60,720 nucleotides of DNA, taken from contig JADFIT010000004.1 of NCBI GenBank assembly GCA_022566515.1, forward strand, positions 1 through 60,720. Direction: 5' to 3'. Positions 1 through 60,720 of this stretch are shown here, one piece after another (positions within the stretch are counted from its first letter, which is position 1; each line of letters opens with the position of its first letter). Origin of the DNA: Gemmatimonadota bacterium. Lineage in GTDB: Bacteria; Gemmatimonadota; Gemmatimonadetes; Gemmatimonadales; GWC2-71-9. The notes beneath the pieces were generated by a model. The model was not told the DNA's origin. It did not search any database and saw only the letters and a list, made by a program, of their open reading frames with translations. Both the position numbers and the translations under genes were made by a program.

Positions 1-200
1 TGGATCCAACGCCGGCGCCGTCGGCTGGTGTGGCGCGCAAGCCATCCCCGGGGGTGGGCCGTGCGGGCTCTATGGATCGGGATTGGCCGAGTTGCTGCGT
101 GCCTTCACCGCCTTTGACGGCGCTTACTTTCGGACTGCGTGCCGAGCCCGGGGAGACGGGAGCTGCAGGTGGAGCACGACACAAGAACGAGAGGCTTGAA

Positions 201-1382
201 ATGTCGCTGTTTTCAGGGATTGATCTGGATGCCGTTGGCCCTGCCCTCGCCGCCAACGACGTAGATGGATGGCTGCTGTTCGATTTTCACGGCATCAACC
301 CGATCGCGAAAAGGGTCATTGGATATGCAGGGATGGCAACCAGGCGGCTGTTTGTCTGGCTCCCGAAGGTTGGAACGCCGGTGGCGCTGGCGCACCGCAT
401 AGAGCTGCAGGGTATCGAGGGATTCCCGGGTGAAGTGCGGCCGTACGCCGCATGGCAGGAACTTCACCAACTCCTCGGGGAAGTTGTGAACGGAAAGAAA
501 TTGGCGATGGAAACCTCCCCGGACGATGCCGTCCCCTCCTTGGACCGGGTGCCGGCGGGTGTTGTGTCGCTGGTGGAGCGATTGGGCGGGACGGTGGTTT
601 CCTCGGCCGCCATGGTGTCGCTGTTTGCGGCGCGGTGGTCCACGGCAGAGCTGGAAGGGCACCGGGCGGCGGCCGAGACGCTGGCGGACATCGCGCGGCG
701 CACGATTCAGGATGTGGTGGGACGGGTTGGGGAGGCCCGCGAAGCGGGAGTGCAGCGAGAAGTGTTACAGGCGATGGAGAACGCCGGATTGACCACAGAC
801 CATCCGCCAATCGTGGCCTTCGGTTCGAACGCGGCGAATCCCCACTATGAGCCTTGCGACGGATCCGACTCCGAACTCAAGGAAGGCGAAGTGGTTCTCA
901 TCGATCTATGGGGTGGTAAGACCCTCCACACGGTCTTCGCGGATCAGACGTGGATGGGTTTCGCTGGTACTACGCCACCGGACGACGTTGTGCGTGCCTG
1001 GACCACCGCTCGCGATGCTCGCGACGCGGTTTTGCAGCACTTGGAGCGGGCCTTCGCCGAGGGCCGTCCGGTGACGGGGGCCGATCTGGACGACGTGGCG
1101 AGGGGCCACATCACGAAGCACGGGTACGGCGATGCCTTTGTGCATCGTACGGGCCACTCCATCGATATCGAGCTGCATGGATCGGGACCGAACCTGGACA
1201 ACTTCGAAACCAACGATGTGCGGCAGCTTCTGCCCGGCACCGGTTTTTCCATCGAGCCGGGCATCTACTTGCCGGGCCGTTTCGGCATCAGGACCGAGAT
1301 CAACGTCTACCTGCACGAAACTGGTCCCGAACCGACGCCGGTGGAGCGTCAGCAGGACCTGATTACGCAGCGGTCTTCCTAG
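201..1382 (+). CDS. Xaa-Pro peptidase family (M24) metallopeptidase
   Basis: Pita-bread metal ligand motifs ANPHY, LIDLW, ADQT, HRTGHSI, FSIEPGIY, IRTEIN. ATG at 201 follows GAGAGG; the longer GTG start at 30 is unlikely. Confidence 0.9.
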   Translation: MSLFSGIDLDAVGPALAANDVDGWLLFDFHGINPIAKRVIGYAGMATRRLFVWLPKVGTPVALAHRIELQGIEGFPGEVRPYAAWQELHQLLGEVVNGKKLAMETSPDDAVPSLDRVPAGVVSLVERLGGTVVSSAAMVSLFAARWSTAELEGHRAAAETLADIARRTIQDVVGRVGEAREAGVQREVLQAMENAGLTTDHPPIVAFGSNAANPHYEPCDGSDSELKEGEVVLIDLWGGKTLHTVFADQTWMGFAGTTPPDDVVRAWTTARDARDAVLQHLERAFAEGRPVTGADLDDVARGHITKHGYGDAFVHRTGHSIDIELHGSGPNLDNFETNDVRQLLPGTGFSIEPGIYLPGRFGIRTEINVYLHETGPEPTPVERQQDLITQRSS

Positions 1383-2271
1383 GCCAGGTAAACCACGCGA
1401 ACGCCACCAGGGCGGTCCACACCGCGGTTCCCGCGGCCACGTGCGTTACCCGCCAATGTGGCTGCAAGACACTCCACATCATGCCGGCAGCCACTGCCAC
1501 CTGGATCAGCGTGATGGCGAGCGCGGCGAGCGCTGCTCTTTTTACCGGCGGCGGGGTCTTTCGGCGAGTGACCCGAGCGGCGATGCCAATCAGGTGGAGC
1601 GTGAGCCCGTAGGCCACGAGCCTATGGAACCAGTGGATGTGGGCCAGCCCGCCATTCGATTCACTGGGGAATATCTCACCGCTGCAGAGGGGAAAACCGA
1701 GGCACGCACCAGCGGCCCCCAGGTTGGCGGTCAAGGCTCCCAAGAGCACGACGAGGCCCCCGAGGCCGAGGGCCACGGCGGCACTGCGCCACGTGGCCGG
1801 GTCGCCGGTCCACTGATTTTGGGCTTGGCGCTCTCCGGCCCGCAGCCCGACGACGATCAGCGCGGCCAGCATGGCCATCGCCGTGCCCAAGTGCAGGATG
1901 ACCACGGATGAAGGCAATTCCAGCCACACGGTGATTGCCCCGAGGAGTACCTGAATCACCAGCAGCGCCGCGGCGAGTGTCGCGGGGCGAAGCGGGCCGC
2001 CCCGGCCGCTCACGCCAGGGGTTTGTCTCTGCGTGTACGCCACAACAGCAAGGCCTACAACCAAGGCACTGACGCCGAGGGCCACCAGGCGATGCGCCCA
2101 CTCGATGAGCGTGGCCATATCGGAAAGCTGAGGGATGATCCGACCGTTACACAGCGGCCAGTCGTCACCACAGCCGAGTCCTGAACCGGAGATCCTAACC
2201 CATCCACCGAGAACGATGAGCAGGTAGGAGGCCCCACTCGCCACGAATGCGAGGAATCGTATGATTTGCAT
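1363..2271 (-). CDS. ctaA: Heme A synthase (COX15/CtaA family)
   Basis: About 8 TM helices, GLGCGDDWPLCNG, EWAHR, HLG, a second Cys pair ACLGFPLC, HWFHR. Start placed at ATG 2271. Confidence 0.88.
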   Translation of the reverse strand: MQIIRFLAFVASGASYLLIVLGGWVRISGSGLGCGDDWPLCNGRIIPQLSDMATLIEWAHRLVALGVSALVVGLAVVAYTQRQTPGVSGRGGPLRPATLAAALLVIQVLLGAITVWLELPSSVVILHLGTAMAMLAALIVVGLRAGERQAQNQWTGDPATWRSAAVALGLGGLVVLLGALTANLGAAGACLGFPLCSGEIFPSESNGGLAHIHWFHRLVAYGLTLHLIGIAARVTRRKTPPPVKRAALAALAITLIQVAVAAGMMWSVLQPHWRVTHVAAGTAVWTALVAFAWFTWPRKTAA

Positions 2272-2398
2272 GGCGCCAAGGATCGTCAACCTGCACTCGG
2301 CAGGCAACCGGCGCGGCCGGGACTAAGGATTTGGTTTCATCTGAGACCAATTGAACCGGCGGCCGGACGCTCCGAATCGTATCTTGTGGAGACGGAAA

Positions 2399-3271
2399 AT
2401 GAGTGGAGCGATGGCGATCAGAGAGCCGAACTGGGGGGAGTACGCTCAGCGGGCACTGGAAGAGGACTGTGCCGGTCAGGACGTCACTACGGCCTTGCTG
2501 GGTGAGCGTGCCGCACGGCCTGCGGCAGGGCGACTCCGTGCGGAAGGCAGCTTCGTGGTGGCGGGCCTTCCGTTGGTGGCTGCCGTGTTTCGGGAGCTGG
2601 AGGCGTCAACATCCGTCGAGCCGGTGGTTGCCGAAGGCGGCAGGGTCGCGGCAGGAGACAGTGTGGCGGTGGTTCGCGGGCCTGGTGGCGCACTGCTTTC
2701 GGGCGAACGTGTCGCCTTGAACTACCTCCAGCGACTCAGCGGGATCGCCAGCGTGACGCGTCGTGCAGTGGAAGCGGTGGCAGGAACCGGCGCGGTCATC
2801 ACGGACACGCGCAAGACGACGCCGGGACTCAGGGAACTGGAGAAATACGCGGTGCGTGTCGGTGGTGGTGAGAATCACCGGGCATCGCTGGCAGATGCGG
2901 TTCTCTGGAAGGACAACCATTGGGAACTGTTGGGGAATCGTGAAGGCCGAGGTCTGGCCGAGTTGTTACGCGGTGTGGCGGAAGGGGTGAGGGTGTGTGT
3001 TGAGGTGGAAGACGAGCAACAGCTCGATGCAGTACTGGACGCTGGTGTTGACTGGATTCTGGCGGACAATCAAACGCCGGAAACGATTGCCGCGTGGTCG
3101 CGACGCTGCGGACCTGAGGTCACCATAGAGGCTTCGGGCGGCATCATGCCCGACACCGCACGCCGGTATGCCGAGGCCGGTGCGCGGCGGATTTCGATCG
3201 GCGCTCTTACGTATGCTCCCGATATCGTTTCAATCAGCTTCGAAATCAGTCTCCTCAGGTCCTCACCTTGA
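2399..3271 (+). CDS. nadC: Nicotinate-nucleotide diphosphorylase (quinolinate phosphoribosyltransferase)
   Basis: ALEED..DVTT, ERVALNYLQRLSGIA, DTRKTTPGLR, KDNH, EVE, EASGG, ISIGALT. Confidence 0.95.
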   Translation: MSGAMAIREPNWGEYAQRALEEDCAGQDVTTALLGERAARPAAGRLRAEGSFVVAGLPLVAAVFRELEASTSVEPVVAEGGRVAAGDSVAVVRGPGGALLSGERVALNYLQRLSGIASVTRRAVEAVAGTGAVITDTRKTTPGLRELEKYAVRVGGGENHRASLADAVLWKDNHWELLGNREGRGLAELLRGVAEGVRVCVEVEDEQQLDAVLDAGVDWILADNQTPETIAAWSRRCGPEVTIEASGGIMPDTARRYAEAGARRISIGALTYAPDIVSISFEISLLRSSP

Positions 3272-4337
3272 TCATCAGCCAGAGCCCGGCGAAAGAGAAC
3301 AAGATATTGGGCATCCATGCAGCCCACACCGGTGGCAGCAACCCGCCGGTACCGATTCCCTGGGAGAGCTGCACCAACAGGAGGAACACGATCGTGGTGC
3401 CGAGGCCGACGCCGATGCCGAACGCGCCACTCACTCGTGGGGCGGTAACGGCGAGTGGCGCGCTGAAGAGGGCGATGATCAAGCATGTGAAGGGAATGGC
3501 GATCTTGAGTTCCTGTCCCACTCGAAGCTTCCTGCCATCTCCGCCCGAGCGTTCCAGCGCATCGATATACCGGCCCAGCTCCACGTAGTCCATCTCTTCG
3601 GGCCGTGCCGGCTCGGCGAGGAGCGCTGCGGGCTCTTCTGAAAAATCTCGCACGCGCATCGAGTCGAACTCGAACGTCAACGCTGTATGGCCGCCGGTGA
3701 GGATGCGAAAGCGCCCGCCGCGCAAAGTCCAACGCGCGAGGGAATCGGAGTAGGTTCCGCGGCGACTCTGGACGATCAGAGTTGGGTATTCCTCCCCGGT
3801 GCCCTCGCGCTCCATTTGAATGTCGCGCACCAGCCGCTGCGACTCGTCGATAGAAGAGATCACATAGACCCAACCCTCTTCGGCCCGGTACACGAAGTTG
3901 AACCGCCGAGAACCGGATTGCTGTTCGCGCTCGCCGAGCAGCTCCATTTGCTTTCGAGTAGCTGCCGGAGAGATCTCGCCGACGCCTAGTGCCAATCCGG
4001 TGGCGATGAGAGACGCCATCAGAATAGGGACGACGAGGCGGTAGAAGCTTTGTCCCGACGCTTTGGCCGCGCTCAATTCCGAATGGCGGCTGAATGCACT
4101 GATGGTGAAGACGGTGGCGAAGAGCACTGCCGCGGGAAGAACGAGGCTGAGGTTTGCGGGGAAGCTGAAGACATAACTCAGCGCCAACTCTGCCGGAGCA
4201 ATCCCTTGCAGCAGGTAGTCATTCATCTTCTCGGTGACATCAATGATGATCACGAACAAGGGGAAGCCGGCAGCAGTGGCCACGAAGATCTTGGTCCACT
4301 CCCACAGCAGGTAACGATCGAGCAACCCGAATTTCAC
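3255..4337 (-). CDS. lptG: LPS export ABC transporter permease LptG (LptF/LptG family)
   Basis: LLDRYL start, SELSAAKASGQS, KIAIPF, AWMPN. GTG at 4337 overlaps the lptF stop (GTGA). Confidence 0.88.
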   Translation of the reverse strand: MKFGLLDRYLLWEWTKIFVATAAGFPLFVIIIDVTEKMNDYLLQGIAPAELALSYVFSFPANLSLVLPAAVLFATVFTISAFSRHSELSAAKASGQSFYRLVVPILMASLIATGLALGVGEISPAATRKQMELLGEREQQSGSRRFNFVYRAEEGWVYVISSIDESQRLVRDIQMEREGTGEEYPTLIVQSRRGTYSDSLARWTLRGGRFRILTGGHTALTFEFDSMRVRDFSEEPAALLAEPARPEEMDYVELGRYIDALERSGGDGRKLRVGQELKIAIPFTCLIIALFSAPLAVTAPRVSGAFGIGVGLGTTIVFLLLVQLSQGIGTGGLLPPVWAAWMPNILFSFAGLWLMIKVRT

Positions 4338-5839
4338 GGGTCGTCCCGCCGGCGGGTCGGGAGTTTGGCGCGCATAGCGGCTAGGAGAGTACCGACGCCG
4401 CGAGCCGTGGTGGCTCTCCGGCGAATGTGGTGCAGCCCGGCGAGGCCCAACAGCCCGAACACGATATTCGGCGTCCACATCGCCAATGGAGCAGGCACGA
4501 CGAGCTGGTTGGCGAAAGACTCACCCGCAATGAGGCCGATATAATAAACGGTGAAGACACCGAGGCTCACACCGATAACGAGGCCCACACCCGCTCGTGG
4601 GAACCGAACCGCCACCGGCACGGCGACGATTACAAATATGAACGACGCTGCAGCCATAGCGTACTTCTTGTGTACTTCGACCAGATAATTCGCCGCACGG
4701 ATTCTCGCGCTGCGTGCGCGATCGCGGAGCGAGTGTGCGGATCGAATGTTCGGTGGACGGACTCCGCTGGTGTACACTATGCGGCCCGGTTCGCCGGTGT
4801 GCTCGTCCTCGACGGACGCCTCCGTGGTGGAGTCGGGGCCCTGCTCCTGTGCTTCCGCCGCCTTCGGGGCAAGCCATGCTGCGATGTCTTCTAACGCGCG
4901 GCAATAAACGGTCGGTCTGGATTCGAGTTCGCTCGAGTCGATCGGGATGGGTGCCAGGCCGACCAAGCCGCGTAAACCGTTCAGCTCAATACCGGCGGCG
5001 CGCCGCTCCGCAAAGCTCCCCTCTCGACGTGCCACGACGATCACCGAGTCCATCTCGCACACGCTCATTTCCCGATCACCCTTGAACCGATCGGCCTCGC
5101 TGCGTGAGAAGTTGCCGCCGATACCCTTGACGCGGATGATCTGGCGGCGGAAATCCATCACCTGGAATTGCCGCGGATCCTGGCGGTTCGACTCGTGCAT
5201 GGTGCCGTCGAACAGCGTAAGGTAGAGATCCCGCTGATCGGCGCCGAACCCCATCGTGCCGCTGTCTGCATAGATGGTCCGCTTCCTGGTTTGATTCGTG
5301 AGGTCGTAGATCGTAACATCGCGGAGCTGATAAGTCGCTCGGTTGATGCGGCTGGCTCGGAGGAAGAATCTATCACGCTGCACTTCATTGATGACCTGCT
5401 CCTCGAGCGAGAAAGTCGGCTTGGTTCGGGCGATATCGGTCAACAGGGTCTTGAGGCGGTGGTTGGATCGGGGCAGCACCTGGTCGCTGAAAAGAAACGC
5501 CACTACTGTCATGAAGACCCCGGCGACCAGCAGAGGACGCATCAGCTGCCCTATGGAAACTCCGCCGGCGTGCAACGCAGTGAGTTCGTTTTCCGCCGCC
5601 AGTCGGCTCACCACGTACAAGACGGCGACGAGAACGGCCATCGGCATGGTCATCGCGACCACAAACGGGACCGAAAGGGCGAATACCTCCACTATCACAG
5701 ACCAGGGCAAGCCCTTGCCCACGAGATCGGGAAGCCGTTTCGCAATCTGGTTCAGGATCATGATGCTCGTGCACGCCGACATGGCGAACACGAACGGAAC
5801 CAGGTGCTGCTTGAGGAGGTATTTGCTGAGTATCGTCAC
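4334..5839 (-). CDS. lptF: LPS export ABC transporter permease LptF (LptF/LptG family), enlarged periplasmic domain
   Basis: ILSKYLLK, MPMAVLVA, ENELTALHAGGVS, VEVHKKY, MWTPN; tandem with lptG. Confidence 0.88.
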   Translation of the reverse strand: MTILSKYLLKQHLVPFVFAMSACTSIMILNQIAKRLPDLVGKGLPWSVIVEVFALSVPFVVAMTMPMAVLVAVLYVVSRLAAENELTALHAGGVSIGQLMRPLLVAGVFMTVVAFLFSDQVLPRSNHRLKTLLTDIARTKPTFSLEEQVINEVQRDRFFLRASRINRATYQLRDVTIYDLTNQTRKRTIYADSGTMGFGADQRDLYLTLFDGTMHESNRQDPRQFQVMDFRRQIIRVKGIGGNFSRSEADRFKGDREMSVCEMDSVIVVARREGSFAERRAAGIELNGLRGLVGLAPIPIDSSELESRPTVYCRALEDIAAWLAPKAAEAQEQGPDSTTEASVEDEHTGEPGRIVYTSGVRPPNIRSAHSLRDRARSARIRAANYLVEVHKKYAMAAASFIFVIVAVPVAVRFPRAGVGLVIGVSLGVFTVYYIGLIAGESFANQLVVPAPLAMWTPNIVFGLLGLAGLHHIRRRATTARGVGTLLAAMRAKLPTRRRDDP

Positions 5840-5913
5840 TTGGTGAAATCGCGTAACTCTCTATATGTGAATGAATTGGGGCTCCGGTGAGGAGTCTCGC
5901 TTCCCTGCATAGT

Positions 5914-8900
5914 ATGGCTTACACCCCGTCCACGGCGAAAGTGTCGTGGCCGGTGGTGGTGCTGGGCCTGAGCCTGTTCTTGCCCGCCGGTGCCGGCGCC
6001 CAGATTGGCGGTACCGGCGTTCGCTTCTACCTGGTCACTGACACATTACAAGTACGACCGCCTCCGGCGCTACGGCTGGGGGGGCTGTGGGATCGCCGTT
6101 CCACGCCCCGGTTGGTGGCCCAGCTTTGGGCCGAGGAAACGCGGCGCCTCATCTCGCGCAACCGCGCTCTCCGCTTCAAGCTACGCCTGTTGAGCACTTT
6201 GGCCCCCTTGCCGGAAGACACCACCGGTGGAGGGGGGCAGCGGCCCGTCCCGCCGGTCGATCCGTCCGATGTGGTGCCCCCACCCACCTCCCTCGAGGCC
6301 CTGGCACGCTATGCGGATCTGAGCATCGAGCTGAACGCGCGGCTCGAAAGCCGAGTGGACCGCCTCCGCAATCTCAACTGTACGGCCCTCGACGCCTCCA
6401 ATCCCGCGTCTGGTTGTCAGGGAGGCTTCCCGACGCCGCTGCTGGACCAGGAATTTTCGCTTCGCGTGGGCGGGGTGATCGGCGACCGCCTCCACGTCAA
6501 CGTGGACTTCGACAGCCAACGCGAGTTCAGCGCAAACAACCGGATCAACGTGTGGTACCAGGGTCTCGAAGATGACATCCTGCGCCGGGTGGAGGTAGGG
6601 AACCTCGACTTTCGGCTACCCTCATCGCGATTCATCACATCGGCGATCCCCGCCAATTCGTTTGGGATCCAGGCCGAAGCTCAACTGGGACCAATGGAGT
6701 TCCGGTCCATCTTGGCGCAGCAGAAGGGGTCGTCTGTGAGAGTCCGAGTATTCACGGTGGGCGACGAGGCGACGCAGGTGATCGAACGGGAGTCGCGTGA
6801 CGTGGAGTTCGAGGACAGCCGGTTTTTCTTCATCGTGAACCCGCTGTTCCTGCCGGCGTACCCCAACGTAGATGTGTTGAACATCGTGCCCGAAGCGCTG
6901 CCGGTCGCGCTCCGGCTCGTCCAAGTCCGAGTCTATCGTCTCCGCGCGCAAAGCGGGCAGGTCGGCATCAACCCCAGCCTGCGGGGCATCGAAGCCGTGG
7001 CCCGGCGTGACGACAGTCCGCAGCGTGTCGGTCCCTTCTTTTGGGATCTCTTGATCGAGGGTCGGGATTACTACCTCGACCCGTCAGGCCTGTGGTTCGG
7101 GTTGCAGAATCGGGTGGGGCTAGACGAGTTCCTGGCTGTTTCTTATGTGACAGCTGCCGGAGACACCGTGGGCACTTTTCCGTCGGTGACGGGCCCGAGC
7201 GACACTTTGTTTCTGATTCACGAGCCGCGGCGCGGTCCGGAGGTTCCCACCTTCCTCCATGAGATGAGGAACTTCTATCGGATCGGTGGCGGCATCAGTC
7301 GAACGACGATCGATTTATCGCTCGTAGTGAACGATTCAGAACGTCCCTTGGATGGAGTGGGAACATATCTGGCACGGCTCGGCCTGGCCACGTCCACCGA
7401 TCCGAGCCAACTCGACGAGTTCAATCGCGTTTTCCCCCGCGAGCGGGACCCCGGTGGTGGCTCACCCCTGCGTGATCTCTTCGTCGTGTTTCCGCACCTA
7501 CAGCCTTTGGCCGACAGCTCACGCCTGCTGGAGGGCGAGCGCAACGACTCGATTTACCGCACACCCACGTTCCTGCGCAACACCGAGGGGCCTGCTCCGC
7601 GGTTTCGCTTCATTTGGGATTATCAGGCCGCGGGCTCCGGCGATCGATCGCGCCTGAACCTCGGCGCGCTGCAGATCCGGATCGGCAGCGAGCAAATCCG
7701 TATCGGGAATCGCGACCTCGTCCGCGGGCGGGATTACGAAATCTCCTATGACCTGGGTGCGGTGACGTTTCTCAATCCCGATTCTCTATTCACCGGTCCA
7801 ACACGCGTGCAAGTGCGCTTTGAACAGAATCAGTTGTTTGATGTCGCTCCGAGCAGCGTGTTCGGGTTTCAGGGTACCTACAATCTCGGCTCGCTGGGGC
7901 GCATCGACGCAACGACGCTGTTCCAGCAAGAGCGAACGATCTTCACGCGTCCTACCTTGGGCTTCGAGCCGCAAGCCATGTTCCTCGGCGGCCTCAGCAC
8001 GGAGCTGCGGTTTCGCGCCGATGGACTCACGCGCGCCCTCGACGCCCTTCCTCTGTTGAGCACAAACGTGCCCTCTACGCTCGAGATCAGCGGGGAGGTA
8101 GCCGTGTCCCGCCCCAACCCGAATCTTACCAGGCAGGCGTACCTGGAGGAGTTCGAGACTCAGTCGTCGACTGTCATAAGTCTCGGCGAGCAGAAGTTTC
8201 AGCTTGGTAGCCGTCCGGCGTCCGGAAGGGGGGTTCCGGCGACACACCTCTCCACACTCGGCGAATTCGATACCAACGACGCCGTGACGTTCGTGTGGCA
8301 AAACGCCATCGAGAAAAGCGACGGTGAGGTGTTTGAAGTCGGCCCCCAGGAGATCGACTCCAGCATAGTGCTGACGGGCGCGTCGCGGCCGAAGGAGACG
8401 CTTCTTTGGCTGACGCTCAAGCCGGATACGGTGGGAGGAGGTCCCGATCCTCTGACCGGCCGTGCGCGCTGGATCCGCCCGTCCACGCCGGGCCCGCGGT
8501 GGCGCAGCATCACGCAGCCGCTCGACCGTTCGGGTCTTGGCGTTGACCTGTCCCGTATTGAGTTTCTCGAGTTCTGGGCCTTGGAGGAAACGGGGCTCGG
8601 CAGGGCTCAAGAAGTCAACCTCGTGTTCGATTTCGGCACCGTGCTGGAGGATGCGGTAGCGTTTGGGCCCGATTCGTTCAGGGTCGTTGGCAACGACACG
8701 ATATTCTCGGGCTTTCAGCAGATCGGCGCCGCGGTGCTGGATTCGGAGAAGGATCCGTTCACCAACTTGTTCAACGCCTCAGTGAATGATGTTGGAATTC
8801 ACGGAGACCTGCTTCCGTCCATCCACAACATCAACACTGGGCAGGTGTTGACTGATTTCCCCATGTGCGAGCGCGTGTTCACCGGCGTGACGATCCCCGC

Positions 8901-11900
8901 TTTTCCCCGTGGTGATCTCAGCGCTCGGTGCACACGCAACAACGGATTCGTGGATTCAGAGGACCTCAACGGCGATAATCGGTTGGATCGCAGCATCGGG
9001 GTCACCCAGGAGGACGTCACGCGGTACGTGGTGCAACTCGGTGACCCTCGCTTCGTGGTTCGGGACGGTAGCGTGCTCCAGCCATCACAGGTCGACGGTA
9101 TTGCCCGACAGTGGAAGCTCTATCGCATTCCCTTCCGGCGGGACACGGTGCAGATCGGCTCTCCCGACTTGAGACGGATCCGCACGCTTCGGATTACAAT
9201 GGTGGCGCCCGCTCGTCCGGGTGACGAGAGGGAAGTGGCGGTGGCATTGGCCCGATTGACCCTGGTGGGGGCGCCGTGGCTGAAGCGGGCGGCGACGCCT
9301 ATCCTGGGTCTTGGCGGCCTGCAAGGAGAGTCGCACGGCGAAGTTATCGCGTCTGTCGTCTCGACGGCGGATGAAGATCTGGGGTACACTTCGCCGCCGG
9401 GCGTGATCGATGTCTCCGAACGCCGGGGTGCCGCTTTCGAGTTTGGCTCGCAGCAGATCAATGAGCGGTCGTTGCGCCTCATCGCGCGCGACCTGCGCGT
9501 GGGAGAGCGGGCCGAGGCGTTCTTGCGGTTTGCAGGCGCGGCGGACAAGAACTTTCTCCAATACAGGAGGCTGCGTGTGTGGGCCAGGGGGCGGGGATCC
9601 GGTTGGGAGGCCGGCGATCTCAACTTCTTCATCAAGGTCGGCAGTGACGAAGACAATTTCTATCTCTACACGACGCCGGCTCGCACGGTCGATTGGGAAC
9701 CCGAGGTGGTCGTGGATCTGGATCGCTGGCTCACACTACGGGAGGAGGTGGAGAACGCGTGGCTAGCCGGTGAGAATCCGTCTGGGTCTGTCGATTGTGG
9801 CGGTGGCGACCCGGAGGCGTTCGTGAGGTGCGATGGGCCGTACCTGATTCAGGTTAAGGATCCCGGTGTTCTACCGCCCAATCTGGCGCGCGTTTCGGAA
9901 ATTGCGGTCGGTATCTTGCGCGTAGGCCAATCCATTTTCATTCCCCAAGCGGAGTTGTGGGTGGACGACATCCGCCTGAGCGATGTGGTGGCCGACGTGG
10001 GTGTGGCTGGCGCGGTCGAGGCTCGCTTGACCGCCGCCGACTTTGCCGAAATCGATTTTTCATTCGTCAGTACCGACGATCGCTTCCGCACGATCGATCA
10101 GGCGCCTGACTATCGTGCAGATGCCCGAACACGCTTCGGCTCGACCGTGCGTATCGACAAATTGCTTCCCGAGTCGTGGGGGATGAGCATTCCCTTCTCC
10201 GTCCGATATCAGCGTCTTGCCACAGAGCCGTTCTTCGTTCGAAACAGTGACGTGCGGGCGCAATCGCTTACGAATCTTCGAACCCCCGGAAATTCGGTCA
10301 CTTCGTATCAAGTAGCCCTACGCCGAACGCGACGTGGCAACAGCTTCGCCGAGCGATTGTTGTTGGACCCGCTGTCGCTGGCGGCGACGCGCCTGAATGC
10401 GCGAAACGCCTCGGAGCTGAGCACGGCAGTGACGAAGAATCGCCAAGTCAGGGCTGAGTATGACAACCGCCCGGCGCCCGAGACAGTCTCGGCGGTGCCC
10501 GGCTTCTTGGTTCGGCTCGTGGAGCGGTTGCCCAGATGGGTGAGAGATAGTGAATTCGGCAAGGGGCTGCGAACGTCTAGAGTGCGATGGAATCCTTATC
10601 AAATACGCGTGAGGTCCGAACTCACCAACAACCTGACCGAGCGACGCACCTTCCGCATACCGGTGACGCTGCCGGACGATCAGTCGCGGGCGCCTCTGCG
10701 AAGCGTGGTTCATACCTGGCGTAACACGATAGGTGCAGACTTGCGTCCGTTTTCTTCGTTGGGGTTGCGTGTGGACTACGTTACGACTCGGGATTTGCAG
10801 GACTATGGTGATTCGACACAGATCGGAAGGTTAGTGAGCGACCATCGCGGCACTTTCGCCGGCAGGGATGTCGGCTTTGAGCGAGATCGCACGCTGTCAA
10901 CTCGCCTAACGACTACTCCAGTCATCAATAGCTGGTTGCGACCGAGGTTCAGTTTCTCCAGCAACTATGTATTCCATCGCGACCCCAACGGGCGTGTTGC
11001 CGTTCAGGTGGTAAGTGATTCGGGCACGACCTTTCGCATTCCGGAAGCCCTGTCCAACTCGAGAGATCGGGTCATGGGTGCGACGTTGGACTTACGCAGG
11101 CTGGTTGAAGTCGTTGCTGGAGCATCGAGTACTGTAGCACGCGTTTTCAGGGGGATTGTTCCAGCCGACGTTTCGTTCCGCACCACCAGAGGGTCTACCT
11201 TCGACCGCATACCGTTCGAGCCCACATTGCGGTATCAACTCGCCCTCGGGGGAGCGGATGAATTTCGGGAGCAAGAGGGCGTGCTTGCAACATCGGCCGT
11301 CGAGTCAAAGCAGTGGACGCTTGCCGGGGGATCCAGGCTCCCCTTGGGATTCGACCTGCGATTTGACTTTCGCCGGACGAAGGCGAACACGTGGGCGCGA
11401 CGAGGCGACCAACAGACACTAATCGAACAGAACTTTCGCCAGTGGCCGTCCGGTACGGTGTCGTGGGTGTTCACGCCACCGAGGGGTATGCGAAGCCTGT
11501 TGTCTAGTGTGACGGCCCGGGCGCGGTATCGCCGTACTGTGGCTTCCAGCTTCCAGCCGGGCGCACTCGGTTTACTGGGACAGGGAACCGAGGACGGCGG
11601 GAGCAGCGCCACGGGAGTGTTCACGGAAACCGTATCCACGAACTTCGCACCGACGGTTACGTTGACGTGGGCGGCAGGCGTGGTGAGCAGAGTCGAGTAT
11701 ACACGTTTTCAGAGCGACATGCTCACATCGGGTAGCCGCACCGTGAATGATGTGCAACGCTTGGGAGCGAGTCTCAATTTCTCAGTCAAAGCGCCTAGTT
11801 GGTTGGTTCGGCTCCCTAGTGAAATTCGCACGTCGGTCACGGCGAGTGCCACGGACGACAGCGTGTGCTTGCAGCGGAGCGGCAGTGCAGAGTGCGCTTC

Positions 11901-12084
11901 CGTATCTGAGAGCAGCCGGCGCCAGTTGGATTTCCGGCTGGACACCGCCTTTCCACCCAGCATGCGAGGCGGCGCAAGCTTCACCTACGTGCTGACCGAA
12001 GAACGGCACACGTCGAGCAAATTCTCACAAATAGTTTTCACGGTATTCTTGAACATAAACTTTTTGGCGAGTCAGGTGCGATGA
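5914..12084 (+). CDS. sprA: SprA/Sov-like very large outer-membrane protein (T9SS translocon family homologue)
   Basis: About 2,060 aa with a signal peptide ending AGA|Q. SprA-like segments: NVDFDSQREF..NRINVWYQGLEDDILRRVEVGN, GRDYEISY..G.VTF, SEDLNGDN, WKLYRIP, INERSLRL, ELWVDDIRLS. Ends in beta-strands. Start uncertain (5887 or 5914). Confidence 0.8.
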   Translation: MAYTPSTAKVSWPVVVLGLSLFLPAGAGAQIGGTGVRFYLVTDTLQVRPPPALRLGGLWDRRSTPRLVAQLWAEETRRLISRNRALRFKLRLLSTLAPLPEDTTGGGGQRPVPPVDPSDVVPPPTSLEALARYADLSIELNARLESRVDRLRNLNCTALDASNPASGCQGGFPTPLLDQEFSLRVGGVIGDRLHVNVDFDSQREFSANNRINVWYQGLEDDILRRVEVGNLDFRLPSSRFITSAIPANSFGIQAEAQLGPMEFRSILAQQKGSSVRVRVFTVGDEATQVIERESRDVEFEDSRFFFIVNPLFLPAYPNVDVLNIVPEALPVALRLVQVRVYRLRAQSGQVGINPSLRGIEAVARRDDSPQRVGPFFWDLLIEGRDYYLDPSGLWFGLQNRVGLDEFLAVSYVTAAGDTVGTFPSVTGPSDTLFLIHEPRRGPEVPTFLHEMRNFYRIGGGISRTTIDLSLVVNDSERPLDGVGTYLARLGLATSTDPSQLDEFNRVFPRERDPGGGSPLRDLFVVFPHLQPLADSSRLLEGERNDSIYRTPTFLRNTEGPAPRFRFIWDYQAAGSGDRSRLNLGALQIRIGSEQIRIGNRDLVRGRDYEISYDLGAVTFLNPDSLFTGPTRVQVRFEQNQLFDVAPSSVFGFQGTYNLGSLGRIDATTLFQQERTIFTRPTLGFEPQAMFLGGLSTELRFRADGLTRALDALPLLSTNVPSTLEISGEVAVSRPNPNLTRQAYLEEFETQSSTVISLGEQKFQLGSRPASGRGVPATHLSTLGEFDTNDAVTFVWQNAIEKSDGEVFEVGPQEIDSSIVLTGASRPKETLLWLTLKPDTVGGGPDPLTGRARWIRPSTPGPRWRSITQPLDRSGLGVDLSRIEFLEFWALEETGLGRAQEVNLVFDFGTVLEDAVAFGPDSFRVVGNDTIFSGFQQIGAAVLDSEKDPFTNLFNASVNDVGIHGDLLPSIHNINTGQVLTDFPMCERVFTGVTIPAFPRGDLSARCTRNNGFVDSEDLNGDNRLDRSIGVTQEDVTRYVVQLGDPRFVVRDGSVLQPSQVDGIARQWKLYRIPFRRDTVQIGSPDLRRIRTLRITMVAPARPGDEREVAVALARLTLVGAPWLKRAATPILGLGGLQGESHGEVIASVVSTADEDLGYTSPPGVIDVSERRGAAFEFGSQQINERSLRLIARDLRVGERAEAFLRFAGAADKNFLQYRRLRVWARGRGSGWEAGDLNFFIKVGSDEDNFYLYTTPARTVDWEPEVVVDLDRWLTLREEVENAWLAGENPSGSVDCGGGDPEAFVRCDGPYLIQVKDPGVLPPNLARVSEIAVGILRVGQSIFIPQAELWVDDIRLSDVVADVGVAGAVEARLTAADFAEIDFSFVSTDDRFRTIDQAPDYRADARTRFGSTVRIDKLLPESWGMSIPFSVRYQRLATEPFFVRNSDVRAQSLTNLRTPGNSVTSYQVALRRTRRGNSFAERLLLDPLSLAATRLNARNASELSTAVTKNRQVRAEYDNRPAPETVSAVPGFLVRLVERLPRWVRDSEFGKGLRTSRVRWNPYQIRVRSELTNNLTERRTFRIPVTLPDDQSRAPLRSVVHTWRNTIGADLRPFSSLGLRVDYVTTRDLQDYGDSTQIGRLVSDHRGTFAGRDVGFERDRTLSTRLTTTPVINSWLRPRFSFSSNYVFHRDPNGRVAVQVVSDSGTTFRIPEALSNSRDRVMGATLDLRRLVEVVAGASSTVARVFRGIVPADVSFRTTRGSTFDRIPFEPTLRYQLALGGADEFREQEGVLATSAVESKQWTLAGGSRLPLGFDLRFDFRRTKANTWARRGDQQTLIEQNFRQWPSGTVSWVFTPPRGMRSLLSSVTARARYRRTVASSFQPGALGLLGQGTEDGGSSATGVFTETVSTNFAPTVTLTWAAGVVSRVEYTRFQSDMLTSGSRTVNDVQRLGASLNFSVKAPSWLVRLPSEIRTSVTASATDDSVCLQRSGSAECASVSESSRRQLDFRLDTAFPPSMRGGASFTYVLTEERHTSSKFSQIVFTVFLNINFLASQVR

Positions 12085-12977
12085 TGAAGAATCTCTCTGC
12101 TACGATGACGGTTGGGTTGCTCCTGGCGTGTAGCAGCGGTGGTGAGGCCGCGCTGCAGTTCGATGGCGCCGTGGCGCTGTCGTACGTCGAGGCACAAATG
12201 AACTTCGGGAACCGGATTCCAAATACGGAAGCGCATAGACGCACCGGCGACTGGATACTCGCCCATCTGCAGTCGCGAGCCGATTCCACCGAGGTGCAAC
12301 AATTTACTCACGTGACGGCCGCCGGAGACACCCTCCACCTCAGAAACTTCATCGCCCGCTTTCGCCCGGACCTTGCTGAACGGATTCTGTTCCTGGCCCA
12401 CTGGGACACCCGGCCCGTCGCCGATAAGGACACCAATCTGGGCCGGCGAAGGCTGCCTACACCGGGCGCCAACGACGGCGGGTCTGGTGTCGCCATCTTG
12501 CTGGGAATAGCGGACGAGCTCGAGAAAGAGCCGCCGGCCTTCGGCGTCGATCTGTTGTTCGTAGACGGTGAAGATTACGGTGACTGGACGGCGAGAACCG
12601 ATGTGTTGCTGGGGTCGAAGTATTTCTCGGCCAATCTCCCCGAGGGCTATCAACCCCTCTATGCCGTGCTGTTCGACATGGTCGGTGACGCCGATTTACA
12701 GATTCCCAAGGAAGGCTATTCCGTTGACGGAGCGCCCGAAGTGGTCGATCGCATGTGGCAGAAGGCGCGAGACATTGGCTGGGGCAGCATCTTCCGCCAG
12801 GATGTCGGAAGCTGGGTGACGGACGATCACATCCCGCTCCAAGAGGCCGGAATCCGCGCGATCGACGTCATCGATTTCACCTACCCCCATCATCACACCA
12901 CCGACGACACCCTCGACAAGATCAGCGCTCGCAGCCTCGCGATAGTGGGCAGCGTTGCCCTCGCCCTCGTCCGCTGA
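12081..12977 (+). CDS. M28 family zinc enzyme, lipoprotein; glutaminyl-cyclase-like
   Basis: Lipobox LLAC; AHWDTRP, GANDGGSG, DGEDYG, DMVGD, TDDH, HHT. Overlaps the sprA stop (ATGA). Confidence 0.85.
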   Translation: MMKNLSATMTVGLLLACSSGGEAALQFDGAVALSYVEAQMNFGNRIPNTEAHRRTGDWILAHLQSRADSTEVQQFTHVTAAGDTLHLRNFIARFRPDLAERILFLAHWDTRPVADKDTNLGRRRLPTPGANDGGSGVAILLGIADELEKEPPAFGVDLLFVDGEDYGDWTARTDVLLGSKYFSANLPEGYQPLYAVLFDMVGDADLQIPKEGYSVDGAPEVVDRMWQKARDIGWGSIFRQDVGSWVTDDHIPLQEAGIRAIDVIDFTYPHHHTTDDTLDKISARSLAIVGSVALALVR

Positions 12978-13052
12978 GCGGTCGCAATAGAGCGATACAG
13001 CTCTTCAACGTTTTGATCATCCGAAGCGGGTTCTCTAGGCGACCTTGAACGC

Positions 13053-13673
13053 ATGGCCACCAGGGATGACACAAGGGCAGCCTTCCTGCTCCTCGCGCTG
13101 GCCCTAGCCGGTGCGTTTCTCCGATTCCTCGGACTGGGGGGGGAGAGTCCCGGAGAAATCGGGTACCGCGGCGGTGTAGGCGGACGCCCGGTCCTGGACT
13201 CGGTCGCGGCAGCCGCGGTGCGGCTTGCCCAGCCGCTGCGTCCCGGCGAGCGAGTAGATCTCGACCGGGCGAATGCCGTGGAGCTGTCCCGGCTCCCGCG
13301 TATCGGACCCGGCCTGTCGGCGCGGATCGTAGCGGATCGGGAGGTCCGGGGGCCGTTCGGATCGCTGGAGGAGGTCGCCCGCGTACCTGGAGTGGGTCCA
13401 TCCGTGGTGGAGGCGATCCGGCCCTTCAGCACGTTCTCCGGAGTTGTCAGATATGCAGATTCGCCAAGAAAAACGGTGCCAAAGGTGAGCTTGAACACAG
13501 CGACGGCTGCGGATCTGGAGCAACTTCCCGGGATCGGTCCGGTGAAGGCTTTGGCGATCGTGGAAGATCGGCGCCGCAACGGCCGCTACCGTACCATCGA
13601 GGATTTGAGTCGCGTGCGAGGCATTGGTCCGGCCACGATCGAGCGGCTGCGCAGCCTTGTCACCGTACGCTGA
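13053..13673 (+). CDS. comEA: ComEA family DNA-binding protein, N-terminal TM and two helix-hairpin-helix modules
   Basis: DLDRAN..ELSRLPRIGP..VPGVGP and LNTATAADLEQLPGIGP..VRGIGP. Confidence 0.88.
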   Translation: MATRDDTRAAFLLLALALAGAFLRFLGLGGESPGEIGYRGGVGGRPVLDSVAAAAVRLAQPLRPGERVDLDRANAVELSRLPRIGPGLSARIVADREVRGPFGSLEEVARVPGVGPSVVEAIRPFSTFSGVVRYADSPRKTVPKVSLNTATAADLEQLPGIGPVKALAIVEDRRRNGRYRTIEDLSRVRGIGPATIERLRSLVTVR

Positions 13674-13678
13674 TCAGC

Positions 13679-13706
13679 TTGACAGCGTAGGTGGGTCACG
13701 TACTTT
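13679..13706 (+). promoter_or_regulatory. Putative sigma70 promoter for pilB-pilT-pilC
   Basis: TTGACA (13679-84), 16 nt spacer, TACTTT (13701-06). Confidence 0.5.
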
Positions 13707-13770
13707 ACTACGTTGTTACATAAGGATTTAAGGTGCTTCCTACTCCTCATTTTCCTGCCTCCGAACCAAC

Positions 13771-15474
13771 ATGGTGACATCCGCTGTCAGCGGTTTGCGG
13801 ATAGGGGACTTGCTGGTCGGTGAAGGCCTGATCTCGCAGGAGCAGCTCGAGCAGGCGCTGATCGAGCAACGCAGTTCGGGTGCCCGGTTGGGTTACGTCT
13901 TGGTGAAGCTGGGCTTTGTTCTGGAGATCGAGATCACCAAGATGCTGGCCCGCCAGTATCACGTGCCGGCAGTCGACCTGTCGCGGTTTGAAGTAGACGA
14001 AAAGATCATCAAGCTTGTTCCATCCGATGTGGCTCTGAAGCATACGGTCTTGCCGCTGAAGCGGGACGGCCGCAGCCTGACCGTCGCCATGGCGGAGCCG
14101 GGCAACATGCAGATCGTCGACGATCTCAAGTTCATCACCCGGTGCGACATCGTACCGGTGATAGCGGGTGAGTACACACTGCGGACCGCGATAGAGAAAT
14201 ACTACGAGCAGACCGACGCGCAGCTGGCGAGTCTTCTCGAGGGTATGGAAGACGAGGATCTCGAGATCGTGGAGGAGGAGGAAGAGGAAGAAGCAGACTA
14301 CGCGATTGCGGATGATGCGCCGGTGGTGAAGCTCATCAACGGTCTTCTTACCGACGCTGTGCGGCGTGGGGCGAGTGACATCCACATCGAGCCGTTCGAG
14401 ACGGAGTTGCGTGTGCGATACCGTATCGACGGGGCGCTCCTGGAGGTGATGAAGCCGCCGCTCAAGTTGAAGGCGGCTCTCACCAGCCGTGTCAAGATCA
14501 TGTCCAACCTCAACATCGCCGAGCGCCGGGTGCCGCAGGACGGCCGGATCAAGATCAAAGTGGGTAAGCGAGTGATCGATTTCCGGGTCTCGACGTTGCC
14601 GGTGATCTTTGGTGAGAAGATCGTGATGCGGATTTTGGACAAGGGCAACCTGACGTTGGACCTGAAGACGTTCGGGTTCGAGCCCAAGGCCGAGAAGGAT
14701 CTCATGACCGCCATCTCGAATCCGTACGGGATGGTGCTGGTTACGGGGCCCACTGGTTCGGGGAAAACCACGACTCTGTATTCCGCTCTGTCGCAGGTGA
14801 ACACCATTGATGTCAACATCATGACCGCAGAGGATCCGGTGGAGTACAACATCCACGGGATCAATCAGGTCTTGGTGCGGAACGAGATTGGCATGACGTT
14901 TGCGGCGGCGCTGAGGGCGTTCCTGCGTCAGGATCCCAATATCATCATGGTTGGGGAGATCCGTGACCTCGAGACCGGTAGTATCGCGATCAAGGCGGCG
15001 TTGACTGGACACTTGGTGCTTTCCACGTTGCACACCAACGACGCGCCATCGACGATCACCCGGATGCTCGACATGGGCATCGAGCCGTTCAACGTCGCTA
15101 GTGCCGTGAACCTGATCGTGGCCCAGCGGCTGATTCGGCGCATCTGCAAGGATTGCAAGGCGGAGCATGAGTATACGTCCGATGAGTTGGCCGCTCTTGG
15201 GATGACGGATGGCGAGCTGGCGGAGATTACGTTCTACAAGGGCACGGGATGCTCGAGTTGCGGTGACACCGGGTATCGGGGCCGCGCCGGTCTGTACGAA
15301 GTCATGGCGCTCACGCCGGCTCTGCGGCGCATGATTTTGCAGGGCGGGTCTGCCGACGAGCTGAAGGAGAAGGCGATCGAGGAGGGCATGCTCACCCTCC
15401 GTATGGATGGTATAATGAAGCTTCGCAAAGGGATCACCACGCTCGAGGAAATCGTCAAAGAAACGGCGGGATAA
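13771..15474 (+). CDS. pilB: Type IVa pilus assembly ATPase PilB with N-terminal MshEN motif
   Basis: GPTGSGKTT, AEDPVE, LRQDPNIIMVGEIRD, TGHLVLSTLHTN, Zn-site CxxC pairs. Confidence 0.96.
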   Translation: MVTSAVSGLRIGDLLVGEGLISQEQLEQALIEQRSSGARLGYVLVKLGFVLEIEITKMLARQYHVPAVDLSRFEVDEKIIKLVPSDVALKHTVLPLKRDGRSLTVAMAEPGNMQIVDDLKFITRCDIVPVIAGEYTLRTAIEKYYEQTDAQLASLLEGMEDEDLEIVEEEEEEEADYAIADDAPVVKLINGLLTDAVRRGASDIHIEPFETELRVRYRIDGALLEVMKPPLKLKAALTSRVKIMSNLNIAERRVPQDGRIKIKVGKRVIDFRVSTLPVIFGEKIVMRILDKGNLTLDLKTFGFEPKAEKDLMTAISNPYGMVLVTGPTGSGKTTTLYSALSQVNTIDVNIMTAEDPVEYNIHGINQVLVRNEIGMTFAAALRAFLRQDPNIIMVGEIRDLETGSIAIKAALTGHLVLSTLHTNDAPSTITRMLDMGIEPFNVASAVNLIVAQRLIRRICKDCKAEHEYTSDELAALGMTDGELAEITFYKGTGCSSCGDTGYRGRAGLYEVMALTPALRRMILQGGSADELKEKAIEEGMLTLRMDGIMKLRKGITTLEEIVKETAG

Positions 15475-15478
15475 CTGA

Positions 15479-16633
15479 ATGACTGAAGCAGCGGCGCCGG
15501 CGCAACAAGAAAAGAGGCTCAACCTCCGCGTCTTGCTAGAGGAGATGATCCAGCGTGGTGCGTCGGATCTGCACATTACGGCGGGCGAAAACCCCAAACT
15601 TCGGGTGGACGGTGACATCGTCAGCTCGAATGAATGGGTGAAGCCGCTCACGGCGAAGGAGACGCTTCAGGTAGCGTATTCGGTGCTGACCGAAGACCAG
15701 AAGAAGCGGTTCGAGAACGATGACGAGCTGGATTTTTCATTCGGCATTCAGGATCTGTCCCGGTTTCGAGGCAATTGCTTCAAGCAACGTGGCTGCACCG
15801 CCATCGTGATTCGGCAGATTCCCATTCAGATCAGGACATTCGAGGATCTGGGACTATCGCCGGTGCTGGCCGAGCTGTCGAAGAGACCTCGGGGGCTGGT
15901 GCTGGTCACCGGGCCTACTGGTTCGGGTAAATCGACGACTCTCGCCGCCATGATCGACCGCATCAACCGTGAGCGGCGCGGCCACATCATTACGGTAGAA
16001 GATCCGATAGAGTTCGTGCACCGGCACCAAAAGTGCATCATCAACCAACGTGAGATTGGGACGGATACGAAATCATTCGCCACCGCATTGAAGTACGCGC
16101 TTCGCCAGGATCCGGACGTCGTTCTGATCGGTGAGATGCGCGATCAGGAAACGATCCAGGCTGCTCTGACCATTGCGGAGACCGGACACTTGGCTTTCGC
16201 CACCCTACACACCAACTCGGCGGCGGAATCGATCAATCGAATCATCGACGTTTTTCCTTCGCACCAGCAGTCGCAAGTTCGTGGACAACTAGCGTTCGTA
16301 TTGGAAGGCGTCGTTACACAAATACTGCTCCAGAAGGCATCGGGCAGAGGGCGCGTCATGGCTGCGGAGATCATGATCTGCACGCCGGCCATTCGAGCGC
16401 TCATTCGTGATGACAAAGTGCATCAAATTGTGTCGCAGATGCAGGCCGGGAGGAAATACGGCATGGTGACATTGACGGATGCGCTGTACACTCTGTACAT
16501 GCAACGCGAAATAACCATAGAGGAAGCGTTGCGCGTGGTGCCGGACCAGAATGAGTTCCTACGTGCAATCGGGGAGCCGATGCCAGGAAGCCCCTTGGCC
16601 GGCAAACAACGATCGGCCGCGGGCCGGCGCTAG
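15479..16633 (+). CDS. pilT: Type IV pilus retraction ATPase PilT
   Basis: GPTGSGKST, EDPIEF, LRQDPDV, AETGHL, AIRALIRD (AIRNLIRE-like). Confidence 0.96.
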   Translation: MTEAAAPAQQEKRLNLRVLLEEMIQRGASDLHITAGENPKLRVDGDIVSSNEWVKPLTAKETLQVAYSVLTEDQKKRFENDDELDFSFGIQDLSRFRGNCFKQRGCTAIVIRQIPIQIRTFEDLGLSPVLAELSKRPRGLVLVTGPTGSGKSTTLAAMIDRINRERRGHIITVEDPIEFVHRHQKCIINQREIGTDTKSFATALKYALRQDPDVVLIGEMRDQETIQAALTIAETGHLAFATLHTNSAAESINRIIDVFPSHQQSQVRGQLAFVLEGVVTQILLQKASGRGRVMAAEIMICTPAIRALIRDDKVHQIVSQMQAGRKYGMVTLTDALYTLYMQREITIEEALRVVPDQNEFLRAIGEPMPGSPLAGKQRSAAGRR

Positions 16634-16654
16634 AGAGGTTAGGAGAGCAATCTT

Positions 16655-17848
16655 ATGCCCCTATTCGAGTACACTGCTCAGACGGTAGGCGGTGAGGAGC
16701 AGACCGCGACCATCGACCTGCCTACCAAGGATGATGTCATGGCCCACCTTCGCCAAAAGCGACTGCGGGTGGTTCGGGTACGCGAGGCGAAGAAGGCGAA
16801 GCGCAAGACAAAGGTCCCGACTCGCGACGTTGTGATCTTTACTCGGCAATTTGCCACGATGATCAACGCCGGGCTGCCGCTGGTACAGGCCCTGGATATC
16901 TTGGCCCGGCAAACGGATAACAAGGCGCTCGCCGATGTGACCAAGCAGGTGGTGTACGACGTAGAGTCGGGTAACACGCTGGCCGACGCGTTGTCGAAGC
17001 ACAAGAACGCGTTCACCGACCTCTTCGTCAACATGGTAGCTGCCGGTGAAGCGGGTGGTATTCTCGACACGATTCTCCTGCGCCTCGCCGTGTTCCTCGA
17101 AAAGAACGACGCCATCATCCGCAAGGTAAAGGGCGCCATGGTCTACCCTGCCGTGATTTTCTCCGTGGCGGGGATAGCGATAGTCATCCTGTTGATATTC
17201 GTCATTCCGACTTTCCAGGTGATGTTTGCCCAGGTAAATATGGAGCTGCCGATTCCAACGAAAATCGTGATTGGGATGAGCGACTTCTTGCAGAAGTTTT
17301 GGTGGGCTCTCGGAGGTGGGGGCTTCGCCTTCGTGTGGCTCCTTAAGAAGTGGTACGCCACCGATGGCGGGCACCTCTTCCTCGACAGGATGATGCTGAA
17401 TGCGCCGGTGCTGGGCGACTTGCTTCGCAAATCGGCCGTGTCGCGGTTTACCCGAACCCTCGGCACGCTCATTTCGTCCGGGGTTTCCATTCTCGAAGGA
17501 CTGGAGATTACCGCGCGCACAGCCGGGAACCGGGTGATTCACGACGCCGTCATGCAATCACGTGGGTCGATTGCAGGAGGTGAAACGATCGCCGATCCGC
17601 TCACTAAGTCGGGCGTTTTCCCGCCGATGGTGACCTCCATGATCGCCGTCGGTGAGGCAACAGGCGGGCTGGACGAGATGTTGACCAAGATCGCGGACTT
17701 TTATGACGACGAAGTCGATGCCGCCGTCGGCACGCTCCTATCGCTCATGGAGCCGATCATGATCGTGGTGCTCGGCGTCGTGGTGGGTGGGATGATCGTC
17801 GCCATGTACCTACCGATCTTCAACATGATCGGGTCGGTAGAGGGGTAA
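16655..17848 (+). CDS. pilC: Type IV pilus platform protein PilC (T2SS F family)
   Basis: FTRQFATMINAGLP, AGEAGGILD, GAMVYP, GEATGGLDEML, AMYLPIF. Confidence 0.96.
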   Translation: MPLFEYTAQTVGGEEQTATIDLPTKDDVMAHLRQKRLRVVRVREAKKAKRKTKVPTRDVVIFTRQFATMINAGLPLVQALDILARQTDNKALADVTKQVVYDVESGNTLADALSKHKNAFTDLFVNMVAAGEAGGILDTILLRLAVFLEKNDAIIRKVKGAMVYPAVIFSVAGIAIVILLIFVIPTFQVMFAQVNMELPIPTKIVIGMSDFLQKFWWALGGGGFAFVWLLKKWYATDGGHLFLDRMMLNAPVLGDLLRKSAVSRFTRTLGTLISSGVSILEGLEITARTAGNRVIHDAVMQSRGSIAGGETIADPLTKSGVFPPMVTSMIAVGEATGGLDEMLTKIADFYDDEVDAAVGTLLSLMEPIMIVVLGVVVGGMIVAMYLPIFNMIGSVEG

Positions 17849-17855
17849 GCGCTAG

Positions 17856-17980
17856 ATAAGGAAATACTGCCACGGATTGATCTTTTGAGCACGGATTTAT
17901 TCGGGAAGGGCCCTGTTTGCAGGCTCTTTCACGGAACCATCCGTGTCCAAAGAAGATCATCCGTGGCAGTATTCCCTTAT
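17856..17980. repeat. Imperfect palindrome of about 125 bp (REP/MITE-like) between convergent pilC and lysAC
   Basis: Left arm ATAAGGAAATACTGCCACGGAT..GATCTT..CACGGAT matches the reverse complement of right arm ATCCGTG..AAGATC.ATCCGTGGCAGTATTCCCTTAT; an inner hairpin lies between them. Confidence 0.8.
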
Positions 17981-18003
17981 ATGTGGCAGTCGTTCCTTAC
18001 ATA

Positions 18004-20595
18004 TCAGATCACTACCTCTTCCGCCGGCTCCCGCAGGTTGTAACGCGAACTCATCGTGTACCCGTACGCCCCGGTGTTTGCGATCAAGAGCACATCGCCC
18101 TCCTCCGTTGGCGGGAGGAGATGATCTACCCCGAGCCGGTCACCGGTCTCGCAGATCGGCCCCACGACGCTCACGACCTCCGTCGCCTTCTGGTCGAGGC
18201 GCGACAGGTTGACGATCCGATGGTAGGCACCGTACAGAGCGGGTCGTATCAAGGAGTTCATCCCAGTGTTCACCCCGATATAGCGAACATCTCCCTTGCC
18301 TTTGATCTGCGTCACTCTGGTCAACAACACACCGCTTCGTGCTACCAGGAATCGACCGGGCTCGAGCCAAATGGAAAGCGACGGATTCGCAGCCTTCAGC
18401 GGGGCCAGGCTGGCGTCGATCGCCTGAAGATCGAGGGCCGACTGGTCGGGCCGCTCGGGAACCCCGAGACCACCACCAAGATTCAAGGTCGCTACATTCG
18501 GGAACTGTTCCGCGACCCGGGCCAGCAAGGCTCCGGTGTTGCTCCAATGAGTCGGCGACAGAATTCCGCTTCCCGAATGAGCGTGTAAGCCCACGATTCG
18601 TGCGCCCGCTGCCTCAGCGAGTCGGCGAAACTCTCCAAGCTCGGTCAACGGGACCCCGAACTTCGACTGCGATCCCGCCGTGTGGACCTTTTCGTGGTGG
18701 CCGTGCCCCTGCCCCGGATCTATCCGCAAGAAGATCTCTCGGTCGCGAAACAAGTCGGGCCAGCAGAGGAGGGGATGGAGATTGTCCAACGTGACCCAAA
18801 CGCCGAGTCGGAGCGCGAAAGCATACTCGTCCTGCGGAGCGAAGTTGGGTGTGAAGAGAATGTCGCGTGGATCGATGTCAGGAAACAGCGATAACACCAG
18901 TTCGACCTCGGCGCGCGAGACGCACTCCAAGCCTAGGCCTGAGTTACGGATACACTCGAGTATTCGCGGATTGGAGTTGGCTTTCATCGCATAAAACACA
19001 CGGTCCACGGCCTCCATCCGTTTCACCTGAGCGACGGCCTCGTAGACGGTTGCGACGTCGTAGACATATGCCGAGGGCCGATCGTCGACAACGGCCAGCA
19101 GCGAATCCCGCTTGCTGTGCCACCAGGGCACATCGGCGATCTCGTCGGTCGCCGGTGATCCTCCCTGCAATTGTTCCCAGGTAGGACCAAACGCTGCGTT
19201 GGGCGCCCGAGTCCGCATCATGAGAGCGTGCAGCCGCTCAACGAGACGGTTTGCGCTCGCTTCCTCCACCACGAACGTGAGGTTGAGGTCGCTGGCCGCC
19301 TGGGTAACGAGATGGACTTGCTGCTCCTGAAAGACCTCCAAGGCGGGACCGAGCTGATGCAGAATCGCGCGAATGTGGCGACCTACGAGGCTCACCGCGG
19401 CGCACGGCGCGATCACCCGAGCCTTGCATATGGCGTTGAGGTCTTCGAGGAGTCCGCCGAGTGAAGTGGAGTCGAGACCGTTGGCGTCGGCGTCCAACGA
19501 AACCGTGACGGTGGTCTCCGATGTCGCAACCAGGTCGATGGAAATTTCGTGGTTCGCAAAGCACCGGAACGCTTCGGCTAGGAACCCCACTTGTTGCCAC
19601 ATGCCGAGGGTCTCCATGGTAACCAGCACCGTTTCACGCTTGACCGAGATCGCCTTCACGCTAGGCGTACCCTCGTCTGCCAAAGCGCAAATCATGGTAC
19701 CCACTTGCTGAGGGTGAGCAATGCTGCGGATATGGATCGGGATGCCGTGCGCACGTACGGTGGGGATGCAGCGGGCATGCAGCACGGCGCTTCCGGTGGT
19801 CGCGATTTCCTGAGCTTCAGCGTAGTCGAGAGTGCGCAGGAGGCGGGCCGATGGGACGATTCGCGGGTCCGCGCTGAACATCCCCGGGACGTCGGTCCAA
19901 ATCTCCAGTAGTTGCGCCTGGAGTTTGACAGCGAAGTAAGCGGCAGATGTGTCGGAGCCTCCCCGGCCCAAGAGCACGGTTTCGCCACTAGAGTCGTGGG
20001 CGATGAACCCTTGCGTGATGATCGTACCGTGTGTCTCCGAGAAGAGCTTGCAGAGCTTCGGATCGGGCTCGCTGGCACACTCTGCCGAGAGAATGCGTGA
20101 ACCGGACGGCGCATCCCTTCTGTCCTGGGTCGTCAGCACTGTTCGCGCATCCACCCATGTGACTTGCTGGCCTTGGGTTCTCAGGTAAGCTGCCCCGAGC
20201 AACGTCGCCATGAGCTCACCGGTGGCCAGGACCCTGGCCTGTAATCGAGGAGAGTACTCTCCCACCAGTGAGATGCCGGCAGCCAATCTGCCGAGTTCGC
20301 TCAAGAGGAGGTCGAGTGACTCGGCGAAGGGTATGTCCAACTCGGCGGCGAGCACTTCGTGTTGGTCTCGAATCGCTCGAGCGATCGGCTCGTGGCTACC
20401 GCCGGTGGCCGCCTTCAGCAGGGCTTCGAGTTGATCAGACACTCCGCTGAGAGCGGAGCATACCACGACGGGACGTGCACCTTCGTCAATTCGTTTCCCA
20501 ACCACCTCGGCGATGGTGCGCCACGCGGGCGCGGACGATACGCTGGTACCGCCGAACTTCATGACCACCCACGGGGATTTTTCTGGAAGGTGCAT
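18004..20595 (-). CDS. lysAC: Bifunctional aspartate kinase / diaminopimelate decarboxylase
   Basis: N-terminal VMKFGGTSV, LGRGGSDTSA, WTDVPG and ACT domains; C-terminal YAMKAN (PLP Lys), HAHSGSG, NLGGG, EPGRF, GPICETGD, GAYG. Start placed at ATG 20595. Confidence 0.94.
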   Translation of the reverse strand: MHLPEKSPWVVMKFGGTSVSSAPAWRTIAEVVGKRIDEGARPVVVCSALSGVSDQLEALLKAATGGSHEPIARAIRDQHEVLAAELDIPFAESLDLLLSELGRLAAGISLVGEYSPRLQARVLATGELMATLLGAAYLRTQGQQVTWVDARTVLTTQDRRDAPSGSRILSAECASEPDPKLCKLFSETHGTIITQGFIAHDSSGETVLLGRGGSDTSAAYFAVKLQAQLLEIWTDVPGMFSADPRIVPSARLLRTLDYAEAQEIATTGSAVLHARCIPTVRAHGIPIHIRSIAHPQQVGTMICALADEGTPSVKAISVKRETVLVTMETLGMWQQVGFLAEAFRCFANHEISIDLVATSETTVTVSLDADANGLDSTSLGGLLEDLNAICKARVIAPCAAVSLVGRHIRAILHQLGPALEVFQEQQVHLVTQAASDLNLTFVVEEASANRLVERLHALMMRTRAPNAAFGPTWEQLQGGSPATDEIADVPWWHSKRDSLLAVVDDRPSAYVYDVATVYEAVAQVKRMEAVDRVFYAMKANSNPRILECIRNSGLGLECVSRAEVELVLSLFPDIDPRDILFTPNFAPQDEYAFALRLGVWVTLDNLHPLLCWPDLFRDREIFLRIDPGQGHGHHEKVHTAGSQSKFGVPLTELGEFRRLAEAAGARIVGLHAHSGSGILSPTHWSNTGALLARVAEQFPNVATLNLGGGLGVPERPDQSALDLQAIDASLAPLKAANPSLSIWLEPGRFLVARSGVLLTRVTQIKGKGDVRYIGVNTGMNSLIRPALYGAYHRIVNLSRLDQKATEVVSVVGPICETGDRLGVDHLLPPTEEGDVLLIANTGAYGYTMSSRYNLREPAEEVVI

Positions 20596-20658
20596 AGCGG
20601 AGGAAGATATCGTGGGTGAGCATTCGCTGCGAGACACGCACGGGGAGTGGGGAGTTTC

Positions 20659-20765
20659 TCAAAGTCCCAACCAGTAATTCACCTTTACGCTGAAGATGTT
20701 GTCCGCCACCGCGTCGCCGAACAGCGAGTCAAATTCCCGCAGGACATCGAAACTCGCGTTTCGAA
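20659..20765 (-). pseudogene. Orphan 3' gene remnant resembling an outer-membrane protein C-terminus (DUF5916-like)
   Basis: Reads ..RNASFDVLREFDSLFGDAVADNIFSVKVNYWLGL*. Further upstream the frame is merely antisense to pilS. Family assignment is from recollection. Confidence 0.5.
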
Positions 20766-20812
20766 TCTGACCTACTGTTGCGTTTTGCGAGAGTGGCGCC
20801 AATACTGAGGCT

Positions 20813-22519
20813 ATGACAGCCCCACATACTCTTGCAAAGGGCCAGAGCGGAGCGGCGGGATCGGGGCCCAAGATTCCCACGTCGTCGGCGCTGCTGAAGT
20901 GGGTGTATTTGGGACGGCTCAGCGTGGCCACGGCGATTTTCGTCGCGTTTTCTTTCTACTTCACCGAACACCCGCCGGCCCAGTTTTTCATCATCACGTT
21001 GGCCCTGGTCTTGAGCCTGGTGTTCACGGGGGCTTCGTTCTTTCACACGCATGTCCGGGGTGTCGTACCGACTCCCACCTTCCTTTACATGCAGACGCTG
21101 TTCGATCTGGGTTTGGTCACAGCGGTGGTCCATGTGACCGGAGGAGCGAACAGCGACTTTGCGTCCCTCTACATCCTGGTCATAGCGGTGAGTGCGGTAA
21201 CCATGCCCATCGCCTCCGGCTTGCTGGTGACGATTCTCGCCGCCGTCCTATACATCGCGGATGTTTTGTTCGGACTGTACTTCGGGGATGTGGAGGGCCC
21301 GGTACAGCTTTCGGTGTCGCTCTGGTTCCAAGTGGGTGTTTTTGTCTTGGTGGCGCTCGCTGTCAGCTATCTCGCGAGCCGGGTCCGGGTGGTTGGGGCG
21401 GCCAGGACCGTGCTGGAGCAAGAGGTGAAGCGGCTCCGCCTCGAGGCGCCGGACATCCTGCGCCAACTCGTCACCGGGGTGGTCACCGTTGGCGGAGACG
21501 GGAGCCTGGCGTTCGCGAACCCGGCGGCGGAGCAGTTGCTTGGGTTCCAGAGTGAACGATATCTGGGCCTGCCGTTTCTCGGTTTCCTCGAGAACGTGTC
21601 GGAGGAGCTTGCCAAGGGGATCGTGATGGCACAACGCGATCGCCGCCGCCGCATGCGTCTGAACGGATCCGTGGTCTCCGACGGGCGCACGTTTCCCATA
21701 GGCGTCACCACGACGCTACACGAAACAGAGGGTGAGGAGCCCGCATCGGTCACGGCGATTTTCACGGACATTTCGGATCAGGTCCGCCTCCAGGAGTTGA
21801 ATCGGCGCACGGAGCGGTTGGAGGCGGTGGCGGAGCTGTCTGCATCGCTGGCGCACGAGATCAAAAATCCACTGGCGTCCATACGTTCTTCGGTGGAGCA
21901 GTTGGGAAAGTCAGCATATGCCGACGAAGACGATCAATTGCTCGCCGAGCTGATAATTCGCGAAAGCGATCGCTTGAGCAGGCTGCTGACCGATTTCTTG
22001 GATTTTTCGCGGCTCCAGGTGGGGGAGCCGCAGCCTGTACATATGGCAGCCGTTGCCGAGGCGGCGGTAGCCGTGGTGCGCGAACACCCCGATTGTCCTC
22101 CGGACGCGGATCTTACGATCGAGGGGCATTGTGCTCCGATTATAGGAGACGAGGACTTGCTGCACCGCGTCGTGGTGAATCTGCTGTTGAATGCAATGCA
22201 GGCCTCAGGAGGAAAGGCTTCGGTCAAGCTGGTGTTACGAGATGTGGAGGCCTCCGATGTGCCGGGTGGGGCGTTGCGAGAGCCCTGCATTCTCCTCGAG
22301 GTGTCGGACACCGGACCGGGGATTCCTCCGGAGTTGCGCGAGAAGCTCTTCGATCCGTTTGTGACGGGTCGCGACGGGGGCACGGGTCTCGGCCTTTCCA
22401 TCGTGCAACGTGCGGTGGTGGCGCACAGGGGATTGATCTTTGTGGATACGGAAACCGGCAAAGGCACCACGTTCAGCATATACTTGCCCCGCGCTAGACG
22501 GAAGGAGGTTGCGGCATGA
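20813..22519 (+). CDS. pilS: Sensor histidine kinase PilS (TM-PAS-HisKA-HATPase)
   Basis: About 6 TM helices, LAHEIKNPL, NLLLNAMQA, DTGPG, GTGLGLSI; lies in the pil locus. Confidence 0.9.
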   Translation: MTAPHTLAKGQSGAAGSGPKIPTSSALLKWVYLGRLSVATAIFVAFSFYFTEHPPAQFFIITLALVLSLVFTGASFFHTHVRGVVPTPTFLYMQTLFDLGLVTAVVHVTGGANSDFASLYILVIAVSAVTMPIASGLLVTILAAVLYIADVLFGLYFGDVEGPVQLSVSLWFQVGVFVLVALAVSYLASRVRVVGAARTVLEQEVKRLRLEAPDILRQLVTGVVTVGGDGSLAFANPAAEQLLGFQSERYLGLPFLGFLENVSEELAKGIVMAQRDRRRRMRLNGSVVSDGRTFPIGVTTTLHETEGEEPASVTAIFTDISDQVRLQELNRRTERLEAVAELSASLAHEIKNPLASIRSSVEQLGKSAYADEDDQLLAELIIRESDRLSRLLTDFLDFSRLQVGEPQPVHMAAVAEAAVAVVREHPDCPPDADLTIEGHCAPIIGDEDLLHRVVVNLLLNAMQASGGKASVKLVLRDVEASDVPGGALREPCILLEVSDTGPGIPPELREKLFDPFVTGRDGGTGLGLSIVQRAVVAHRGLIFVDTETGKGTTFSIYLPRARRKEVAA

Positions 22520-23889
22520 ACGAACGCCGACCGTCGATTCTCGTCATTGACGACGAGTCGGGCATCCTCGAGACCTTACGCATCCTGCTCAAGAAATCAG
22601 GATTTGACGTGAGCACGGCCCAGGGGGGAAGTAGCGCCCTAGAGGCGATCCAGGCCGGATCTGCGGACGTCGTGTTGACAGATGTGCGGATGCCTCAAAT
22701 CGGCGGCTTGGACATTCTTCACGCGGCGCACAAGCAGGATCCTGAGACGCCGGTCATCTTGATGACTGCGCAAGCGTCCCTGCAAACGGCGATTCAGGCT
22801 GTAAACGATGGCGCCTTCTATTACATCCAGAAGCCGTTTTCCAATGACGACATGGTGGCGATCTGCCGGCGTGCCGCGGAATACCGCGAGTTGCGGTTCG
22901 AGAACAAGCATCTCAAGAGCGAAATTCGCCGCCGCGACCGCTCCGTGGCCGCAAAGCCGCTCGGCAAGGCGCCCTGTTTCGTGGAGGTGATGAAACTCGC
23001 CGAACAAGTCGCGCCGACGGATTCGACGGTGTTGATCCAGGGCGAGAGCGGAACCGGGAAGGAGGTTATAGCCAGGTACATCCACGAGCTATCGCACCGC
23101 AGTGAGGGGCCGTTCTTGTCGATCAACTGCGGCGCACTGCCCGAGGGCCTATTGGAGTCAGAGCTGTTTGGCCACGTCAAGGGTTCGTTTACCGGAGCCA
23201 TAAGAGACAAGGAGGGGCTGTTCACGGCGGCCCGGGGCGGGAGTTTCTTCTTGGATGAAATCGGCGAGACCACCCCTGCGACACAAGTCAAGCTGCTTCG
23301 TGTGCTGCAAGAGCGCGAGGTTCTTCCGGTAGGCGGTACGGAACCGCTTCGGGTTGATGTAAGGGTGATAGCGGCGACGAACCGCGACCTCGATGAGGAG
23401 ATCCGGAGAGGACGATTTCGGTCTGACTTGTTTTACCGCCTCAATGTTTTCTCCCTTTACCTTCCGAAGCTGAGCGACCGGCGCGAGGACATACCACTCC
23501 TGGCGGAGGCGTCCCTCGAGCGCATCGGTAGAGAGCGGGATCATGGGGCTCCGGTCATGTCGCAGGACGTGCTCGACGCGATCATGGTGTACGAGTGGCC
23601 CGGTAACGTGCGAGAGTTGGAGAACGCCTTGGAGCACGCCGCCATCCTGACACGTGGGCCGGAGATCAACTTGGACGCTCTGCCCAAGCGGATCACGGCA
23701 CCCAAGGCTCAACCGCTGGTGGACGATCGTCCGGCAGCCAATCCGACCCTCGAAGTGATCGAGCAAGCGTATATCACGTGGGTGCTGCAGGCAGAGGGTG
23801 GCAACAAGACACGCACTGCTGAGGTGTTGGGCATCGATCCGTCTACGTTGTACCGCAAGCTCGCACGGTATGACTCAACCCAGGAATAG
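22516..23889 (+). CDS. pilR: Sigma54-dependent response regulator PilR
   Basis: Receiver (IDDE, LTDVRMP, KPF), GESGTGKE, GSFTGA, Fis-type HTH; coupled to pilS. Confidence 0.9.
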   Translation: MNERRPSILVIDDESGILETLRILLKKSGFDVSTAQGGSSALEAIQAGSADVVLTDVRMPQIGGLDILHAAHKQDPETPVILMTAQASLQTAIQAVNDGAFYYIQKPFSNDDMVAICRRAAEYRELRFENKHLKSEIRRRDRSVAAKPLGKAPCFVEVMKLAEQVAPTDSTVLIQGESGTGKEVIARYIHELSHRSEGPFLSINCGALPEGLLESELFGHVKGSFTGAIRDKEGLFTAARGGSFFLDEIGETTPATQVKLLRVLQEREVLPVGGTEPLRVDVRVIAATNRDLDEEIRRGRFRSDLFYRLNVFSLYLPKLSDRREDIPLLAEASLERIGRERDHGAPVMSQDVLDAIMVYEWPGNVRELENALEHAAILTRGPEINLDALPKRITAPKAQPLVDDRPAANPTLEVIEQAYITWVLQAEGGNKTRTAEVLGIDPSTLYRKLARYDSTQE

Positions 23890-24598
23890 CTCGCCGGTCT
23901 CTCAGGACGCCGTCGGAGCTGCCACGCTCGAGCGGATGGCAGAAGCTCCGGCGTTCAATCGCTGGATGTTCGATCGTCTTGCGGGATGGATCGGGTCTCG
24001 AGTTCTCGAGATAGGCTCCGGGATCGGCAACATGTCTCAGTTCTTCATCGATCGGGATCAAGTGGTTCTGACGGATACGGAATCGGCGTACCGGCTCGTG
24101 TTGCAGGAAAAGTTCGGCGCCCGCGGAAACGTCGCTGTCGTTGCCCTTTCCTTGCCTCATGTGCCCGGCGAGTTGTCCGGCCGACGTTTCGACACGATCG
24201 TCTGCTTGAACGTTCTGGAGCATATCGATGACGACATCGGGTCGCTCGAGGCGATGTATAGCCTCTTGGAGCCTGCCGGCAAGTTGGTGTTGCTGGTGCC
24301 GGCGTTTCCGGGGCTCTACGGTTCGCTGGACCGAGCGCTCGGTCACTATCGTCGCTATACCAGAAAGCTGCTGCGCGCCCGGTACGCGAAAGTCGGCTTT
24401 GCCATGCGCCGCCTCGAGTACTTCAACTTGGCCGGCATGCCAGGATGGTGGATCACTGGACGCCTACTGCGGCGTGATCTTATTCCCACAGGATCGCTCG
24501 CGCTGTATGACAGCTTGGTACCGCTGTTCCGATGGGAGAAGTTCCTGCCGCTCCGTGTTGGGCAATCCCTGATCGCGATTGGAGAGCGTCCGTCATGA
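23870..24598 (+). CDS. Class I SAM-dependent methyltransferase
   Basis: VLEIGSGIG, FDTIVCLNVLEHI, LLVPA..D..LGHYRRY. Confidence 0.88.
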   Translation: MTQPRNSSPVSQDAVGAATLERMAEAPAFNRWMFDRLAGWIGSRVLEIGSGIGNMSQFFIDRDQVVLTDTESAYRLVLQEKFGARGNVAVVALSLPHVPGELSGRRFDTIVCLNVLEHIDDDIGSLEAMYSLLEPAGKLVLLVPAFPGLYGSLDRALGHYRRYTRKLLRARYAKVGFAMRRLEYFNLAGMPGWWITGRLLRRDLIPTGSLALYDSLVPLFRWEKFLPLRVGQSLIAIGERPS

Positions 24599-25329
24599 GC
24601 ATACCGTCCGATTGGAATGACATCGTCGTTTCCGCCATCGTGCCGGTATACAACGAAGCGACTACTGTAAAGGCGGTCGTCGAGCGCCTGCATGAGGTCC
24701 CGCTCCACGTAGAGATTGTTGCGATCAACGACGGTTCGAGTGACGGGACGGGCAAGGTGTTGGACGCCCTGCGCGAACAGGGTCTGATCGACAAAGTGAT
24801 CCACCACCCCAAGAACAAAGGCAAGGGAGCGGCGGTGCGGGCCGGCATCGATGCGGCTACCGGTCACGTGATCGTGGTTCAGGATGCGGATTTGGAGTAC
24901 GACCCCACCGACCTTCCGACGTTGCTCGATCCGATCCGCTTGGACAAGGCCGACGCGGTGTACGGCTCCCGTTTCCACGGCGGCCCGCGAAGGGTCTTGT
25001 TCTTCTGGCACTCGATTGGAAATCGGTTTCTCACACTGCTGTCGAACATGCTGACGGACCTCAATCTGAGCGACATGGAAACGTGCTACAAGATGGTGCG
25101 TGCCGACCTGATGAAGTCGCTCCCGCTCGTGTCGAACCGATTCGGCATCGAGGTAGAGGTGACAGCTCGGCTCGCCCAGGCGGGGGCGAGAATCTGGGAG
25201 CTTCCCATCAGCTATTCGGGGCGCACTTACGCCGAAGGCAAGAAGATCGACTGGCGCGACGGCGTGGCGGCGTTCTGGCACATTCTCCGCTTCAACCTCC
25301 TTCCTCCAAGACGTAAGCGGGCTCGGTGA
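24595..25329 (+). CDS. GT2 glycosyltransferase, polyprenol-phosphate sugar synthase (DPM1-like)
   Basis: IVPVYNE, NDGSSDGT, NKGKGAA, QDADLEY, YGSRF, DMETCYK. Confidence 0.9.
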   Translation: MSIPSDWNDIVVSAIVPVYNEATTVKAVVERLHEVPLHVEIVAINDGSSDGTGKVLDALREQGLIDKVIHHPKNKGKGAAVRAGIDAATGHVIVVQDADLEYDPTDLPTLLDPIRLDKADAVYGSRFHGGPRRVLFFWHSIGNRFLTLLSNMLTDLNLSDMETCYKMVRADLMKSLPLVSNRFGIEVEVTARLAQAGARIWELPISYSGRTYAEGKKIDWRDGVAAFWHILRFNLLPPRRKRAR

Positions 25330-27176
25330 CGGCGGCGCTCGCCCCCGACTCCGGGCGGCGCATGGTCATCATGGCGACGCTCGCGGCTGCGGCGACCGCC
25401 GTGCTCGTTGCTCTTCCTTCGATCGTCAACGGATTCGTGTACGACGACGTGTGGATAGTTCAGGACAGAGATGTCGTGCATTCCCTGCATCCCCTGGGCG
25501 AGCTGCTGGCGGCGCCGTTCTGGCCTGAGGCGCGCGGTGGATACATGTGGCGCCCGACGACACTCTTCGCATTTGCCGGTCAGTGGGTCGTGGGTGGAGG
25601 GAGCCCGGCGGTATTCCATGCGGTCAGCGTAGTACTCTACGGAATGGTGTCCGGGTTGGTCGCCCTTCTGGGTGCGTGGCTGTTCGCGCCGATGGTTGGG
25701 TTGCTCGCCGGGATACTGTTCGCCGTCCACCCCGTCCACGTGGAGGTAACGGCCAACGTCGTGGGTCAGGCGGAACTGCTGGCAGCGCTGGGCTACCTCG
25801 TAGCGCTGGTGGCGGCGTGGGAGCGGAGCGGATCCTCCGACAGGGGAAGGCGATCGGTATTGCTGGTGGCCGTCGTCGCCGGCGTGGCGTTCGGATTGGG
25901 GGCCAAGGAACACGTCGTTACGATTCCTGCGGCTCTGCTCGCAGTCTGGTGGCGGCGCGGTACCCGCGACGGCGAAGGGTTCGCGGCCGTCGCTCGACGC
26001 GAGTGGCCCGCGTTGATCGCAGCGACGGTCGTGATCGTGGGGTATCTCGCGCTTCGGGCGCGGTTTGCGCATTCTGCGATGGCCGCGGGAGACCTGGGGC
26101 CTGGATTGGACCACACCTCCATGTTCGACCGGGCAGTGATCATGCTTCCGGTGTCGCTCGAGTGGCTACGGCTGCTGTTTCTACCGTTCCAACTCTCGGC
26201 GGACTATTCCCCGCAGCACCTGGTGCCCGACCGATCGTTCGGGCTGATGCACGCCGCTGCCGCCATGACGTGGCTTGCGGTGGCCGTGGGGGCGTGGAGG
26301 CGGCGGGACCGATGGCCCGCGGCTTTCGTCGGCGTGGTCATGTTCGCCGCGACGATCTCGGTCGTCTCCAACGTCATTGTCCCGTTGGAAGTGTTGCTGG
26401 CCGAACGGCTGTTGTTTCTTCCGTCCGTGGGCTGGGCGTTGGCCATCGGTGGCTTCTTCGGCGCCGCTCGATTCCGCGACGCATCGGTCCGGAGGCGCAT
26501 CGCAATGGTGGCTGCCGCGATGGTTGTGCTCGCGTTTGCGGCACGGAGCGTGGGACGCGCCGGCGTTTGGCGCACCAACGAGACGTTCTTTCGTCAACTC
26601 CTCCACGACGCGCCCGACTCGTTTCGGGCCCACTGGGCTATTGGCGCCATGGCGTTCGAACGCGGGGACAGCGCCATCGGCGAGCGCGAGATGCTTACCG
26701 CGGTAAGGCTGTATCCGGACAATGTGGATTTGCTGCATGATCTCGGGGTGTTGTACGCGTCTACCGACCGATACCAACCCGCGATTCCACTCCTCGAGCG
26801 TGCGGTCCTGATCGACTCCACCGCAGTCGGGACCGCGCTGTCGCTCGCGCTGGCATTGGGGCGAACCGAACGGTATCCGGACGCCCTGGTGGTCCTCGAT
26901 GCCATGACGCGGCTTCACGGAGAGACAAACGCAACATTGGTCGTTCGAGGCGACGTGTTGTCGCAGTCCGGCGATGCGGCAGGGGCGCTCGCGCAATTCG
27001 AAGAACTCACCAGGCGGGCGCCCGACTCATGGCGATATCGAATCCTGGCCGCGCAAGCTTCTGCTCGGGCTGGGCGCTGCGACGTGGCAAGGGCCCAAGT
27101 GGACACCGCACGCCAATTGGCCGTAGCGACGGGGCAGAGCCTGCCCACCCTGGACGATCCCGGGCTTTGCCGGTAA
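25326..27176 (+). CDS. TMTC-like GT-C membrane glycosyltransferase with C-terminal TPRs (copy 1)
   Basis: NGFVYDD, WRP, LFAVHPVHVEVTANVVG, AKE, LSADYS, AERLLFLPSVG, WRTN, then TPR-like helices. Confidence 0.82.
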   Translation: MTAALAPDSGRRMVIMATLAAAATAVLVALPSIVNGFVYDDVWIVQDRDVVHSLHPLGELLAAPFWPEARGGYMWRPTTLFAFAGQWVVGGGSPAVFHAVSVVLYGMVSGLVALLGAWLFAPMVGLLAGILFAVHPVHVEVTANVVGQAELLAALGYLVALVAAWERSGSSDRGRRSVLLVAVVAGVAFGLGAKEHVVTIPAALLAVWWRRGTRDGEGFAAVARREWPALIAATVVIVGYLALRARFAHSAMAAGDLGPGLDHTSMFDRAVIMLPVSLEWLRLLFLPFQLSADYSPQHLVPDRSFGLMHAAAAMTWLAVAVGAWRRRDRWPAAFVGVVMFAATISVVSNVIVPLEVLLAERLLFLPSVGWALAIGGFFGAARFRDASVRRRIAMVAAAMVVLAFAARSVGRAGVWRTNETFFRQLLHDAPDSFRAHWAIGAMAFERGDSAIGEREMLTAVRLYPDNVDLLHDLGVLYASTDRYQPAIPLLERAVLIDSTAVGTALSLALALGRTERYPDALVVLDAMTRLHGETNATLVVRGDVLSQSGDAAGALAQFEELTRRAPDSWRYRILAAQASARAGRCDVARAQVDTARQLAVATGQSLPTLDDPGLCR

Positions 27177-27200
27177 CGGCGTGTCGAGTGAGGGCGTGAG

Positions 27201-28700
27201 GTGAGCCGGGATCGCGGCCATCACGAGTTCTGGCCAGGACTGCTCGCCCTCGGCGTATTCGCGGTGTCACTGTGGGCCCAGCCCAGCGCTCTCGTCGGAG
27301 TGTTCTACGACGACGGGATCTATGTCGTCCTCGCGAAGGCGCTCGCCGAAGGCGAAGGGTATCGCTATCTGCACCTACCCGGTGCGCCACCCGGGGTGCA
27401 CTACCCCATACTCTACCCGGCCGTACTGAGCCTCCTGTGGCGCATGTGGCCGGCGTTTCCGCAAAATGTTGCGCTGTTCCAACTGTTCGATTCGGCGGCC
27501 CTCGCCGTGGCAGCCGGATTGATCGCGAAGCACGCCCGTCGTTGGGATATTTCTCCCGTCGTACAATACGTATCGCTCCCCCTCGCGTTCGTCGCGTTTC
27601 CCCTTCTTACCATCGTGGGCGTCCGGTTTTCCGAGCCACTGTTTCTGGCGCTGTTGGCGGGCGCCCTGGTCTTGGCCGACCGGGAAGAGGTGAGTGGGGC
27701 GAGGGGTGCCGCCGCCGGCCTGCTCGCGGGACTGGCCGCCCTCACTCGAAGCATCGGTATCGCCGCCGTTGCAAGCATTCCGCTGGCGCTATGGTTGGGC
27801 GGTAAGCGAAAACCGGCAGTGGCGGCGCTCATTGGCTCAGTGGCGCTCCTCGGGCCGTGGGTGATTTGGCTTTTCTTGCACGGCGATGCCGTCGATTCGC
27901 GGATCGCCTCGAATTACGGGACGTATCTGGCTGCGGCCGGCCAAACGGGCCTGCTCGGGATTCTGGCGGGGCTCGACTTCCGGGTGTTCGCGCCATTGGC
28001 CAGGCTCACCCTGCCGGCGGTGCCGCCGGTGATTTGGCTCGCTCTGGCGGGGCTTCTGGCCGCCGCGGTCGTGTGGGGCGCGGTGGTGGTGGCGCCGCGG
28101 GTTCCGGTGTTCGTCACAACGCTGGGGTTGTATCTGGCCATCGTGACGGTCTGGCCCTTTGCCCCGGATCGCTTTGTGTGGATCGTCTTGCCGTGGTTGG
28201 CCATGCTCGCGGTCGTAGGATCGATGGCTGCCTGGCGCAAAGGTTCGTGGACGCGCTGGCCTGTCGTGCTGCTGGCGCTGGCCGTCTTGGTGGGATATCC
28301 GAGGAGGGAGGCCGTGTCCCTTTGGCACAGGCAGTTCGCCGCCACGGCGGAGGGAATCACCGCCCCGTTCAGCGTGTTGGTGCCCGCCATCATTGCGGAG
28401 TTGGAGCCGAGCGCCGTCGTGGCGAGCGAGGACGAAGCGCTCGTCTATTTGTACACCGGCCGCCATTCGGTGCCGAGCTACCTGTTCCGCTGGAGCGGTC
28501 GCTCCACCACGCCCCTCTCCCGCGACAGCACGGTGCAGTTCTACTGTGACACAGGCGTGACCCATCTTGCCCTCTCCGGCCCCGCCGCTCCTGCGGCTCC
28601 CCTCGTCGACGAGCTGACCCAGGATTCGGATTCCACCCTCAGTCTGTTGTTCCGAGTCACCAACGGTCCCGCACTCTACGAATTCCGATGTCCGGACTGA
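27201..28700 (+). CDS. GT-C fold membrane glycosyltransferase (ArnT/PMT-like)
   Basis: FYDDGIY..LAKALAEG.GY, HYPILYP, SEPLF, LTRSIG; many TM helices. Confidence 0.7.
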   Translation: MSRDRGHHEFWPGLLALGVFAVSLWAQPSALVGVFYDDGIYVVLAKALAEGEGYRYLHLPGAPPGVHYPILYPAVLSLLWRMWPAFPQNVALFQLFDSAALAVAAGLIAKHARRWDISPVVQYVSLPLAFVAFPLLTIVGVRFSEPLFLALLAGALVLADREEVSGARGAAAGLLAGLAALTRSIGIAAVASIPLALWLGGKRKPAVAALIGSVALLGPWVIWLFLHGDAVDSRIASNYGTYLAAAGQTGLLGILAGLDFRVFAPLARLTLPAVPPVIWLALAGLLAAAVVWGAVVVAPRVPVFVTTLGLYLAIVTVWPFAPDRFVWIVLPWLAMLAVVGSMAAWRKGSWTRWPVVLLALAVLVGYPRREAVSLWHRQFAATAEGITAPFSVLVPAIIAELEPSAVVASEDEALVYLYTGRHSVPSYLFRWSGRSTTPLSRDSTVQFYCDTGVTHLALSGPAAPAAPLVDELTQDSDSTLSLLFRVTNGPALYEFRCPD

Positions 28701-30544
28701 GCCATCGTCGAGCGGCATTCGTCGCCGGTGTCGTCGCGTGCCTGGTGTTTGCCAATGCTTCGCGCAACGGATGGGCGGTCGACGACATCCCGGTAGTGCG
28801 GGACAACCCTGCGGCGCACTCGATCGGGGCGGCCTTGGATGCCGCCTTTTCCCCCTACCGGCCCGCGACTCTCGACGAGTCCTCGTCGGGTCTCTACCGG
28901 CCGGCTGCAGTCGTCTCGTACGCCGTGGATTGGACGGTGTCCGGCGGGCGACCGTGGTGGTTTCACGTCGTAAACGTGTTGCTGCACGGGCTCGTGACCG
29001 CCTTGGTTGTGGTGGTCGCCGGGGCGTGGCTCCTGCCGGTGGGGGCCTTGGGGGCGGGATTGCTGTTCGCCATACATCCGGTTCATGTCGAGGCCGTGGC
29101 AAACGTCGTGGGCCGGGCCGAGATCCTGGCAGCGTTGGGGTTGCTCACGGCGGTGCTGACGGCGCGCCGTTATCGCCGGGCCGCTCACAGAGGAACGGCT
29201 CGCCTGTGGTTCTTGGCGACGATGGCGGCGGTCGCGTTTGCCCTGCTTTCAAAAGAAAACGCCGTGGTTGCCGTGGTCTTCCTGGCGCTGGACCACTTGC
29301 TGGATGAGGAGCCTTCGCACCGGCCCATGGCAGAGTTGTACATCGCGGTGGTCGGTCTGACGGTGGGGTGGTTCTTCCTGTGGCGCGCCGTCGCCGGTGC
29401 GTACGTCACGGCAACCGTCGCCTTTAACTTCCGTGGCCTCTCGGCTGGCGGACGTATCGCCACGATGTTGCCGGTGCAATTGGACGTCGTCCGTCTGCTG
29501 ACTTGGCCGCTGCAACTCTCCCACGATTACAGCCCTCAGGTCGTTCCCCAGCGCACGGCGTTTGGTGTGCTGGCCCTGCTGGGGTTGATGACGTCGGGGG
29601 CTGTGCTGGTGCTTGGCGCCGCATGCGTGAGGCGGGCGCCGGCTATCGCCTTCGGGATTCTCGCCGCTGTGGCGATATATGCACCCACTTCGAACCTGGT
29701 GTTCGGTTCCGGCATCGCGTTGGCCGAGCGGAATCTGTATTTGGCTGTCCTAGCCCCGGCGCTCGTGGCGGGTTGGTTGACCCTATGTCCTCTATGTCTC
29801 CGGCACAGACCGGTGATGATCTTGGCGGCAGCCGCATTGGCGATGGTGTATGTGGGACGCACCGTAACGCGGACGCCGCTTTGGAGGGACACACAAACAG
29901 TCGTCATCGAGGGAGCGATTCAGCATCCCGAAAGCTACGCCACCCGAATTTGGGTTGGCGGCCTCAGCGCATTGGCGGGCCATTCCGCGAGCGCGCTGGC
30001 GGAATACTTGATAGCAGTCGAGTTGTTCGATCGCGATCCGCTGATCGCCATGGTCAGTGTTCCTCTGGCGCTCGCGATGGGTCGCCACCGGGTTGCCATC
30101 GATGAGGCACGACGGGCCTACGATCTAGACCCGGACCATCCGGCGTTCGTCGGCCTGCTGATTGACACCTACAGAGCGAGGGGCGACAGCGACTCCGCAA
30201 AGGCCGTGGCGCGCACCATGATAGCGGCGGCACCGCGGTCGCGTAGCCACGCGCAGATCTATTTGAATTTTCTCGAGGCCTACGGTGCCCCGGCATGGCA
30301 GGTGAGTTTGGCGCAATTGCGTCTCGACTGGCTCAACTTCCGGCTCCAGGCGGCGTCGCGCAGCATCGACTCGCTGCCCAACGTGATGGCGAGCCAAGTC
30401 CTGGATCAGGAATGGTGTCTCGAGTTGGAGACCTTGTGGCCCGGTATCCGCGCGCTGCGCCCATCCGTGGCCGACAGCTTGGCAGAATTAGTCGAATCGG
30501 CCCGCCTCCAGTGCGACCTGCCGGGAGATCCCGTCGATGGCTGA
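28688..30544 (+). CDS. TMTC-like GT-C membrane glycosyltransferase with TPR-like C-terminus (copy 2)
   Basis: NGWAVDD, LYRP, FHVVNVLLH, LFAIHPVHVEAVANVVGRAE, SKE, LSHDYS, AERNLYL. Confidence 0.82.
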   Translation: MSGLSHRRAAFVAGVVACLVFANASRNGWAVDDIPVVRDNPAAHSIGAALDAAFSPYRPATLDESSSGLYRPAAVVSYAVDWTVSGGRPWWFHVVNVLLHGLVTALVVVVAGAWLLPVGALGAGLLFAIHPVHVEAVANVVGRAEILAALGLLTAVLTARRYRRAAHRGTARLWFLATMAAVAFALLSKENAVVAVVFLALDHLLDEEPSHRPMAELYIAVVGLTVGWFFLWRAVAGAYVTATVAFNFRGLSAGGRIATMLPVQLDVVRLLTWPLQLSHDYSPQVVPQRTAFGVLALLGLMTSGAVLVLGAACVRRAPAIAFGILAAVAIYAPTSNLVFGSGIALAERNLYLAVLAPALVAGWLTLCPLCLRHRPVMILAAAALAMVYVGRTVTRTPLWRDTQTVVIEGAIQHPESYATRIWVGGLSALAGHSASALAEYLIAVELFDRDPLIAMVSVPLALAMGRHRVAIDEARRAYDLDPDHPAFVGLLIDTYRARGDSDSAKAVARTMIAAAPRSRSHAQIYLNFLEAYGAPAWQVSLAQLRLDWLNFRLQAASRSIDSLPNVMASQVLDQEWCLELETLWPGIRALRPSVADSLAELVESARLQCDLPGDPVDG

Positions 30545-30635
30545 GGGGTCCCCATGGACCAGCACCCGACAGGCTTAGAGATTAGATAACCTCCGAACGA
30601 AAGCCGAAGCTATGGCTGTGGCCGGCAGGGGTGGT

Positions 30636-30667
30636 ATTGCGAGTGTCCGCACGCCTTGCAAAATGAG
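30636..30667 (+). promoter_or_regulatory. Candidate PilR enhancer (UAS) upstream of pilin 1
   Basis: ATTGCG-N14-TTGCAAAATGAG, shared with the pilin 2 upstream region at nearly the same spacing. Confidence 0.55.
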
Positions 30668-30758
30668 TGCCGAGGATCACCTGGCGAGGGCGACTCCGCT
30701 CCGTTTGGCGCAGGCTAACCCTTTGTGGTAAAAGCGATTGCGGGGTTTTTGCTCAGCC

Positions 30759-30774
30759 GGGCACGGAGATTGCA
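30759..30774 (+). promoter_or_regulatory. Sigma54 (-24/-12) promoter of pilin 1
   Basis: GGGCACG-GAGA-TTGCA with exact GG-N10-GC spacing. Confidence 0.8.
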
Positions 30775-30853
30775 ATTGGGTCATTCACCGTTTCTGTTTT
30801 GAGCTAGCAGATAGTTTGGTTTTCGAGGTCTTGCCCCCTAAGGAGGAAGTTTC

Positions 30854-31231
30854 ATGTTGAATCGTAAGGGTTTCACCCTGATCGAGCTGCTGATCGTCGT
30901 GGTGATCATCGGTATTCTGGCCGCCATCGCGATCCCGAAGTTCTCCAACACCAAAGAGAAGGCCTATATCGCGGCCATGAAGTCGGATCTTCGCAATCTG
31001 GTAACCGCGCAGGAATCGTATTTCGCCGACACAGACCTGTATGGTGCTGTGGCTAACTTGGCGACCTACTACAATGCCTCTGCCGGTGTAACGGTTGTGG
31101 CGACCCCGACTGCGGGAATCTCCCACAGGGCTACCGCGACCCACAGCGGCACCATTCAGACGTGCGCCATCTACATCAACGAAGCCTTCGCAGCTCCTGC
31201 GACGTCCGAAGGCGCACCTGGCTGCGCGTAA
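30854..31231 (+). CDS. pilA: Type IVa major pilin
   Basis: Class III signal MLNRKG|FTLIELL, C-terminal Cys pair, strong RBS AGGAGG, own promoter and terminator. Confidence 0.93.
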   Translation: MLNRKGFTLIELLIVVVIIGILAAIAIPKFSNTKEKAYIAAMKSDLRNLVTAQESYFADTDLYGAVANLATYYNASAGVTVVATPTAGISHRATATHSGTIQTCAIYINEAFAAPATSEGAPGCA

Positions 31232-31263
31232 TGGCTGACTAGGAGGAGAGGAGTTGGTTCTTG

Positions 31264-31300
31264 GAGGCGGTGCGGGTTCAAATCTGCACCGCCTCTTTCT
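31264..31300 (+). terminator. Intrinsic terminator after pilin 1
   Basis: GAGGCGGTGC..GCACCGCCTC stem followed by TTTCT. Confidence 0.75.
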
Positions 31301-31400
31301 CCTCATTCCAGAGTCTCTATGTCGCCTGCCGCGATGGACTCGCAGCACTTTGGCAAATTCTCCGTTTCAACCTCTTCCCCCCTAGCCGCAAGCGCACCCC

Positions 31401-33374
31401 GTGAGTGAAGCCTTCGCGTCAATTCTCTGGCGCGTTATCGGTCTCGCCGTAATCCTTTTTTCCATCTTGCCAATAGCCGGATGGGTCGGGGCCCCAGACT
31501 CGGGACCGATCTGGCGGCCGAACATGAGCGCGTGGCTCATTGGGTGTTTCGTGGTTGCCGTGGTCGGGTGTTTGGCTGGGCGCTTGGGTGGAAAGGTCCG
31601 GGTCGAGGCGCCGCGGATTCCCGACTCGGTCTACAAGTTGGCTCCCCCCCTACTCGCTGTAGTGCTCGCTGGTTTGTCCGCTCTTGCGATGCAAGACGCC
31701 TTCGCGGGCAACCCGCACCTCATAGACGAAATGGCCCAGCTCTTTCAAGGCAAAGTGTTCGCCAGCGGCCGGCTCGCCGCACCAGTTCCAAGCCCGCCGG
31801 ACTTCTTTTTGATTACGCAAACTTTTGTGGTGGGCGATGGCTGGGTTTCGCAGTATCCACCGGGTCAGGCTCTACTATTTGCACTTGGGTTCAACCTGCA
31901 CGCAGAGTGGCTGGTGAATCCACTGCTGGGTGGTGTGGGGGTGTTGCTGGTCTTCTCCATCGCCAGTGGCCTTTATGACCGTACCACCGGTCTCGTCGCT
32001 GCTCTGCTTTGGGCGGGTTCTTCTTGGGTGCTGTTCATGTCAGCCACGTACATGAATCACGTGGGTGCCACGACATTCGCACTGGCCGCATGGGCCTCTA
32101 TATGGTGCCCGAAAGAACTCAAACGATGGCACCTTGTGGGGGCCGGATTCTTTCTTGCTGCCGCAGCAGCAACAAGGCCGCTGGACGCAGTTGCCGCTTC
32201 TCTGCCCATCTGTGTGTGGCTGCTGACTCGGCGCCGTATGACTGCGATCGGCTGGGTAGCAGTCGGCACGGTGCCCGTGATGGCGGCCTGGGGTTTCATG
32301 AATTGGAAACTCTTCGGCAACCCGGCCACCATGGGATACTCCGCCCTGTACGGCTCGGAGTTGAGCCTGGGATTTCACACCGATCCCTGGGGACGGGAAT
32401 ACACACCGCTGGTGGCATTGAGCAACATGGCAGTAGCCGTGCGACGACTCAGCATTCACCTCTTCGAGTGGCCGATTCCCGCCCTGCTGCCGGTCGCGGC
32501 ATGGGGTCTGCTCGCGTCCAAGAAAAGGCAGGGCGACTTGGTGCTGGCCTTGGGGGTCATGGCCGGCCCGGCGCTGTATTTCTTTTACTGGCATTCGGGT
32601 TTTTATCCCGGCCCTCGCTTCTACTACATCTCCGCGCCTTTTCTGGTCATGGCGACGGCGCGGGCCTGGGCCTGGGCCTGGGGGCATTGGGGTGGGAGCA
32701 GGCGCTTCGGATTGCGATGGGATGTCTCCCTCACCGCCATGGCCGCCGTGGTGTTGTTGTGGGGTTGGGTGAGCCTCTCTCCAGGGCGTTGGGACTTTTA
32801 CAAGTCGCAACTGGTCTCACTCAAGCTCCACCCCGAGCGCCAGCTGAAAGAACAGAGTGTTAGCCAGGCCCTGGTATTGGTTCCGGAAAGCTGGGGAAGC
32901 CGAATAGTCACCAGTCTATGGGGCCTTGGGGCCTCACCCCCGCTGGTAGAAAGGGCGTACAACAGGATCGACGCATGCGATCTTCACACGTTCGTGCAAC
33001 GGGCACGTCAATCGGGGATCGTCGGTCCGGCGCTTTCAGATAGTCTGCGTGAGCTTTTGGCGGCGAGTGATCTTCAAGCCAGCCCTCTGATGGACTGGCC
33101 GGATCCCTCCCTCCGTTTGCGCCAGCGCGCTACGATGCCGGAAAGCTGTAAGATCGAGCTGGAAAGGGACCTTCAGGGATTTACCTTGTACGGTCACCTG
33201 GGCTGGCGGAACCGCATCGGGCTGGATTCGGGACTCGTCTTCGCCCGGGACCTCTATGAGAGAAACACCGAACTCCTGGCCCGGTACGAAGGGTGGCAGG
33301 TCTGGCGCTATGCCCCTCCGCTTGACGATCCGGAGGGAACCCCGGTACTCACCCTAATTAGGGATCGGAGCTGA
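31401..33374 (+). CDS. GT-C fold membrane glycosyltransferase (ArnT/PMT-like) between the two pilins
   Basis: HLIDEMAQLFQ, SQYPPG, MSATYMNH, TRPLD, GPRFY; more than 10 TM helices. Confidence 0.7.
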   Translation: MSEAFASILWRVIGLAVILFSILPIAGWVGAPDSGPIWRPNMSAWLIGCFVVAVVGCLAGRLGGKVRVEAPRIPDSVYKLAPPLLAVVLAGLSALAMQDAFAGNPHLIDEMAQLFQGKVFASGRLAAPVPSPPDFFLITQTFVVGDGWVSQYPPGQALLFALGFNLHAEWLVNPLLGGVGVLLVFSIASGLYDRTTGLVAALLWAGSSWVLFMSATYMNHVGATTFALAAWASIWCPKELKRWHLVGAGFFLAAAAATRPLDAVAASLPICVWLLTRRRMTAIGWVAVGTVPVMAAWGFMNWKLFGNPATMGYSALYGSELSLGFHTDPWGREYTPLVALSNMAVAVRRLSIHLFEWPIPALLPVAAWGLLASKKRQGDLVLALGVMAGPALYFFYWHSGFYPGPRFYYISAPFLVMATARAWAWAWGHWGGSRRFGLRWDVSLTAMAAVVLLWGWVSLSPGRWDFYKSQLVSLKLHPERQLKEQSVSQALVLVPESWGSRIVTSLWGLGASPPLVERAYNRIDACDLHTFVQRARQSGIVGPALSDSLRELLAASDLQASPLMDWPDPSLRLRQRATMPESCKIELERDLQGFTLYGHLGWRNRIGLDSGLVFARDLYERNTELLARYEGWQVWRYAPPLDDPEGTPVLTLIRDRS

Positions 33375-33390
33375 GAATCCTGAATTGGGG

Positions 33391-33422
33391 ATTGCGTCCA
33401 GCGGAATCATTTGCAAGATGAG
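33391..33422 (+). promoter_or_regulatory. Candidate PilR enhancer (UAS) upstream of pilin 2
   Basis: ATTGCG-N14-TTGCAAGATGAG. Confidence 0.55.
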
Positions 33423-33512
33423 CGTTTCTGAACTGCCACAGGAGTTTGGTTTTGCTGTGGCTGATGTCTGTAAATTGGTGCTATATATATGTTTATATTG
33501 TTTTGAGCACAC

Positions 33513-33527
33513 GGGCACGGAGTTTGC
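33513..33527 (+). promoter_or_regulatory. Sigma54 (-24/-12) promoter of pilin 2
   Basis: GGGCACG-GAGT-TTGC with exact GG-N10-GC spacing; one mismatch to the pilin 1 promoter core. Confidence 0.8.
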
Positions 33528-33695
33528 GGAATTGTCACCACGTTATCAAACTGCATGAAGCAACGTCAGGTGTAAGCATGTCGTGGCGAGGCCGGTTCTG
33601 CAACGTAGCCTAGCAGGCAGCTCTTCTGGCCCCGGGCGAGCGACATTGCTATTTTGGATCACCTGCTGATCGGCTAGACACTGGCTGGGGGTGCT

Positions 33696-34085
33696 ATGCA
33701 CACCGATGACCGAGGCTTTACACTCATCGAAGTGCTCATCGTGACGGTGATCATTGGGATTCTGGCGGCGGTCGCGATCCCAAAATTGGCCAAGAGCAAA
33801 GAAAAGGCTCACCTTGCGGCGATGACGTCGGATTTGCGGAATCTGGCTACTGCGCAGGAGGCCTACCACTACGATCAGGCCACCTACTATGACGGCGCCG
33901 TGCCCTCCGCCAAGCTCGCCTACGGTGTCTCGTCAGGGGTCTCAGTGACGCTTTCCAGCGTGACGGGCGCCGGCTGGGCGGCGGTGACCAAGCACACCAA
34001 TACCCTCAAGACCTGTGCCATTTTTATGGGTGGTGCTGCGCCGCCGCCGCCTGCGGTTACAGACGCGCAAGTGAGGTGCTCGTGA
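33696..34085 (+). CDS. Second type IVa pilin (paralogue of pilin 1)
   Basis: RG|FTLIEVL, SDLRNL.TAQE.Y, TCAI..C-terminal Cys. Confidence 0.92.
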   Translation: MHTDDRGFTLIEVLIVTVIIGILAAVAIPKLAKSKEKAHLAAMTSDLRNLATAQEAYHYDQATYYDGAVPSAKLAYGVSSGVSVTLSSVTGAGWAAVTKHTNTLKTCAIFMGGAAPPPPAVTDAQVRCS

Positions 34086-34293
34086 ATGTTGGTGGGTGGA
34101 GCATGCTTCCCAGGTAGATCTGCCCGTCGCTGCCATATTTCCGATCCTTCCCACACGGCCCTGCCGAGCCGTCTCGGCAGCCCTCCACACAGCGGATTGA
34201 CCACCGAAATGAATCGCCACTAGCCGCGTTGCCAGGGTGACGGCGGCCCCGCCGGAGTCTCATACGTTGCCCTAAGCGACGTATCGGAGGGCT

Positions 34294-34653
34294 ATGGCCG
34301 GGTCGGAAAAAACCGGGAGGTGCGGTTTCACGGTTGTCGAGACGATGGTGGCGGTGACGCTGCTGGCAGTCGGCGTGCTGGCGCTGGCCTCGACGTTGGC
34401 GTTCATCACGCGCATGATCGGCGAGGGTGCCAAGTATGGTATGGTGGCGGCGGTCGGGAGGGGAACTCTGGAATCGCTGTTGCCCATCGCCTGCGACGGC
34501 GGGGCCCACGGCGACACTGCAATCGGCGCGCTCGTGGTGGTGTGGACGGTGAATCGTGTCGCCGGCATGTCTGAGCTGAGGGTGTCGGTTGCGGCACCAG
34601 CCGCGACCTCCCGCATAGACAGCTTCGCCACCGCCCGTGCGTGCGCCAGGTGA
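34294..34653 (+). CDS. Minor pilin, PilV-like
   Basis: G|FTVVETMVAVTLLAVGVLALA. Confidence 0.75.
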   Translation: MAGSEKTGRCGFTVVETMVAVTLLAVGVLALASTLAFITRMIGEGAKYGMVAAVGRGTLESLLPIACDGGAHGDTAIGALVVVWTVNRVAGMSELRVSVAAPAATSRIDSFATARACAR

Positions 34654-35504
34654 GGCGCTGCGGTTTTACGCTGACGGAGCTTCTGGTTGCCCTCGTTCTA
34701 GGGGCGGCGGTTGCGGCAGCGGCCCTGAGTGTCTTGGTGGTGAGTCAGCGGGTGTACGGTCGTCAGGTGAGTCTGGCGGACGCCAGTGCCACCGCCAGGG
34801 CGGCCACGGCGATCTTGATCTCTGAGCTTCGCGGCCTCGACGCGTCGGCTGCGTCGGGGAGCGACCTGCTTCGCGTCACCCCCGCCTCGCTGACCTACCG
34901 AGCCCTACGCAGCCTATACACAACGTGCAAGGTAGCGGACCTCGCTCGGTCGACCATCGTGCTCCATGCAGACTTCTTGGGAGTCCGGCCGTTGGACCCG
35001 GGAGTTGATTCGTTGCTCCTCTTTGCCGACGGCGATCCCACGGTGTCGGAGGACGATCGCTGGATCCACGCCGATATCCGGGAGATCATCCCGGGCCCGA
35101 TCTGTCCGGACGGTCGTCCCGGGATCACCGTGCATCTCGCGGGCGTATCAAAGCGGAATCTGGAGAGAGTGGGCATCGGGGCTCCCGTCCGAGGAGCGGC
35201 CCTCTGGGAGATGAAGGGCTACCGGGCCGCCAACGGGCAGTGGTGGGTGGGCATGCGTCGCTATCGCAAATCTACGGGTCGCTGGCCTTCCATCCAGCCG
35301 GTTCTCGGACCTATCGCGCCGGGCGGCCTGCGGTTTGGGTACTACGACGCCAGCGGGGTTCCCACGCAAGTGGCCAGCCGGATTGCCAGCATAGTTCTCG
35401 AGCTGGCCACGCCCGGGGGCGACGGGTCGGCTCCCCATTGGGCCGTCGCCCCCGAGAGATCTCTGACGCTCCGTGTGGCCTTGCGGAGTTCCCTCCCCCG
35501 CTAA
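34641..35504 (+). CDS. Minor pilin, PilW-like
   Basis: G|FTLTELLVAL, ISELR, GLRFGYYD, C-terminal VALR. Confidence 0.75.
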   Translation: MRQVRRCGFTLTELLVALVLGAAVAAAALSVLVVSQRVYGRQVSLADASATARAATAILISELRGLDASAASGSDLLRVTPASLTYRALRSLYTTCKVADLARSTIVLHADFLGVRPLDPGVDSLLLFADGDPTVSEDDRWIHADIREIIPGPICPDGRPGITVHLAGVSKRNLERVGIGAPVRGAALWEMKGYRAANGQWWVGMRRYRKSTGRWPSIQPVLGPIAPGGLRFGYYDASGVPTQVASRIASIVLELATPGGDGSAPHWAVAPERSLTLRVALRSSLPR

Positions 35505-36559
35505 TGCCTGGTGCCTCTGGGGCCCCGTTGGGGCACTCACGGGACCCGCGTTGCGAGGGGCTTGCACTGCCCATGGTGGTCTTCGTGCTGATGGTGCTGG
35601 GAGGCCTGGTGGCCGCTGCGTTTTATCTGGGTGTGGCGGAGCGTCGAGCCGGCCTGGCAACATTGGCGCTGCAAGAGGCATTGGGGACGGCCGAGACTGG
35701 AGTTCTGGAGCAGCTGGCCGGATGGGACGTGGTGCGGTACAACTCCATGCCCGTTGGGAGTTCGGTTGGCGACACTGTCAGGAGGCCGTCCGGCGAGGTC
35801 GAGGTTACCACTCGGGTCGAGCGTCTGAGCGAGGCCCTTTTCCTCCTCGCGTCTACCGGATGGAGCGGGAGCGGTGCAACGGTGCAGGTAGGGCTTTTGG
35901 TCCGCCTCCAGCCGCCTCCCATGGCCCCGTCTGCGCCGCTCATGGCCAGCGGCCCGGTGTCGGTCGGACCTCTGGCCGAGGTGTGGTGGTCTCAGGCCGA
36001 CTGGACCAAAGGGGGGTGTACGTCACGGCGCTGGTCAGGGGCCGGCACCAAATTCGGCGGTGGCAATCAGCCGACCGGCGACCTCGAGGACTTCGCTCAA
36101 TGGGCCAGGCGAGCCACCAAGGTGGTGACGCCCGGGCGCTATGCGAGCATAGGACCGGCCGGCGGCAAGGCTGGTTGTACTACCGAAGCCCCAGAGAATT
36201 GGGGCGATCCAACCGGTGTGTCTGCCTGCCGGGACTACCGGCCGGTCGTTCTCGTGCCTGGCGACTTGACGGTGGTGGGTGGCTTTGGACAGGGTGTGCT
36301 TCTCGTCGAGGGGGATCTGACTGTGCGTGGCAGCTTCGCGTTCGAGGGGCTCGTCCTGGTTGGCGGGAGCTTTCGTTCTACCGGTGGGGCCGGCCGGATC
36401 GTCGGGTCCGTTCAGGCGGGCCTCCTCGGCGAGGGAGGCATTTGGCTTGGTGGCAGGGCGAGGGTGGTGCACTCCCGATGCACTCTGGACCGGGCTGCGC
36501 TGGCTGCAGGCCGGGCGGTTCCTCTCGGCTCACGCAGTTGGCTGTACGGGATCAAGTGA
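35504..36559 (+). CDS. Minor pilin, PilX-like
   Basis: G|LALPMVVFVLMVL (no Glu5), AETG, GQGVLLVEGDL..F.GLVLVGG. ATG overlaps the previous TAA. Confidence 0.7.
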   Translation: MPGASGAPLGHSRDPRCEGLALPMVVFVLMVLGGLVAAAFYLGVAERRAGLATLALQEALGTAETGVLEQLAGWDVVRYNSMPVGSSVGDTVRRPSGEVEVTTRVERLSEALFLLASTGWSGSGATVQVGLLVRLQPPPMAPSAPLMASGPVSVGPLAEVWWSQADWTKGGCTSRRWSGAGTKFGGGNQPTGDLEDFAQWARRATKVVTPGRYASIGPAGGKAGCTTEAPENWGDPTGVSACRDYRPVVLVPGDLTVVGGFGQGVLLVEGDLTVRGSFAFEGLVLVGGSFRSTGGAGRIVGSVQAGLLGEGGIWLGGRARVVHSRCTLDRAALAAGRAVPLGSRSWLYGIK

Positions 36560-36613
36560 CGTAAGTCACTGCCCAAAAGGCACTTGTGGCGACGGTTTAA
36601 AGTATCTTGGAGC

Positions 36614-36642
36614 TTGACAAAAAATCCGGGTCCTAATACTGT
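36614..36642 (+). promoter_or_regulatory. Putative sigma70 promoter for pilMNOPQ
   Basis: TTGACA-N17-TACTGT. Confidence 0.5.
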
Positions 36643-36686
36643 AGGAGCCCCGCACCGCCACTTATCTCCTTACGCTGTGGGAACAT

Positions 36687-37724
36687 ATGGCACTTTTCGG
36701 GCTTGGACGAAGGCGATCGACGGTAGGGCTAGACATTGGCAGCGGGCTCATCAAGGTCGTGGTCATAGACCACAGCAGCGGTGAGCCTGAGCTGACCCGT
36801 GTTGCGACGACGCCTGTTTTGGCCGATGCCATCGTAGAGGGAGAGGTGATGGACCATGCGGTGGTGGCCGAAGCGATCAGGGGTTTGTTTACCGGCATCA
36901 AGCAAAAGCGTGTGGTGGTTGCCGTGGGCGGTCGAGACGTGATCGTCAAGAAGATTCAAGTCGACCGCATGAAGGAAGGCGATGCTGCGGAGGTGGTGCG
37001 GTGGGAAGCGCAACAGCACGTTCCCTTCGACATTGAGGGTGTGGAGCTGGACTTCCAGGTGCTCGATCCCGACGGCGACGGGCTGCAGATGGATGTACTG
37101 CTAGTAGCGGCAAAGCGCGAGCTGGTGGAGACCAAGGTTACGCTGCTGGCGGATGCCGGCTTGCAGCCGGAAAAGGTGGATGTGGACGCGTTCGCTCTGC
37201 ACAATGCGTTTGAACTGAGCTATCCGGAGGCGATGGAGGGCGTTGCCGCGCTGGTCAACATCGGCCACGAAGTCAGCAACATAAACATCCTTCAGGATGG
37301 CATACCTCTGCTGAGCAGAGATCTGAGCATAGGGACTCGAAAGTTCAGGGAGGATTTGCAGCGTGATTTGGGAATGTCGTCGGAGGATGCGGAAGCGATC
37401 CTGAGTGCTGGAGAGCCTCGCCCCGAACTGGCCCAGTACGTTACCACCCGCGGCGACGAGATTGCCGTGGGGGTGGAGCGAGCGGCCGCGTTTCTTCAGG
37501 CGGCCTCTCGGGAAGCGTCGGGGATTCAGCAGATGTACATCTCGGGCGGCGGCGCGCGAATTCACGGAATGGCCGATGCGTTGAACAGCCGTTTGGGAAT
37601 ACCTGTCGAGGTGGCCAACCCGTTGCAGCGGCTGCGGGTGAGGGAAGGCGTGTTCGATACAATGGAAGTGGATCGGGTTGCTCCTCTGCTGATGCAGAGC
37701 ATCGGCCTGGCCCTCCGGACGTGA
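36687..37724 (+). CDS. pilM: Type IV pilus assembly protein PilM
   Basis: VGLDIGS, WEAQQHVPF, LLVAAK, NIGH, ISGGGA, IGLALR. Confidence 0.95.
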   Translation: MALFGLGRRRSTVGLDIGSGLIKVVVIDHSSGEPELTRVATTPVLADAIVEGEVMDHAVVAEAIRGLFTGIKQKRVVVAVGGRDVIVKKIQVDRMKEGDAAEVVRWEAQQHVPFDIEGVELDFQVLDPDGDGLQMDVLLVAAKRELVETKVTLLADAGLQPEKVDVDAFALHNAFELSYPEAMEGVAALVNIGHEVSNINILQDGIPLLSRDLSIGTRKFREDLQRDLGMSSEDAEAILSAGEPRPELAQYVTTRGDEIAVGVERAAAFLQAASREASGIQQMYISGGGARIHGMADALNSRLGIPVEVANPLQRLRVREGVFDTMEVDRVAPLLMQSIGLALRT

Positions 37725-37743
37725 GTCGGGAGATACGGCGGTT

Positions 37744-38430
37744 ATGAAGATCGAGATCAATCTCCTTCCCGGGGCAAGGAAGAAGACCGGTGGAGCAGGG
37801 CTGTCGCTGCCCGATTTTGGCGATCTCGTAGCGCGGGTTAAAGATCCGCTGCTTATCGGTGCCCTCGCTGCGTGGGTTGTTGGCCTCTCCGCGATGGGGT
37901 GGATGTGGTACACGCAAACGAGCGCGCTCAGTGCCATGGAGCCGCAACTTCTGGAGGCACAAAATGCGGCGCGCCGGTTCGGGCAGATCATAGCCGAAAA
38001 GGAGCGGCAGACGGTCTTGCGGGACTCTCTCGTTATCGAACTGGATGCCATCCGAGAAATCGATGGCGACAGGTTCGTGTGGCCGCACATTATGGAGGAA
38101 GTAACCAAGGCGCTTCCGGAATTCACCTGGATTGTGGCCCTGGATGGCATCACGGTTCAGGACCAGGTGCTCGAAGATGGAACGATCATTCCGGCGCCCG
38201 TACAGTTCACCATCGACGGTCGCACATCCAACATTCAGTCGTATACGCGGTTCATGACGCGGTTGCAGGATTCGCCGTGGTTTCGGAATGTCGGCAGCAG
38301 CGGCACCAATACGGTTGTCGAGAACGGGCGGACCGTGAGGGCGTTTCAGATCACGGCAACCTTTCAGGTGGCGGACTCGGCGTTCATACGCACGTTGTCG
38401 GTCGCCGAGATGTTTATCGAGGGGGGCTGA
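37744..38430 (+). CDS. pilN: Type IV pilus assembly protein PilN
   Basis: IEINLLP, single TM, coiled coil, LP..TW, LQDSPWF. Confidence 0.92.
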   Translation: MKIEINLLPGARKKTGGAGLSLPDFGDLVARVKDPLLIGALAAWVVGLSAMGWMWYTQTSALSAMEPQLLEAQNAARRFGQIIAEKERQTVLRDSLVIELDAIREIDGDRFVWPHIMEEVTKALPEFTWIVALDGITVQDQVLEDGTIIPAPVQFTIDGRTSNIQSYTRFMTRLQDSPWFRNVGSSGTNTVVENGRTVRAFQITATFQVADSAFIRTLSVAEMFIEGG

Positions 38431-38431
38431 G

Positions 38432-39049
38432 ATGGCGTTGCCACAAAAGGAGAGGATCCAGCTCCTGGGGCTCTTGATCGCGGTGGGGGTGGGTATGCCG
38501 ATCGCGGCTTGGGTCTATTGGCGCACTCCAAAAGCAGAGGAAGTACGGCAGATCCAGTTCCAGATCGACTCGCTGCAGGCCAGGATCGATACGGCGCGGG
38601 CGGACCTGGAGCGGGGCACGGTCGCGTCGCTCAGAGCAACGGTTGCGCAGTACGGGGAGGCTCTCAGCGTGATGCGCGAACTCGTTCCGGCCCAACACGA
38701 GGTGGTGGGTCTCATCGACAGCGTGGCGAGCCGGGCTCAGCTCCGTGGTGTGGCGCTCCTCAGTATCAACTCGTTGCCCAATGAAACCGAGCCTCCGTTT
38801 CAGGTGATTCGCAATCAGGTCACCGTGTTGGGTCCCTATGACGAGATCGGCGAGTTCTTATCCGACATAGCTTCCCTTCGGCGAGTGATGGTACCCTACA
38901 GCGTGTCGCTGCAGGTAGCTACTGCCAACGACCTTCGGGGCCTGTTGGTCGAGGAGGGGCGCACCTACCTGCGGTCCACATTCAATATCAGAACTTTTGT
39001 GAAGGCTTCCGCCGACACACTCGGAGACGGTAGCGGTGGGACGACCTAA
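38432..39049 (+). CDS. pilO: Type IV pilus assembly protein PilO
   Basis: TM plus coiled coil, LVP..EV..L, GPYDEIGEFL..IASL.R; operon position. Confidence 0.9.
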   Translation: MALPQKERIQLLGLLIAVGVGMPIAAWVYWRTPKAEEVRQIQFQIDSLQARIDTARADLERGTVASLRATVAQYGEALSVMRELVPAQHEVVGLIDSVASRAQLRGVALLSINSLPNETEPPFQVIRNQVTVLGPYDEIGEFLSDIASLRRVMVPYSVSLQVATANDLRGLLVEEGRTYLRSTFNIRTFVKASADTLGDGSGGTT

Positions 39050-39512
39050 TATGTTTGGTTTGCCTGGCTTGATTGCCCTTGTCGTCGCGTGCGGCGGTGG
39101 AGATATAGAGCCCCCGCCGGGTGCAGGCGAGATTCCCGGGTCCTTAGCCGAGGATACGACACAGGCTGTCGAAGCCCCGCGGATCGAGCTCTCCCGTGAA
39201 GTGTTTGCCTATCGTGGAGGCAGTCGCGATCCGTTTCGCTCTCTTGTGGAGAGCGGGTTCGAGCTCCGCCCGTTTATCGAGGACCTCCGTTTGACCTCGG
39301 TCATTTACGACGAACGGTATCCCGAAAGAAGTGTGGCCGTTCTCCAGGACATGAGCCAGGCAATACGGTACAACGTCCGCGTGGACGATGAATTCGGCCG
39401 GCTTCGGGTGGCCGCAATACGCAAATACGAAGTGGTGCTCACAATTGAAGAGTTTGGCGTACCGCGTCAGGTAGTGATATCGCTCCGGCGTCGCCAGGAG
39501 GGTAATCCATGA
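39036..39512 (+). CDS. pilP: PilP-like lipoprotein
   Basis: Lipobox VVAC, RDPF motif; lies between pilO and pilQ. Confidence 0.75.
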   Translation: MGRPNMFGLPGLIALVVACGGGDIEPPPGAGEIPGSLAEDTTQAVEAPRIELSREVFAYRGGSRDPFRSLVESGFELRPFIEDLRLTSVIYDERYPERSVAVLQDMSQAIRYNVRVDDEFGRLRVAAIRKYEVVLTIEEFGVPRQVVISLRRRQEGNP

Positions 39513-41320
39513 AGCACTCTTGGGTATTAGCTGCAGTTGGACTGGGTATGGCGACACCGCTGCCCGTAGCCAACGGTCCTGGTGATGTGACCGCGATCAG
39601 TGTCTTGCCGAGTTTGGGAAGCGTGGTTGTAGTGGTGGACGTGCAGGGAGCAGTCAACGTGAAAGATTTCACGCTCAGCAATCCCGCGCGGCTGGTGGTG
39701 GACGTCGAGGGGGCGAGACTCAAAATACCGGGCGTGTTGTACGACGGCGCGATTCGGGGCGGGATAGTGCACATCCGTTATGCGCAGTTCCGGCCGGACG
39801 TGGTGCGCATAGTCCTCGAGTTGGAATCCCTGAGGGATTATCAGCTCGAGTACGTGGACGACACGATCCGCATCTCCTTCAACACCGATCACCAGTTTTC
39901 CGCATGGTCGTCTGGAACGTTGCCACGGACGCCGGTTGAGACCGCCAGTGTGTTGCCGGTGAGCGATGGCTTCGCTGAAACACGTGCGGTGTTGCAGCAA
40001 TCCGTCCAAGATCGAATCACGGTAACGTGGGACTCGGCCAGTATCGCGGACGTCATGGCTGCGTTCGCCGAGTTCAGCGGGCGTTCGATTCTCCTGGGCC
40101 GTAACGTGAACGCGGTGATTTGGGCGGAGATCAAGGATCAGCCGTGGGATGTAGCCCTCAGGGAGATTCTCGACATCAACGGTCTCCAGGCTCAAGAGGA
40201 CGAGCAAACGGGCATGATCCGGATTGTAAACCCCATCGAGGTTGCGGCACGGGATTCGCTCCAGCCAAGGCAAACCGTGATCATGTCGCTGAACTTCAAG
40301 CGGGCGTCGGGCATCGCTGATGTCCTTAGGCAGACAATTGGAGGGCGCGGAACGGTCGTCGCTGACTCGTTGACGAACCAGATTATCATAACGGACATCC
40401 AGAGCCGGCTCGAAGAAGACACGATACTGGTTAGGCAGCTGGATATTCCAACGCCGCAAGTTGTTATTCATGCCAAGCTGATCTTTGTCGACCGAACGGA
40501 CATTGAACAGTTAGGGGTACGCTATGACCTCGGGAACGACCAACAGTTCTTCAACAGGTTGGTGCAGCGGCCGGATCCCAGCACGCTGGTTGGCGTAGAC
40601 ACCGACGGCGACGGCATAAACGATGCTCTCATTGCCGAAGAGACATTCCCCAAAAATATCAACATCATCGACCTCGGCGGTAATTCGCTCGCGGCCATAG
40701 GAAATGCAGGCGCCCAGCTCCCGAGTTCTGCACTCGAATTAATTTTTTCGACTGCGATTGGGAATTTCAATCTCACCGCGTTCGTTGAAGCGTTGCAAGA
40801 AGTGCAGTTGGCCGACTTGCAGGCGGAGCCTCTCATCACGACGGCGGATAACACCCAAGCGGAGATTCTCGTTGGCGAGCGCACGCCGATCCGCGTAATC
40901 GACGCTGGTACTCAGGGTGCAGTAGGTGGGCCGGTCGCGCCGGTGGCAACCATCCGTTTCGAGGAGACCGGGATTCGACTCCGTGTCACACCGCACGTCA
41001 CCAATGCCGGGCAGGTGTTGATGCGGATCCACGTTGAAAACTCCTCGATTCGCGAAGCGCCGTCTGACATCGGCTTCACCCTGCAAACACAAGAGACCGA
41101 CAACGAAATTCTGGTCAACGACGGCGAAACCATGGTCATTGCCGGACTTACTGTGACTCAAGTCACGGTGGCCAAGAGCGGAATCCCTTTTCTTGTAGAC
41201 CTACCGATACTGGGACGGATCTTCGGGTTCACCTCGCGACGTGAGCAACGGCGCGATCTGCTGATTCTGGTGACGCCCACTATCGTGTATAACCAGGCTA
41301 CCGAACTAATTGGCCGGTAG
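39509..41320 (+). CDS. pilQ: Type IV pilus secretin PilQ with AMIN domain
   Basis: NPARLVVD..VRIVLEL (AMIN), DQPWDVAL, LDIPTPQVVI, GIPFLVDLPILGRIF, LLILVTP. Confidence 0.94.
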   Translation: MKHSWVLAAVGLGMATPLPVANGPGDVTAISVLPSLGSVVVVVDVQGAVNVKDFTLSNPARLVVDVEGARLKIPGVLYDGAIRGGIVHIRYAQFRPDVVRIVLELESLRDYQLEYVDDTIRISFNTDHQFSAWSSGTLPRTPVETASVLPVSDGFAETRAVLQQSVQDRITVTWDSASIADVMAAFAEFSGRSILLGRNVNAVIWAEIKDQPWDVALREILDINGLQAQEDEQTGMIRIVNPIEVAARDSLQPRQTVIMSLNFKRASGIADVLRQTIGGRGTVVADSLTNQIIITDIQSRLEEDTILVRQLDIPTPQVVIHAKLIFVDRTDIEQLGVRYDLGNDQQFFNRLVQRPDPSTLVGVDTDGDGINDALIAEETFPKNINIIDLGGNSLAAIGNAGAQLPSSALELIFSTAIGNFNLTAFVEALQEVQLADLQAEPLITTADNTQAEILVGERTPIRVIDAGTQGAVGGPVAPVATIRFEETGIRLRVTPHVTNAGQVLMRIHVENSSIREAPSDIGFTLQTQETDNEILVNDGETMVIAGLTVTQVTVAKSGIPFLVDLPILGRIFGFTSRREQRRDLLILVTPTIVYNQATELIGR

Positions 41321-41362
41321 CTGGCAAAAACACGACAGCACTGGACTTTTTGGGGAACCGCT

Positions 41363-42613
41363 ATGCAGCAACGCTACATAACGCGAGTACTACTCGCTTG
41401 CCTTTTTACGGTCGTCTGGTGGGGCTGTAACGAAAACACCGGTGTGGCAACCGTAGACCCGAACCCGCCCACGGTTAGCATCTCGCTGGCGGATACCCTC
41501 GTCAACGTCAACCGGGGCCTCCAATTCACCGTCAGTGCAAGCGACAACATCTCGCTTTTGACCGTTGGATGGAGCGTGACGGGCGCCGCAACTTTCGACA
41601 CCGTCGTCACCTTTACCGAAACCACAACGAGTTTTTCCAGCGACGTTACGATTACCCAGTTCACCAGTGGTTCCTTTGAGATTACTGCCACCGCCACGGA
41701 TGCATCGGGCAACGAGGCCACGCCCGACACCGCAACCGCGAGAGTCTTCGATCTTCAATTAGCCACGTTCGTCTTGCCCGATCCAGCCGGAGCGATCCAA
41801 GCGGTGCGTGTGGGCGACAGCGTGCGCGTGCAACTGCAGGCAACCAACTCTGACGGCCTGGGCAAGATCACGTTCGATGGCGTCGCGTTCCGCGGTAGCG
41901 CGGTGCTCGGTACCGCCACGGTGGTCCAGCGATTTGAAACAAAAGTTGTGGACGACCTCGTTGGCGTGACGGACACTTTGATCATCCGCGACCTGCTTGC
42001 GACACCGGGAAACGACATCGCTGAGCTTGTGACCCTGCGGGCGATGGTGGAGGACGCGCGAGGGAACGTCGACACGGCGTTCGTCCAGATCCAGCTGACC
42101 GTTGGCCCGGCCCTGACCGTGACGAGTCCGGCAGACAGCGCACAGGTCGCCCCGGGGTTCAACTTGGGCGTCGAAATCCTCGCCGAAGGCGGCTTGCTGG
42201 CCGAGGTCGGCTTCTTCACGAGTGGAGCCTTGACGGCGGGCGACACGAGCTTCTTCGCCATCGGATCGCAACCCGACACGACCTCCGAGAGCTTTACCCT
42301 ATCGATACCCGCCGGGACCTCCCCGGGGTTCTTGACGTTGTTCCCCGTGGGTCGTGACTCTGCTGGAAACCCGGGGACGGGGTTGCCGATCACGATTGAG
42401 ATTGTGGCCGTGGGCGGTGGGGGCACCGATCCGGATCCCCCGCTGATTCTCGACAGCCTCGAGCTTCGCGTCGAGGTGGACGACGACATCCTGGTCAAGG
42501 GTACGGACCTCGGCGGCATCACCCGTCTCGGATACATCGTCACCAACCTGTCCGGCACGGTGGTGAGTGGTGACTCGACGACTTCGTTGGAACCAACACC
42601 AACGAGCAGGTGA
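41363..42613 (+). CDS. Lipoprotein with tandem Ig-like domains; probable 5' part of a frameshifted gene
   Basis: Signal peptide ending WWGC; Thr/Val-rich beta repeats ending TATDASGN, VEDARGN, GRDSAGN. Confidence 0.75.
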   Translation: MQQRYITRVLLACLFTVVWWGCNENTGVATVDPNPPTVSISLADTLVNVNRGLQFTVSASDNISLLTVGWSVTGAATFDTVVTFTETTTSFSSDVTITQFTSGSFEITATATDASGNEATPDTATARVFDLQLATFVLPDPAGAIQAVRVGDSVRVQLQATNSDGLGKITFDGVAFRGSAVLGTATVVQRFETKVVDDLVGVTDTLIIRDLLATPGNDIAELVTLRAMVEDARGNVDTAFVQIQLTVGPALTVTSPADSAQVAPGFNLGVEILAEGGLLAEVGFFTSGALTAGDTSFFAIGSQPDTTSESFTLSIPAGTSPGFLTLFPVGRDSAGNPGTGLPITIEIVAVGGGGTDPDPPLILDSLELRVEVDDDILVKGTDLGGITRLGYIVTNLSGTVVSGDSTTSLEPTPTSR

Positions 42614-44223
42614 CGTTCGCCATGCGGCTCGATACCGTCGTGTCGACGTTCCCGACGCAGCTCATCGTCACTACGTTCGGGTTAGACGGAGCGAGCAATC
42701 GAGGCGCCAATTCGTTCGACGGCACCACGGCGATAGCGGCGCCGGGTCAGGCAGACACCATCACCGTGGTGGCCGGCATTACGAAGGAGCTGCCCACCGG
42801 CGGGTTGGTGGCCGACGGCATCGTGAACCGCAACCTGGGTGTGGCGGGGGAGGTCTACCTCACGAACTGGGAGCAGGATCAACTCGAAGTCTTCGACATC
42901 GCCACGCGGTCCTTCGGGACTCCGATTCCCATCGGTTCGAGGCCCTGGGGTATTGCCCTCTGGCCGGTGGATACCCTCGGAGCCAACGCCAACATCGTAA
43001 TGGTCGCCAACTCGGGCGGTACAAACATCTCCATCGTGGACATGGTTGGCCGGATCGAGACCCGCCGGCACGCGCTGCCCAACTTTATCATCGAGACCGT
43101 GGAGACCGAGATCGATCCCGACGACGGTCGCATCGTGCCGAAGGTCGTGCAGTACGATTTGTCGGATCGTCCGCAATACATCGGCGCAACGTGCCGGCCC
43201 ACGACCGGCTCCACCATCTGCGCGGCGGACAGCATCTACGCGGTGTACTCCACCACGCCGACGCCCGGCCAGACGCCCCCGTTCCAGGACCTTGGAACGC
43301 TGCGGTGGGAGAATCTGACGGCCGGAACGCCGCAGTCACACTTCTTCTGGGAGCACGCGGTGGCTCCGGCTTCGGCCGACGCCGACACCTTGCGGGTGGT
43401 CGCCGAGCGGGCAGGCGTGTTCGAGACGCTGCTGTTCGCGGAGCAGCGCCGCACCGTCGACCTGCAATCGCTGGGCTTCCGGGACACGACGTTCGTGCGG
43501 AATTCCGGCAACTTCACACACACGTTCATTGGTGAAGGCGGCGGCAGTGGGGACTTTTTTGCCCGGGTCATGTCTTACGACGGCAACGTTCCCATCAGGG
43601 AGGTCTTTACCACGTTGATCCAGATCGACACGACCGTGGTGTTCGACTCCATTGCATTTCCCGTGGTGGATACGATCATAACGATCGATACTGTGGCGAC
43701 CGTCTTCGGGCCTACCATTATCGACGATGGCATCTCGCCAGGATTCCAGGTTCGAGACTTCATCGCCAACACGGCGGTTTCGATACGGTCCATCGGGACC
43801 AACTTCAACGGACAGACGAATCTCGTCCGCGCGGACTCCATCTACGTGCTCAACAGCTCGTTGCGCCTGACCGGAATAGTGCAAACACCGAGTGGCTCGA
43901 ATTTCGGGATGGATCTGAACTTCGACCACAACTTCAGCGCGGACGCTCGAGGCACGGCCGTCCCGGGTGACTCGGACAATCGACTCGTGTTTGTCGCGAC
44001 CGACAATCAAGAAATCGTCGCCTACGACACCTGGAACTTCGGTGAGGTCGCCAGCATCCCCATTAGGGACCCGATCATCGGACCGCTGCGGGTGGCCAGG
44101 CTACCGAGCGGGGAGCAGTTCCTGGTCGGCGTCACGGCCCGCGGAGTGGTCACGATAACCTTGCCGGCCATCTCGAACTCCTTCCTCTCGCCTCCGCGCC
44201 TGTGGAACAACCGCGATCGGTGA
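42610..44223 (+). CDS. Beta-propeller (YncE-like) surface protein; probable 3' part of the same frameshifted gene
   Basis: VYLTN..LEVFD, IPIGSRPWGIAL, VMVANSGGTNISIVD. No signal peptide of its own; frame open from 42574. Confidence 0.7.
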   Translation: MTFAMRLDTVVSTFPTQLIVTTFGLDGASNRGANSFDGTTAIAAPGQADTITVVAGITKELPTGGLVADGIVNRNLGVAGEVYLTNWEQDQLEVFDIATRSFGTPIPIGSRPWGIALWPVDTLGANANIVMVANSGGTNISIVDMVGRIETRRHALPNFIIETVETEIDPDDGRIVPKVVQYDLSDRPQYIGATCRPTTGSTICAADSIYAVYSTTPTPGQTPPFQDLGTLRWENLTAGTPQSHFFWEHAVAPASADADTLRVVAERAGVFETLLFAEQRRTVDLQSLGFRDTTFVRNSGNFTHTFIGEGGGSGDFFARVMSYDGNVPIREVFTTLIQIDTTVVFDSIAFPVVDTIITIDTVATVFGPTIIDDGISPGFQVRDFIANTAVSIRSIGTNFNGQTNLVRADSIYVLNSSLRLTGIVQTPSGSNFGMDLNFDHNFSADARGTAVPGDSDNRLVFVATDNQEIVAYDTWNFGEVASIPIRDPIIGPLRVARLPSGEQFLVGVTARGVVTITLPAISNSFLSPPRLWNNRDR

Positions 44224-44244
44224 GAGCCGTAGGAAGGTGAGCGA

Positions 44245-44278
44245 ACGACGAAGCCCGGTACCGCCCGGGCTTTGTCGT
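44245..44278 (+). terminator. Hairpin, probable terminator closing the pilMNOPQ-lipoprotein unit
   Basis: ACGACGAAGCCCGG / CCGGGCTTTGTCGT, 14-bp stem; weak U tract. Confidence 0.55.
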
Positions 44279-44356
44279 GAGAGGACTATTCCTTGCATTC
44301 GTCCCACACTGGTTCTTACTTTTTAGCTCTTACTTTTGAGTTCGCACGAGGAACGA

Positions 44357-45577
44357 GTGATTCGATTTACAACGGCGGGGGAGTCTCACGGCAAGGGACT
44401 CGTGGCGATCCTCGAGGGGATCCCGGCGGGACTGCCGCTCGTGGTCGACGACGTCAACCACGACCTGCGACGTCGCATGCAGGGGTATGGACGCGGCGCC
44501 CGGATGAAGATCGAGGCCGATGCGGTGGAGTTCATCAGCGGTGTGCGCGCCGGCGAAACCCTGGGCTCACCGATCGCGTTGCACATCGCGAACAAGGACT
44601 GGGACAACTGGGTCGACGTAATGGCCTCCGAACCCGACACCGACCCGGACGCCCGCCGCCGCCGCCGACTCGTGCGGCCCCGGCCCGGGCATGCAGACCT
44701 GGTGGGCGTTCTCAAATACGACAGGGCCGACGCCCGCGACATCCTCGAGCGGGCGAGCGCTCGCGAAACCGCCGCCCGGGTGGCGTGCGGCGCGGTGTGC
44801 CGGAAGCTTCTGTCACACTTCGACGTCGAGATCGGGAGCCATGTAGTCGCGTTGGGTTCGGTGAGGGCAAACGTTCCCGACCCGCTGCCCACACCGCTCA
44901 ACGACGCGGCCGACCGGTCACCAACGCGCTGCCTCGACCAGCAGGCTACCGAGGCCATGATACGGGAAATCGATGCCGCAAAGAAGGACGGCGATACGCT
45001 CGGCGGAATAGTGGAAGTGATCGCCCGGGGCGTGGTTGTCGGCTTGGGATCGCACGTGTCGTGGGATCGGAAGCTGGATGGCCGGCTCGCCGCGGCCCTC
45101 ATGTCGATTCCAGCCGCCAAGGGTGTTGAGATCGGGCTCGGCTTCGAGGTGGCTCGACGTCGCGGATCGGAAGCCCACGACGAGATCGGATGGGATGGCC
45201 CGGCGAGCAGCGGCGGCGTGCTCCGCTCCTCCAACCGGGCCGGCGGAGTGGAGGGGGGAATCACCACCGGCCAGCCCCTGGTGATGCGAGTCGCGAAGAA
45301 GCCCATCTCGACGCTCATGCGCCCCCTCGACACGATCAATATCGAGACCGGCGAGACTGCCAAGGCCCAGTCCGAGCGGTCGGACGTGACGGCGGTGCCG
45401 GCGATCGGCGTGATAGCCGAAGCCATGGTGGCGATTGTGTTGGCGGATGCGATGCTGGAGAAATTCGGCGGCGACACACTCGACGACCTGCGCCAGGCCT
45501 ACGACGCCTACCTCAGGCGGCTGAAGAGACGCTGGGACGAGCTACGGGGTGTGGGTGGGGCCGGCGGTGCGGAGTGA
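44357..45577 (+). CDS. aroC: Chorismate synthase
   Basis: TAGESHG, RPRPGHAD, ERASARETA, GGVEGGIT, RSD. Confidence 0.97.
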   Translation: MIRFTTAGESHGKGLVAILEGIPAGLPLVVDDVNHDLRRRMQGYGRGARMKIEADAVEFISGVRAGETLGSPIALHIANKDWDNWVDVMASEPDTDPDARRRRRLVRPRPGHADLVGVLKYDRADARDILERASARETAARVACGAVCRKLLSHFDVEIGSHVVALGSVRANVPDPLPTPLNDAADRSPTRCLDQQATEAMIREIDAAKKDGDTLGGIVEVIARGVVVGLGSHVSWDRKLDGRLAAALMSIPAAKGVEIGLGFEVARRRGSEAHDEIGWDGPASSGGVLRSSNRAGGVEGGITTGQPLVMRVAKKPISTLMRPLDTINIETGETAKAQSERSDVTAVPAIGVIAEAMVAIVLADAMLEKFGGDTLDDLRQAYDAYLRRLKRRWDELRGVGGAGGAE

Positions 45578-46101
45578 AGGGCGGACACGTGATCTTGGTA
45601 GGCTTGCCGGGGGCTGGGAAGACAACGGTGGGCCGGCTCGTGGCCGAACGGCTGGGAGTGCGCTTCGCCGATGTGGACGCTCTTATAGAGGAAAGGATTG
45701 GGCTCCCGATTCCGAGGATCTTCTCGGACAGAGGGGAAGAGTCGTTTCGGGAGTATGAGCGCGACATAGTGGCAGAGCTGGTGGCGAGCGATCGTCCCCG
45801 GGTGATCGCTCCAGGCGGCGGGTGGGCAGCTCAGCCTCAGAGCCTCGATTCGGTGGCGGGCCGGGCCCTGACGGTCTATCTCGAGACTACGCCAGCCACA
45901 GCAGCCGTACGGGCCCGGAATGGTGTCCTGAGGCCACTTCTGGGGGCCGATGAGGGAGCGTATGAGGGTCGGATCACGGAACTGCACCGGACGCGGCAGC
46001 GCTACTATTCGGGGTGCGACCTCTCGGTGAGCACGGATGGCCGGACTCCAGTGGAGGTAGCCCAGGAGGTGGTCGAACTTGCGCGAAGCCACGGAGGGTG
46101 A
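45574..46101 (+). CDS. aroK: Shikimate kinase
   Basis: GLPGAGKTT, D.D, GEESFR..E, PGGG, RPLL. GTG overlaps the aroC stop. Confidence 0.93.
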   Translation: MKGGHVILVGLPGAGKTTVGRLVAERLGVRFADVDALIEERIGLPIPRIFSDRGEESFREYERDIVAELVASDRPRVIAPGGGWAAQPQSLDSVAGRALTVYLETTPATAAVRARNGVLRPLLGADEGAYEGRITELHRTRQRYYSGCDLSVSTDGRTPVEVAQEVVELARSHGG

Positions 46102-46341
46102 TAATAATGCGCCCCCGGGTGGACGGATGACGCCCTGGGTTATTGCAGATAAGATGTTGCAATTAAAAGACTTACAAGAGCGGCCTAGACGGGAGTTCGG
46201 TTCCCTCTAGGCCGTCGGGCCTTGAGAAGGCGACGACAGCCACGTAGGACGCAGCCTCCGTTGACGGCGTGTTGAGGGCGGCATGTAATCGATGGCTCGA
46301 TCCTCCTCAGGCCTCTCGGAGCTGGAGACGCGAAGGTAGGT

Positions 46342-48603
46342 ATGGCCAAAACAAAGGGCTCGCTGGTGGTGGTGGAATCGCCGGCAAAGGCAAGAACGAT
46401 CGGGAAATATCTCGGGAAGGGTTACACGGTGAAGGCCACCGTGGGTCACCTGAGGGATTTGCCCCAGCGCGAGCTCGGTGTCGACATCGAGAACGGCTTT
46501 GCGCCCAAGTACGTCACCATTCGGGGCAAGGGTAAGATGCTGGCCGAGCTGAAGAAAGTGGCCAAGCGCTCGACCAATATCTACCTGGCGACCGACCCCG
46601 ACAGGGAGGGTGAGGCGATTGCCTGGCACGTCGCCGACCAGCTAGGGGCTGGATCGAAGATTCATCGGGTGCTGTTCCACGAGATCACGAAGGAAGCGGT
46701 GGCGCAGGCGATGAAGAACCCGATTCCGATCGACAGGCGAAAGGTCGACGCCCAGGTGGCGCGGCGGATCTTGGACAGGCTCGTCGGATACAAGGCGAGT
46801 CCGCTGTTGTGGAAATCGGTGAAGACCGGACTGTCGGCCGGCCGGGTTCAGACGGTTGCCCTGCGGATACTGGTGGAGCGGGAAGCCGAAATAGAGAAGT
46901 TCAAGCCGAAGGAGTATTGGTCGATCGAGGCGGAGCTGACGGCCAAGAAGAAGAAATTCATTGCCAAGCTCCACAAGATCGACGGTGCGAATCCAGAGCT
47001 GAAATCGGAGCAGGCGGCCAGGGTCGTCGTGGATGCCGTGAGCGACGCACCGTTCGTGGTGTCCAAGGTTCTGAGGCGCGAGCGCCGCAAGAGGCCGGCG
47101 GCGCCGTTCATCACGAGCACCATGCAGCAGGAGGCGTCCAAGCGCTTGGGGTTCTCGGCCCAACGCACGATGCGTACGGCCCAGCAGCTCTACGAGGGCA
47201 TTGAAGTGGGGGCTGAAGGGGCTGTCGGTCTCATCACGTACATGCGGACGGACTCCACCAGGGTGGCTAGCGTGGCCATCGACCACGTGCGCGAGTTCAT
47301 CGCGAACAGCTACGACGCGCCGTACCTGCCGGCAAAACCCAACACGTACAAGGCCAAAAACGTCCGTGCGCAGGATGCACACGAGGCGATCCGTCCTACC
47401 GGTGTCGAGCGCAAGCCGGACGTCATCAAAGGAGCGCTCACGAGTGATCAATACAAGCTGTACCGTCTCATCTGGCAGCGGTTCGTAGCCTCACAGATGA
47501 CTCCTCTGGTGTACGACACCACGACGATCGATTTCGAGATCGACAAGTACTTGTTCCGGGCCACCGGATCGCTGGTGAAATTCGACGGCTTTCAGGTGCT
47601 CTATCGGGAGTCGAAGGAGGTGGAGGAGGGGCAGGACCCAGAGGATATTGCCCCGGTGCCCGCTCTCGAGAAGGGCGAAAGTGTGGACCTGCTTGGCGTA
47701 ACGCCGCACCAGCATTTCACCGAACCTCCGCCGCGTTTCAGCGAGGCGAGCCTGGTCAAGGAGCTCGAGCGCCTGGGGATTGGGAGGCCGAGTACGTACA
47801 GCACCATCATCTCGACGTTGCGTAACCGCGCCTATGTCAACGTCACCGACCGCCGCTTTACTCCAACCGAGCTCGGCAAGACGGTGGCGAAGGTCATGGT
47901 GAGCCGGTTTCCGGACATATTCAACGTCCAGTTCACCTCCGGAATGGAGGAGGAACTGGACAAGATCGAGGAAGGGAAGCTTGGCTGGCAGGAGGTGCTG
48001 AGGGATTTCTACGAACCGTTCTCCAAGAATCTCGAGAACATCGACGTGGAGGCGATGATCCGAGAGGCGCACGACCTGGAGGGTTTGGAGGATGAGCGCT
48101 GCGAAAAGTGCGGCAGCAAGTTGACCGTGAAGAGCGGTCGCTTCGGCCCATTCATAGCGTGCACCAACTATCCCGACTGCAAGTACACGCGCCCCATCAA
48201 GAAGGACCGTCCGCCGGATCGCCCGACGGACGAGAAGTGCCAGGAGTGTGGGTCGCCAATGGTCATCAAGACCGGCCGTTACGGTGAGTTCCTGGCGTGC
48301 ACGACGTACCCGGATTGCCAGCACACGCGGCCCGTGCCGCTGGGAGTAAAATGTCCGCTCTGTGAGGTGGGTGACCTTACGCAGCGTCGCACGAGACGGG
48401 GAAGGGTGTTCTACGGTTGTGCGCGCTACCCGGATTGCGAGTATTCGACTTGGTACGAGCCCCTGCCGGAAACGTGTCGGAAGTGCGAGAAAGTGGGTGT
48501 CGAGAAGCGCTCAACGAAAGCGCGCGGTGAGTATCGCCGATGCATGCACTGTGAACACGAATCCGACGTGGAGGAGCCAGCAGCGGCCGGCGCAGAATCG
48601 TGA
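46342..48603 (+). CDS. topA: DNA topoisomerase I with C-terminal zinc ribbons
   Basis: VESPAKA, DPDREGE, SAGRVQ, ITYMRTD, AHEAIRP, GRPSTY, C4 repeats. Confidence 0.98.
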   Translation: MAKTKGSLVVVESPAKARTIGKYLGKGYTVKATVGHLRDLPQRELGVDIENGFAPKYVTIRGKGKMLAELKKVAKRSTNIYLATDPDREGEAIAWHVADQLGAGSKIHRVLFHEITKEAVAQAMKNPIPIDRRKVDAQVARRILDRLVGYKASPLLWKSVKTGLSAGRVQTVALRILVEREAEIEKFKPKEYWSIEAELTAKKKKFIAKLHKIDGANPELKSEQAARVVVDAVSDAPFVVSKVLRRERRKRPAAPFITSTMQQEASKRLGFSAQRTMRTAQQLYEGIEVGAEGAVGLITYMRTDSTRVASVAIDHVREFIANSYDAPYLPAKPNTYKAKNVRAQDAHEAIRPTGVERKPDVIKGALTSDQYKLYRLIWQRFVASQMTPLVYDTTTIDFEIDKYLFRATGSLVKFDGFQVLYRESKEVEEGQDPEDIAPVPALEKGESVDLLGVTPHQHFTEPPPRFSEASLVKELERLGIGRPSTYSTIISTLRNRAYVNVTDRRFTPTELGKTVAKVMVSRFPDIFNVQFTSGMEEELDKIEEGKLGWQEVLRDFYEPFSKNLENIDVEAMIREAHDLEGLEDERCEKCGSKLTVKSGRFGPFIACTNYPDCKYTRPIKKDRPPDRPTDEKCQECGSPMVIKTGRYGEFLACTTYPDCQHTRPVPLGVKCPLCEVGDLTQRRTRRGRVFYGCARYPDCEYSTWYEPLPETCRKCEKVGVEKRSTKARGEYRRCMHCEHESDVEEPAAAGAES

Positions 48604-49913
48604 AGGCCGCGGTAGTAGGTGGCGGCCTTGCCGGGTGTGAGGCGGCATGGGTGCTCGCCGAGTTGGGCGTCAAGGTCACGTTGTACGAGATGCGACCGAA
48701 GGTCAAGAGTCCTGCTCATCAGACCGATAGTCTCGCCGAATTGGTCTGCACCAACTCCTTCAAGTCAACCGATACGAGCAACGCTCATGGGCTGTTGAAG
48801 GCGGAGCTTCGCCTTCTGGGCAGCTTGCTGTTGGTGACCGCGGATGAGGTGCGGGTCCCGGCAGGGTCGGCCCTCGCGGTGGACCGGGTCTTGTTCGCCC
48901 GGTTGGTCACCGAGCGGGTCAAATCACATCGCAACATCGAAGTGGTGTGCGAGGAGGTCACGTCCCTGCCCTCTCCCGGCATCATCGCTACGGGCCCGCT
49001 CACGTCCGATCGCCTTGCCGCCGTCGTTCAGGAGCGACTCGGCGTCGCCCATCTGGCGTTCTTCGATGCGATTGCCCCGATTGTGGCGGCAGATTCCCTC
49101 GACCACGATGTGCTCTACCGCATGTCTCGCTACGGGAAGGGTGGAGGTGACGACTACCTCAACGCGCCCTTCGACCGAGAACGCTATTATGGGTTTGTGC
49201 AGGCTTTGGTGGCTGCTGAGCAGTACGAAGGACACAATTTCGACAAGGTTCCGTATTTCGAAGGCTGCCTGCCCGTCGAGGAGATGGCCCGGCGAGGACC
49301 CGACACGCTGAGGTTCGGGCCGATGAAGCCGGTTGGCCTCCCGGATCCCCACACGGGAAGGGAACCCTACGCGGTGGTGCAGCTTCGGTCAGAGGATCGG
49401 GCGGGCCAGATGTGGAACCTCGTCGGCTTTCAAACCCGATTGAGGACGGGCGCGCAGGGGAAAGTGTTCCGCATGATCCCGGGGTTGGAGAGGGCGGAAA
49501 TGCTTCGCTGGGGCAGTATCCACCGGAACACGTATCTGAACTCGCCGGCGGTGCTCTCGCCGCATCTGTCCGCGCTCGACGATCCACAGCTGCTGTTCGC
49601 CGGCCAGCTCGTTGGGGTCGAGGGATACACCGAGTCACTCGGCACCGGCATCCTGTGTGGAATCAACCTAGGGCGTATCCTTGGAGGCGATGATCCGGTG
49701 TTGCCTCCGGAGGAGACCATGCTGGGAAGCTTGCTGCGGTACGTCCATGGCGCCGATCAGAAGAGTTTTCAGCCCATGAATGCCAATTTCGGTCTGTTGC
49801 CGCCGTTGCCGCACCGGGTTCGTGATAAGAGAAAGAAGCGGGAGGCGCTGGCCTCGCGCTCTCTCGATGCGATGTCGGGATTTGTGGCGCGGTTGAGCCG
49901 CGTACCGGCGTGA
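48600..49913 (+). CDS. trmFO: Folate/FAD-dependent tRNA m5U54 methyltransferase
   Basis: GGGLAGCEAA, ELVCTNS, FEGCLP, FGPMKPVG, HRNTY, GVEGY, PMNANFG. Confidence 0.96.
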   Translation: MKAAVVGGGLAGCEAAWVLAELGVKVTLYEMRPKVKSPAHQTDSLAELVCTNSFKSTDTSNAHGLLKAELRLLGSLLLVTADEVRVPAGSALAVDRVLFARLVTERVKSHRNIEVVCEEVTSLPSPGIIATGPLTSDRLAAVVQERLGVAHLAFFDAIAPIVAADSLDHDVLYRMSRYGKGGGDDYLNAPFDRERYYGFVQALVAAEQYEGHNFDKVPYFEGCLPVEEMARRGPDTLRFGPMKPVGLPDPHTGREPYAVVQLRSEDRAGQMWNLVGFQTRLRTGAQGKVFRMIPGLERAEMLRWGSIHRNTYLNSPAVLSPHLSALDDPQLLFAGQLVGVEGYTESLGTGILCGINLGRILGGDDPVLPPEETMLGSLLRYVHGADQKSFQPMNANFGLLPPLPHRVRDKRKKREALASRSLDAMSGFVARLSRVPA

Positions 49914-50866
49914 GCGACGGGAAGTCGCACGCGAGCACGATGCGGTGCCCCGAGCGTGAGAGCTTTCTGTCGTATCTCACTCACGAGCGGAACGACTCGC
50001 CGCACACTGTCAAGGCGTATCAGCGTGACCTCGACGTATTTCAATCGTTTTGCGACGAGTATTTCGGCGGCGCTTCCGAGTGGACATGGCAGGCAGTCGA
50101 TCGGTTGACCGTACGAAGCTTCATGGGAGAGTTGGGGCGCCGCGGTCTCACGAAACGATCTGTTTCGCGTGCGGTATCGGCGCTGCGGACGTTTTACCGG
50201 TTCCTCAACGAGCGGTTTGACGTGGCCGGCAATCCCGTTGCGGGCATACGGCTGCCGAAAGCGGAGCAACGACTGCCGGCCGTGCTCGATCGCCGGCAGG
50301 TCGAGGAGGTATTCCTTCTGGCGGAGCGATGGGCGTCTGAGAACGACTTCGCCGGCGTGCGGGATCTCACCATACTGGAGTTTTTCTACAGCACCGGGAT
50401 GCGCCTTGCCGAGCTGGCCGGCATCAACCTTGCGGACGTCGACATCGTGAGCGAGCAGGTGAAGGTGCGCGGCAAGGGTCGCAAGGAACGATTGCTTCCC
50501 CTGGGAAGCTTTGCAGTCGCTGCGCTGCGGAGATACCTGCCGGTGCGCGAGGAGCGGCTGGCGGGCCGCAGGAAAGGTGGGCGCGGTGAGCCGGCGGTGT
50601 TTCTCGCGGTACGCGGTACGCGGCTGTCGCCCCGCGGCGTGCAGTACGTGGTGCGGAAATTCTTCGACGCCATCGGTGGGAATGCCGGCCTCAAGGTGCA
50701 CAGCCTACGACACAGCTTTGCCACGCATCTGCTCGACGCCGGTGCCGACCTCCGGGCGGTCCAGGAATTGCTCGGACATGCCTCGCTGAGCACGACACAG
50801 GTGTATACTCATACTAGTGTGAAGCGGTTGAAAAAAGTGTACGAGCAGGCGCATCCGAGAGCCTGA
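49910..50866 (+). CDS. xerC: Tyrosine recombinase XerC
   Basis: [44 protein letters not shown]; conserved neighbourhood. Confidence 0.92.
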
Positions 50867-50891
50867 GACCCAGAACTCGAGACCTGATAAC

Positions 50892-51434
50892 ATGATTCCT
50901 GGTCAAATCAGTCACGCCACGACGATTCTGTGCGTCCGCCGCGACGGAAAGACCTCCATGGGCGGCGACGGGCAGGTCACAGTCGGCGAGACGATCATGA
51001 AGGCCAAGGCCAACAAGATCCGGTCGGTCGCTGACGGCAAAGTCTTGGCGGGTTTTGCCGGTGCCGCCGCCGACGCCTTTACGCTCTTCGAGCGGTTCGA
51101 GGAGAAGCTGAAGCGATATCCGGAGAACCTGCCCCGGGCAGCCGTGGAGCTGGCCAAGGACTGGCGCAGCGACCGGGTATTGCGACGGCTCGAGGCCTTG
51201 CTGGCGCTGGCAGACCGGGACCATAGCTTCCTGGTAAGTGGCAGCGGAGAACTGATCGAGCCGGATGATGGAGTCTTGGCGATCGGCTCGGGGGGAAATT
51301 ATGCACTGGCCGCGGCGAGAGCACTCCTGCGGCACTCTGATTTCTCGGCTCACGAAATCGTGGACAAGAGCTTGCACGTCGCAGGCGAGATTTGCGTTTA
51401 TACGAATGACCATCTGACGATTATGGATATCTGA
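50892..51434 (+). CDS. hslV: ATP-dependent protease subunit HslV
   Basis: TTIL, GDGQVT, GFAG..ADAFTL, AIGSGG. Confidence 0.97.
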
Positions 51435-51482
51435 CCGGGGCGCGGAACGCGGACTCGGTAGGTTGGTGAAGCAAGTTCATAT

Positions 51483-53033
51483 ATGACTGATTCGACAAAA
51501 CAGACTCAACCCGTGGTTTCCGCGGCCGAAAAGAGTTCGCCGGAATCGCCGCAGCCATGGCTCGAGGAGCTTACTCCGCGGCAGATCGTCGCCGAGTTGG
51601 ACCGTTACATCGTGGGCCAGGATGCGGCAAAGAAGGCCGTTGCCATCGCGGTGCGTAACCGTTGGCGTAGAGCCCAGGCGCCGGAGGAAATCCGCGACGA
51701 GATCCTCCCGAACAACATCATCTTGATCGGGCCAACGGGTGTTGGGAAAACAGAAATCGCCCGGCGGCTGGCACGTCTGTCCGGTGCTCCGTTCATCAAG
51801 GTGGAGGCGTCGAAATTCACCGAAGTCGGCTACGTCGGTCGAGATGTCGAGTCGATGGTCCGTGATCTCGTGGACAACGCCGTCAACATGGTACGCAGCG
51901 AGCGGGAGGACGAAGTGTTCCCCACCGCAGAGGACCGCGTGGAGGAGCGAATACTGGATCTGTTGTTGCCCCCCCCGCTTCCCGCGCCTTCCCCGCCCCC
52001 GGCGGCGACCGGCACTCCAACGGATCCTGTAGAGGATGGTGGCAGCTCCGACGTGAGACCTCTGTTCGTGGTTTCATCCGGTGGGGAAATCGAGGCGCAA
52101 GAGCACCCAAAGCAAAAGGAAGAGATCGCCGGCGCCGAGATGGCCAGGTACAAGCGAACGCGCGATAAGCTCAGGGTACTGCTTCGGGACGGCAAGCTGG
52201 AAGACCGGGAGATCGAAGTGGAAGTCACACAACCAGGGTTCCAGATACTCGACTTCATGCAGCAGCCGCAGGGAATGGAGGGACCCGATATCAACCTCGG
52301 CGAGATGCTGCAGGACATGTTGCCCAAGAGGACCAAGACCCGCGTGGTGCATGTCTCAGAGGCTCGACGTATTCTGCTGGACGATGAACTCAAGAAACTC
52401 GTCGAGATGGAGGATGTGGTCAACGAAGCACTCGACCGAGTAGAGAATCATGGCGTGATTTTCATCGATGAGCTCGACAAGGTGGTGGGGGAGCGCTCCC
52501 AGACGGGACCGGACATTTCGCGGGAGGGGGTGCAGCGCGATCTCCTGCCGATCGTCGAGGGTTCGACCGTCCAGACTCGACACGGCTACGTTCGTACGGA
52601 CCACATTCTCTTTATCGCCGCCGGTGCCTTCCACGTCTCAAAGATCTCAGATATGATTCCGGAGATGCAAGGACGGTTTCCCATACGCGTCGAACTGAAG
52701 ACGCTGACGCAGGCCGACTTCGTCCGTATCATGACTGAACCGGAGAATGCCCTGACCAAACAATATCAGGCGCTCTGTGCCTCGGAGGGCGCGGAGTTGG
52801 AGTTTACCGATAGCGGTATCGAAGAGATCGCGCGGATTGCAACCGAGGTCAACGATCGCCTCGAGAATATCGGGGCGCGCCGCCTCCACACCGTCATGAC
52901 TACACTGCTGGATGACGTGTTGTTCAATTTGCCTGACATTCCGAACAAGAAGATCGTGTTCGACGCACCAGAGGTTCGTGAGCGGCTCATGAAAATCGTC
53001 GAAGACCAGGACCTCAGGAACTACATCCTCTGA
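51483..53033 (+). CDS. hslU: ATP-dependent protease ATPase HslU
   Basis: [43 protein letters not shown]-terminal YIL. Confidence 0.97.
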
Positions 53034-53039
53034 TCCTCC

Positions 53040-53068
53040 TTTACACGCCCCTCTCCCGCTGCTAGACT
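53040..53068 (+). promoter_or_regulatory. Putative sigma70 promoter for argF-gcvT
   Basis: TTTACA-N17-TAGACT with an extended TG. Confidence 0.4.
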
Positions 53069-53111
53069 CTCCCTCCGAACCTGTCATTTTGACCCTCCAC
53101 AACAGCGGGGT

Positions 53112-54011
53112 ATGCCGAAACGGGACTTTCTGGCGGTCACCGATCTCTCAAAAGCAGAAATCCTGGAGCTGTTTCGGGTTGCGCGGGAGCTGAAGTCAGA
53201 CGAGAAAGCGGCGAAGCCACTCGCTGGCAAGACGCTGGCGATGATCTTTGCCAAGAGCAGCACGCGGACCCGTATTTCCTTCGAGTCGGGGATGTACCAG
53301 CTCGGCGGGCACGCGCTGTTCCTGTCGAGCCGTGACCTCCAGCTGGGGAGAGGCGAGCCGATCAAGGATACCGCCAGGGTCATGTCGCGCTACGTCGACG
53401 GTATCATGATCCGGACCTTCGCGCACAGCGACGTGGAGGAGCTGGCGGAGCACGCCACTGTTCCGGTCATCAATGGCCTCACAGACCTGTTGCACCCGTG
53501 CCAGGTCCTCGCGGATATGTTCACGATCGAAGAGGCGCTCGGTGGTTTGGAGGATCGGGTCGTCGCGTGGGTGGGCGATGGGAACAACATGGCCAACTCT
53601 TGGCTGAACGCGGCGGCAACGGTGAAGTTTGAGTTACGGCTGGCGTGTCCCAAGGGTTACGAACCGAACCGCGAAATCCTCGAGACCGCCATGGGAAAAA
53701 CCCGTATACAGATCACGGAAGATCCGGAAGAAGCCGTCAGGGGAGCCCATGTGGTGAACACCGACGTATGGGCTTCGATGGGTCAGGAAGACGAGTCGGA
53801 GGTTCGGGCTGAAGCGTTCGAGGGCTACGTGATTGACAGGAAGTTGATGCGATTGGCCGATGAGGACGCCATTTTTCTCCACTGTCTTCCCGCCCACCGT
53901 GGTGAGGAAGTCGAAGCGGAGGTGTTTGAGGGTCCGCAATCGCGGGTCTTCGATCAGGCCGAGAACCGACTCCATGTTCAGAAGGCGTTGCTGGTAAAAC
54001 TCTTGGGGTGA
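53112..54011 (+). CDS. argF: Ornithine carbamoyltransferase
   Basis: STRTR, HPCQ, DVWASMG, HCLP, AENR. Confidence 0.97.
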   Translation: MPKRDFLAVTDLSKAEILELFRVARELKSDEKAAKPLAGKTLAMIFAKSSTRTRISFESGMYQLGGHALFLSSRDLQLGRGEPIKDTARVMSRYVDGIMIRTFAHSDVEELAEHATVPVINGLTDLLHPCQVLADMFTIEEALGGLEDRVVAWVGDGNNMANSWLNAAATVKFELRLACPKGYEPNREILETAMGKTRIQITEDPEEAVRGAHVVNTDVWASMGQEDESEVRAEAFEGYVIDRKLMRLADEDAIFLHCLPAHRGEEVEAEVFEGPQSRVFDQAENRLHVQKALLVKLLG

Positions 54012-54024
54012 AAGGGAGCGACCA

Positions 54025-55128
54025 ATGAGTGGGAAACGAACACCGTTCTACAATCTTCACGTCTCGTTGAACGCGAAGATGGCAGACTTCGTCGGCTTCC
54101 AAATGCCGATTCAGTATCCCACCGGTATTACGAAGGAACACGAGATCGTGCGCACCGGTGTCGGCGTGTTCGATGTGTCGCATATGGGAGAGTTCGAGAT
54201 CACCGGTCCGGACCGTAACGCCTTCGCCAACCGGGTAACGTGCAATGACGTCGGCGCGCTGAGGGACGGACAGGCGCAGTACTCCGCCTTGCTCGCCGAA
54301 AACGGAACTTTTATTGATGACTGCCTCGTCTATCGGTTTGATGACAAGATCATGATGGTCGTGAACGCAGCCAATATCGAAAAGGATTGGAAATTGCTCG
54401 TTCTGAAAAAGGCTGGCATCAACGTTCGGCTGCGCAACATCAGCGATGACGTTGCGTTGCTTGCCGTCCAAGGTCCCAAGAGCGAAGAGCTGGTTCAATC
54501 CCTGACCAAGATGAACCTGTCGCGCATCAAGTACTACCACTTTGAAACAGGCAAGGTTGGTGGCGTGGACTGCTTCATCTCCCGCACCGGTTACACGGGT
54601 GAAGACGGCTTCGAGCTGTACTTTCGACCCGCAGATGCCGAGGTGATGGGAAATACGCTGATCGGCCACGGCCGGGGGGAGCCGGTAGGGCTTGGCGCCA
54701 GAGATTCCCTGCGACTGGAAGCCGGCTATCCGCTCTACGGGAACGACATCGACGATACGGTCAACCCCTATGAGGCCGGCCTCGGGTGGATCGTGAAGCT
54801 GGATAAAGGCGCTCCGTTTACGGGCCGCACCGCCCTCGAAGCGGTGAAACGCGGAGACGTGAAGCGCAAGCTCGTCGGATTCAAGGTGCCCGAGAAAGGC
54901 TCCATCCCTCGCCATGGCTACGACGTGTACCTCAAGGGTACCAAGGTAGATACAGTCCGTAGCGGTGGCTTCGGACCCTCGGTGGGTGGAGCCATCGGTA
55001 CGACCTACTTACCGACCCATTCCGTCGATCCCGGAACCGAGATCGAAATCGATTGCCGCGGCACCAAGGTCAAAGCCGAGGTGGTGAAGATGCCGTTCTA
55101 CAAGGGCGGGAGTGTCAAGAAAAGCTAA
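54025..55128 (+). CDS. gcvT: Glycine cleavage aminomethyltransferase
   Basis: FDVSHMG, SRTGYTGEDGFE, ARDSLRLEAG.PLYG. Confidence 0.97.
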   Translation: MSGKRTPFYNLHVSLNAKMADFVGFQMPIQYPTGITKEHEIVRTGVGVFDVSHMGEFEITGPDRNAFANRVTCNDVGALRDGQAQYSALLAENGTFIDDCLVYRFDDKIMMVVNAANIEKDWKLLVLKKAGINVRLRNISDDVALLAVQGPKSEELVQSLTKMNLSRIKYYHFETGKVGGVDCFISRTGYTGEDGFELYFRPADAEVMGNTLIGHGRGEPVGLGARDSLRLEAGYPLYGNDIDDTVNPYEAGLGWIVKLDKGAPFTGRTALEAVKRGDVKRKLVGFKVPEKGSIPRHGYDVYLKGTKVDTVRSGGFGPSVGGAIGTTYLPTHSVDPGTEIEIDCRGTKVKAEVVKMPFYKGGSVKKS

Positions 55129-55152
55129 CTCGGCGCGAAGAGCGGGGAAGTA

Positions 55153-55638
55153 ATGGCGGTGCGACTTGCCGTACTCACCATCTCCGACCTCGGCGCGGCT
55201 GGGGAACGGGCAGATACGTCGGGAGATTCGATCGTTGCGTGGGCCGGCGAGAACGGTTTTGAGGTGGCCGCAAGGGAACTGGTTCCCGACGAAAGCGACC
55301 GCATCGCCGGACATCTGTGCCGCTGGGCGGACGATGGAACCGCCGATCTCATAATCACAACCGGCGGCACCGGGTTCGGCCCGAGAGATGTCACGCCCGA
55401 GGCCACTCGGGCCGTGATAGATAGAGACGCGCCCGGAATTTCCGAAGCCATCCGGGCCGCCGGCTACGCCAAAAACCCGCGCGCCGCCTTGTCGCGCGGC
55501 GTCGCCGGTACGAGAGGCGCCGCGCTCATCGTCAACTTGCCGGGCAGCCCGGCCGGAGTGAGAGACGGTCTCGCGGTTCTCGGCCCCCTCGTCGAGCACG
55601 CCGTGAAACTGCTCACCAGCCAGCCAACGGATCACTGA
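55153..55638 (+). CDS. MogA/MoaB family molybdenum cofactor biosynthesis protein
   Basis: LTISD, DTSG, TTGGTG..PRDVTPEAT, LSR, NLPGSP. Confidence 0.92.
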   Translation: MAVRLAVLTISDLGAAGERADTSGDSIVAWAGENGFEVAARELVPDESDRIAGHLCRWADDGTADLIITTGGTGFGPRDVTPEATRAVIDRDAPGISEAIRAAGYAKNPRAALSRGVAGTRGAALIVNLPGSPAGVRDGLAVLGPLVEHAVKLLTSQPTDH

Positions 55639-57179
55639 TGGCCGATACGATTCTCCTCACGATGGACGATCTCGAAACAGCGGTGCGTGTCAACGCCACC
55701 TTCGAGGCGGACGGCGAGAAGACCGTGCTGGTCTCGGCCATGGACGACATACCCGCCGCCGTGAAGGGCGCAAATCCCGACATCATCATCCTGACGGGCG
55801 CGCTGCACGAACGGCCGGCGCGGGCGTTGATCCAGTTGGCAAGAGTCCGCTCTACATCCACACTAGGCCTGCTCGAGGAGACGGAGCCCGATGCTCGGAA
55901 GATAGCGTTGGAACTGGGCCTCACCGGTTGGCTCGTCAAACCGGTGGACGGGCAACACGTCATGGCAACCGCCCGACGCCTGATGGAGCGGCGGCGCCTT
56001 CAGGAACGCACCGGCATCTTGGGAGAGAGTCCCGCCGTGCAGGAAATGCTCGTCAAGATCGAGCAAATGGCACCCGTGTCATCCACCGTGCTCATCGAGG
56101 GAGAATCGGGTACGGGCAAGGAACTCGCCGCGCACGCACTCCATGAACTCTCCAATAGAAGGGATCAGCCCTTCATCGCCGTGAACTGCTCCGCGTTGCC
56201 GGAGACCTTGCTCGAGTCCGAGCTTTTCGGACATGAAAAAGGTGCGTTCACGGGTGCGGCAGAACGCCGGCTCGGACGTTTCGAGCTCGCCCATAGGGGT
56301 ACGCTCTTCCTCGATGAAGTGGGCGACATGTCTCCCGCGACGCAAGTGAAACTGCTGCGCGTGTTGGAGAACCATTCCTTCTTCCGTGTAGGGGGGTCTG
56401 AGGCGATCCACGCCGATGTCCGCGTCGTGGTAGCGACGAACCGCAGGCTCAAAGAAGTGGTTGCGATGGGTGAGTTTCGCGAAGACCTGTTCTTCCGCAT
56501 CAACGTGCTGTCGATCTATCTGCCGCCGCTACGGGAGCGTCGCGGCGACATCCCCCTTCTGGTGCGTCACTTCGTCAAAGAGTTCAGCGAAGAACATAAT
56601 AGGCCCTTCCGTGGCATCACTCCCGAGGCAATGCAGTTGCTCGTCAGCGCGCACTGGCCCGGTAACGTGCGTCAGTTGCGCAATCTGATCGAGTCGATGG
56701 TCGTGCTTGCCCCCGGACAAGAGATTCGGGCCACGGACATCCCGTCGGACATACGCGAAGAGGGCACGAGATTGCTACCGATGCGCATGCCTGGTGGGGC
56801 ACCGAAGACGGCGGGTAGGGAATTGGAGTTCATCTTTCGCAGCCTCATGGACCTGAAGTTGAAGATGGAGGAACTCAGTCGCCGAATGGACCAGCATGCG
56901 TCACGTGGTGTCGAGGCGATCGAGGTGGGAGGTGGCAGCCCGTTTCGGTCGGCAGAGCCCGTCGCCGCCATCGACCTCTCAGGCTTTCCCCAAGCCGACG
57001 AGACAGACTTGGCCGAACCGGTGCTGTATCAACCCGGAATGACGATGGCAGATGCGGAAAAGGCCACCATTGAGGGGGCCCTGCGTGAGAACGCCGGAAA
57101 CCGCCGCAAAGCCGCCGAAACGCTGGGGATAGGCGAACGGACCCTTTACAGGAAAATCAAGGAGTACGGGTTGGCGTGA
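55638..57179 (+). CDS. Sigma54-dependent activator with degenerate (pseudo) receiver domain
   Basis: GESGTGKE, GAFTGA, LDEVG, WPGNVR, Fis HTH. Receiver keeps DD and KP but has Thr at the phospho-Asp position (PDIIILT). Confidence 0.9.
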   Translation: MADTILLTMDDLETAVRVNATFEADGEKTVLVSAMDDIPAAVKGANPDIIILTGALHERPARALIQLARVRSTSTLGLLEETEPDARKIALELGLTGWLVKPVDGQHVMATARRLMERRRLQERTGILGESPAVQEMLVKIEQMAPVSSTVLIEGESGTGKELAAHALHELSNRRDQPFIAVNCSALPETLLESELFGHEKGAFTGAAERRLGRFELAHRGTLFLDEVGDMSPATQVKLLRVLENHSFFRVGGSEAIHADVRVVVATNRRLKEVVAMGEFREDLFFRINVLSIYLPPLRERRGDIPLLVRHFVKEFSEEHNRPFRGITPEAMQLLVSAHWPGNVRQLRNLIESMVVLAPGQEIRATDIPSDIREEGTRLLPMRMPGGAPKTAGRELEFIFRSLMDLKLKMEELSRRMDQHASRGVEAIEVGGGSPFRSAEPVAAIDLSGFPQADETDLAEPVLYQPGMTMADAEKATIEGALRENAGNRRKAAETLGIGERTLYRKIKEYGLA

Positions 57180-57195
57180 GAGGCGAAGAAACCCA

Positions 57196-57224
57196 TTGAC
57201 ACTCGGGGTGGGCCACACCATGAT
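57196..57224 (+). promoter_or_regulatory. Putative sigma70 promoter upstream of the diguanylate cyclase
   Basis: TTGACA-N17-CATGAT. Confidence 0.5.
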
Positions 57225-57240
57225 TGGCGCAGCCCTTGCA
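57225..57240 (+). promoter_or_regulatory. Sigma54 promoter upstream of the diguanylate cyclase
   Basis: TGGCGCA-GCCC-TTGCA with exact GG-N10-GC spacing. Confidence 0.65.
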
Positions 57241-57277
57241 GCAATGGTGATCGCCGCTACAGCAGCGGAATAAACGC

Positions 57278-58957
57278 GTGCAGTTCGAAATCAACTCGGA
57301 TAAATGTGTGGCCTGCCTCGCGTGTGTCCGGGCGTGTCCGGCCGGGGCGGTGGCGGTGGAGGAAACGGACGTTGAGATCATCGACGACGCGTGCATTCAA
57401 TGCGGGGCGTGCGTTCCCGCGTGTCCGCACGACGCCATTGACGTTCGGGGAGACTTTAGCCGAGCGCTGGAGTTGGCCGTCGCGGGCGACGCCATACTGA
57501 TTCTGAGCGTCGAGGCCGAGATCCACTTCTACCCCCACACGCCGGAACAGATGGTGAACGCGTGCTATCGCGCGGGTTTCGGTATTGTCTACCGCGGTGT
57601 CTTGGGCGACGAGTTGGTGGCGGAAGGCTATCAGAGGCTTTGGGAAAAGGGTGGTTGGGGAACGATGATCCGGTCCAGTTGTCCGGTCGTCGTCGAAACC
57701 GTTCGGCGCGAATATCCCGACCTCGTTCCCTATTTGGCTCCTGTTCAAACCCCTGTGCAGGCAGAGGCCGGTTACATTCGGGCTAAACACGGGTCCGATG
57801 TGAAGGTGGTCTACGCCGGCGTCTGTATCACCGAGGGGGGTGAGGCGGTGGATGCGGCCATTACGCTGCATGAACTCGATGAACTGCTTCGCACCCGCCG
57901 GGTGGACGTGGCGAAGGAGGCACCGTTCTTCGACCGGATCCCCGAAGAGCGGAGGCGCCACATCAGTGCGGCGGGTGGGTTGCCCCTGCGGGTGCTGCAG
58001 GAGGAGCGCCACTCCAGCCGCCGATTCCGGAAGCTGCGGGGGCTGGGCCATCTGCCCATGATCGCTCGGGCGGTCACGGTGGACGAGATCGACCTGGGGT
58101 TTGTGGACCTGCTGCCTTGTGAGGGGTGTCTGGACCACCCCCTCCTGGGGCCAGCCGAGGAGTTGTACTACCGGAGGAAGGTGCAGGCGTCTCTGGAGCC
58201 ACCCCGGAGCCCGGAGCCGGTTTTGGAGCCCGACATCGAGGTGGACGTACGGGCCAAGTTCGAAGCGGCGGTCAACGGGCGGGAGAGCGTTGGTGAGGAG
58301 CAGATCGCCGCTGTCATCCAGCGGATCGGGACTGCTCCAGGTGGGCACCATTGGGACTGTGGCGCCTGTGGATTCGGCACCTGCCGCGAGTTCGCCGTGT
58401 CTCAGGTCAAGGGGCGGGCCGACCTCCGGCAATGCCCGCCATATCAGGAGCGAAAGGCTCGGCAAGCCCAGGAGGAGGCCGCGGTGGACGAGCTGACGGG
58501 GCTCGCCACTTTCCGAGTGTTGCGGGACAGTCTGCAGCAGGAGGTGGCGCGAGCGCGCCGGACTGAGGTCTCGTTTGCCGTGCTGTTCATTGATCTGGAC
58601 AACTTCAAAAACGTCAACGACCGGTACGGCCATGAAGAGGGCAACGAGGTGCTGAAGTTGGCGGCCGGGGTCATGGGGAGGACGGTGCGGGGTACTGATA
58701 TGGCGGCCCGCTATGGCGGTGATGAGTTCGTAGTCTTGCTCATCGGGACCGACCTGCATGGCGCCCAGAAGGTGGGGGAGCAGATCCGCCATGCGGTCGA
58801 GATGGCCGGCACGCGAGCCGGATATCCGGCGGGGATGGTGACGGTGTCGATCGGGGCTGCCCAATTCGACCTCAAGGACGACGACCCAGAGGTTCTGCAG
58901 CTTGCGGACAGGTCTTTGTACGAAGCCAAGGGTTCGGGCGGCAACCGGGTTATCTGA
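57278..58957 (+). CDS. Diguanylate cyclase fused to 2x[4Fe-4S] ferredoxin, [FeFe]-hydrogenase-like and Cys-rich FeS domains
   Basis: CVACLACVRACP, CIQCGACVPACP; RSSCPVV, GVC, PCEGC; DCGACGFGTC..CP; DELTGL, DLDNFK.VND.YGH, RGTD, RYGGDEF. Confidence 0.9.
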   Translation: MQFEINSDKCVACLACVRACPAGAVAVEETDVEIIDDACIQCGACVPACPHDAIDVRGDFSRALELAVAGDAILILSVEAEIHFYPHTPEQMVNACYRAGFGIVYRGVLGDELVAEGYQRLWEKGGWGTMIRSSCPVVVETVRREYPDLVPYLAPVQTPVQAEAGYIRAKHGSDVKVVYAGVCITEGGEAVDAAITLHELDELLRTRRVDVAKEAPFFDRIPEERRRHISAAGGLPLRVLQEERHSSRRFRKLRGLGHLPMIARAVTVDEIDLGFVDLLPCEGCLDHPLLGPAEELYYRRKVQASLEPPRSPEPVLEPDIEVDVRAKFEAAVNGRESVGEEQIAAVIQRIGTAPGGHHWDCGACGFGTCREFAVSQVKGRADLRQCPPYQERKARQAQEEAAVDELTGLATFRVLRDSLQQEVARARRTEVSFAVLFIDLDNFKNVNDRYGHEEGNEVLKLAAGVMGRTVRGTDMAARYGGDEFVVLLIGTDLHGAQKVGEQIRHAVEMAGTRAGYPAGMVTVSIGAAQFDLKDDDPEVLQLADRSLYEAKGSGGNRVI

Positions 58958-58997
58958 CCAATTGAACGATGGAAGCATCCAGCCAAGTGGGAGAGAC

Positions 58998-59747
58998 GTG
59001 AAAGCCAAGAAAGACGATCCCGAGCAGGCATCGGCAGGCGAAGCGCAGGTTCCCCTTCGCAAGGCTCAGAGCGAGGCTCAGGCCGATCCTTGGGGGATAA
59101 GGCGGGCGGAGGTGTTGCTGGCCAGCCTCACGGGGGTGCTTTCTGCCAGGGTCGTGACGACACCGACCGGAGAGATTACGGAGGTCCACATACTGACGGA
59201 GGCCGGCCTCACGCCGAAGCAGACGGTGCGCAACGTCGAGAGCGCTCTGCTGGCCCAGCTCGGGATCAAGCTCGATCACCGGAAGATCAGCGTGGCGCAG
59301 ACTGCCGATGTCCTGCCCCTCGAGGCGATGGAAGACCGGGCGGTTCTGGAGAGGGCTAGAAGGCGGGGGGTCGTGTTCCGTAGGGTGGAGGTGACTCCGA
59401 CGAGCACTCAGCATAGGGTGACCGTCACCGTCACCATGGAGCGGGACGGGGAAGAGCTGGTGGCCCAGCAGGAGGCTGGGGACGCCGCCAAGATGCGCCT
59501 GGTGGCGGCCGCCCGGGCGTCTGTATCGATCTTGGACATCATGGTTGCCGGCGGTACCATCGACCTGGCCGGGGCTCAGCTCGTCGAGGCCTTCGACACC
59601 CGTTTGGCGTTCGTTGGGATCCACGTGCTGCAAGGCCGTGATGCCAGGCTACATGTGGGGACGTGTGAGGTGAAGGGGAGCGTGGAGCAGGCAGGGGCCC
59701 TGGCCGTCCTCGACGCGACCAACCGCTGGCTCACCTCGATGCTGTAG
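58998..59747 (+). CDS. Hypothetical cytoplasmic protein
   Basis: Clean ORF with GGGAGAG RBS before GTG 58998; motif-like EVHIL..PKQTVRNVESAL..LDHRKISVAQ and AVLDATNR. Confidence 0.8.
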   Translation: MKAKKDDPEQASAGEAQVPLRKAQSEAQADPWGIRRAEVLLASLTGVLSARVVTTPTGEITEVHILTEAGLTPKQTVRNVESALLAQLGIKLDHRKISVAQTADVLPLEAMEDRAVLERARRRGVVFRRVEVTPTSTQHRVTVTVTMERDGEELVAQQEAGDAAKMRLVAAARASVSILDIMVAGGTIDLAGAQLVEAFDTRLAFVGIHVLQGRDARLHVGTCEVKGSVEQAGALAVLDATNRWLTSML

Positions 59748-59764
59748 CGAAGCTGGACAGCGGT

Positions 59765-59793
59765 TTGACAAAAACGCCATAACTTCCCACATT
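59765..59793 (+). promoter_or_regulatory. Putative sigma70 promoter for the leader / small peptide / sensor unit
   Basis: TTGACA-N17-CACATT. Confidence 0.45.
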
Positions 59794-59796
59794 GGT

Positions 59797-59822
59797 CACC
59801 CCTTACGCGAGGGGTGTTTTCT
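59797..59822 (+). terminator. Intrinsic terminator after the hypothetical gene
   Basis: CACCCCT-tacgcg-AGGGGTG followed by TTTTCT. Confidence 0.55.
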
Positions 59823-59838
59823 AACTACAAGAGTCACA

Positions 59839-60048
59839 GCGTCTTAGCCATCTTCGGGAATGGTTGCGGCGCCTTCAGCGTCTTTACCCTTCTTGAGAAC
59901 AAGGATACTTAAGGAAAAGGGGGTGCCCCGGTTCGGAGTTACCAGCAATAGCGTAGCGGAGCGAATCCAGCTGTAGGAGCGAAGCGTCAGGGTGTGCCGT
60001 AGCGAGGCATGCCACTTCTCGAAACGCCTAGAGGCATGTGAGGAGGTG
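59839..60048 (+). ncRNA. Candidate structured 5' leader RNA (family unknown)
   Basis: Several consecutive stems, including a cUUCGg hairpin and an anti-Shine-Dalgarno pairing. Confidence 0.3.
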
Positions 60049-60054
60049 ACGCTC

Positions 60055-60114
60055 GTGGATTCGATCATTGAGTTCTTGTGCCGTTTGTTTTTGCACGGTA
60101 CCGTTTCCTGGTAA
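60055..60114 (+). CDS. Putative 19-aa peptide MDSIIEFLCRLFLHGTVSW
   Basis: AGGAGGT 7 nt upstream of GTG; TAA at 60112-14; too short for the supplied ORF track. Confidence 0.6.
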   Translation: MDSIIEFLCRLFLHGTVSW

Positions 60115-60147
60115 GCTTCACCGGGGTTTTCTCCCTCTCCCCAAAAC

Positions 60148-60720
60148 GTGAAAATCCGGCCGCCGAGCATCAATTTCTACGTCTTCGCGATGTGTGGTAT
60201 TGCAGCATTCCTGTTGCTGCAAGCCGAGTGGCTGGTGTCGGGAGAACTGTTAAGCGCAGCTGCAACGGTATTGCTCATTGCGGTGGTCTCTGAGGCGGGA
60301 TCAGTTCGACTTGGCCTTGGCACCACCACGAGTTCAATCGCTTTCATTCCATTCTTCGCCGCCATAGTGTTGGTGGGCCCGGCCTGGGCGATGGCTGTTG
60401 GTGGTTTGACGCTATTCATTTCTAGTTTCCTGTTCAAACGAAAGCCCCTCGTGAAGGTGGCGTTCAATACTGCCAAGGAGGTTGTCGCAGTTGGTGCCAG
60501 CGGGGGCATCTACGTATTGCTCGGGGGTGTTCCGTCGCTGGGTGAATTCGCGCCGGCGATCCCTGCGTTCGCTGCGGCGGCGTTGATCTACTTCCCGCTC
60601 GACCAAGGCCTCCCGGCTATTGCAATTGCCCTCAGCACGAAAACGCGGCTGCGGGAAGCTTGGGGTCGGCTGGCTACTGGTCATCAGCTTTTGGATCTGG
60701 GCGCCAGCGCTGTAGCGTTG
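60148..60720 (+). CDS. Polytopic membrane sensor N-terminus (MASE9-like; possibly an HD-GYP or GGDEF protein), truncated by the window edge
   Basis: Open frame from GTG 60148 to the end: ..SSIAFIPFFAAIVLVGP..KRKPLVKVAFNTA..IYVLLGG..; at least 5 TM helices; output domain not in the window. Confidence 0.7.
   Translation, partial: MKIRPPSINFYVFAMCGIAAFLLLQAEWLVSGELLSAAATVLLIAVVSEAGSVRLGLGTTTSSIAFIPFFAAIVLVGPAWAMAVGGLTLFISSFLFKRKPLVKVAFNTAKEVVAVGASGGIYVLLGGVPSLGEFAPAIPAFAAAALIYFPLDQGLPAIAIALSTKTRLREAWGRLATGHQLLDLGASAVAL

Follow-up and report, generated by a model that had tools for sequence, protein, structure and literature searches.

Inside the type IV pilus gene cluster of a Gemmatimonadota bacterium, analysis of a 60,720-nt stretch of DNA (hereafter, the window) revealed an island of genes that probably, at a rough probability of 0.6, serves stepwise periplasmic O-glycosylation dedicated to pilin, with a lipid-phosphate monosaccharide, possibly methylated, as the donor; the acceptor is assigned here from gene neighbourhood. 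The island encodes two TMTC-like GT-C enzymes, each of which crosses the membrane with 11 helices and ends in TPR repeats on the periplasmic side.

Organization of the Locus

The ORFs and their Pfam and NCBIfam matches, all on the plus strand (Table 1), bear out the gene order proposed in the preliminary description from pilR onwards; the full order is pilS-pilR-methyltransferase-GT2-TMTC-like-GT-C-TMTC-like-pilA1-GT-C-pilA2. The tight coupling claimed there was also found: from pilR as far as TMTC-like b, neighbouring genes overlap by 4–20 nt or stand 24 nt apart. The pilin genes stand apart, with gaps of 309, 169 and 321 nt. It is probable that the modifying genes are transcribed together with pilS-pilR, and the pilins are predicted to have their own sigma-54/PilR promoters. 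The pattern GGCACN5TTGC occurs three times in the window (0.71 expected), and both of its plus-strand occurrences precede pilin genes.

As stated in the preliminary description, no en-bloc oligosaccharyltransferase, Wzx or Wzy is visible: the scan of window proteins detected neither a Wzy_C/PglL-type domain nor one of Wzx or Wzy, and a whole-genome search for Wzy_C gave only two matches, both under the cut-off and on other contigs. The locus contains no nucleotide-sugar gene and no genes for polysaccharide assembly or export. The search for a flippase gave no GtrA match in the 95% complete genome and no GtrA/SMR/MATE family among the scanned window proteins.

Table 1. Features of the putative pilus-associated glycosylation locus (window coordinates).
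Feature	Protein	Position	Strand	Description and basis
pilS		20813..22519	+	Sensor histidine kinase of the pilin regulon; Pfam 6TM_PilS, PAS, HisKA, HATPase_c
pilR		22516..23889	+	Sigma-54-dependent response regulator; Pfam Response_reg, Sigma54_activat, HTH_8
Methyltransferase		23870..24598	+	Class I, SAM-dependent, soluble, GT2 partner; Pfam Methyltransf_23/12/25/11; ATG at 23870 overlaps pilR end
GT2		24595..25329 (alternative start 24532)	+	Polyprenyl-phosphate glycosyltransferase, DPMS/GtrB/ArnC type; Pfam Glycos_transf_2, 1.9e-33
TMTC-like a	P0001	25326..27176	+	GT-C enzyme, 11 membrane helices, C-terminal periplasmic TPR domain; AF2 model, Pfam TPR, motifs
GT-C x	P0003	27201..28700	+	GT-C enzyme, small C-terminal alpha/beta periplasmic domain, no TPR; AF2, Foldseek
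TMTC-like b	P0002	28688..30544	+	Second GT-C/TPR enzyme; TPR_19 match, motifs
Sigma-54 type -24/-12 element		30760..30773	+	GGCACGGAGATTGC; 81 nt upstream of pilA1
pilA1	P0125	30854..31231	+	Type IVa major-pilin-like, 125 aa; Pfam N_methyl, NCBIfam PilA_Myxo match
GT-C y	P0004	31401..33374	+	PMT_2-like GT-C enzyme, C-terminal soluble domain of ~190 aa; sub-cut-off PMT_2
Sigma-54 type -24/-12 element		33514..33527	+	GGCACGGAGTTTGC; 169 nt upstream of pilA2
pilA2	P0126	33696..34085	+	Second pilin, 129 aa, 47% identical to pilA1
Minor-pilin-like gene		34641..35504	+	Prepilin N-terminus; context only, outside the glycosylation module; Pfam N_methyl
pilM, pilN, pilO, pilQ		pilM 36687..37724; pilQ 39509..41320		After the minor-pilin-like gene

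GT-C Enzymes

The AF2 model of P0001 (pLDDT 90.1) has 11 long helices in residues 10–415, followed by TPR repeats at 418–601 (Pfam TPR matches at 420–600), an arrangement in which the TPR domain and the DD loop would share the periplasmic side of the membrane. The arginines preceding TM1 fit with a cytoplasmic N-terminus. In fold comparison (VIA-align), P0001 best resembles AglB (Z 21.1), STT3 (19.7), Pmt2 (19.5), ArnT (19.2) and Pmt4 (18.8). TMTC-like b shares 35% identity with TMTC-like a and belongs to a separate deep paralogue clade.

All of the motifs quoted in the preliminary description were located in both proteins: the DD pair (40/41 in a, 32/33 in b), HPVHVE..N.VG, KE (194/195 and 189/190) and AER (359–361 and 346–348). 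Across 110 N-terminal domains, D40, D41, R76, P77, H135, P136, H138, E140, E150, K194, E195, E360 and R361 are invariant, in agreement with the published TMTC motifs. The designation "TMTC-type" stands for architecture and motifs, and Pfam TMTC_DUF1736 touches 53 of the 110 relatives at E ≤ 1, but the window proteins match it only weakly (12.8–13.3 bits against a cut-off of 27; in TMTC-like b, at the DY motif), and neither passes. The PMT Pfam family (PF02366) and TMEM260-like each match one of the 110 domains, and 10 of the 120 homologues listed carry the JGI name "protein O-mannosyl-transferase".

The two plain GT-C assignments made earlier also hold. P0003 has no Pfam family match; its model (pLDDT 91.1) is matched by Foldseek to STT3 (7oci_F, 9.4e-7) and ArnT (5f15, 1.4e-6), and also to ALG12, DPY19, PglB and AftA, and its first loop contains FYDD. 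P0004 matches PMT_2 with an E-value of 3.4e-5 (24.6 bits, under the cut-off of 26.1); the Atlas clusters closest to it come from Gemmatimonadota and carry PMT_2 on 12–14% of their members, and GT-C y is present in 26 of 80 related loci.

Putative Donor Synthesis

By sequence, the GT2 is a member of the DPMS/GtrB/ArnC family of polyprenyl-phosphate sugar synthases, which bears out its earlier description as DPM1-like. The best PDB matches are P. furiosus DPMS (5mlz, 9.4e-15), GtrB sll0501 (8e-13) and ArnC (1e-9), while the best NCBIfam matches (AglJ, PpgS and Dol-P-hexose transferase) are all under their cut-offs. No TM segment was found in the GT2, and no hydrophobic segment in the methyltransferase.

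The methyltransferase, proposed earlier as a pathway member, is a real partner of the GT2: of 80 metagenome loci from diverse lineages that carry a methyltransferase relative, 69 have a GT2 homologue beside it and 16 have both in one open frame, and in locus L151 Pfam finds both domains in a single ORF. Of the 80 related Gemmatimonadota loci, 53 also encode a donor synthase and only nine the methyltransferase. In distant lineages, the GT2–methyltransferase pair adjoins YfhO-type GT-C genes and not pilins; YfhO enzymes reportedly act on cell-wall polymers in Firmicutes (PMC7389260).

Linkage to Pilin Genes

Each of the 80 related Gemmatimonadota loci represents a different species-level genome. 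In 62 of them, a TMTC-like gene has a pilin gene no more than 1 kb away, and in one more at 1–5 kb. This is the neighbourhood conservation put forward earlier as a check, although the loci are kin from one phylum and the shared synteny is therefore partly inheritance. Five of the 17 remaining loci are cut within 570 nt of the TMTC-like gene. The adjacency persists through inversions (L039, L054), through replacement of pilSR, among the other neighbours, by a second pilS/pilR pair (L006, L015, L047, L080) and across copy-number shifts (1–3 TMTC-like and 1–3 pilin genes); pilR precedes the glycosylation genes in 46 of the 80 loci. It is the major-pilin-like genes that TMTC-like genes adjoin, on their upstream side, not pilQ or minor pilins, and no other candidate substrate gene recurs beside them. 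In about 10–12 of the 80 loci, the TMTC-like gene has no pilus gene nearby, and one whole short-form clade occurs in a housekeeping context (hisS-proS-lysA-guaA in L012, beside uppS in L026), so the family has further functions apart from pilins or works in trans.

PilA1 carries a short leader that ends in G|FTLIE, and a pair of C-terminal Cys residues; C104 and C124 are conserved without exception in 41 pilins. The Ser/Thr fraction of the globular parts has a median of 0.28 in these pilins (n = 41) and is 0.21 and 0.22 in the two of the window, whereas 20 other window proteins have 0.107; this richness weakly favours pilin as the acceptor. No invariant Ser/Thr was found in the globular domain in the alignment of the 41 pilins.

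Comparison with Known Systems

Animal TMTC1–4 (CAZy GT105) are described as ER protein O-mannosyltransferases of cadherins with 11 TM helices and a C-terminal non-cytoplasmic TPR (PMC6801728, PMC7801869), an architecture shared by the P0001 model; in both cases a Dol-P- or polyprenyl-P-sugar synthase would supply the donor. The motif order also follows that in Table 4 of PMC7801869, with DD and (S/Y)RP in EL1, then the HP.H.E...G(R/Q)A(E/D) region, KE...T in EL3, D-(W/Y) in EL4 and ER..(Y/F) in EL5. The Gemmatimonadota proteins differ in being bacterial periplasmic enzymes with pilin, not cadherin, as the presumed substrate, in having DY in place of DW and QAE or RAE in place of RxD, and, for the two in the window, in lying far under the DUF1736 cut-off; their likeness to TMTC is judged by architecture and the published motifs.

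According to the account in PMC11127046, a cytoplasmic GT2 of the three-component systems (GtrA/GtrB/Gtr*, ArnC/ArnEF/ArnT and CsbB/GtcA/YfhO) makes a polyprenyl-P-monosaccharide and a GT-C transfers the sugar outside. This GT2 and GT-C logic recurs here, with a GT2 related in sequence to GtrB and ArnC. As described in that source, the acceptors are O-antigen, lipid A and teichoic acids, not proteins, the GT-Cs have no TPR, unlike TMTC-like a and b, and a GtrA/SMR/MATE flippase gene is included, whereas the Gemmatimonadota searches found none. Actinobacterial Ppm1/Pmt (GT39) and animal TMEM260 also glycosylate Ser/Thr stepwise by a GT-C from polyprenyl-P-mannose; TMEM260 (GT117) is described as having "distant homologs in bacteria", 11 TM helices and TPR repeats that are partial (PMC10214176). 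P0001 finds some of its best structural matches in Pmt2 and Pmt4, but no MIR domain is present here and PF02366 is nearly absent from the relatives. Unlike Ppm1/Pmt and TMEM260, the Gemmatimonadota system appears to be locus-dedicated, not general.

A counterpart of the same design is TfpW of P. aeruginosa Pa5196/P. paraeruginosa PA7, described in bioRxiv 10.1101/2020.04.19.049825 as the group IV pilin D-arabinofuranosyltransferase. According to that preprint, it is a GT-C enzyme of about 620–650 aa (646 aa) whose N-terminus lies in the cytoplasm; it has 11 TM helices, DDx in periplasmic loop 1 and an extensive TPR domain in the periplasm, and its model resembles ArnT. The gene adjoins pilA directly, and the enzyme is required for Ser/Thr arabinosylation of several pilin residues, for which it uses a monosaccharide carried on polyprenyl phosphate and not an oligosaccharide transferred en bloc. 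The Gemmatimonadota enzymes share the GT-C fold, 11 TM, periplasmic TPR, DD loop and pilA adjacency, a likeness judged by the published description of TfpW. Stepwise GT-C/TPR-based pilin glycosylation is thus already known, and the locus is not a new kind of system; what stands of the earlier interpretation is the DPMS/GtrB-type GT2 with its methyltransferase partner, the four GT-Cs, the lack of a visible en-bloc oligosaccharyltransferase and the pilin linkage, with the TMTC type supported only in part. The systems differ in donor, which for TfpW is D-Araf from DprE1/E2-type genes, whereas the DPMS/GtrB-type GT2 and the methyltransferase suggest a hexose-type, possibly methylated donor. TfpW is also single and downstream of pilA, whereas four GT-Cs are present here, two with and two without a TPR domain, upstream of the two pilins and between them. 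Among the papers searched, none names both TfpW and TMTC.

Proposed Pathway and Alternative Readings

From the folds, motifs, family assignments, gene linkage and methyltransferase–GT2 coupling found here, we infer which protein accepts the sugar (pilin), what that sugar is, what is methylated and how the four GT-Cs share the work, as follows. The soluble GT2 would transfer a monosaccharide from nucleotide sugar to polyprenyl phosphate at the cytoplasmic face, the adjacent methyltransferase would probably methylate the lipid-linked sugar or its precursor, and a flippase would carry the lipid-P-sugar to the periplasmic face. There, the TPR domains of both TMTC-like enzymes may hold the membrane-anchored, still unassembled pilin while the sugar is transferred to Ser/Thr. 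The KE and D-Y loops would handle metal and phosphate and the ER loop phosphate, with the DD loop also taking part. GT-C x and y may lengthen the glycan, or act at further sites or on the second pilin.

It is unlikely that the enzymes instead glycosylate many exported proteins, pilin being one client or the genes merely lying in the pilSR regulon. TPR domains could bind many clients, animal TMTCs and PMTs are described as serving sets of proteins (PMC7801869, PMC10214176), the short-form clade has no pilin nearby, and PilM gave no match in four genomes that do match the TMTC-like domain (G042, G138, G219, G335). On the other hand, the only two full-length TMTC-like copies of the genome are both in the pilus locus, the pilin adjacency is kept despite rearrangements, and no other substrate-gene candidate recurs. 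The pilus-locus position might also reflect surface co-regulation of enzymes acting on lipid A, LPS, exopolysaccharide or peptidoglycan, in the manner of ArnC/ArnT, GtrB/Gtr* or CsbB/YfhO; ArnT is a structural neighbour of P0001, the GT2 is near ArnC and GtrB, distant GT2–methyltransferase pairs adjoin YfhO-type genes, GT-C x and y have no TPR domain, and lptF/lptG lie 15–17 kb away in the window. Such a non-protein acceptor is improbable, given that a long periplasmic TPR is common to the protein-modifying TMTC, TMEM260 and TfpW and absent from ArnT, Gtr* and YfhO, that polysaccharide genes are missing from the locus, and that the linkage is to pilA itself, not to pilus machinery genes.

The invariance of the catalytic-site residues in all 110 domains and the dedicated donor synthase in 53 of 80 loci argue against the TMTC-like proteins mainly serving pilus assembly or stability while catalysing little or nothing, even though the TPR proteins PilF/PilW/Tgl are pilus biogenesis factors and the TPR part of P0001 weakly matches Tgl and PilW (NCBIfam). 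Modification of another pilus component (minor pilins, PilQ or another assembly protein) could be suggested by the minor-pilin-like gene after pilA2, but the genes stand upstream of and beside major-pilin-like genes; there is little chance that either holds.

Distribution in Gemmatimonadota

The distribution of the two markers accords with the preferred reading, glycosylation of the pilins. Of 401 Gemmatimonadota genomes sampled, 377 have PilM and 203 the TMTC-like domain; in family f6, PilM was found in 28 of 30 genomes and the TMTC-like domain in none. These tallies include unpublished genomes (G181 in one; G096, G056, G181 and G156 in the other). The patchy occurrence of the TMTC-like domain against a near-general PilM fits with the modification being an optional decoration of the pilus.

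Organization of the Pilus Locus

Annotation of the window ORFs against Pfam/NCBIfam identified a complete type IVa pilus cluster. The putative glycosylation genes, together with two pilin genes, are placed between pilR and pilM, all on the plus strand, and the gene run from pilR to the second pilin listed in the preliminary description was confirmed. From pilR to the second TMTC-like gene, the neighbouring genes overlap by 4–20 nt or stand 24 nt apart, while gaps of 309, 169 and 321 nt are found around the pilins. The sigma-54 −24/−12 element GGCACN5TTGC has three matches in the 60.7-kb window (0.71 expected), and both plus-strand copies (30760, 33514) lie upstream of a pilin gene. Based on the position of these elements, the pilins look PilR/sigma-54 driven. 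The modifying genes, for their part, are probably transcribed together with pilSR.

Features of the pilus locus and of three other ORFs in the window
Feature	Position	Strand	Identified by
SprA_N-matching ORF	5887-12084	+	
pilB	13771-15474		Pfam
pilT	15479-16633		Pfam
pilC	16655-17848		Pfam
lysC-lysA-like fusion ORF	18004-20637	-	Pfam
pilS	20813-22519	+	Pfam
pilR	22516-23889	+	Pfam
class I SAM methyltransferase (MT)	23870-24598	+	Pfam
GT2	24595 (alternative start 24532) to 25329	+	Pfam/NCBIfam
TMTC-like a (P0001)	25326-27176	+	
GT-C x (P0003)	27201-28700	+	
TMTC-like b (P0002)	28688-30544	+	
pilA1 (P0125)	30854-31231	+	
GT-C y (P0004)	31401-33374	+	
pilA2 (P0126)	33696-34085	+	
pilM, pilN, pilO, pilQ	36687 to 41320		
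FeFe-hydrogenase-like/GGDEF ORF	57278-58957	+	

Three further ORFs of the window were recorded. An 877-aa ORF, located between pilC and pilS on the opposite strand, joins an aspartokinase (AA_kinase and ACT domains) to a diaminopimelate-decarboxylase-type PLP domain. A 2065-aa ORF, divergent from lptF/lptG, has a match to SprA_N (type IX secretion translocon-like). The third contains an [FeFe]-hydrogenase large-subunit-like domain along with 4Fe-4S ferredoxin domains, ends in a GGDEF diguanylate cyclase domain, and may be a redox-sensing c-di-GMP synthase.

GT-C Enzymes of the Locus

The locus holds four GT-C enzymes, two of which have TPR tails; P0001 and P0003 were assigned from structural models and P0004 from sequence alone. 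The AF2 model of P0001 (pLDDT 90.1) consists of 11 long helices (residues 10–415) followed by a TPR solenoid (418 to 601), and TPR matches are also found in its sequence by Pfam. When the model was compared with 48,161 chains by VIA-align, GT-C enzymes ranked at the top: AglB (Z 21.1; 344 aligned, rmsd 5.1), STT3 (19.7), Pmt2 (19.5), ArnT (19.2) and Pmt4 (18.8); no TMTC structure is among the structural matches listed. The GT-C fold emerged only with VIA-align, as a Foldseek search of the whole model against the PDB returned TPR proteins only. Likewise, PDB searches with the P0001 sequence and with a profile of the N-terminal domain gave TPR chains only and nothing for the membrane domain.

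P0003 matched no Pfam family. Its AF2 model (pLDDT 91.1), which has a small alpha/beta domain at the C-terminal end, gave Foldseek hits between 1e-6 and 1e-4 to STT3 (9.4e-7), ArnT (1.4e-6), ALG12, DPY19, PglB and AftA. P0004 matches PMT_2 at 24.6 bits, just under the cut-off, and has a weak Wzy_C_2 match (E 0.01); in the Atlas it is nearest to clusters from Gemmatimonadota, 12–14% of whose members carry PMT_2. Placement in the GT-C superfamily (GT-C_A fold) is supported by a polytopic membrane fold like that of STT3/AglB/PglB, ArnT and PMT and by an acidic first-loop motif: the DD of the first extracytoplasmic loop is invariant in 110 TMTC-like domains.

Two established families of O-glycosylation enzymes differ from these proteins in domain content. 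The PglL/TfpO/PilO en-bloc O-oligosaccharyltransferases carry Wzy_C, whereas no Wzy_C/PglL-type transferase, Wzx or Wzy was found among the window proteins scanned, as had been noted before; in the whole genome, Wzy_C has just two sub-cut-off matches, both on other contigs (C14, C53). The GT39 enzymes (PMT) combine a PMT domain with a luminal MIR domain, whereas the TMTC-like proteins bear TPR in place of MIR. In the Pfam analysis, PF02366 matched only 1 of the 110 N-terminal domains, and no MIR match was obtained.

Relationship to TMTC Proteins

TMTC proteins are described as having 11 TM helices, with the TPR domain outside the cytoplasm (PMC6801728, PMC7801869), and seven conserved motifs, M1–M7, are given for them: DD, SHKSYRP, RxD, KE(T/Q)xxT, DW, PxxP and ERxxY (PMC7801869, Table 4). 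The P0001 model has the TMTC/GT105 architecture: its 11 TM helices precede a TPR domain that forms the C-terminal part and faces the luminal/periplasmic side. Residues D40, D41, R76, P77, F132, H135, P136, H138, E140, E150, K194, E195, P287, E360 and R361 are invariant in the 110 N-terminal domains and, compared with the published motif list, fall in the order of DD, SHKSYRP, RxD, KE(T/Q)xxT, DW and ERxxY. By the same comparison, made against the list and not by sequence alignment, P0001 and P0002 keep DD, (W/Y)RP, KEHVVT/KENAVV and ERLLF/ERNLY, while RxD is changed to QAE/RAE and DW to DY. Every motif claimed in the preliminary description (the luminal DD pair, HPVHVE..N.VG, KE and AER) was found in both proteins.

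With TMTC_DUF1736 (PF08409), whose gathering cut-off is 27, P0002 reaches 12.8–13.3 bits and P0001 gives no match. Among the 110 N-terminal domains, TMTC_DUF1736 is the family matched most often (53/110 at E ≤ 1; best, 1.2e-5), followed by PMT_2 (33/110) and TMEM260-like (1/110). The JGI label 'protein O-mannosyl-transferase' is attached to 10 of the 120 listed homologues, and in the Atlas a chordate DUF1736 cluster appears at rank 21 (score 0.94), after bacterial PMT_2-tagged clusters. As architecture and motifs fit while the DUF1736 score is low and the PDB sequence and profile searches matched nothing in the membrane domain, the two proteins are called TMTC-like in architecture and motifs, a designation that does not in itself assign them to the TMTC family. 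The earlier term 'TMTC-type' is borne out in part. GT105 is reported to be present 'to a limited degree' in prokaryotes (bioRxiv 10.1101/2023.08.23.554508), and our literature search found no characterised bacterial TMTC member. For TMTC-type enzymes, catalytic mechanism and substrate choice rest on models in the papers searched (PMC7801869). The GT105 activity is mannose transfer from Dol-P/polyprenyl-P-Man to Ser/Thr of a folded protein domain, and on the donor side the locus encodes a DPMS-type GT2.

Distribution and Gene Neighbourhood

A scan of genomes, one per species, picked up relatives in 597 stretches, in every case via the motif FA[VA]HPVHVE; the best 80, all from Gemmatimonadota like the best homologues, were kept, and the window genes were mapped onto them by tblastn. 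Gemmatimonas-like genomes (L016, L032, L043) are among the carriers of the locus. A pilin gene and a TMTC-like gene lie no more than 1 kb apart in 62 of these 80 loci and 1–5 kb apart in one more; the other 17 have no pilin within 5 kb, and five of them end at most 570 nt from the gene. The GT2 homologue (at least 50% identity) is present in 53/80 loci, pilR (at least 55% identity) in 46/80, a TPR-less GT-C of the x or y type also in 46/80, and the methyltransferase in only 9/80. The TMTC-like gene occurs as a single copy in 51 loci, as two copies in 23 and as three in six, and by eye no pattern relating TMTC-like to pilin copy number was seen in the 80 loci. Adjacency of TMTC-like and pilin genes is kept despite inversion of the block relative to pilSR (L039, L054) and with a second pilS/pilR as flanking regulators (L006, L015, L047, L080).

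This second pilS/pilR pair, diverged (~30–45% identical to the window pair) and absent from the window, is located directly downstream of the pilins in many relatives (L006, L015, L018, L022, L027, L034, L047, L051, L055 and others). In another locus, L003, the stretch 2000–7612 (93–99% identical to window positions 25326–28700) has one gene more than the window: a GT-C y-like gene, 53% identical to P0004, separates TMTC-like a from GT-C x and is flanked by a duplicated ~110-nt fragment of the GT-C x start. The island thus seems to have gained or lost a GT-C gene recently.

The tree of the 110 domains contains several deep paralogue clades, and window copies a and b, the only TMTC-like copies of the host genome, fall into separate ones. 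The label 'pilin nearby' on this tree is imperfect, since copies on truncated contigs or more than 6 kb from a pilin were scored 'nopil', and its change counts are not used here. The sister of clade a is a clade of short forms (~490–510 aa, roughly two TPR repeats; L008, L011–L014, L017), which are mostly found amid housekeeping genes outside the pilus locus, as in L012 (9983–11452), where the neighbours are hisS, proS, lysA, guaA, PTS EIIA and dus. A related short copy is located ~3 kb downstream of uppS in L026, and in two short forms (L009, L010) a pilin again comes after.

In an even sample of Gemmatimonadota (401 genomes, 146 genera), the TMTC-like domain was detected in 203 genomes and 78 genera, a tally that takes in unpublished G181, and PilM in 377 of the 401 genomes (including unpublished G096, G056, G181 and G156). 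In one family, 28 of 30 genomes have PilM and none of the 30 has the TMTC-like domain. Since the sampled genomes are kin, the figures serve as a description rather than as a statistical test. PilM is widespread and the TMTC-like domain patchy; thus, the putative glycosylation module is an accessory of the pilus, outside its core.

GT2 and Methyltransferase

The nearest PDB sequences to the GT2 are Pyrococcus dolichol-phosphate mannose synthase (5mlz; 9.4e-15), Synechocystis GtrB (8e-13) and ArnC (1e-9). Its top NCBIfam matches (AglJ, PpgS, Dol-P-hexose transferase) are all under their cut-offs, and a search for a hydrophobic segment in the protein found none. Judging from these neighbours, the GT2 is a predicted polyprenyl-phosphate sugar synthase.

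As the methyltransferase is scarce in the genome loci, its relatives were searched separately in metagenomes; from the 577 stretches confirmed, the analysis retained the best 80. All 38 loci with close relatives (at least 55% identity) have a GT2 directly downstream, in the order pilR-MT-GT2. The 42 loci with more distant relatives (contig GC 35% to 76%) have it directly upstream in 24 cases and downstream in seven; in the remaining 11, two of which are too short to tell, it was not found. In 16 of the best 80 metagenome loci (L120, L125, L130, L135, L139, L140, L143, L144, L146, L148, L149, L151, L152, L153, L159, L160), GT2 and methyltransferase matches share a single open frame, uninterrupted by a stop codon. 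These apparent fusions are ~450–520 aa long, and the GC content of their contigs varies widely; L151, for instance, has a single 523-aa ORF with both Glycos_transf_2 and Methyltransf domains (Pfam). In L151 and L148, YfhO-type GT-C proteins come next, with no pilin seen, and the fusion loci may represent a separate, undescribed lipid-sugar modification module. Our literature search, which was limited, found no description of a GT2-MT fusion.

Adjacency in both orders and the shared open frame across different lineages argue that the methyltransferase partners the GT2 functionally. The simplest reading is that it methylates the lipid-linked sugar on the cytoplasmic face, and a possible precedent is the archaeal enzyme AglP, whose substrate for methylation is a glycan bound to dolichol phosphate. 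A role in pilin N-methylation was considered and rejected: this is the task of the prepilin peptidase, and the conserved partner of the methyltransferase is the GT2. The one-frame pairing hints at a modified lipid-linked sugar donor beyond pili.

Comparison with Known Systems

By the published description of its features, the closest characterised system is TfpW of Pseudomonas aeruginosa Pa5196/PA7, a 646-aa protein whose model resembles ArnT and which has 11 TM helices, an essential DDx loop and a TPR domain in the periplasm; its gene adjoins pilA and is needed for D-arabinofuranose on several pilin Ser/Thr, and homologues adjoin pilA in other Proteobacteria (bioRxiv 10.1101/2020.04.19.049825). 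The likeness lies in a GT-C domain that is combined with periplasmic TPR and a DDx loop and whose gene is a neighbour of the major pilin gene, as described for TfpW. The donors differ: TfpW depends on the DprE1/E2 arabinose pathway, whereas here a DPMS-type GT2 and a methyltransferase are found, and no PRPP transferase or DprE1/DprE2 was detected among the 40 window proteins scanned. The locus further differs from TfpW in its several GT-Cs, its phylum and its TMTC-like motif set. Since TfpW is known, a pilin route other than en-bloc transfer already has a precedent; the distinction from en-bloc glycosylation drawn in the preliminary description is real, but such a route is not new.

The general logic is the same as in three-component periplasmic glycosylation, as outlined in PMC11127046. 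The Gtr-type system consists of a GtrB-like GT2, a GtrA-family flippase and a GT-C. Here, GT2 and GT-C are present, and GtrA_DPMS_TM (PF04138) has no match at E ≤ 0.01 in the 95% complete host genome.

Proposed Function

The most probable function of the locus, to which we give a probability of about 0.6, is O-glycosylation of pilin from a lipid-phosphate monosaccharide, possibly methylated. By homology, the GT2 would make the polyprenyl-phosphate sugar; judging from its coupling to the GT2, the methyltransferase would modify this donor. Based on synteny and on TfpW, the TPR-bearing GT-Cs would bind the membrane-anchored pilin and glycosylate its Ser/Thr, while the TPR-less GT-Cs might, speculatively, lengthen the glycan or act at other sites. 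The observation from which this analysis started is thus confirmed, and the interpretation given to it is supported in part.

The main rivals concern the acceptor: the enzymes may serve a broader protein clientele, act on a non-protein acceptor, or have another pilus component as their target. Pilin as acceptor is suggested by the gene adjacency, and the globular part of the pilins is rich in Ser/Thr (median fraction, 0.28 in 41 pilins; 0.21 and 0.22 in the window pilins; 0.107 in 20 other window proteins). As none of these Ser/Thr positions is invariant, the richness is weak support for a pilin acceptor.

A more specific proposal is tentative and rather doubtful: that these are bacterial relatives of animal TMTC enzymes with type IV pilin as native client throughout the phylum, using a polyprenyl-phosphate sugar methylated by the GT2-paired methyltransferase. 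If so, the donor would be new to protein glycosylation, its methyltransferase sharing an open frame with the synthase in some lineages, and Gemmatimonadota pilus subunits would carry O-methyl-hexose. The pilus surface would then be varied, perhaps as a defence against pilus-specific phages, by arrays of one to three GT-C paralogues with TPR and zero to two without, and the small operons would offer a tractable bacterial model for TMTC-type choice of folded beta-rich domains.

Our literature search found nothing combining Gemmatimonadota, type IV pili and glycosylation. Pilin glycosylation alters the pilus surface. In Pseudomonas, it is reported to protect against pilus-specific phages (bioRxiv 10.1101/150227), and the variable GT-C and pilin copy numbers observed here would fit phage pressure. 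The enzyme, the donor synthase, the putative donor-modifying methyltransferase and the likely substrate are all encoded within 10 kb, forming a compact testable set, and half of the sampled genomes of this widespread soil phylum have the enzyme; reconstitution should therefore be straightforward. The locus thus offers a small bacterial model in which TMTC-like enzymes can be tested, and with it a pairing of GT2 and methyltransferase that our limited search did not find described.

Follow-up and report, generated by a model that had tools for sequence, protein, structure and literature searches.

The window, that is, the whole stretch of 60,720 nucleotides that was analysed, ends in a cluster of six elements, all reading in the same direction (55638..60720, + strand): the genes of a sigma54 activator, of an Fe-S diguanylate cyclase and of a conserved protein here called unk, followed by an RNA leader, a small ORF and the beginning of a phosphodiesterase gene. 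All six had been reported in a first-pass annotation of this DNA, and all are present. The genes, together with the sequences found between them up to the leader, are the following.

55638..57179, + strand: sigma54 enhancer-binding protein, 513 aa (Pfam Sigma54_activat, E 1.6e-69; HTH_8)
57196..57224, + strand: sigma70-like promoter TTGACA-N17-CATGAT, 5' of the cyclase gene (10 of 12 consensus positions)
57225..57240, + strand: sigma54-like sequence TGGCGC-N5-TTGCA (TGGCGCAGCCCTTGCA), with one mismatch to the consensus
57278..58957, + strand: Fe-S diguanylate cyclase, 559 aa (Pfam and NCBIfam; GGDEF, E 5.2e-39)
58998..59747, + strand: unk, 249 aa, present in 58 of 61 related genomes, a tally that includes the unpublished genome G022 (AF2 model, mean pLDDT 83.2)
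59797..59822, + strand: terminator-like hairpin and T-run after unk (terminator scan)
60148..60720, + strand: MASE9-like N-terminal membrane domain of an HD-GYP gene, cut by the contig end and continued at G000:C149:2-1129

Among the best 80 public related Gemmatimonadales loci, a cyclase gene lies directly 5' of unk in all 66 testable loci and an HD-GYP gene lies 3' of it in all 44 that could be tested; the latter also follows unk in 15 of the 17 loci compared whose sequence extends far enough downstream. With a covariance model, the leader was located in 77 of 86 sources, in each case immediately 3' of unk. The order cyclase, unk, leader with small ORF, HD-GYP is a conserved one. The explanation that we favour as a whole, and consider rather probable from these comparisons, is a module for c-di-GMP turnover found Gemmatimonadales-wide.

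Gene order is also kept beyond the module: gcvT and moaB, which lie upstream, and a downstream convergent gene of ~1100 aa hold their places equally well, so that synteny by itself is weak evidence. In addition, Gemmatimonadota chromosomes are described as having an ancient, conserved region of ~600 kb with high strand bias that holds core genes (PMC11237797), and, should the window lie within it, a conserved order would by itself say little about function. The six elements might then not be one circuit: their order would have been kept by this rearrangement-poor region, and functional coupling would be limited to the leader, the small ORF and the HD-GYP gene. Families f2 and f3, in which the cyclase is absent and the remaining cluster is kept, fit such a reading, as does the lack of conservation of the sigma54-like sequence described below. 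We think it unlikely, however, because in one lineage unk is fused to the cyclase (P0003 and P0004; at least five contigs from two sources), the cyclase-to-unk spacer is 44–166 nt across loci, the leader of one locus (L112) begins 7 nt past the unk stop codon, which we count as support for co-transcription, and it would hardly be a coincidence that two enzymes acting on one messenger, a cyclase and a phosphodiesterase, are encoded side by side. Linkage had earlier been said to rest on adjacency only; for the cyclase–unk pair, the fusion is a tie of more than adjacency.

The activator consists of a pseudo-receiver, an AAA+ domain with GAFTGA (read in the translation) and a Fis-type HTH. Its N-terminus matches the PleD receiver D2 at E 1.5e-4, and Thr occupies the phospho-acceptor position in all 19 orthologues compared. 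Its start codon shares one nucleotide with the stop of the upstream moaB-like gene and no target has been mapped. Contrary to its earlier placing in the circuit, the activator is a conserved neighbour of the module, and a link between the two is not supported. The sigma54 site placed before the cyclase gene at first pass is physically there, but four such matches occur in the window against 1.84 expected, a count of at least four being reached in 6 of 100 shuffles, and among the relatives compared the sequence is retained only at one locus of the same genus (L015). It also overlaps the -10 region of the conserved sigma70-like promoter, and TTGAC(A/T) was seen by eye in all 12 pre-cyclase spacers compared. 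Therefore, the sigma54-like sequence is probably there by chance, and sigma54 control of the cyclase is not supported; the relatives keep the sigma70-like TTGACA-N17-CATGAT instead. MshEN-PilB, the proposed output of the circuit, is not supported as such. Its gene is real (13771-15474), but 40 kb with housekeeping genes separate it from the cluster, and genome G000 also contains 14 GGDEF, 7 HD_5 and 3 EAL profile matches.

The cyclase combines two [4Fe-4S] Fer4 ferredoxin motifs, an Fe_hyd_lg_C domain, the four-Cys motif of PF04060 ('FeS') and a GGDEF domain with an RxxD I-site. The Fe-S Cys motifs, an intact GGDEF and RxxD are invariant in 13 of 13 cyclase sequences, which makes redox sensing plausible. 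The architecture resembles that of sensory group C HydS-type [FeFe]-hydrogenases, in which N-terminal ferredoxin-type clusters and an H-domain-like fold are likewise joined to a signalling output domain and to an additional four-Cys motif at the C-terminus; it differs in having GGDEF as its output where those proteins have PAS or a kinase. A hydrogenase was considered and rejected, since SSCP stands in place of the H-cluster motif TSCCP, about half of the orthologues have lost the H-cluster-like cysteines as a set, and the maturase HydG was not found in genome G000. Judged by these sequence features, the H-like part is an Fe-S sensor domain and not a hydrogenase.

At the other end of the cluster, the part of the membrane domain that lies in the window scores 17.7 bits against MASE9, below the cut-off of 24.3, and an orthologue (L016) passes at 27.1 bits. 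Positions 1-268 of contig C149 are 92% identical to 60453-60720 of the window, and the continuation on this contig contains HD_5 (E 3.7e-38) with the motifs HD and GGRGYP. An intact HD-GYP gene of 487 aa is found in a complete genome of the same genus (G003). The supposition that the truncated gene ends in HD-GYP is thereby borne out.

No family in Pfam or NCBIfam matched unk. Its layout comprises a disordered N-terminus, a ferredoxin-like alpha-beta-beta-alpha-beta domain (residues 34-101) and, in the AF2 model, a domain (residues 108-248) predicted to resemble the regulatory domain of LeuA and citramalate synthase by both Foldseek (E 1e-6) and VIA (Z 9.2, rmsd 3.2, 110 of 115 residues aligned). 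Weaker fold matches point to the nucleic-acid-binding beta-beta-beta-alpha modules of dsRBD, PUR and Rad52, and Arg, Lys and His are invariant at many positions of unk.

Between unk and the HD-GYP gene there is a spacer of 400 nt, which contains a structured RNA leader of about 230–260 nt. No Rfam family matched it at E up to 1, GEMM-I and GEMM-II included, and it is a previously undescribed structured RNA. The leader was found in 39 of 61 genomes and is single-copy in 37 of these 39, the second matches being a contig-end fragment (G013) and a second unk locus (G060); one locus per genome leaves no regulon from which to infer a ligand. A divergent copy with a small ORF is present at a distant locus (L034). 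The elements of the leader are listed below.

59913..59931, + strand: 5' strand of helix P0, purine-rich (duplex energies, covariation, fold)
59949..59989, + strand: direct (U/G)AGCG(G)A repeats, consensus AGCGGAG-N3-AGCGGA...GAGCGGAGCGUC, nearly invariant
59990..60013, + strand: hairpin P2 with conserved loop (A/G)UAGCGA (compensatory changes in 5 of 7 pairs)
60014-60020, + strand: anti-SD ACUUCUC (covariation, fold)
60026-60035, + strand: variable hairpin P3 (fold)
60040-60047, + strand: SD GAGGAGGU of the small ORF, pairing with the anti-SD
60047-60053, + strand: 3' strand of P1, UGACGCU, pairing with AGCGUCA
60055..60114, + strand: small ORF with GTG start, 19 codons and stop, peptide MDSIIEFLCRLFLHGTVSW (57 complete homologous small ORFs)
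60121..60140, + strand: 3' strand of P0, pyrimidine-rich, ending 7 nt before the HD-GYP start codon (same basis as the 5' strand)

The leader helices are backed by covariation. Specifically, the 32 pairs of the leader are 91.8% paired, compared to 43–55% with the partner slid, in a MAFFT alignment fitted to no model, and the model-fitted alignment agrees; changes on both sides occur in 19 of the 32 pairs, and the observed values were reached in 0 of 500 shuffles. P0 accounts for 13 pairs, 11 of them compensatory in the MAFFT alignment, and its cognate strands have a mean duplex energy of -35.95 kcal/mol versus -29.86 for non-cognate ones. The minimum-energy fold of the window sequence recovers P0, P1, P2, P3 and the anti-SD helix (z = -3.03). 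P0 encloses a small, variable hairpin as well as three formally single-stranded (U/G)AGCGGA repeats, the last of which shares nucleotides with AGCGUCA (59983-59989), the 5' strand of P1. In the predicted fold, P1 (AGCGUC:GACGCU) and the anti-SD:SD helix would bury the ribosome binding site and the start codon of the small ORF. In marine-sediment metatranscriptome runs from two studies, contigs span every one of the cluster's 30 bins (X3 and X6), and a fold-back joint at the base of P1 (59962/60064) occurs in three runs, which is weak evidence, these runs being assembled contigs that are blind to transcript ends, strand and translation and may contain DNA carry-over.

The separate promoter that had been placed before the leader was found neither in the scan of this region of the window nor by comparison of upstream sequences. 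The terminator-like hairpin at 59797..59822 is not significant alone (5 such sites in the region against 4.8 expected), and it sits in a stretch of ~100 nt for which, among the upstream sequences compared, only the closest relatives (L035 and L036) have a similar sequence.

This anatomy could be that of a new riboswitch, with a small molecule, for which c-di-GMP or a related nucleotide would be the most attractive candidate, bound at the repeats and the P2 loop and opening or closing the SD helix in a direct feedback on phosphodiesterase synthesis. A highly conserved, formally single-stranded core between covarying helices is typical of aptamers, the expression platform would sequester the SD, and the position before a c-di-GMP phosphodiesterase gene parallels that of GEMM riboswitches. 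Yet we regard this as improbable in view of the missing Rfam match, of the one copy per genome where most riboswitch classes serve several operons, and of the tandem direct repeats, which resemble protein or ribosome docking sites more than a compact aptamer.

A protein could dock there instead, and unk is a candidate: as a ligand-binding, RNA-binding regulator similar to TRAP or HutP, it would attach to the P2 loop and to the (U/G)AGCGGA repeats, draw the 5' strand of P1 out of the helix and so switch on translation of the small ORF and of the phosphodiesterase. The predicted small-molecule-binding type of its C-terminal domain, the weaker matches to nucleic-acid-binding modules and the overlap of the last repeat with P1 are consistent with this role, as is the fact that unk adjoins the leader wherever the leader is found, the two staying linked in the families without the cyclase (L031-L033). 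On the other hand, unk matches no RNA-binding family by sequence, the nucleic-acid-binder folds are hit at Z values that VIA calls common, adjacency may reflect mere operon membership, and the cyclase–unk fusion points to a partnership at the protein level. We therefore hold unk as the trigger to be a tentative and rather doubtful proposal.

The small ORF is preceded by a strong Shine-Dalgarno sequence, GAGGAGGT, and measures 19–35 codons among its homologues. That it is kept as a peptide is supported by 57 complete copies, 49 of which have Trp among the last two residues (indels look likely in some of the assemblies of the other eight), and by 40 and 11 stops in the other two frames across 21 sequences; we infer that it is translated. 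In the 27-aa group, M1, L2, G19, E22, G23 and W26 are conserved. Differing codon pairs of this group are nonsynonymous in 3200 cases and synonymous in 1001, with 2567, 1924 and 2942 differences at codon positions 1, 2 and 3, a modest third-position excess. By these counts, apart from a few positions, the peptide changes rapidly in evolution. Conservation is strongest at a C-terminal E-G-x-x-W beside the stop codon, the pattern of arrest peptides, which act inside the ribosome.

The peptide-controlled membrane enzyme proposed at first pass would require a free micropeptide that binds the MASE9 domain and controls enzyme activity, the RNA only tuning the amounts. The conserved length and positions, the constant place directly 5' of the membrane enzyme gene and the 36 of 48 distinct peptides with a 15-residue window of mean Kyte-Doolittle hydropathy of at least 1.6 suit this idea, and MASE9 has been proposed as a sensor of ligands within the membrane (bioRxiv 10.1101/2021.11.05.467447). 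On the other side, the peptides have only a short hydrophobic stretch and a median of two charged or His residues before the last seven positions, few of them are less hydrophobic than that of the window (1.31), and the conserved end fits the pattern of arrest peptides. A free micropeptide is one option, to our mind an unlikely one; a regulatory upstream ORF is suggested no less strongly by the anatomy of the RNA.

The gap between the stop of the small ORF and the HD-GYP start is pyrimidine-rich and 32–47 nt long in most loci, and no SD was seen in it across the loci compared. The frame of the small ORF relative to the HD-GYP gene is random (20/18/17), which excludes read-through from one to the other. 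Some genes here, such as that of the cyclase, also start without an obvious SD, so that the SD-less HD-GYP start is no proof of coupling.

The mechanism that we prefer, and judge fairly probable on the sequence comparisons, is that the leader and the small ORF gate translation of the phosphodiesterase. The sigma70-type promoter would give rise to the Fe-S diguanylate cyclase and unk, and P0 joins the 5' end of the leader to the pyrimidine-rich stretch just before the phosphodiesterase start codon. In the closed fold, the small ORF and the MASE9-HD-GYP gene would both be untranslated. P1 and the anti-SD helix would be opened by a signal, which could be the nascent peptide or else a factor or ligand that acts on the P2 loop and the repeats; ribosomes on the small ORF would then melt the upper part of P0 while terminating, followed by reinitiation, or by permitted initiation, at the SD-less phosphodiesterase start. 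We infer the coupling of the small ORF to the HD-GYP gene and likewise the trigger, both that there is one and what it is, and P0 could alternatively be an RNase III or stabiliser site. Synthesis of the phosphodiesterase would in this way be gated after transcription and apart from the cyclase. The cluster pairs an Fe-S maker of c-di-GMP with a membrane-bound destroyer, the latter apparently gated by its leader.

Several known systems share parts of this arrangement. TRAP and HutP are ligand-activated proteins that bind tandem RNA repeats, and the tandem, short, purine-rich repeats beside a gene with a predicted small-molecule-binding fold are reminiscent of them; unk is not homologous to either, the repeats here are only 3–4, of 6–7 nt, and binding would be by analogy. 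GEMM-I and GEMM-II, which are c-di-GMP riboswitches, are likewise cis-acting RNAs before genes of c-di-GMP turnover, but the present leader is built differently, from direct repeats, with an ORF embedded in it and a long-range helix that closes it. The MASE9-HD-GYP enzymes TM1467 of T. maritima and HdgA of S. venezuelae (bioRxiv 10.1101/2021.11.05.467447) have a multi-pass membrane domain and HD-GYP with intact HD and GYP motifs as here; the window copy falls below the MASE9 cut-off, and the known members are described, in the text available from that source, without a leader or small ORF. In a Salmonella Mg2+ transporter leader (PMC8092293), the ribosome binding region is described as sequestered and uORF translation as opening the structure; that leader differs in organism, sequence and gene class, and no proline- or Mg2+-related features were seen here. 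Finally, expression of M. tuberculosis PPE2 is reported to depend on translation of a uORF controlled by a B12 riboswitch, mainly through termination-reinitiation (PMC11260477). There too, as described, a structured leader occludes the start of a short uORF, downstream expression needs translation of the latter, and the downstream start follows close behind the uORF stop. The present leader, which had no Rfam hit, shows no relation to cobalamin riboswitches in sequence or structure, and here the whole leader and the small ORF are in addition closed off by a helix of at least 13 base pairs.

All the elements that the first-pass annotation had placed at 55638-60720 as a six-element c-di-GMP circuit are present, and all lie on the + strand, on a contig (C60, entirely covered by the window) of the source genome G000 (3.59 Mb, 241 contigs, 95% complete). 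The genes of the region and of its upstream context are the following:

54025-55128, + strand, gcvT (upstream context)
55153-55638, + strand, MoaB-like gene (upstream context)
55638-57179, + strand, sigma54 activator of 513 aa, with AAA+ domain, GAFTGA loop and Fis-type HTH
57278-58957, + strand, cyclase of 559 aa, with two ferredoxin-type 4Fe-4S motifs, a hydrogenase-large-subunit-like domain, PF04060 'FeS' and GGDEF
58998-59747, + strand, conserved protein of 249 aa (here Unk), without a match in Pfam or NCBIfam
between Unk and the membrane protein, a spacer of 400 nt
60148 to contig end, + strand, membrane protein, with a MASE9 score under the cut-off

The proposal that the truncated membrane-protein gene ends in an HD-GYP domain was borne out by two further sequences. 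Specifically, the first 268 nt of a second contig of the same genome (G000:C149:1-268) are 92% identical to window positions 60453-60720, and on C149 the reading frame stays open into an HD_5 domain (E 3.7e-38) that carries the motifs LLHDLGK and HHEAFGGRGYP; among the seven HD_5 matches of G000, this is the sole one of MASE9 type. In addition, the same-genus complete genome G003 holds an intact HD-GYP gene of 487 aa, 90-93% identical to the C60 and C149 pieces, and both in G003 and on C149 the next gene is a convergent one of ~1100 aa. From the overlap, the in-frame HD_5 domain, the intact gene and the shared convergent neighbour, we take C149 to continue C60; strain variation within the bin probably broke the assembly at this point. 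MASE9 scores were 17.7 bits for the window fragment, 21.7 for G003 and 27.1 for the orthologous locus L016, which alone exceeds the cut-off of 24.3; a MASE9-HD-GYP architecture is already described in the accessible text of a preprint (bioRxiv 10.1101/2021.11.05.467447). As for the convergent gene (G000:C149:1140-4454, - strand; also in L016, in the G003 locus L015 and in others), it holds the same position in 15 of 21 sequences searched, window slice counted, and by eye the N-terminus of its product resembles a BTAD/SARP-type winged-helix regulator.

Unk is present in 58 of 61 related genomes, a tally that counts one unpublished genome, G022 (family f1 35/36, f2 11/12, f3 11/12). When 20 loci were compared, activator, cyclase, Unk and HD-GYP gene followed one another in 10, three showed activator, cyclase and Unk as far as the contig end, five had activator, Unk and HD-GYP gene without the cyclase (L027 and L031-L034, mostly f2 and f3), and two were solitary second copies of Unk. 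Among the best 80 public loci, the cyclase lies immediately 5' of Unk in 66/66 testable cases and the HD-GYP gene 3' of it in 44/44, with the activator at most 2.6 kb away in 52/60. The positions of gcvT, moaB and the downstream convergent gene are conserved as well as those of the module, and the available text of Tomasch et al. (PMC11237797) reports that Gemmatimonadota keep a conserved, strand-biased core region of 600 kb; order by itself is therefore weak functional evidence. The series cyclase, Unk, leader with small ORF and HD-GYP gene is kept across relatives, the cyclase being absent from the five loci mentioned. The cluster is a conserved and probably core module. The cyclase gene of L015 (G003:C1) aligns piecewise, as residues 1-48, 48-185 and 187-559, which suggests frameshifts or sequencing indels.

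The GGDEF domain of the cyclase (PF00990, E 5.2e-39) predicts c-di-GMP synthesis, and in 13/13 aligned orthologues RYGGDEF, the RxxD I-site (R471/D474), both ferredoxin motifs and the PF04060 cysteines are invariant. The window protein also carries hydrogenase-like cysteines in the motifs SSCP, GVC and PCEGC (about residues 135, 183, 281 and 284); about half of the orthologues have lost all four at once, with Asp, Asn, Ser or other residues in their place, and two subtypes of the sensor appear to exist. A true [FeFe]-hydrogenase was considered and rejected, as TIGR04105 reaches 102.6 bits where its cut-off demands 450 and the motif SSCP stands where hydrogenase has TSCCP. Moreover, HydG was not found in G000 (95% complete), and this result, together with the loss of the hydrogenase-like cysteines in about half of the orthologues, leads us to regard the protein as an Fe-S sensor cyclase, likely responsive to redox state or O2.

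In an AF2 model of Unk (19 sequences; mean pLDDT 83.2, pTM 0.52), a disordered N-terminus precedes two domains, one alpha-beta-beta-alpha-beta at 34-101 and the other alpha-(beta-beta-beta-alpha)x2 at 108-248. The C-terminal domain has the fold of the citramalate synthase/LeuA regulatory domain (VIA Z 9.2, rmsd 3.2, 110/115 residues against 3f6g_B; Z 8.0 against 3fig_A; Foldseek E 1.1e-6 against 1sr9_A). The N-terminal domain gave ferredoxin-like matches (CDF-transporter C-terminal domains, ANL C-subdomains, EscJ/PrgK) at Z 7-9, a range that is common according to VIA. At the sequence level, the LeuA_dimer profile PF08502 found nothing on Unk at E up to 10, the best relative among solved structures reached only E 0.23, and the ESM Atlas search returned Gemmatimonadota 'hypothetical protein' clusters only. 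In a library at 50% identity, the family itself numbers 2599 representative clusters (E up to 0.001). Open frames of ~150-200 aa corresponding to stand-alone paralogues of the C-terminal domain occur several times per genome across relatives; in G000 they are:

C170:11141-11731, stand-alone C-domain paralogue
C221:5784-6227, stand-alone C-domain paralogue, LeuA_dimer E 0.0094 and 16.3 bits, under the cut-off of 24.9

A search limited to longer proteins gave five matches. In two of them, P0003 (820 aa) and P0004 (757 aa), the full cyclase is cleanly fused in frame with Unk, the P0003 cluster counting four members of 820-822 aa on one contig each; of the others, the two inspected (P0002 and P0005) seem to be chimeric or frame-shifted gene calls. 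The existence of the fusions argues that Unk is a partner of the cyclase at the protein level. Complex prediction with the full cyclase and Unk 30-249 scored 0.01, 0.36 and 0.01, and speaks neither for nor against binding.

The activator contains the AAA+ domain PF00158 (E 1.6e-69), with GAFTGA seen in the translation, and a C-terminal HTH_8 (E 6.7e-13), and rpoN is present in G000. Its start codon overlaps the stop of the moaB-like gene by one base. The N-terminus is receiver-like, matching PleD D2 at E 1.5e-4, and we consider it a pseudo-receiver because the phospho-acceptor position is occupied by Thr, not Asp, in 19/19 orthologues. Two promoter-like motifs lie in the spacer between activator and cyclase:

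57196-57224, + strand, sigma70-like promoter TTGACA-N17-CATGAT, 5' of the cyclase
57225-57240, sigma54-like site TGGCGCAGCCCTTGCA, one mismatch

The sigma54 site, which the first-pass annotation had noted before the cyclase, found no support in comparison. One-mismatch sites number four in the window against 1.84 expected, and at least four were found in 6 of 100 shuffles, a count at chance level; among 12 spacers inspected, the site at 57225-57240 is kept only in the same-genus L015. A loose sigma54 regex matched the activator-to-cyclase spacer in 5/14 loci at non-homologous positions, gave only scattered, non-homologous matches elsewhere in the cluster (three spacers, 19 loci), and found none in the activator-to-Unk spacers of the cyclase-less loci. 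By eye, all 12 spacers share TTGAC(A/T) followed ~17-19 nt on by an A/T-rich hexamer, so that a sigma70-type promoter is most likely for the cyclase. Judged from sequence, the activator could not be tied to the module. Two more one-mismatch sigma54-like sites, one on each strand and ~100 nt from each other, fall at window positions 30657-30774 within the spacer around 30544-31401. In the cyclase-less L031 and L032 (f3), a spacer of ~340-390 nt is left between activator and Unk, with a TTGAC(A/T) promoter-like motif directly after the activator stop and then the conserved ctgacaacaacttag; this stretch may represent another leader.

Alignment of the spacers between Unk and the HD-GYP gene revealed a structured element, for which RNAalifold proposed three helices (P1, P2 and anti-SD:SD) and from which a covariance model was then built. 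The helices are:

59913-59931 (purine-rich 5' strand) with 60121-60140 (pyrimidine-rich 3' strand, after the small ORF), long-range helix P0
AGCGUC:GACGCU, helix P1 (RNAalifold)
hairpin P2, with loop (A/G)UAGCGA (RNAalifold)
ACUUCC:GGAGGU, anti-SD:SD helix enclosing the variable hairpin P3 (RNAalifold)

P0, P1, P2 and the anti-SD helix together comprise 32 pairs, which were 91.8% paired in a MAFFT alignment of 49 full leaders that was fitted to no model, compared to 43-55% when the partner strand was slid; P1 reached 98.6% and the anti-SD helix 91.8%. Changes on both sides occurred in 19 of the 32 pairs, and the observed values were reached in 0 of 500 shuffles. In P0, 11 of 13 pairs were compensatory, in agreement with the model-fitted alignment, and over 55 loci the mean duplex energy was -35.95 kcal/mol for cognate strands and -29.86 for non-cognate ones. 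The fold of the window leader (-100.5 kcal/mol, z = -3.03) reproduces all the helices. Both the conserved pairing and this minimum-energy fold show the Shine-Dalgarno sequence and start codon of the small ORF sequestered by P1 and the anti-SD helix.

The covariance model placed the leader in 77 of 86 sources, always immediately 3' of Unk. Over whole genomes it was found in 39/61 (f1 29/36, f3 8/12, f2 1/12), with a single match in 37 of the 39; by eye, the f2 locus L034 holds a divergent leader with its small ORF. Second copies in other gene contexts were considered for two extra partial matches, G011:C157 (the sole match of G011) and G013:C30, which proved to be the same type of locus cut by contig ends, and G060 has two Unk loci. 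A search of 55000-60720 on both strands against Rfam 15, c-di-GMP-I and -II included, brought up no family at E up to 1.

The region between P0 and P1 holds near-invariant direct repeats, AGCGGAG-N3-AGCGGA...GAGCGGAGCGUC, the last of which overlaps the 5' strand of P1. CsrA, considered as a ligand of these GGA-containing repeats, was not found in G000, a weak exclusion given a genome 95% complete. The separate promoter postulated before the leader found no support, since neither the sigma54 nor the sigma70 regex matched in 70 upstream regions. In L112 the leader begins 7 nt past the Unk stop and is likely co-transcribed with Unk. A terminator-like hairpin (59797-59822) lies in ~100 additional nt of the window, a stretch with a similar counterpart, among the upstream regions inspected, only in the closest relatives L035 and L036.

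The small ORF starts 1-4 nt beyond the 3' strand of P1, with a start codon in 70 of 75 full-length leader matches, and it is kept across relatives, as the first-pass annotation had suggested be checked. The 57 complete copies span 9-35 codons, most often 27 (22 copies), 26 (11) or 24 (7), and 49 of them encode Trp in the last two residues; the 27-aa copies have the approximate consensus M-L-K-I-S-L/W-L-A...F-L-A-G-L-F-G-R-S-E-G-Q-T-W-x. Read in the two alternative frames, 21 sequences contain 40 and 11 stops. Codon positions 1, 2 and 3 show 2567, 1924 and 2942 differences, and nonsynonymous differences exceed synonymous ones (3200 vs 1001), so that constraint is confined to few positions. A hydrophobic 15-residue stretch is found in 36 of 48 distinct peptides, that of the window being among the least hydrophobic. 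Read-through of the stop codon into the HD-GYP gene would suit the window, where the two frames agree, but over 55 loci the frame relation is random (20/18/17), and read-through was rejected. The gap to the HD-GYP gene, 32-47 nt in most loci, corresponds to the P0 3' strand, and no Shine-Dalgarno sequence before the HD-GYP start was evident in the gaps examined.

Four marine-sediment metatranscriptome runs, from two studies, supplied contigs that were placed on the region; such contigs cannot prove transcription, strand or ends, and give a weak hint of expression. Runs X3 and X6 covered 30/30 bins of 55000-60720, and X7 and X8 left parts of the cluster without cover. In three runs, from both studies, an opposite-strand fold-back joint (59962/60064) falls at the base of P1 and may be an artefact of cDNA synthesis, a stable RNA hairpin having primed itself.

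Taken together, these sequences are best read as a gate that controls the phosphodiesterase after transcription. When closed, the fold would hide the ribosome-binding site of the small ORF, and P0 would also cover the region just 5' of the HD-GYP start. Once P1 and the anti-SD helix open, ribosomes would be able to translate the small ORF, break P0 and pass to the HD-GYP start; both the translation of the small ORF and the need of the HD-GYP gene for it are predicted from ORF conservation and geometry. Candidate triggers are the Unk protein, a small molecule and the nascent peptide. More tentatively, and with the odds against it in our judgement, the leader could be a new signal-sensing RNA class for c-di-GMP homeostasis in Gemmatimonadota, in which the repeats and the P2 loop form a receptor for a small molecule (e.g., c-di-GMP or a breakdown product) or for Unk, and the small-ORF terminus E-G-x-x-W-stop, which is conserved, arrests the ribosome, holding P0 open. 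If so, RNA, nascent peptide and protein would be three layers timing phosphodiesterase synthesis, and Unk, were it what the receptor binds, would represent a new type of RNA-binding regulator under ligand control.

The output earlier assigned to MshEN-PilB cannot be tied to the module, PilB lying at 13771-15474 with housekeeping genes between. Domain matches for c-di-GMP in G000 are 14 GGDEF, 7 HD_5 and 3 EAL. The type IV pilus cluster of the window (13771-23889 and 38432-41320) comprises the MshEN PilB, a PilT-like ATPase, PilC, PilO and the PilQ secretin, together with a PilS-like kinase and a PilR-like sigma54 activator.

Gemmatimonadota are widespread in soils and sediments, and to our knowledge there has been little work on their c-di-GMP signalling. 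The module joins an Fe-S cyclase and a membrane HD-GYP enzyme in this understudied phylum, with two uncharacterised parts, the Unk family and a folded RNA that contains a small ORF and is absent from RNA family databases. The strong covariation, clear helices and simple predicted output make the leader mechanism directly testable. Should the leader sense a ligand or protein, second-messenger signalling would gain a new point of control after transcription, and uORF-coupled switches a new example beyond model phyla. The literature searched, which took in few subscription journals, held no description of this cluster, leader or small ORF; there, and for the leader also in Rfam, we found described neither the leader with its small ORF, nor the Unk family, nor the cyclase-Unk-leader-HD-GYP arrangement. 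We see appreciable, though less than even, odds that the sensing principle itself is new. The kinds of protein domain are already known, and so is the type of mechanism, Shine-Dalgarno sequestration with uORF coupling: as far as the accessible text of the two reports describes them, the uORF-dependent leader of M. tuberculosis ppe2 (PMC11260477) and an intergenic small ORF of Salmonella (PMC8092293) follow the same logic as the gate proposed here.

Follow-up and report, generated by a model that had tools for sequence, protein, structure and literature searches.

Nar1/NARFL (IOP1) proteins of eukaryotes are hydrogenase-like proteins of cytosolic Fe-S assembly. Among bacteria, the closest described systems are the putative sensory [FeFe]-hydrogenases, HydS, which include TmHydS of Thermotoga maritima (M2f) in group C and TamHydS of Thermoanaerobacter mathranii (M2e) in group D. 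According to the portion of the TamHydS work cited here, the site homologous to the Cx2Cx4Cx16C motif discussed below binds a [4Fe-4S] cluster; this C-terminal cluster showed no response to H2, and a signalling role for it was doubted (PMC13104023). The cited part of another study also names Fer4, Fe_hyd_lg_C and FeS among the regulatory domains found in sigma-54 activators of clostridia (PMC6615313). In the HydDB table, as far as it is cited here, [NiFe] group 2c is the only cyclase-linked class (PMC5037454). We found no report of a GGDEF-[FeFe]-hydrogenase fusion in the literature searched.

We describe such a fusion in a 60,720-nucleotide stretch of DNA from a Gemmatimonadota bacterium (the window; contig JADFIT010000004.1). 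The gene and its parts are as follows.

57278..58957 (+): cyclase gene, 559 aa, with two Fer4, a hydrogenase-like H-domain, an FeS domain and GGDEF (ORF list, Pfam, model)
57284..57448 (+): ferredoxin domain, CxxCxxCxxxCP motif twice, two predicted [4Fe-4S] clusters (Pfam Fer4 and Fer4_7)
57527..58132 (+): [FeFe]-hydrogenase H-domain fold, Fe_hyd_lg_C, residues 84-285, without the diiron pocket (Pfam, Foldseek)
57671..57685 (+): L1/P1 motif RSSCP, residues 132-136, C135 a predicted cubane ligand (alignment to TSCCP)
57818..57844 (+): L2/P2 motif GVCITEGGE, residues 181-189, C183 a predicted ligand (alignment to MPCIGKKFEA)
58109..58129 (+): L3/P3 motif LLPCEGC, residues 278-284, with C281/C284 as CxxC (alignment to EVMACPGGC)
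58355..58441 (+): C-terminal HydS-type FeS domain (PF04060), Cys 361/364/369/386 as Cx2Cx4Cx16C (Pfam, motif)
58436..58480 (+): single helix, residues 387-401, joining the FeS domain directly to GGDEF (DSSP on the model)
58478..58948 (+): GGDEF domain, residues 401-557 (Pfam, NCBIfam, Foldseek)
58643-58645 (+): Asn456, where canonical cyclases have Asp (motif spacing, nine residues after Asn447)
58688-58699 (+): I-site RGTD, residues 471-474, RxxD (motif)
58715-58729 (+): GGDEF motif, residues 480-484 (motif)

The gene starts with GTG. An earlier note, made from the letters of the DNA alone, had described this reading frame as a diguanylate cyclase wired to a degenerate [FeFe]-hydrogenase scaffold, and our analysis recovered it at exactly the same coordinates. 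The parts it named were recovered as well: the two ferredoxin motifs correspond to two Pfam Fer4 matches with cysteines 10/13/16/20 and 39/42/45/49, the domain read as CGACG..C..CP is PF04060 FeS (residues 360-388, E 1.9e-9), and the GGDEF domain (PF00990, E 5.2e-39, 134 bits; TIGR00254, 151.4 bits) carries an RxxD I-site. Pfam classification, which the note had suggested as a check, identified the hydrogenase domain as Fe_hyd_lg_C (PF02906), a weak yet significant match above its cut-off (E 1.8e-18, 67.5 bits versus 22.1; 69.3 bits when scored on the DNA). The likeness to a HydS-type layout stood in part: the order of ferredoxin, H-domain and FeS was found, but Pfam detected no PAS domain in the 559-residue protein, whereas group C HydS has PAS after the FeS domain. 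GGDEF is found instead, its NCBIfam match beginning at residue 399, 12 residues after C386. Foldseek aligned the AlphaFold2 model (pLDDT 91.9) with [FeFe]-hydrogenases over about 400-430 columns (TmHydA, TMq 0.49 over 431 columns; CbA5H, DdH and TkHydA were also matched) and, over its C-terminus, with the GGDEF cyclases WspR, PleD and IsPadC (E about 1e-15). The existing annotation calls the gene only 'diguanylate cyclase'.

All three H-site motifs lie where the note had placed them. It had also held that four cysteines remain, that the L2 lysine and the proton-transfer cysteine are gone and that L3 is one residue short, and this is borne out by HMMER alignments to three solved [FeFe]-hydrogenases: HDCR HydA2 (7qv7), T. 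kivui HydA1 (8a6t) and Chlamydomonas HydA1 (3lx4). When GVCITEGGEA is laid on MPCIGKKFEA, E186 takes the place of CpI K358 and G181 that of CpI M353; S134 stands in place of the proton-transfer cysteine (CpI C299). DLLPC-EGC aligns with EVMACPGGC across a one-residue gap, with L279 in place of CpI M497, and the loop reads C281-E-G-C284, a CxxC one shorter than the canonical CxxxC, which is treated as a requirement in the cited portion of a recent hydrogenase survey (PMC11216029). Beyond the lysine and the proton-transfer cysteine, then, both methionines around the diiron subcluster have been replaced, and none of the four residues K358, M353, M497 and C299 that characterize an [FeFe]-hydrogenase is present. 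The curated NCBIfam hydrogenase models fell short of their cut-offs (TIGR04105, 102.6 versus 450 bits; TIGR02512, 47.7 versus 405.95 bits). Judged from its sequence, the H-domain is genuine, yet it is predicted to be incapable of holding an H-cluster. The short L3, which the note had listed among the features of a degenerate scaffold, is not a mark of decay. It typifies a sizeable branch of the HydS relatives, being present in 45 of 104 distant full-length representatives, and 31 of these 45 still have the lysine.

We assessed conservation across 121 close homologues with identity of 59% or more. At the former H-site, C135, C183, G181 and C284 are each present in 121/121 and C281 in 120/121; residue 134 is Thr in 117 and Ser in 4, and residue 186, the K358 position, is Glu or Asp in 116/121. 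The C-terminal FeS cysteines are each kept in 120-121 of the 121, as are the GGDEF and RxxD residues and Asn447. We take the near constancy of the H-site and C-terminal cysteines as a sign that selection acts on them. In the ferredoxin domain, C13 is present in 106/121 (8 Ser, 7 gaps) and C42 in 101/121 (19 other residues, 1 gap), and the remaining six cysteines are kept wherever the N-terminus is present. At least 110 of the 401 genomes of the same family encode the exact L3 peptide PCEGCLDHP; the full number may be higher, since an exact-peptide search misses variant spellings. Occurrence of the peptide is all-or-none by genus (11/11 in g20 and 9/9 in g28, for example), and this is the pattern that a site in use would leave in sequence.

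Sister lineages, for which reading frames were picked by BLAST and then scored for cysteines and motifs, form what reads as a series with stepwise cluster loss. All four H-site cysteines have been lost and the gene retained in genus g11 (4 loci) and in G078, G223 and G021; G125 keeps only C183 of the H-site cysteines; and in G270, G086, G280, G261 and a second copy in G060, the gene persists with every cluster cysteine lost. Together with the 110/401 count for PCEGCLDHP, the loss of H-site cysteines in sister lineages suggests that the scaffold may do its main job without a cluster at the H-site.

The sensor module (residues 1-390) is, from its sequence relationships, a descendant of bacterial HydS-type sensory [FeFe]-hydrogenases. 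In the comparison with HydS, residues 1-394 share 27-32% identity over the whole module with about 100 representatives. In a 'quick' IQ-TREE phylogeny, many basal forks of which are unresolved, the window family (16 rows, support 100) falls within a clade of 27 rows (support 99), the rest of which consists of 10 GGDEF-linked proteins and P0204, GGDEF-negative by phmmer. This GGDEF-linked clade and the PAS-type HydS clade are distinct groups in the tree, and the stem of the window family is long, at 1.16 changes per column. Signalling outputs vary among the 45 short-L3 representatives: phmmer assigned a kinase to 16, GGDEF to 13 and a sigma-54 AAA+ domain to 11, and Pfam gave 15-16, 14 and 11, respectively. 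The tree is of bacterial sequences, with Nar1 compared by description, and the position of the window protein among bacterial HydS-type sensors suggests an origin independent of Nar1.

The note had seen no hydEFG in the window and proposed a genome search; across the 95%-complete genome, HydE and HydG have no match and the best HydF match reaches 70.5 bits against a cut-off of 325.55. HydG was found in 0/125 sampled genomes of the same Gemmatimonadota family, 115 of which carry the cyclase gene. No other hydrogenase was found in the genome: PF02906 has a single match and the [NiFe] large subunit is absent. As a positive control, a distant family of the same phylum (f10) yielded a cluster of Rex, HydC, HydB, HydA, a HydS-histidine kinase fusion, a second kinase, HydE, HydG and HydF. 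A HydS-kinase that adjoins hydABC and hydEFG in this way indicates that such relatives can still be H2 sensors. Outside the phylum, five of five Coriobacteriia genomes with a member of the GGDEF clade lack HydG and HydE, and the clade member is their sole H-domain gene; these loci were found with the 4-sequence subclade A6, which covers only the Coriobacteriia branch of the clade. The suggestion that ctaA points to aerobic respiration also held, with the gene in the window and three heme-copper oxidase matches in the genome.

1405-2253 (-): ctaA

Turning to the output domain, position 456 would read the Watson-Crick face of guanine; as mapped by motif spacing rather than superposition, it is Asn in 113 and Ser in 8 of the 121 homologues, and in neither case the Asp of a canonical diguanylate cyclase. 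The 11 relatives outside the phylum mostly have Asp, with the consensus GHxxGD, although there are exceptions, and degenerate GGDEF motifs occur in some actinobacterial representatives from the wider clade. The Gemmatimonadota relatives examined keep the GGDEF motif even where all cluster cysteines are gone. The uniformly kept GGDEF and RxxD residues speak for a competent output domain. The note's statement that the protein makes c-di-GMP is not secure: with Asn in place of the base-reading Asp, the product is uncertain and could be c-di-GMP or another dinucleotide.

Synteny places the cyclase gene in the following surroundings.

55638..57179 (+): sigma-54 enhancer-binding protein gene, upstream (Pfam)
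57196..57224 (+): sigma-70-like promoter, TTGACA, 17 nt, CATGAT (consensus match only, 10/12)
58902..59747 (+): 'orf281', of no known family, downstream of the cyclase (synteny)
59797..59816 (+): terminator-like hairpin with a T-run after orf281 (8-pair stem, 5 GC pairs; weak)
60148..60720 (+): 5' part of the third module gene, cut at the window end (tblastn to orthologous loci)

By this synteny, the cyclase gene is the head of a conserved three-gene module with orf281 and a putative MASE9-HD-GYP phosphodiesterase. orf281 adjoins the cyclase gene downstream in 16/16 orthologous loci; it is conserved from DPWG at 59085, and its true start is uncertain. It matched no family in Pfam or NCBIfam, and the Atlas gave only Gemmatimonadota hypothetical clusters; the best fold matches of its model (pLDDT 87.3) are the allosteric regulatory domains of LeuA and citramalate synthase. 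The third gene lies downstream in 5/5 loci with a long enough flank, as found by tblastn. The window fragment on its own had no Pfam match, and a full-length homologue (L119:6335-7732) matches HD_5 (E 4e-36) and MASE9 (E 1.4e-5). The sigma-54 enhancer-binding protein is a partly conserved neighbour, upstream in 7/11 loci and in 3/4 further loci. Overall, the neighbourhood consists of housekeeping and second-messenger genes, and its conserved part contains no redox-enzyme partner gene.

Modeling of the cyclase with orf281 offered weak support for a complex, with a score of 0.51 (runs 0.51, 0.28 and 0.56), whereas 0.00 was the highest value among 3 controls. Agreement between runs covers 77% of contacts or more, and the partner pLDDT is at least 77. 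Of the solved complexes, 116 of 157 attain the mark for this score, as do 2 of 215 mismatched pairs, and scores of 0.60 or under comprise only 18 of the 157 solved complexes and both passing mismatches. Regarding expression signals, 11 of 17 sequences (the window and 16 orthologous loci) have a pair matching TTGA[CA]N, 16-18 nt, [CT]ATNNT at 65-96 nt upstream of the start. The hairpin is weak because shuffled versions of the region contain at least as many such sites. A sigma-54 promoter candidate at 57225-57240 (TGGCGC-N5-TTGCA), which drew attention by its place beside the sigma-54 activator gene, was set aside as chance, the same pattern occurring in 0/12 orthologous loci; the window has 2 sigma-54-type sites versus 0.17 expected. 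DNA near-identical to the locus occurs in 20 public runs from 11 studies, labeled as marine or other sediment or as marine metagenomes. Contigs of four metatranscriptome-labeled runs (2 studies) match the locus at 95% or more; such contigs could derive from DNA and cannot show transcription, strand or a common transcript.

We consider it probable that this protein is a former HydS sensor in which four cubane-type sites set cyclic-dinucleotide output in response to redox state, O2 or NO. With the cluster sites kept and the diiron site lost, the sensor most likely reports redox or oxygen state. Under this model, the protein would be a cytoplasmic one-component signalling enzyme whose sensor module has lost the diiron subcluster and retains four cubane-type cysteine sites, of which the ferredoxin domain contributes two and the former H-site and the Cx2Cx4Cx16C domain one each. 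As the conserved cysteines and homologues suggest, the housekeeping Fe-S machinery would load up to four [4Fe-4S] clusters without any need for HydEFG. The redox state or integrity of this chain may then shift with cellular reductant, O2 or NO and, by analogy with other GGDEF enzymes, the change could be relayed by way of the FeS domain and the single helix 387-401 to the paired GGDEF domains of a dimer and set their rate of synthesis. The RxxD motif would provide product feedback. The product is predicted to be c-di-GMP, or another purine dinucleotide given Asn456, and synteny suggests that it may be read or degraded by orf281, with its LeuA-regulatory-like fold, and by MASE9-HD-GYP.

The same data can be read in other ways. 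The Fe-S sites could be mainly structural or vestigial, the fold serving for dimerisation or docking and a partner such as orf281 governing activity together with I-site feedback. Lineages that lack the H-site or any cluster cysteine still keep the scaffold, an intact GGDEF and the same downstream gene, which is what this explanation would predict, and the long stem of the window family and the constant adjacency of orf281 fit it too. The score for the cyclase-orf281 complex leans the same way, but by the tool's calibration such a score is, without a strong prior, more often wrong than right. Harder to reconcile with vestigial sites is the near invariance of the eight H-site and C-terminal cysteines down to 59% identity, along with six constant ferredoxin cysteines (Ser replaces C13 in 8 homologues, and C42 is replaced in 19) and the all-or-none distribution of PCEGCLDHP among genera. 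On balance, a purely structural role strikes us as unlikely, if still worth taking seriously. An electron-transfer or enzymatic protein, its chain serving a partner and its GGDEF a secondary or degenerate appendage, is an idea prompted by the resemblance of four predicted chained clusters to hydrogenase modules and to MvhB or Fwd polyferredoxins. The latter were the top matches when the PDB was searched by sequence with the whole sensor; most matches were polyferredoxins, and hydrogenases needed an H-domain-only query. This idea is very improbable given that the GGDEF, I-site and Asn447 residues are so uniformly conserved, that the motif outlasts the cluster cysteines in the Gemmatimonadota relatives examined, and that the conserved genes nearby offer no redox-enzyme partner.

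H2 itself, which the note had allowed as a possible signal, is very unlikely: the lysine has become an acid, and there are neither maturases nor a hydrogenase to regulate. A genuine H2 sensor would have to acquire a diiron or other H2-reactive cofactor at the H-site by another route, with H2 then controlling the messenger. Its descent from HydS-type proteins, the retention of all four H-site cysteines, among them the cysteine that, in hydrogenases, forms the bridge to the diiron site, and a short-L3 relative (CCNGC, also readable as CxxxC) in a hyd operon with HydEFG lend this some appeal. Against these stand the absence of HydE, HydG and any HydF above cut-off from the genome, the absence of HydG throughout the 125 family genomes, the acid at the position of the cyanide-binding lysine, the replacement of both methionines and a neighbourhood of housekeeping and second-messenger genes with no hydrogenase of any type to regulate, and we find an H2 sensor of this kind scarcely credible.

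A more specific proposal, which we hold to be decidedly doubtful, is that of an aerobic sediment O2/redox sensor making a messenger other than c-di-GMP (3'3'-cGAMP, mixed or adenine-containing), with orf281 as receptor and MASE9-HD-GYP as dedicated hydrolase. Within such a circuit, Asn, or Ser in some members, in place of Asp would point to a messenger other than plain c-di-GMP. If true, these parts would make up a complete second-messenger circuit that has yet to be described, in which natural variants take away single clusters in turn.

What is new here is the stepwise cluster-loss series, the Asn in place of the base-specifying Asp and the conserved three-gene module. If our preferred reading of a redox, O2 or NO sensor built on cubane sites is correct, the protein would be a bacterial parallel to Nar1 and a second, independent reuse of a diiron-less hydrogenase scaffold, in this case in signalling. 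One polypeptide with an assayable enzyme output could provide a direct read-out of which cluster state matters, and its relatives with all four sites, without the H-site or without all sites constitute a natural deletion series. The gene is common in the one Gemmatimonadota family sampled and also occurs in Coriobacteriia; the clade would escape hydrogenase surveys that filter on CxxxC, as in the cited portion of one such survey (PMC11216029). The change from Asp to Asn leaves the messenger of these abundant sediment and soil bacteria in question.

Comparison with known systems places the window protein closest to HydS. The two share paired N-terminal [4Fe-4S] ferredoxin motifs, an H-domain and a C-terminal Cx2Cx4Cx16C FeS domain (PMC13104023, cited part) as well as a small residue at CpI M353 and replacement of the proton-transfer cysteine (PMC10055695, cited part). 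The window protein differs in its CxxC L3, where HydS has CxxxC, in a Glu where HydS keeps Lys, and in lacking both HydEFG and a hydrogenase operon. An H-cluster can be installed in TmHydS and TamHydS by artificial maturation, as described in the cited parts of two reports (PMC13104023, PMC10055695); the window protein is predicted not to bind one. The short-L3 HydS-like modules on histidine kinases or sigma-54 activators share the CxxC L3 and direct fusion to a signalling output; most of them have Lys (31/45), in contrast to the Glu here. On the output side, the closest parallel is to the Hypr GGDEF enzymes, exemplified by Geobacter GacA, which makes 3'3'-cGAMP: both have a residue other than Asp nine residues after the conserved Asn, with GGDEF rather than GGEEF (PMC6456294, cited part). 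Ser, the Hypr signature described there, occurs in 8 of the 121 members of the window family, whereas most members, the window protein included, have Asn. A hydrogenase-derived sensor coupled to c-di-GMP synthesis also characterizes the 'diguanylate cyclase-linked' [NiFe] group 2c, although that group belongs to an unrelated metalloenzyme superfamily, its sensor is still presumed to bind H2 and, in the cited part of the HydDB description, the cyclase is merely 'linked' to it (PMC5037454). With Nar1, the window protein shares a hydrogenase fold with cubane cysteine sites and no diiron site, in an aerobic organism without HydEFG, an exaptation of the same kind. The absence of a diiron pocket, of maturases and of any other hydrogenase in an aerobic genome fits the idea that it works like Nar1. 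The note's term 'Nar1-like' therefore holds for a hydrogenase fold with predicted cubane sites only in a maturase-free genome; for ancestry, the tree points to bacterial HydS-type sensors. The input domain of GacA is a receiver domain, unrelated to that of the window cyclase. Unlike Nar1, the window protein carries a further FeS domain at its C-terminal side and has an enzyme as its signalling output, with no evident link to Fe-S maturation.

The open reading frame at 57278-58957 (+ strand, GTG start) is a real multidomain gene of 559 amino acids, with these domains in its product:

Residues 3-57: two Fer4 (4Fe-4S ferredoxin) motifs; Pfam E 3.5e-12, 46 bits (cut-off 21.1); C10/13/16/20 and C39/42/45/49, two CxxCxxCxxxCP motifs
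Residues 84-285: Fe_hyd_lg_C (H-domain); E 1.8e-18, 67.5 bits (cut-off 22.1); C135, C183, C281, C284
Residues 360-388: PF04060 FeS; E 1.9e-9, 37.5 bits (cut-off 23); C361/364/369/386, Cx2Cx4Cx16C
Residues 401-557: GGDEF; E 5.2e-39, 134 bits (cut-off 23.8); GGDEF motif at 480-484, RxxD I-site five residues ahead of it

The NCBIfam GGDEF match (151.4 bits) agrees with Pfam, while the NCBIfam hydrogenase models stay far under cut-off (TIGR04105, 102.6 vs 450; TIGR02512, 47.7 vs 405.95). An AlphaFold2 model built from 72 input sequences has a mean pLDDT of 91.9, and Foldseek matches its residues 1 to ~400 to the [FeFe]-hydrogenases TmHydA (7p8n, 431 columns), CbA5H, DdH and TkHydA and its C-terminus to the cyclases WspR, PleD and IsPadC. 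Pfam, the Cys map, the motifs and the model together confirm every element of the layout described in the earlier note: ferredoxin motifs, H-site motifs, FeS domain, and GGDEF with I-site. One Cys lies beyond the cluster motifs. Cys96 (57563-57565, in NACYR) is kept in 120/121 close homologues and most cluster-bearing relatives, and is replaced in 3/5 cluster-less relatives (NAAYA, NAVYA, NALSV).

HMMER alignments of residues 60-300 with solved hydrogenases show an H-site pocket that is altered at all three motifs (numbering of the reference hydrogenase CpI):

L1, RSSCP vs TSCCP: ligand Cys kept; proton-transfer Cys (C299) to Ser
L2, GVCITEGGEA vs MPCIGKKFEA: ligand Cys kept; M353 to Gly; K358 to Glu
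L3, DLLPC-EGC vs EVMACPGGC: both Cys kept; M497 to Leu; one residue missing

The replaced Lys corresponds to K358; for C299, M353 and M497, numbers and roles follow an excerpt of PMC10055695. According to the same excerpt, the M353 position of sensory hydrogenases (HydS) is mostly occupied by Gly, Ser or Thr, and the C299 and M497 positions are variable. G181 and S134 are thus HydS-like; loss of the Lys is not.

A search with residues 1-395 against 1.84 billion representatives gave 6027 matches at E ≤1e-3 and 246 at E ≤1e-30. Among the best 150 matches, 117 had at least 400 residues (13 close, 104 distant), and the distant representatives are of two types.

Types of distant representative
Long-L3, 59 of 104: L3 CxxxC; Lys kept in 50/59; classic HydS with PAS tail
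Short-L3, 45 of 104: L3 CxxC; Lys kept in 31/45; output fused directly

PAS-type Pfam models match 10-20 of the 59 long-L3 proteins, and a kinase or sigma-54 domain occurs in 1/59. The outputs of the 45 short-L3 proteins are kinase (16 by phmmer, 15-16 by Pfam), GGDEF (13 and 14) and sigma-54 AAA+ (11 by both). The third motif had been noted as one residue short, and in the alignment it is, but because 45/104 distant representatives share CxxC, its shortness is a subgroup trait and not a mark of decay.

In a quick IQ-TREE phylogeny (88 rows, 428 columns; HydA of family f10, a distant Gemmatimonadota family, as outgroup) sampling 25/59 long-type proteins, 7/120 close homologues and 8/13 close representatives, the window's family forms 16 rows (support 100) on a stem of 1.16 changes per column. 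It nests within a 27-row clade (support 99), whose remaining 11 rows are 10 GGDEF-linked short-L3 proteins and P0204, a representative with a degenerate motif in which phmmer detects no GGDEF domain; PAS-type HydS rows form a separate clade (support 100). This placement shows that the cyclase descends from HydS-type sensors, within the GGDEF-linked clade. Many basal forks are open, so the tree gives no order of events. The 11 members that do not belong to the window's family all have RSTC in L1, and Lys stands at the K358 position in 2/11. One branch, with 80 loci, comes from MAGs of Coriobacteriia and other Actinomycetota. HydG and HydE were not found in any of the five Coriobacteriia/Actinomycetota genomes tested that have a clade member, two of them complete chromosomes, and the cyclase was their only H-domain gene; the maturase-free state thus reaches beyond the window's phylum.

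The genome that the window comes from (241 contigs, 95% complete) has neither maturases nor any hydrogenase: HydE and HydG had no match, the best HydF-like match scored 70.5 bits where the cut-off is 325.55, no [NiFe] large subunit was found, and the sole Fe_hyd_lg_C match is the cyclase gene. The same genome has three COX1 matches, and ctaA lies in the window at 1405-2253(-). Among 301 sampled genomes of the phylum, 143 have the sensor module, including 115/125 genomes of the window's family, f1 (114/124 without the unpublished genome G057). HydG was found in 0/125 f1 genomes and exceeded the cut-off in only 3/301, all of family f10, which serves as an in-phylum control. One f10 locus (L022, G002:C13:20000-39000) reads Rex, HydC, HydB, group-A HydA, a 669-aa HydS-histidine kinase fusion, a second kinase, HydE, HydG, HydF. 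This HydS-kinase shares 28% identity with the sensor module of the window's protein and retains the Lys (FIGPCIAKKGEA). With this full anaerobe-type set, bifurcating-type [FeFe]-hydrogenase metabolism exists in the phylum.

We aligned 121 sequences of at least 59% identity (the best 120 homologues and the query), a set biased to the window's near kin. C135, C183 and C284 are each kept in 121/121 and C281 in 120/121; each of the four C-terminal Cys, like the GGDEF and RxxD residues, is kept in 120-121 of 121, and position 186 (the K358 site) is Glu or Asp in 116/121. The only variable ligands are the second Cys of each ferredoxin motif, C13 (57314-57316; Ser in 8/121) and C42 (57401-57403; Ser, Ala, Thr or Val in 19/121). 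Such a change gives [3Fe-4S] clusters in other ferredoxins. The alignment therefore shows strict conservation of the putative H-site and C-terminal ligands in the window's subclade, with variation at C13 and C42. An exact match to the peptide PCEGCLDHP occurs in 110/401 sampled f1 genomes (108/399 without the unpublished G313 and G565), 75/239 high-quality f1 genomes and 30/78 genera, counts that are lower bounds because variant spellings are missed; the reversed-pattern control gave zero matches in the 401 genomes. It is all-or-none by genus (g20 11/11 and g28 9/9 vs 0/17 each in g4, g7, g16 and g42). Elsewhere, the predicted scaffold and GGDEF persist without cluster sites.

Loss of cluster Cys among further relatives in the phylum (G, genome; g, genus; f, family)
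None of the four H-site Cys left, both Fer4 motifs and the C-terminal FeS motif present: g11 (G038, G107, G162, G238), G078, G223, G021, f5 G049, f6 G258
The same, except that C183 remains: G125
H-site lost, C-terminal motif incomplete: f6 G075, f6 G135
No cluster Cys left, GGDEF intact: f6 G270, G086, G280, G261, second copy in G060

The orthologue in a single-contig genome of the same genus (G142:C1:1098343-1099527) is 89-96% identical over three adjoining matches (residues 1-51, 47-191, 187-395), and that of G217 is similarly split (3-268, 269-389). The split G142 match suggests frameshifts, from either a pseudogene or assembly errors. Near-identical DNA occurs, among the matches listed, in 20 public runs from 11 studies, whose labels are sediment (marine or other) or marine metagenome; the best-matching run may be the source sample. 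Contigs from four metatranscriptome-labelled runs (two studies) match the locus, although contigs alone are not proof of transcription.

The neighbourhood is as follows:

46342-55638: housekeeping genes: topoisomerase I (topA), GidA-family TrmFO-like, XerC-type recombinase, HslV, HslU, ornithine carbamoyltransferase (argF), GcvT, MoCF-biosynthesis Mog-like
55638-56015: residues 1-126 of a sigma-54 activator; no Pfam match
57196-57224: sigma-70-like TTGACA, 17 nt, CATGAT; consensus match, weak signal
58902-59747(+): orf281; no Pfam family
59797-59816: terminator-like hairpin; weak signal, in a region without excess of such sites
60148 onward: third gene, incomplete because the window ends within it; homologue of a 466-aa MASE9 and HD_5 (HD-GYP) protein

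Cyclase, orf281 and the MASE9-HD-GYP gene form a syntenic trio: orf281, conserved from DPWG at 59085, directly follows the cyclase in 16/16 orthologous loci, and the third gene lies downstream in 5/5 loci with enough flank. The sigma-54 activator is upstream in 7/11 loci and 3/4 further loci, and a similar sigma-70-like pair precedes the start by 65-96 nt in 11/17 sequences. For the orf281 model (pLDDT 87.3), the best fold matches are to LeuA and citramalate synthase, in their allosteric regulatory domains (1sr9, E 2.3e-6; 3f6h, TMt 0.50), and a complex prediction weakly supports a possible pairing with the cyclase. The sigma-54 consensus TGGCRC-N5-TTGCW has two exact matches in the window, 57225-57240(+) and 42694-42709(-), vs 0.17 expected; the former, which closely follows the activator gene and precedes the cyclase start by 38 nt, is absent from 12 orthologous loci.

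The GGDEF motif and I-site are intact. The product, c-di-GMP in the earlier proposal, is uncertain because Asn occupies a Watson-Crick-face position where canonical GGDEF enzymes have Asp, as excerpted from PMC6456294. This residue, nine after the invariant Asn447 (position 456; mapped by motif spacing, not by superposition), is Asn in 113/121 and Ser in 8/121 of the close set and Asn in all Gemmatimonadota relatives examined; in clade members from other phyla it is mostly Asp (consensus of 11, GHxxGD, with exceptions). In the cGAMP-making Hypr enzymes of that excerpt, Ser348 lies nine residues after Asn339, and Ser/Thr-type enzymes always have GGDE[F/Y].

HydA produced without HydEFG still carries its cubane. 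By homology, the cluster sites here would hold [4Fe-4S] clusters, whose state would control the cyclase via helix 387-401 in response to redox, O2 or NO. An excerpt of PMC13104023 reports a [4Fe-4S] cluster at the C-terminal site of TamHydS. We regard sensing of cluster state as the somewhat probable function, and if it is correct, an H-cluster is very probably not present. That the domain instead acts as a scaffold with a partner is rather unlikely; the loss series keeps this reading alive. The window's protein itself sits in a subclade in which all four sites are retained and strongly constrained. Sensing of H2, in a genome with the cyclase as its sole Fe_hyd_lg_C match, strikes us as highly improbable.

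A full-text literature search, outside subscription papers and supplements, found no paper on a GGDEF-[FeFe]-hydrogenase fusion. In excerpted text, a 2024 hydrogenase survey filters on CxxxC (PMC11216029), and Fer4, Fe_hyd_lg_C and FeS are already on record as regulatory domains of sigma-54 activators (PMC6615313). The HydDB table, as it appears in PMC5037454, lists only [NiFe] group 2c as cyclase-linked, whereas the protein described here has an [FeFe]-type fold.
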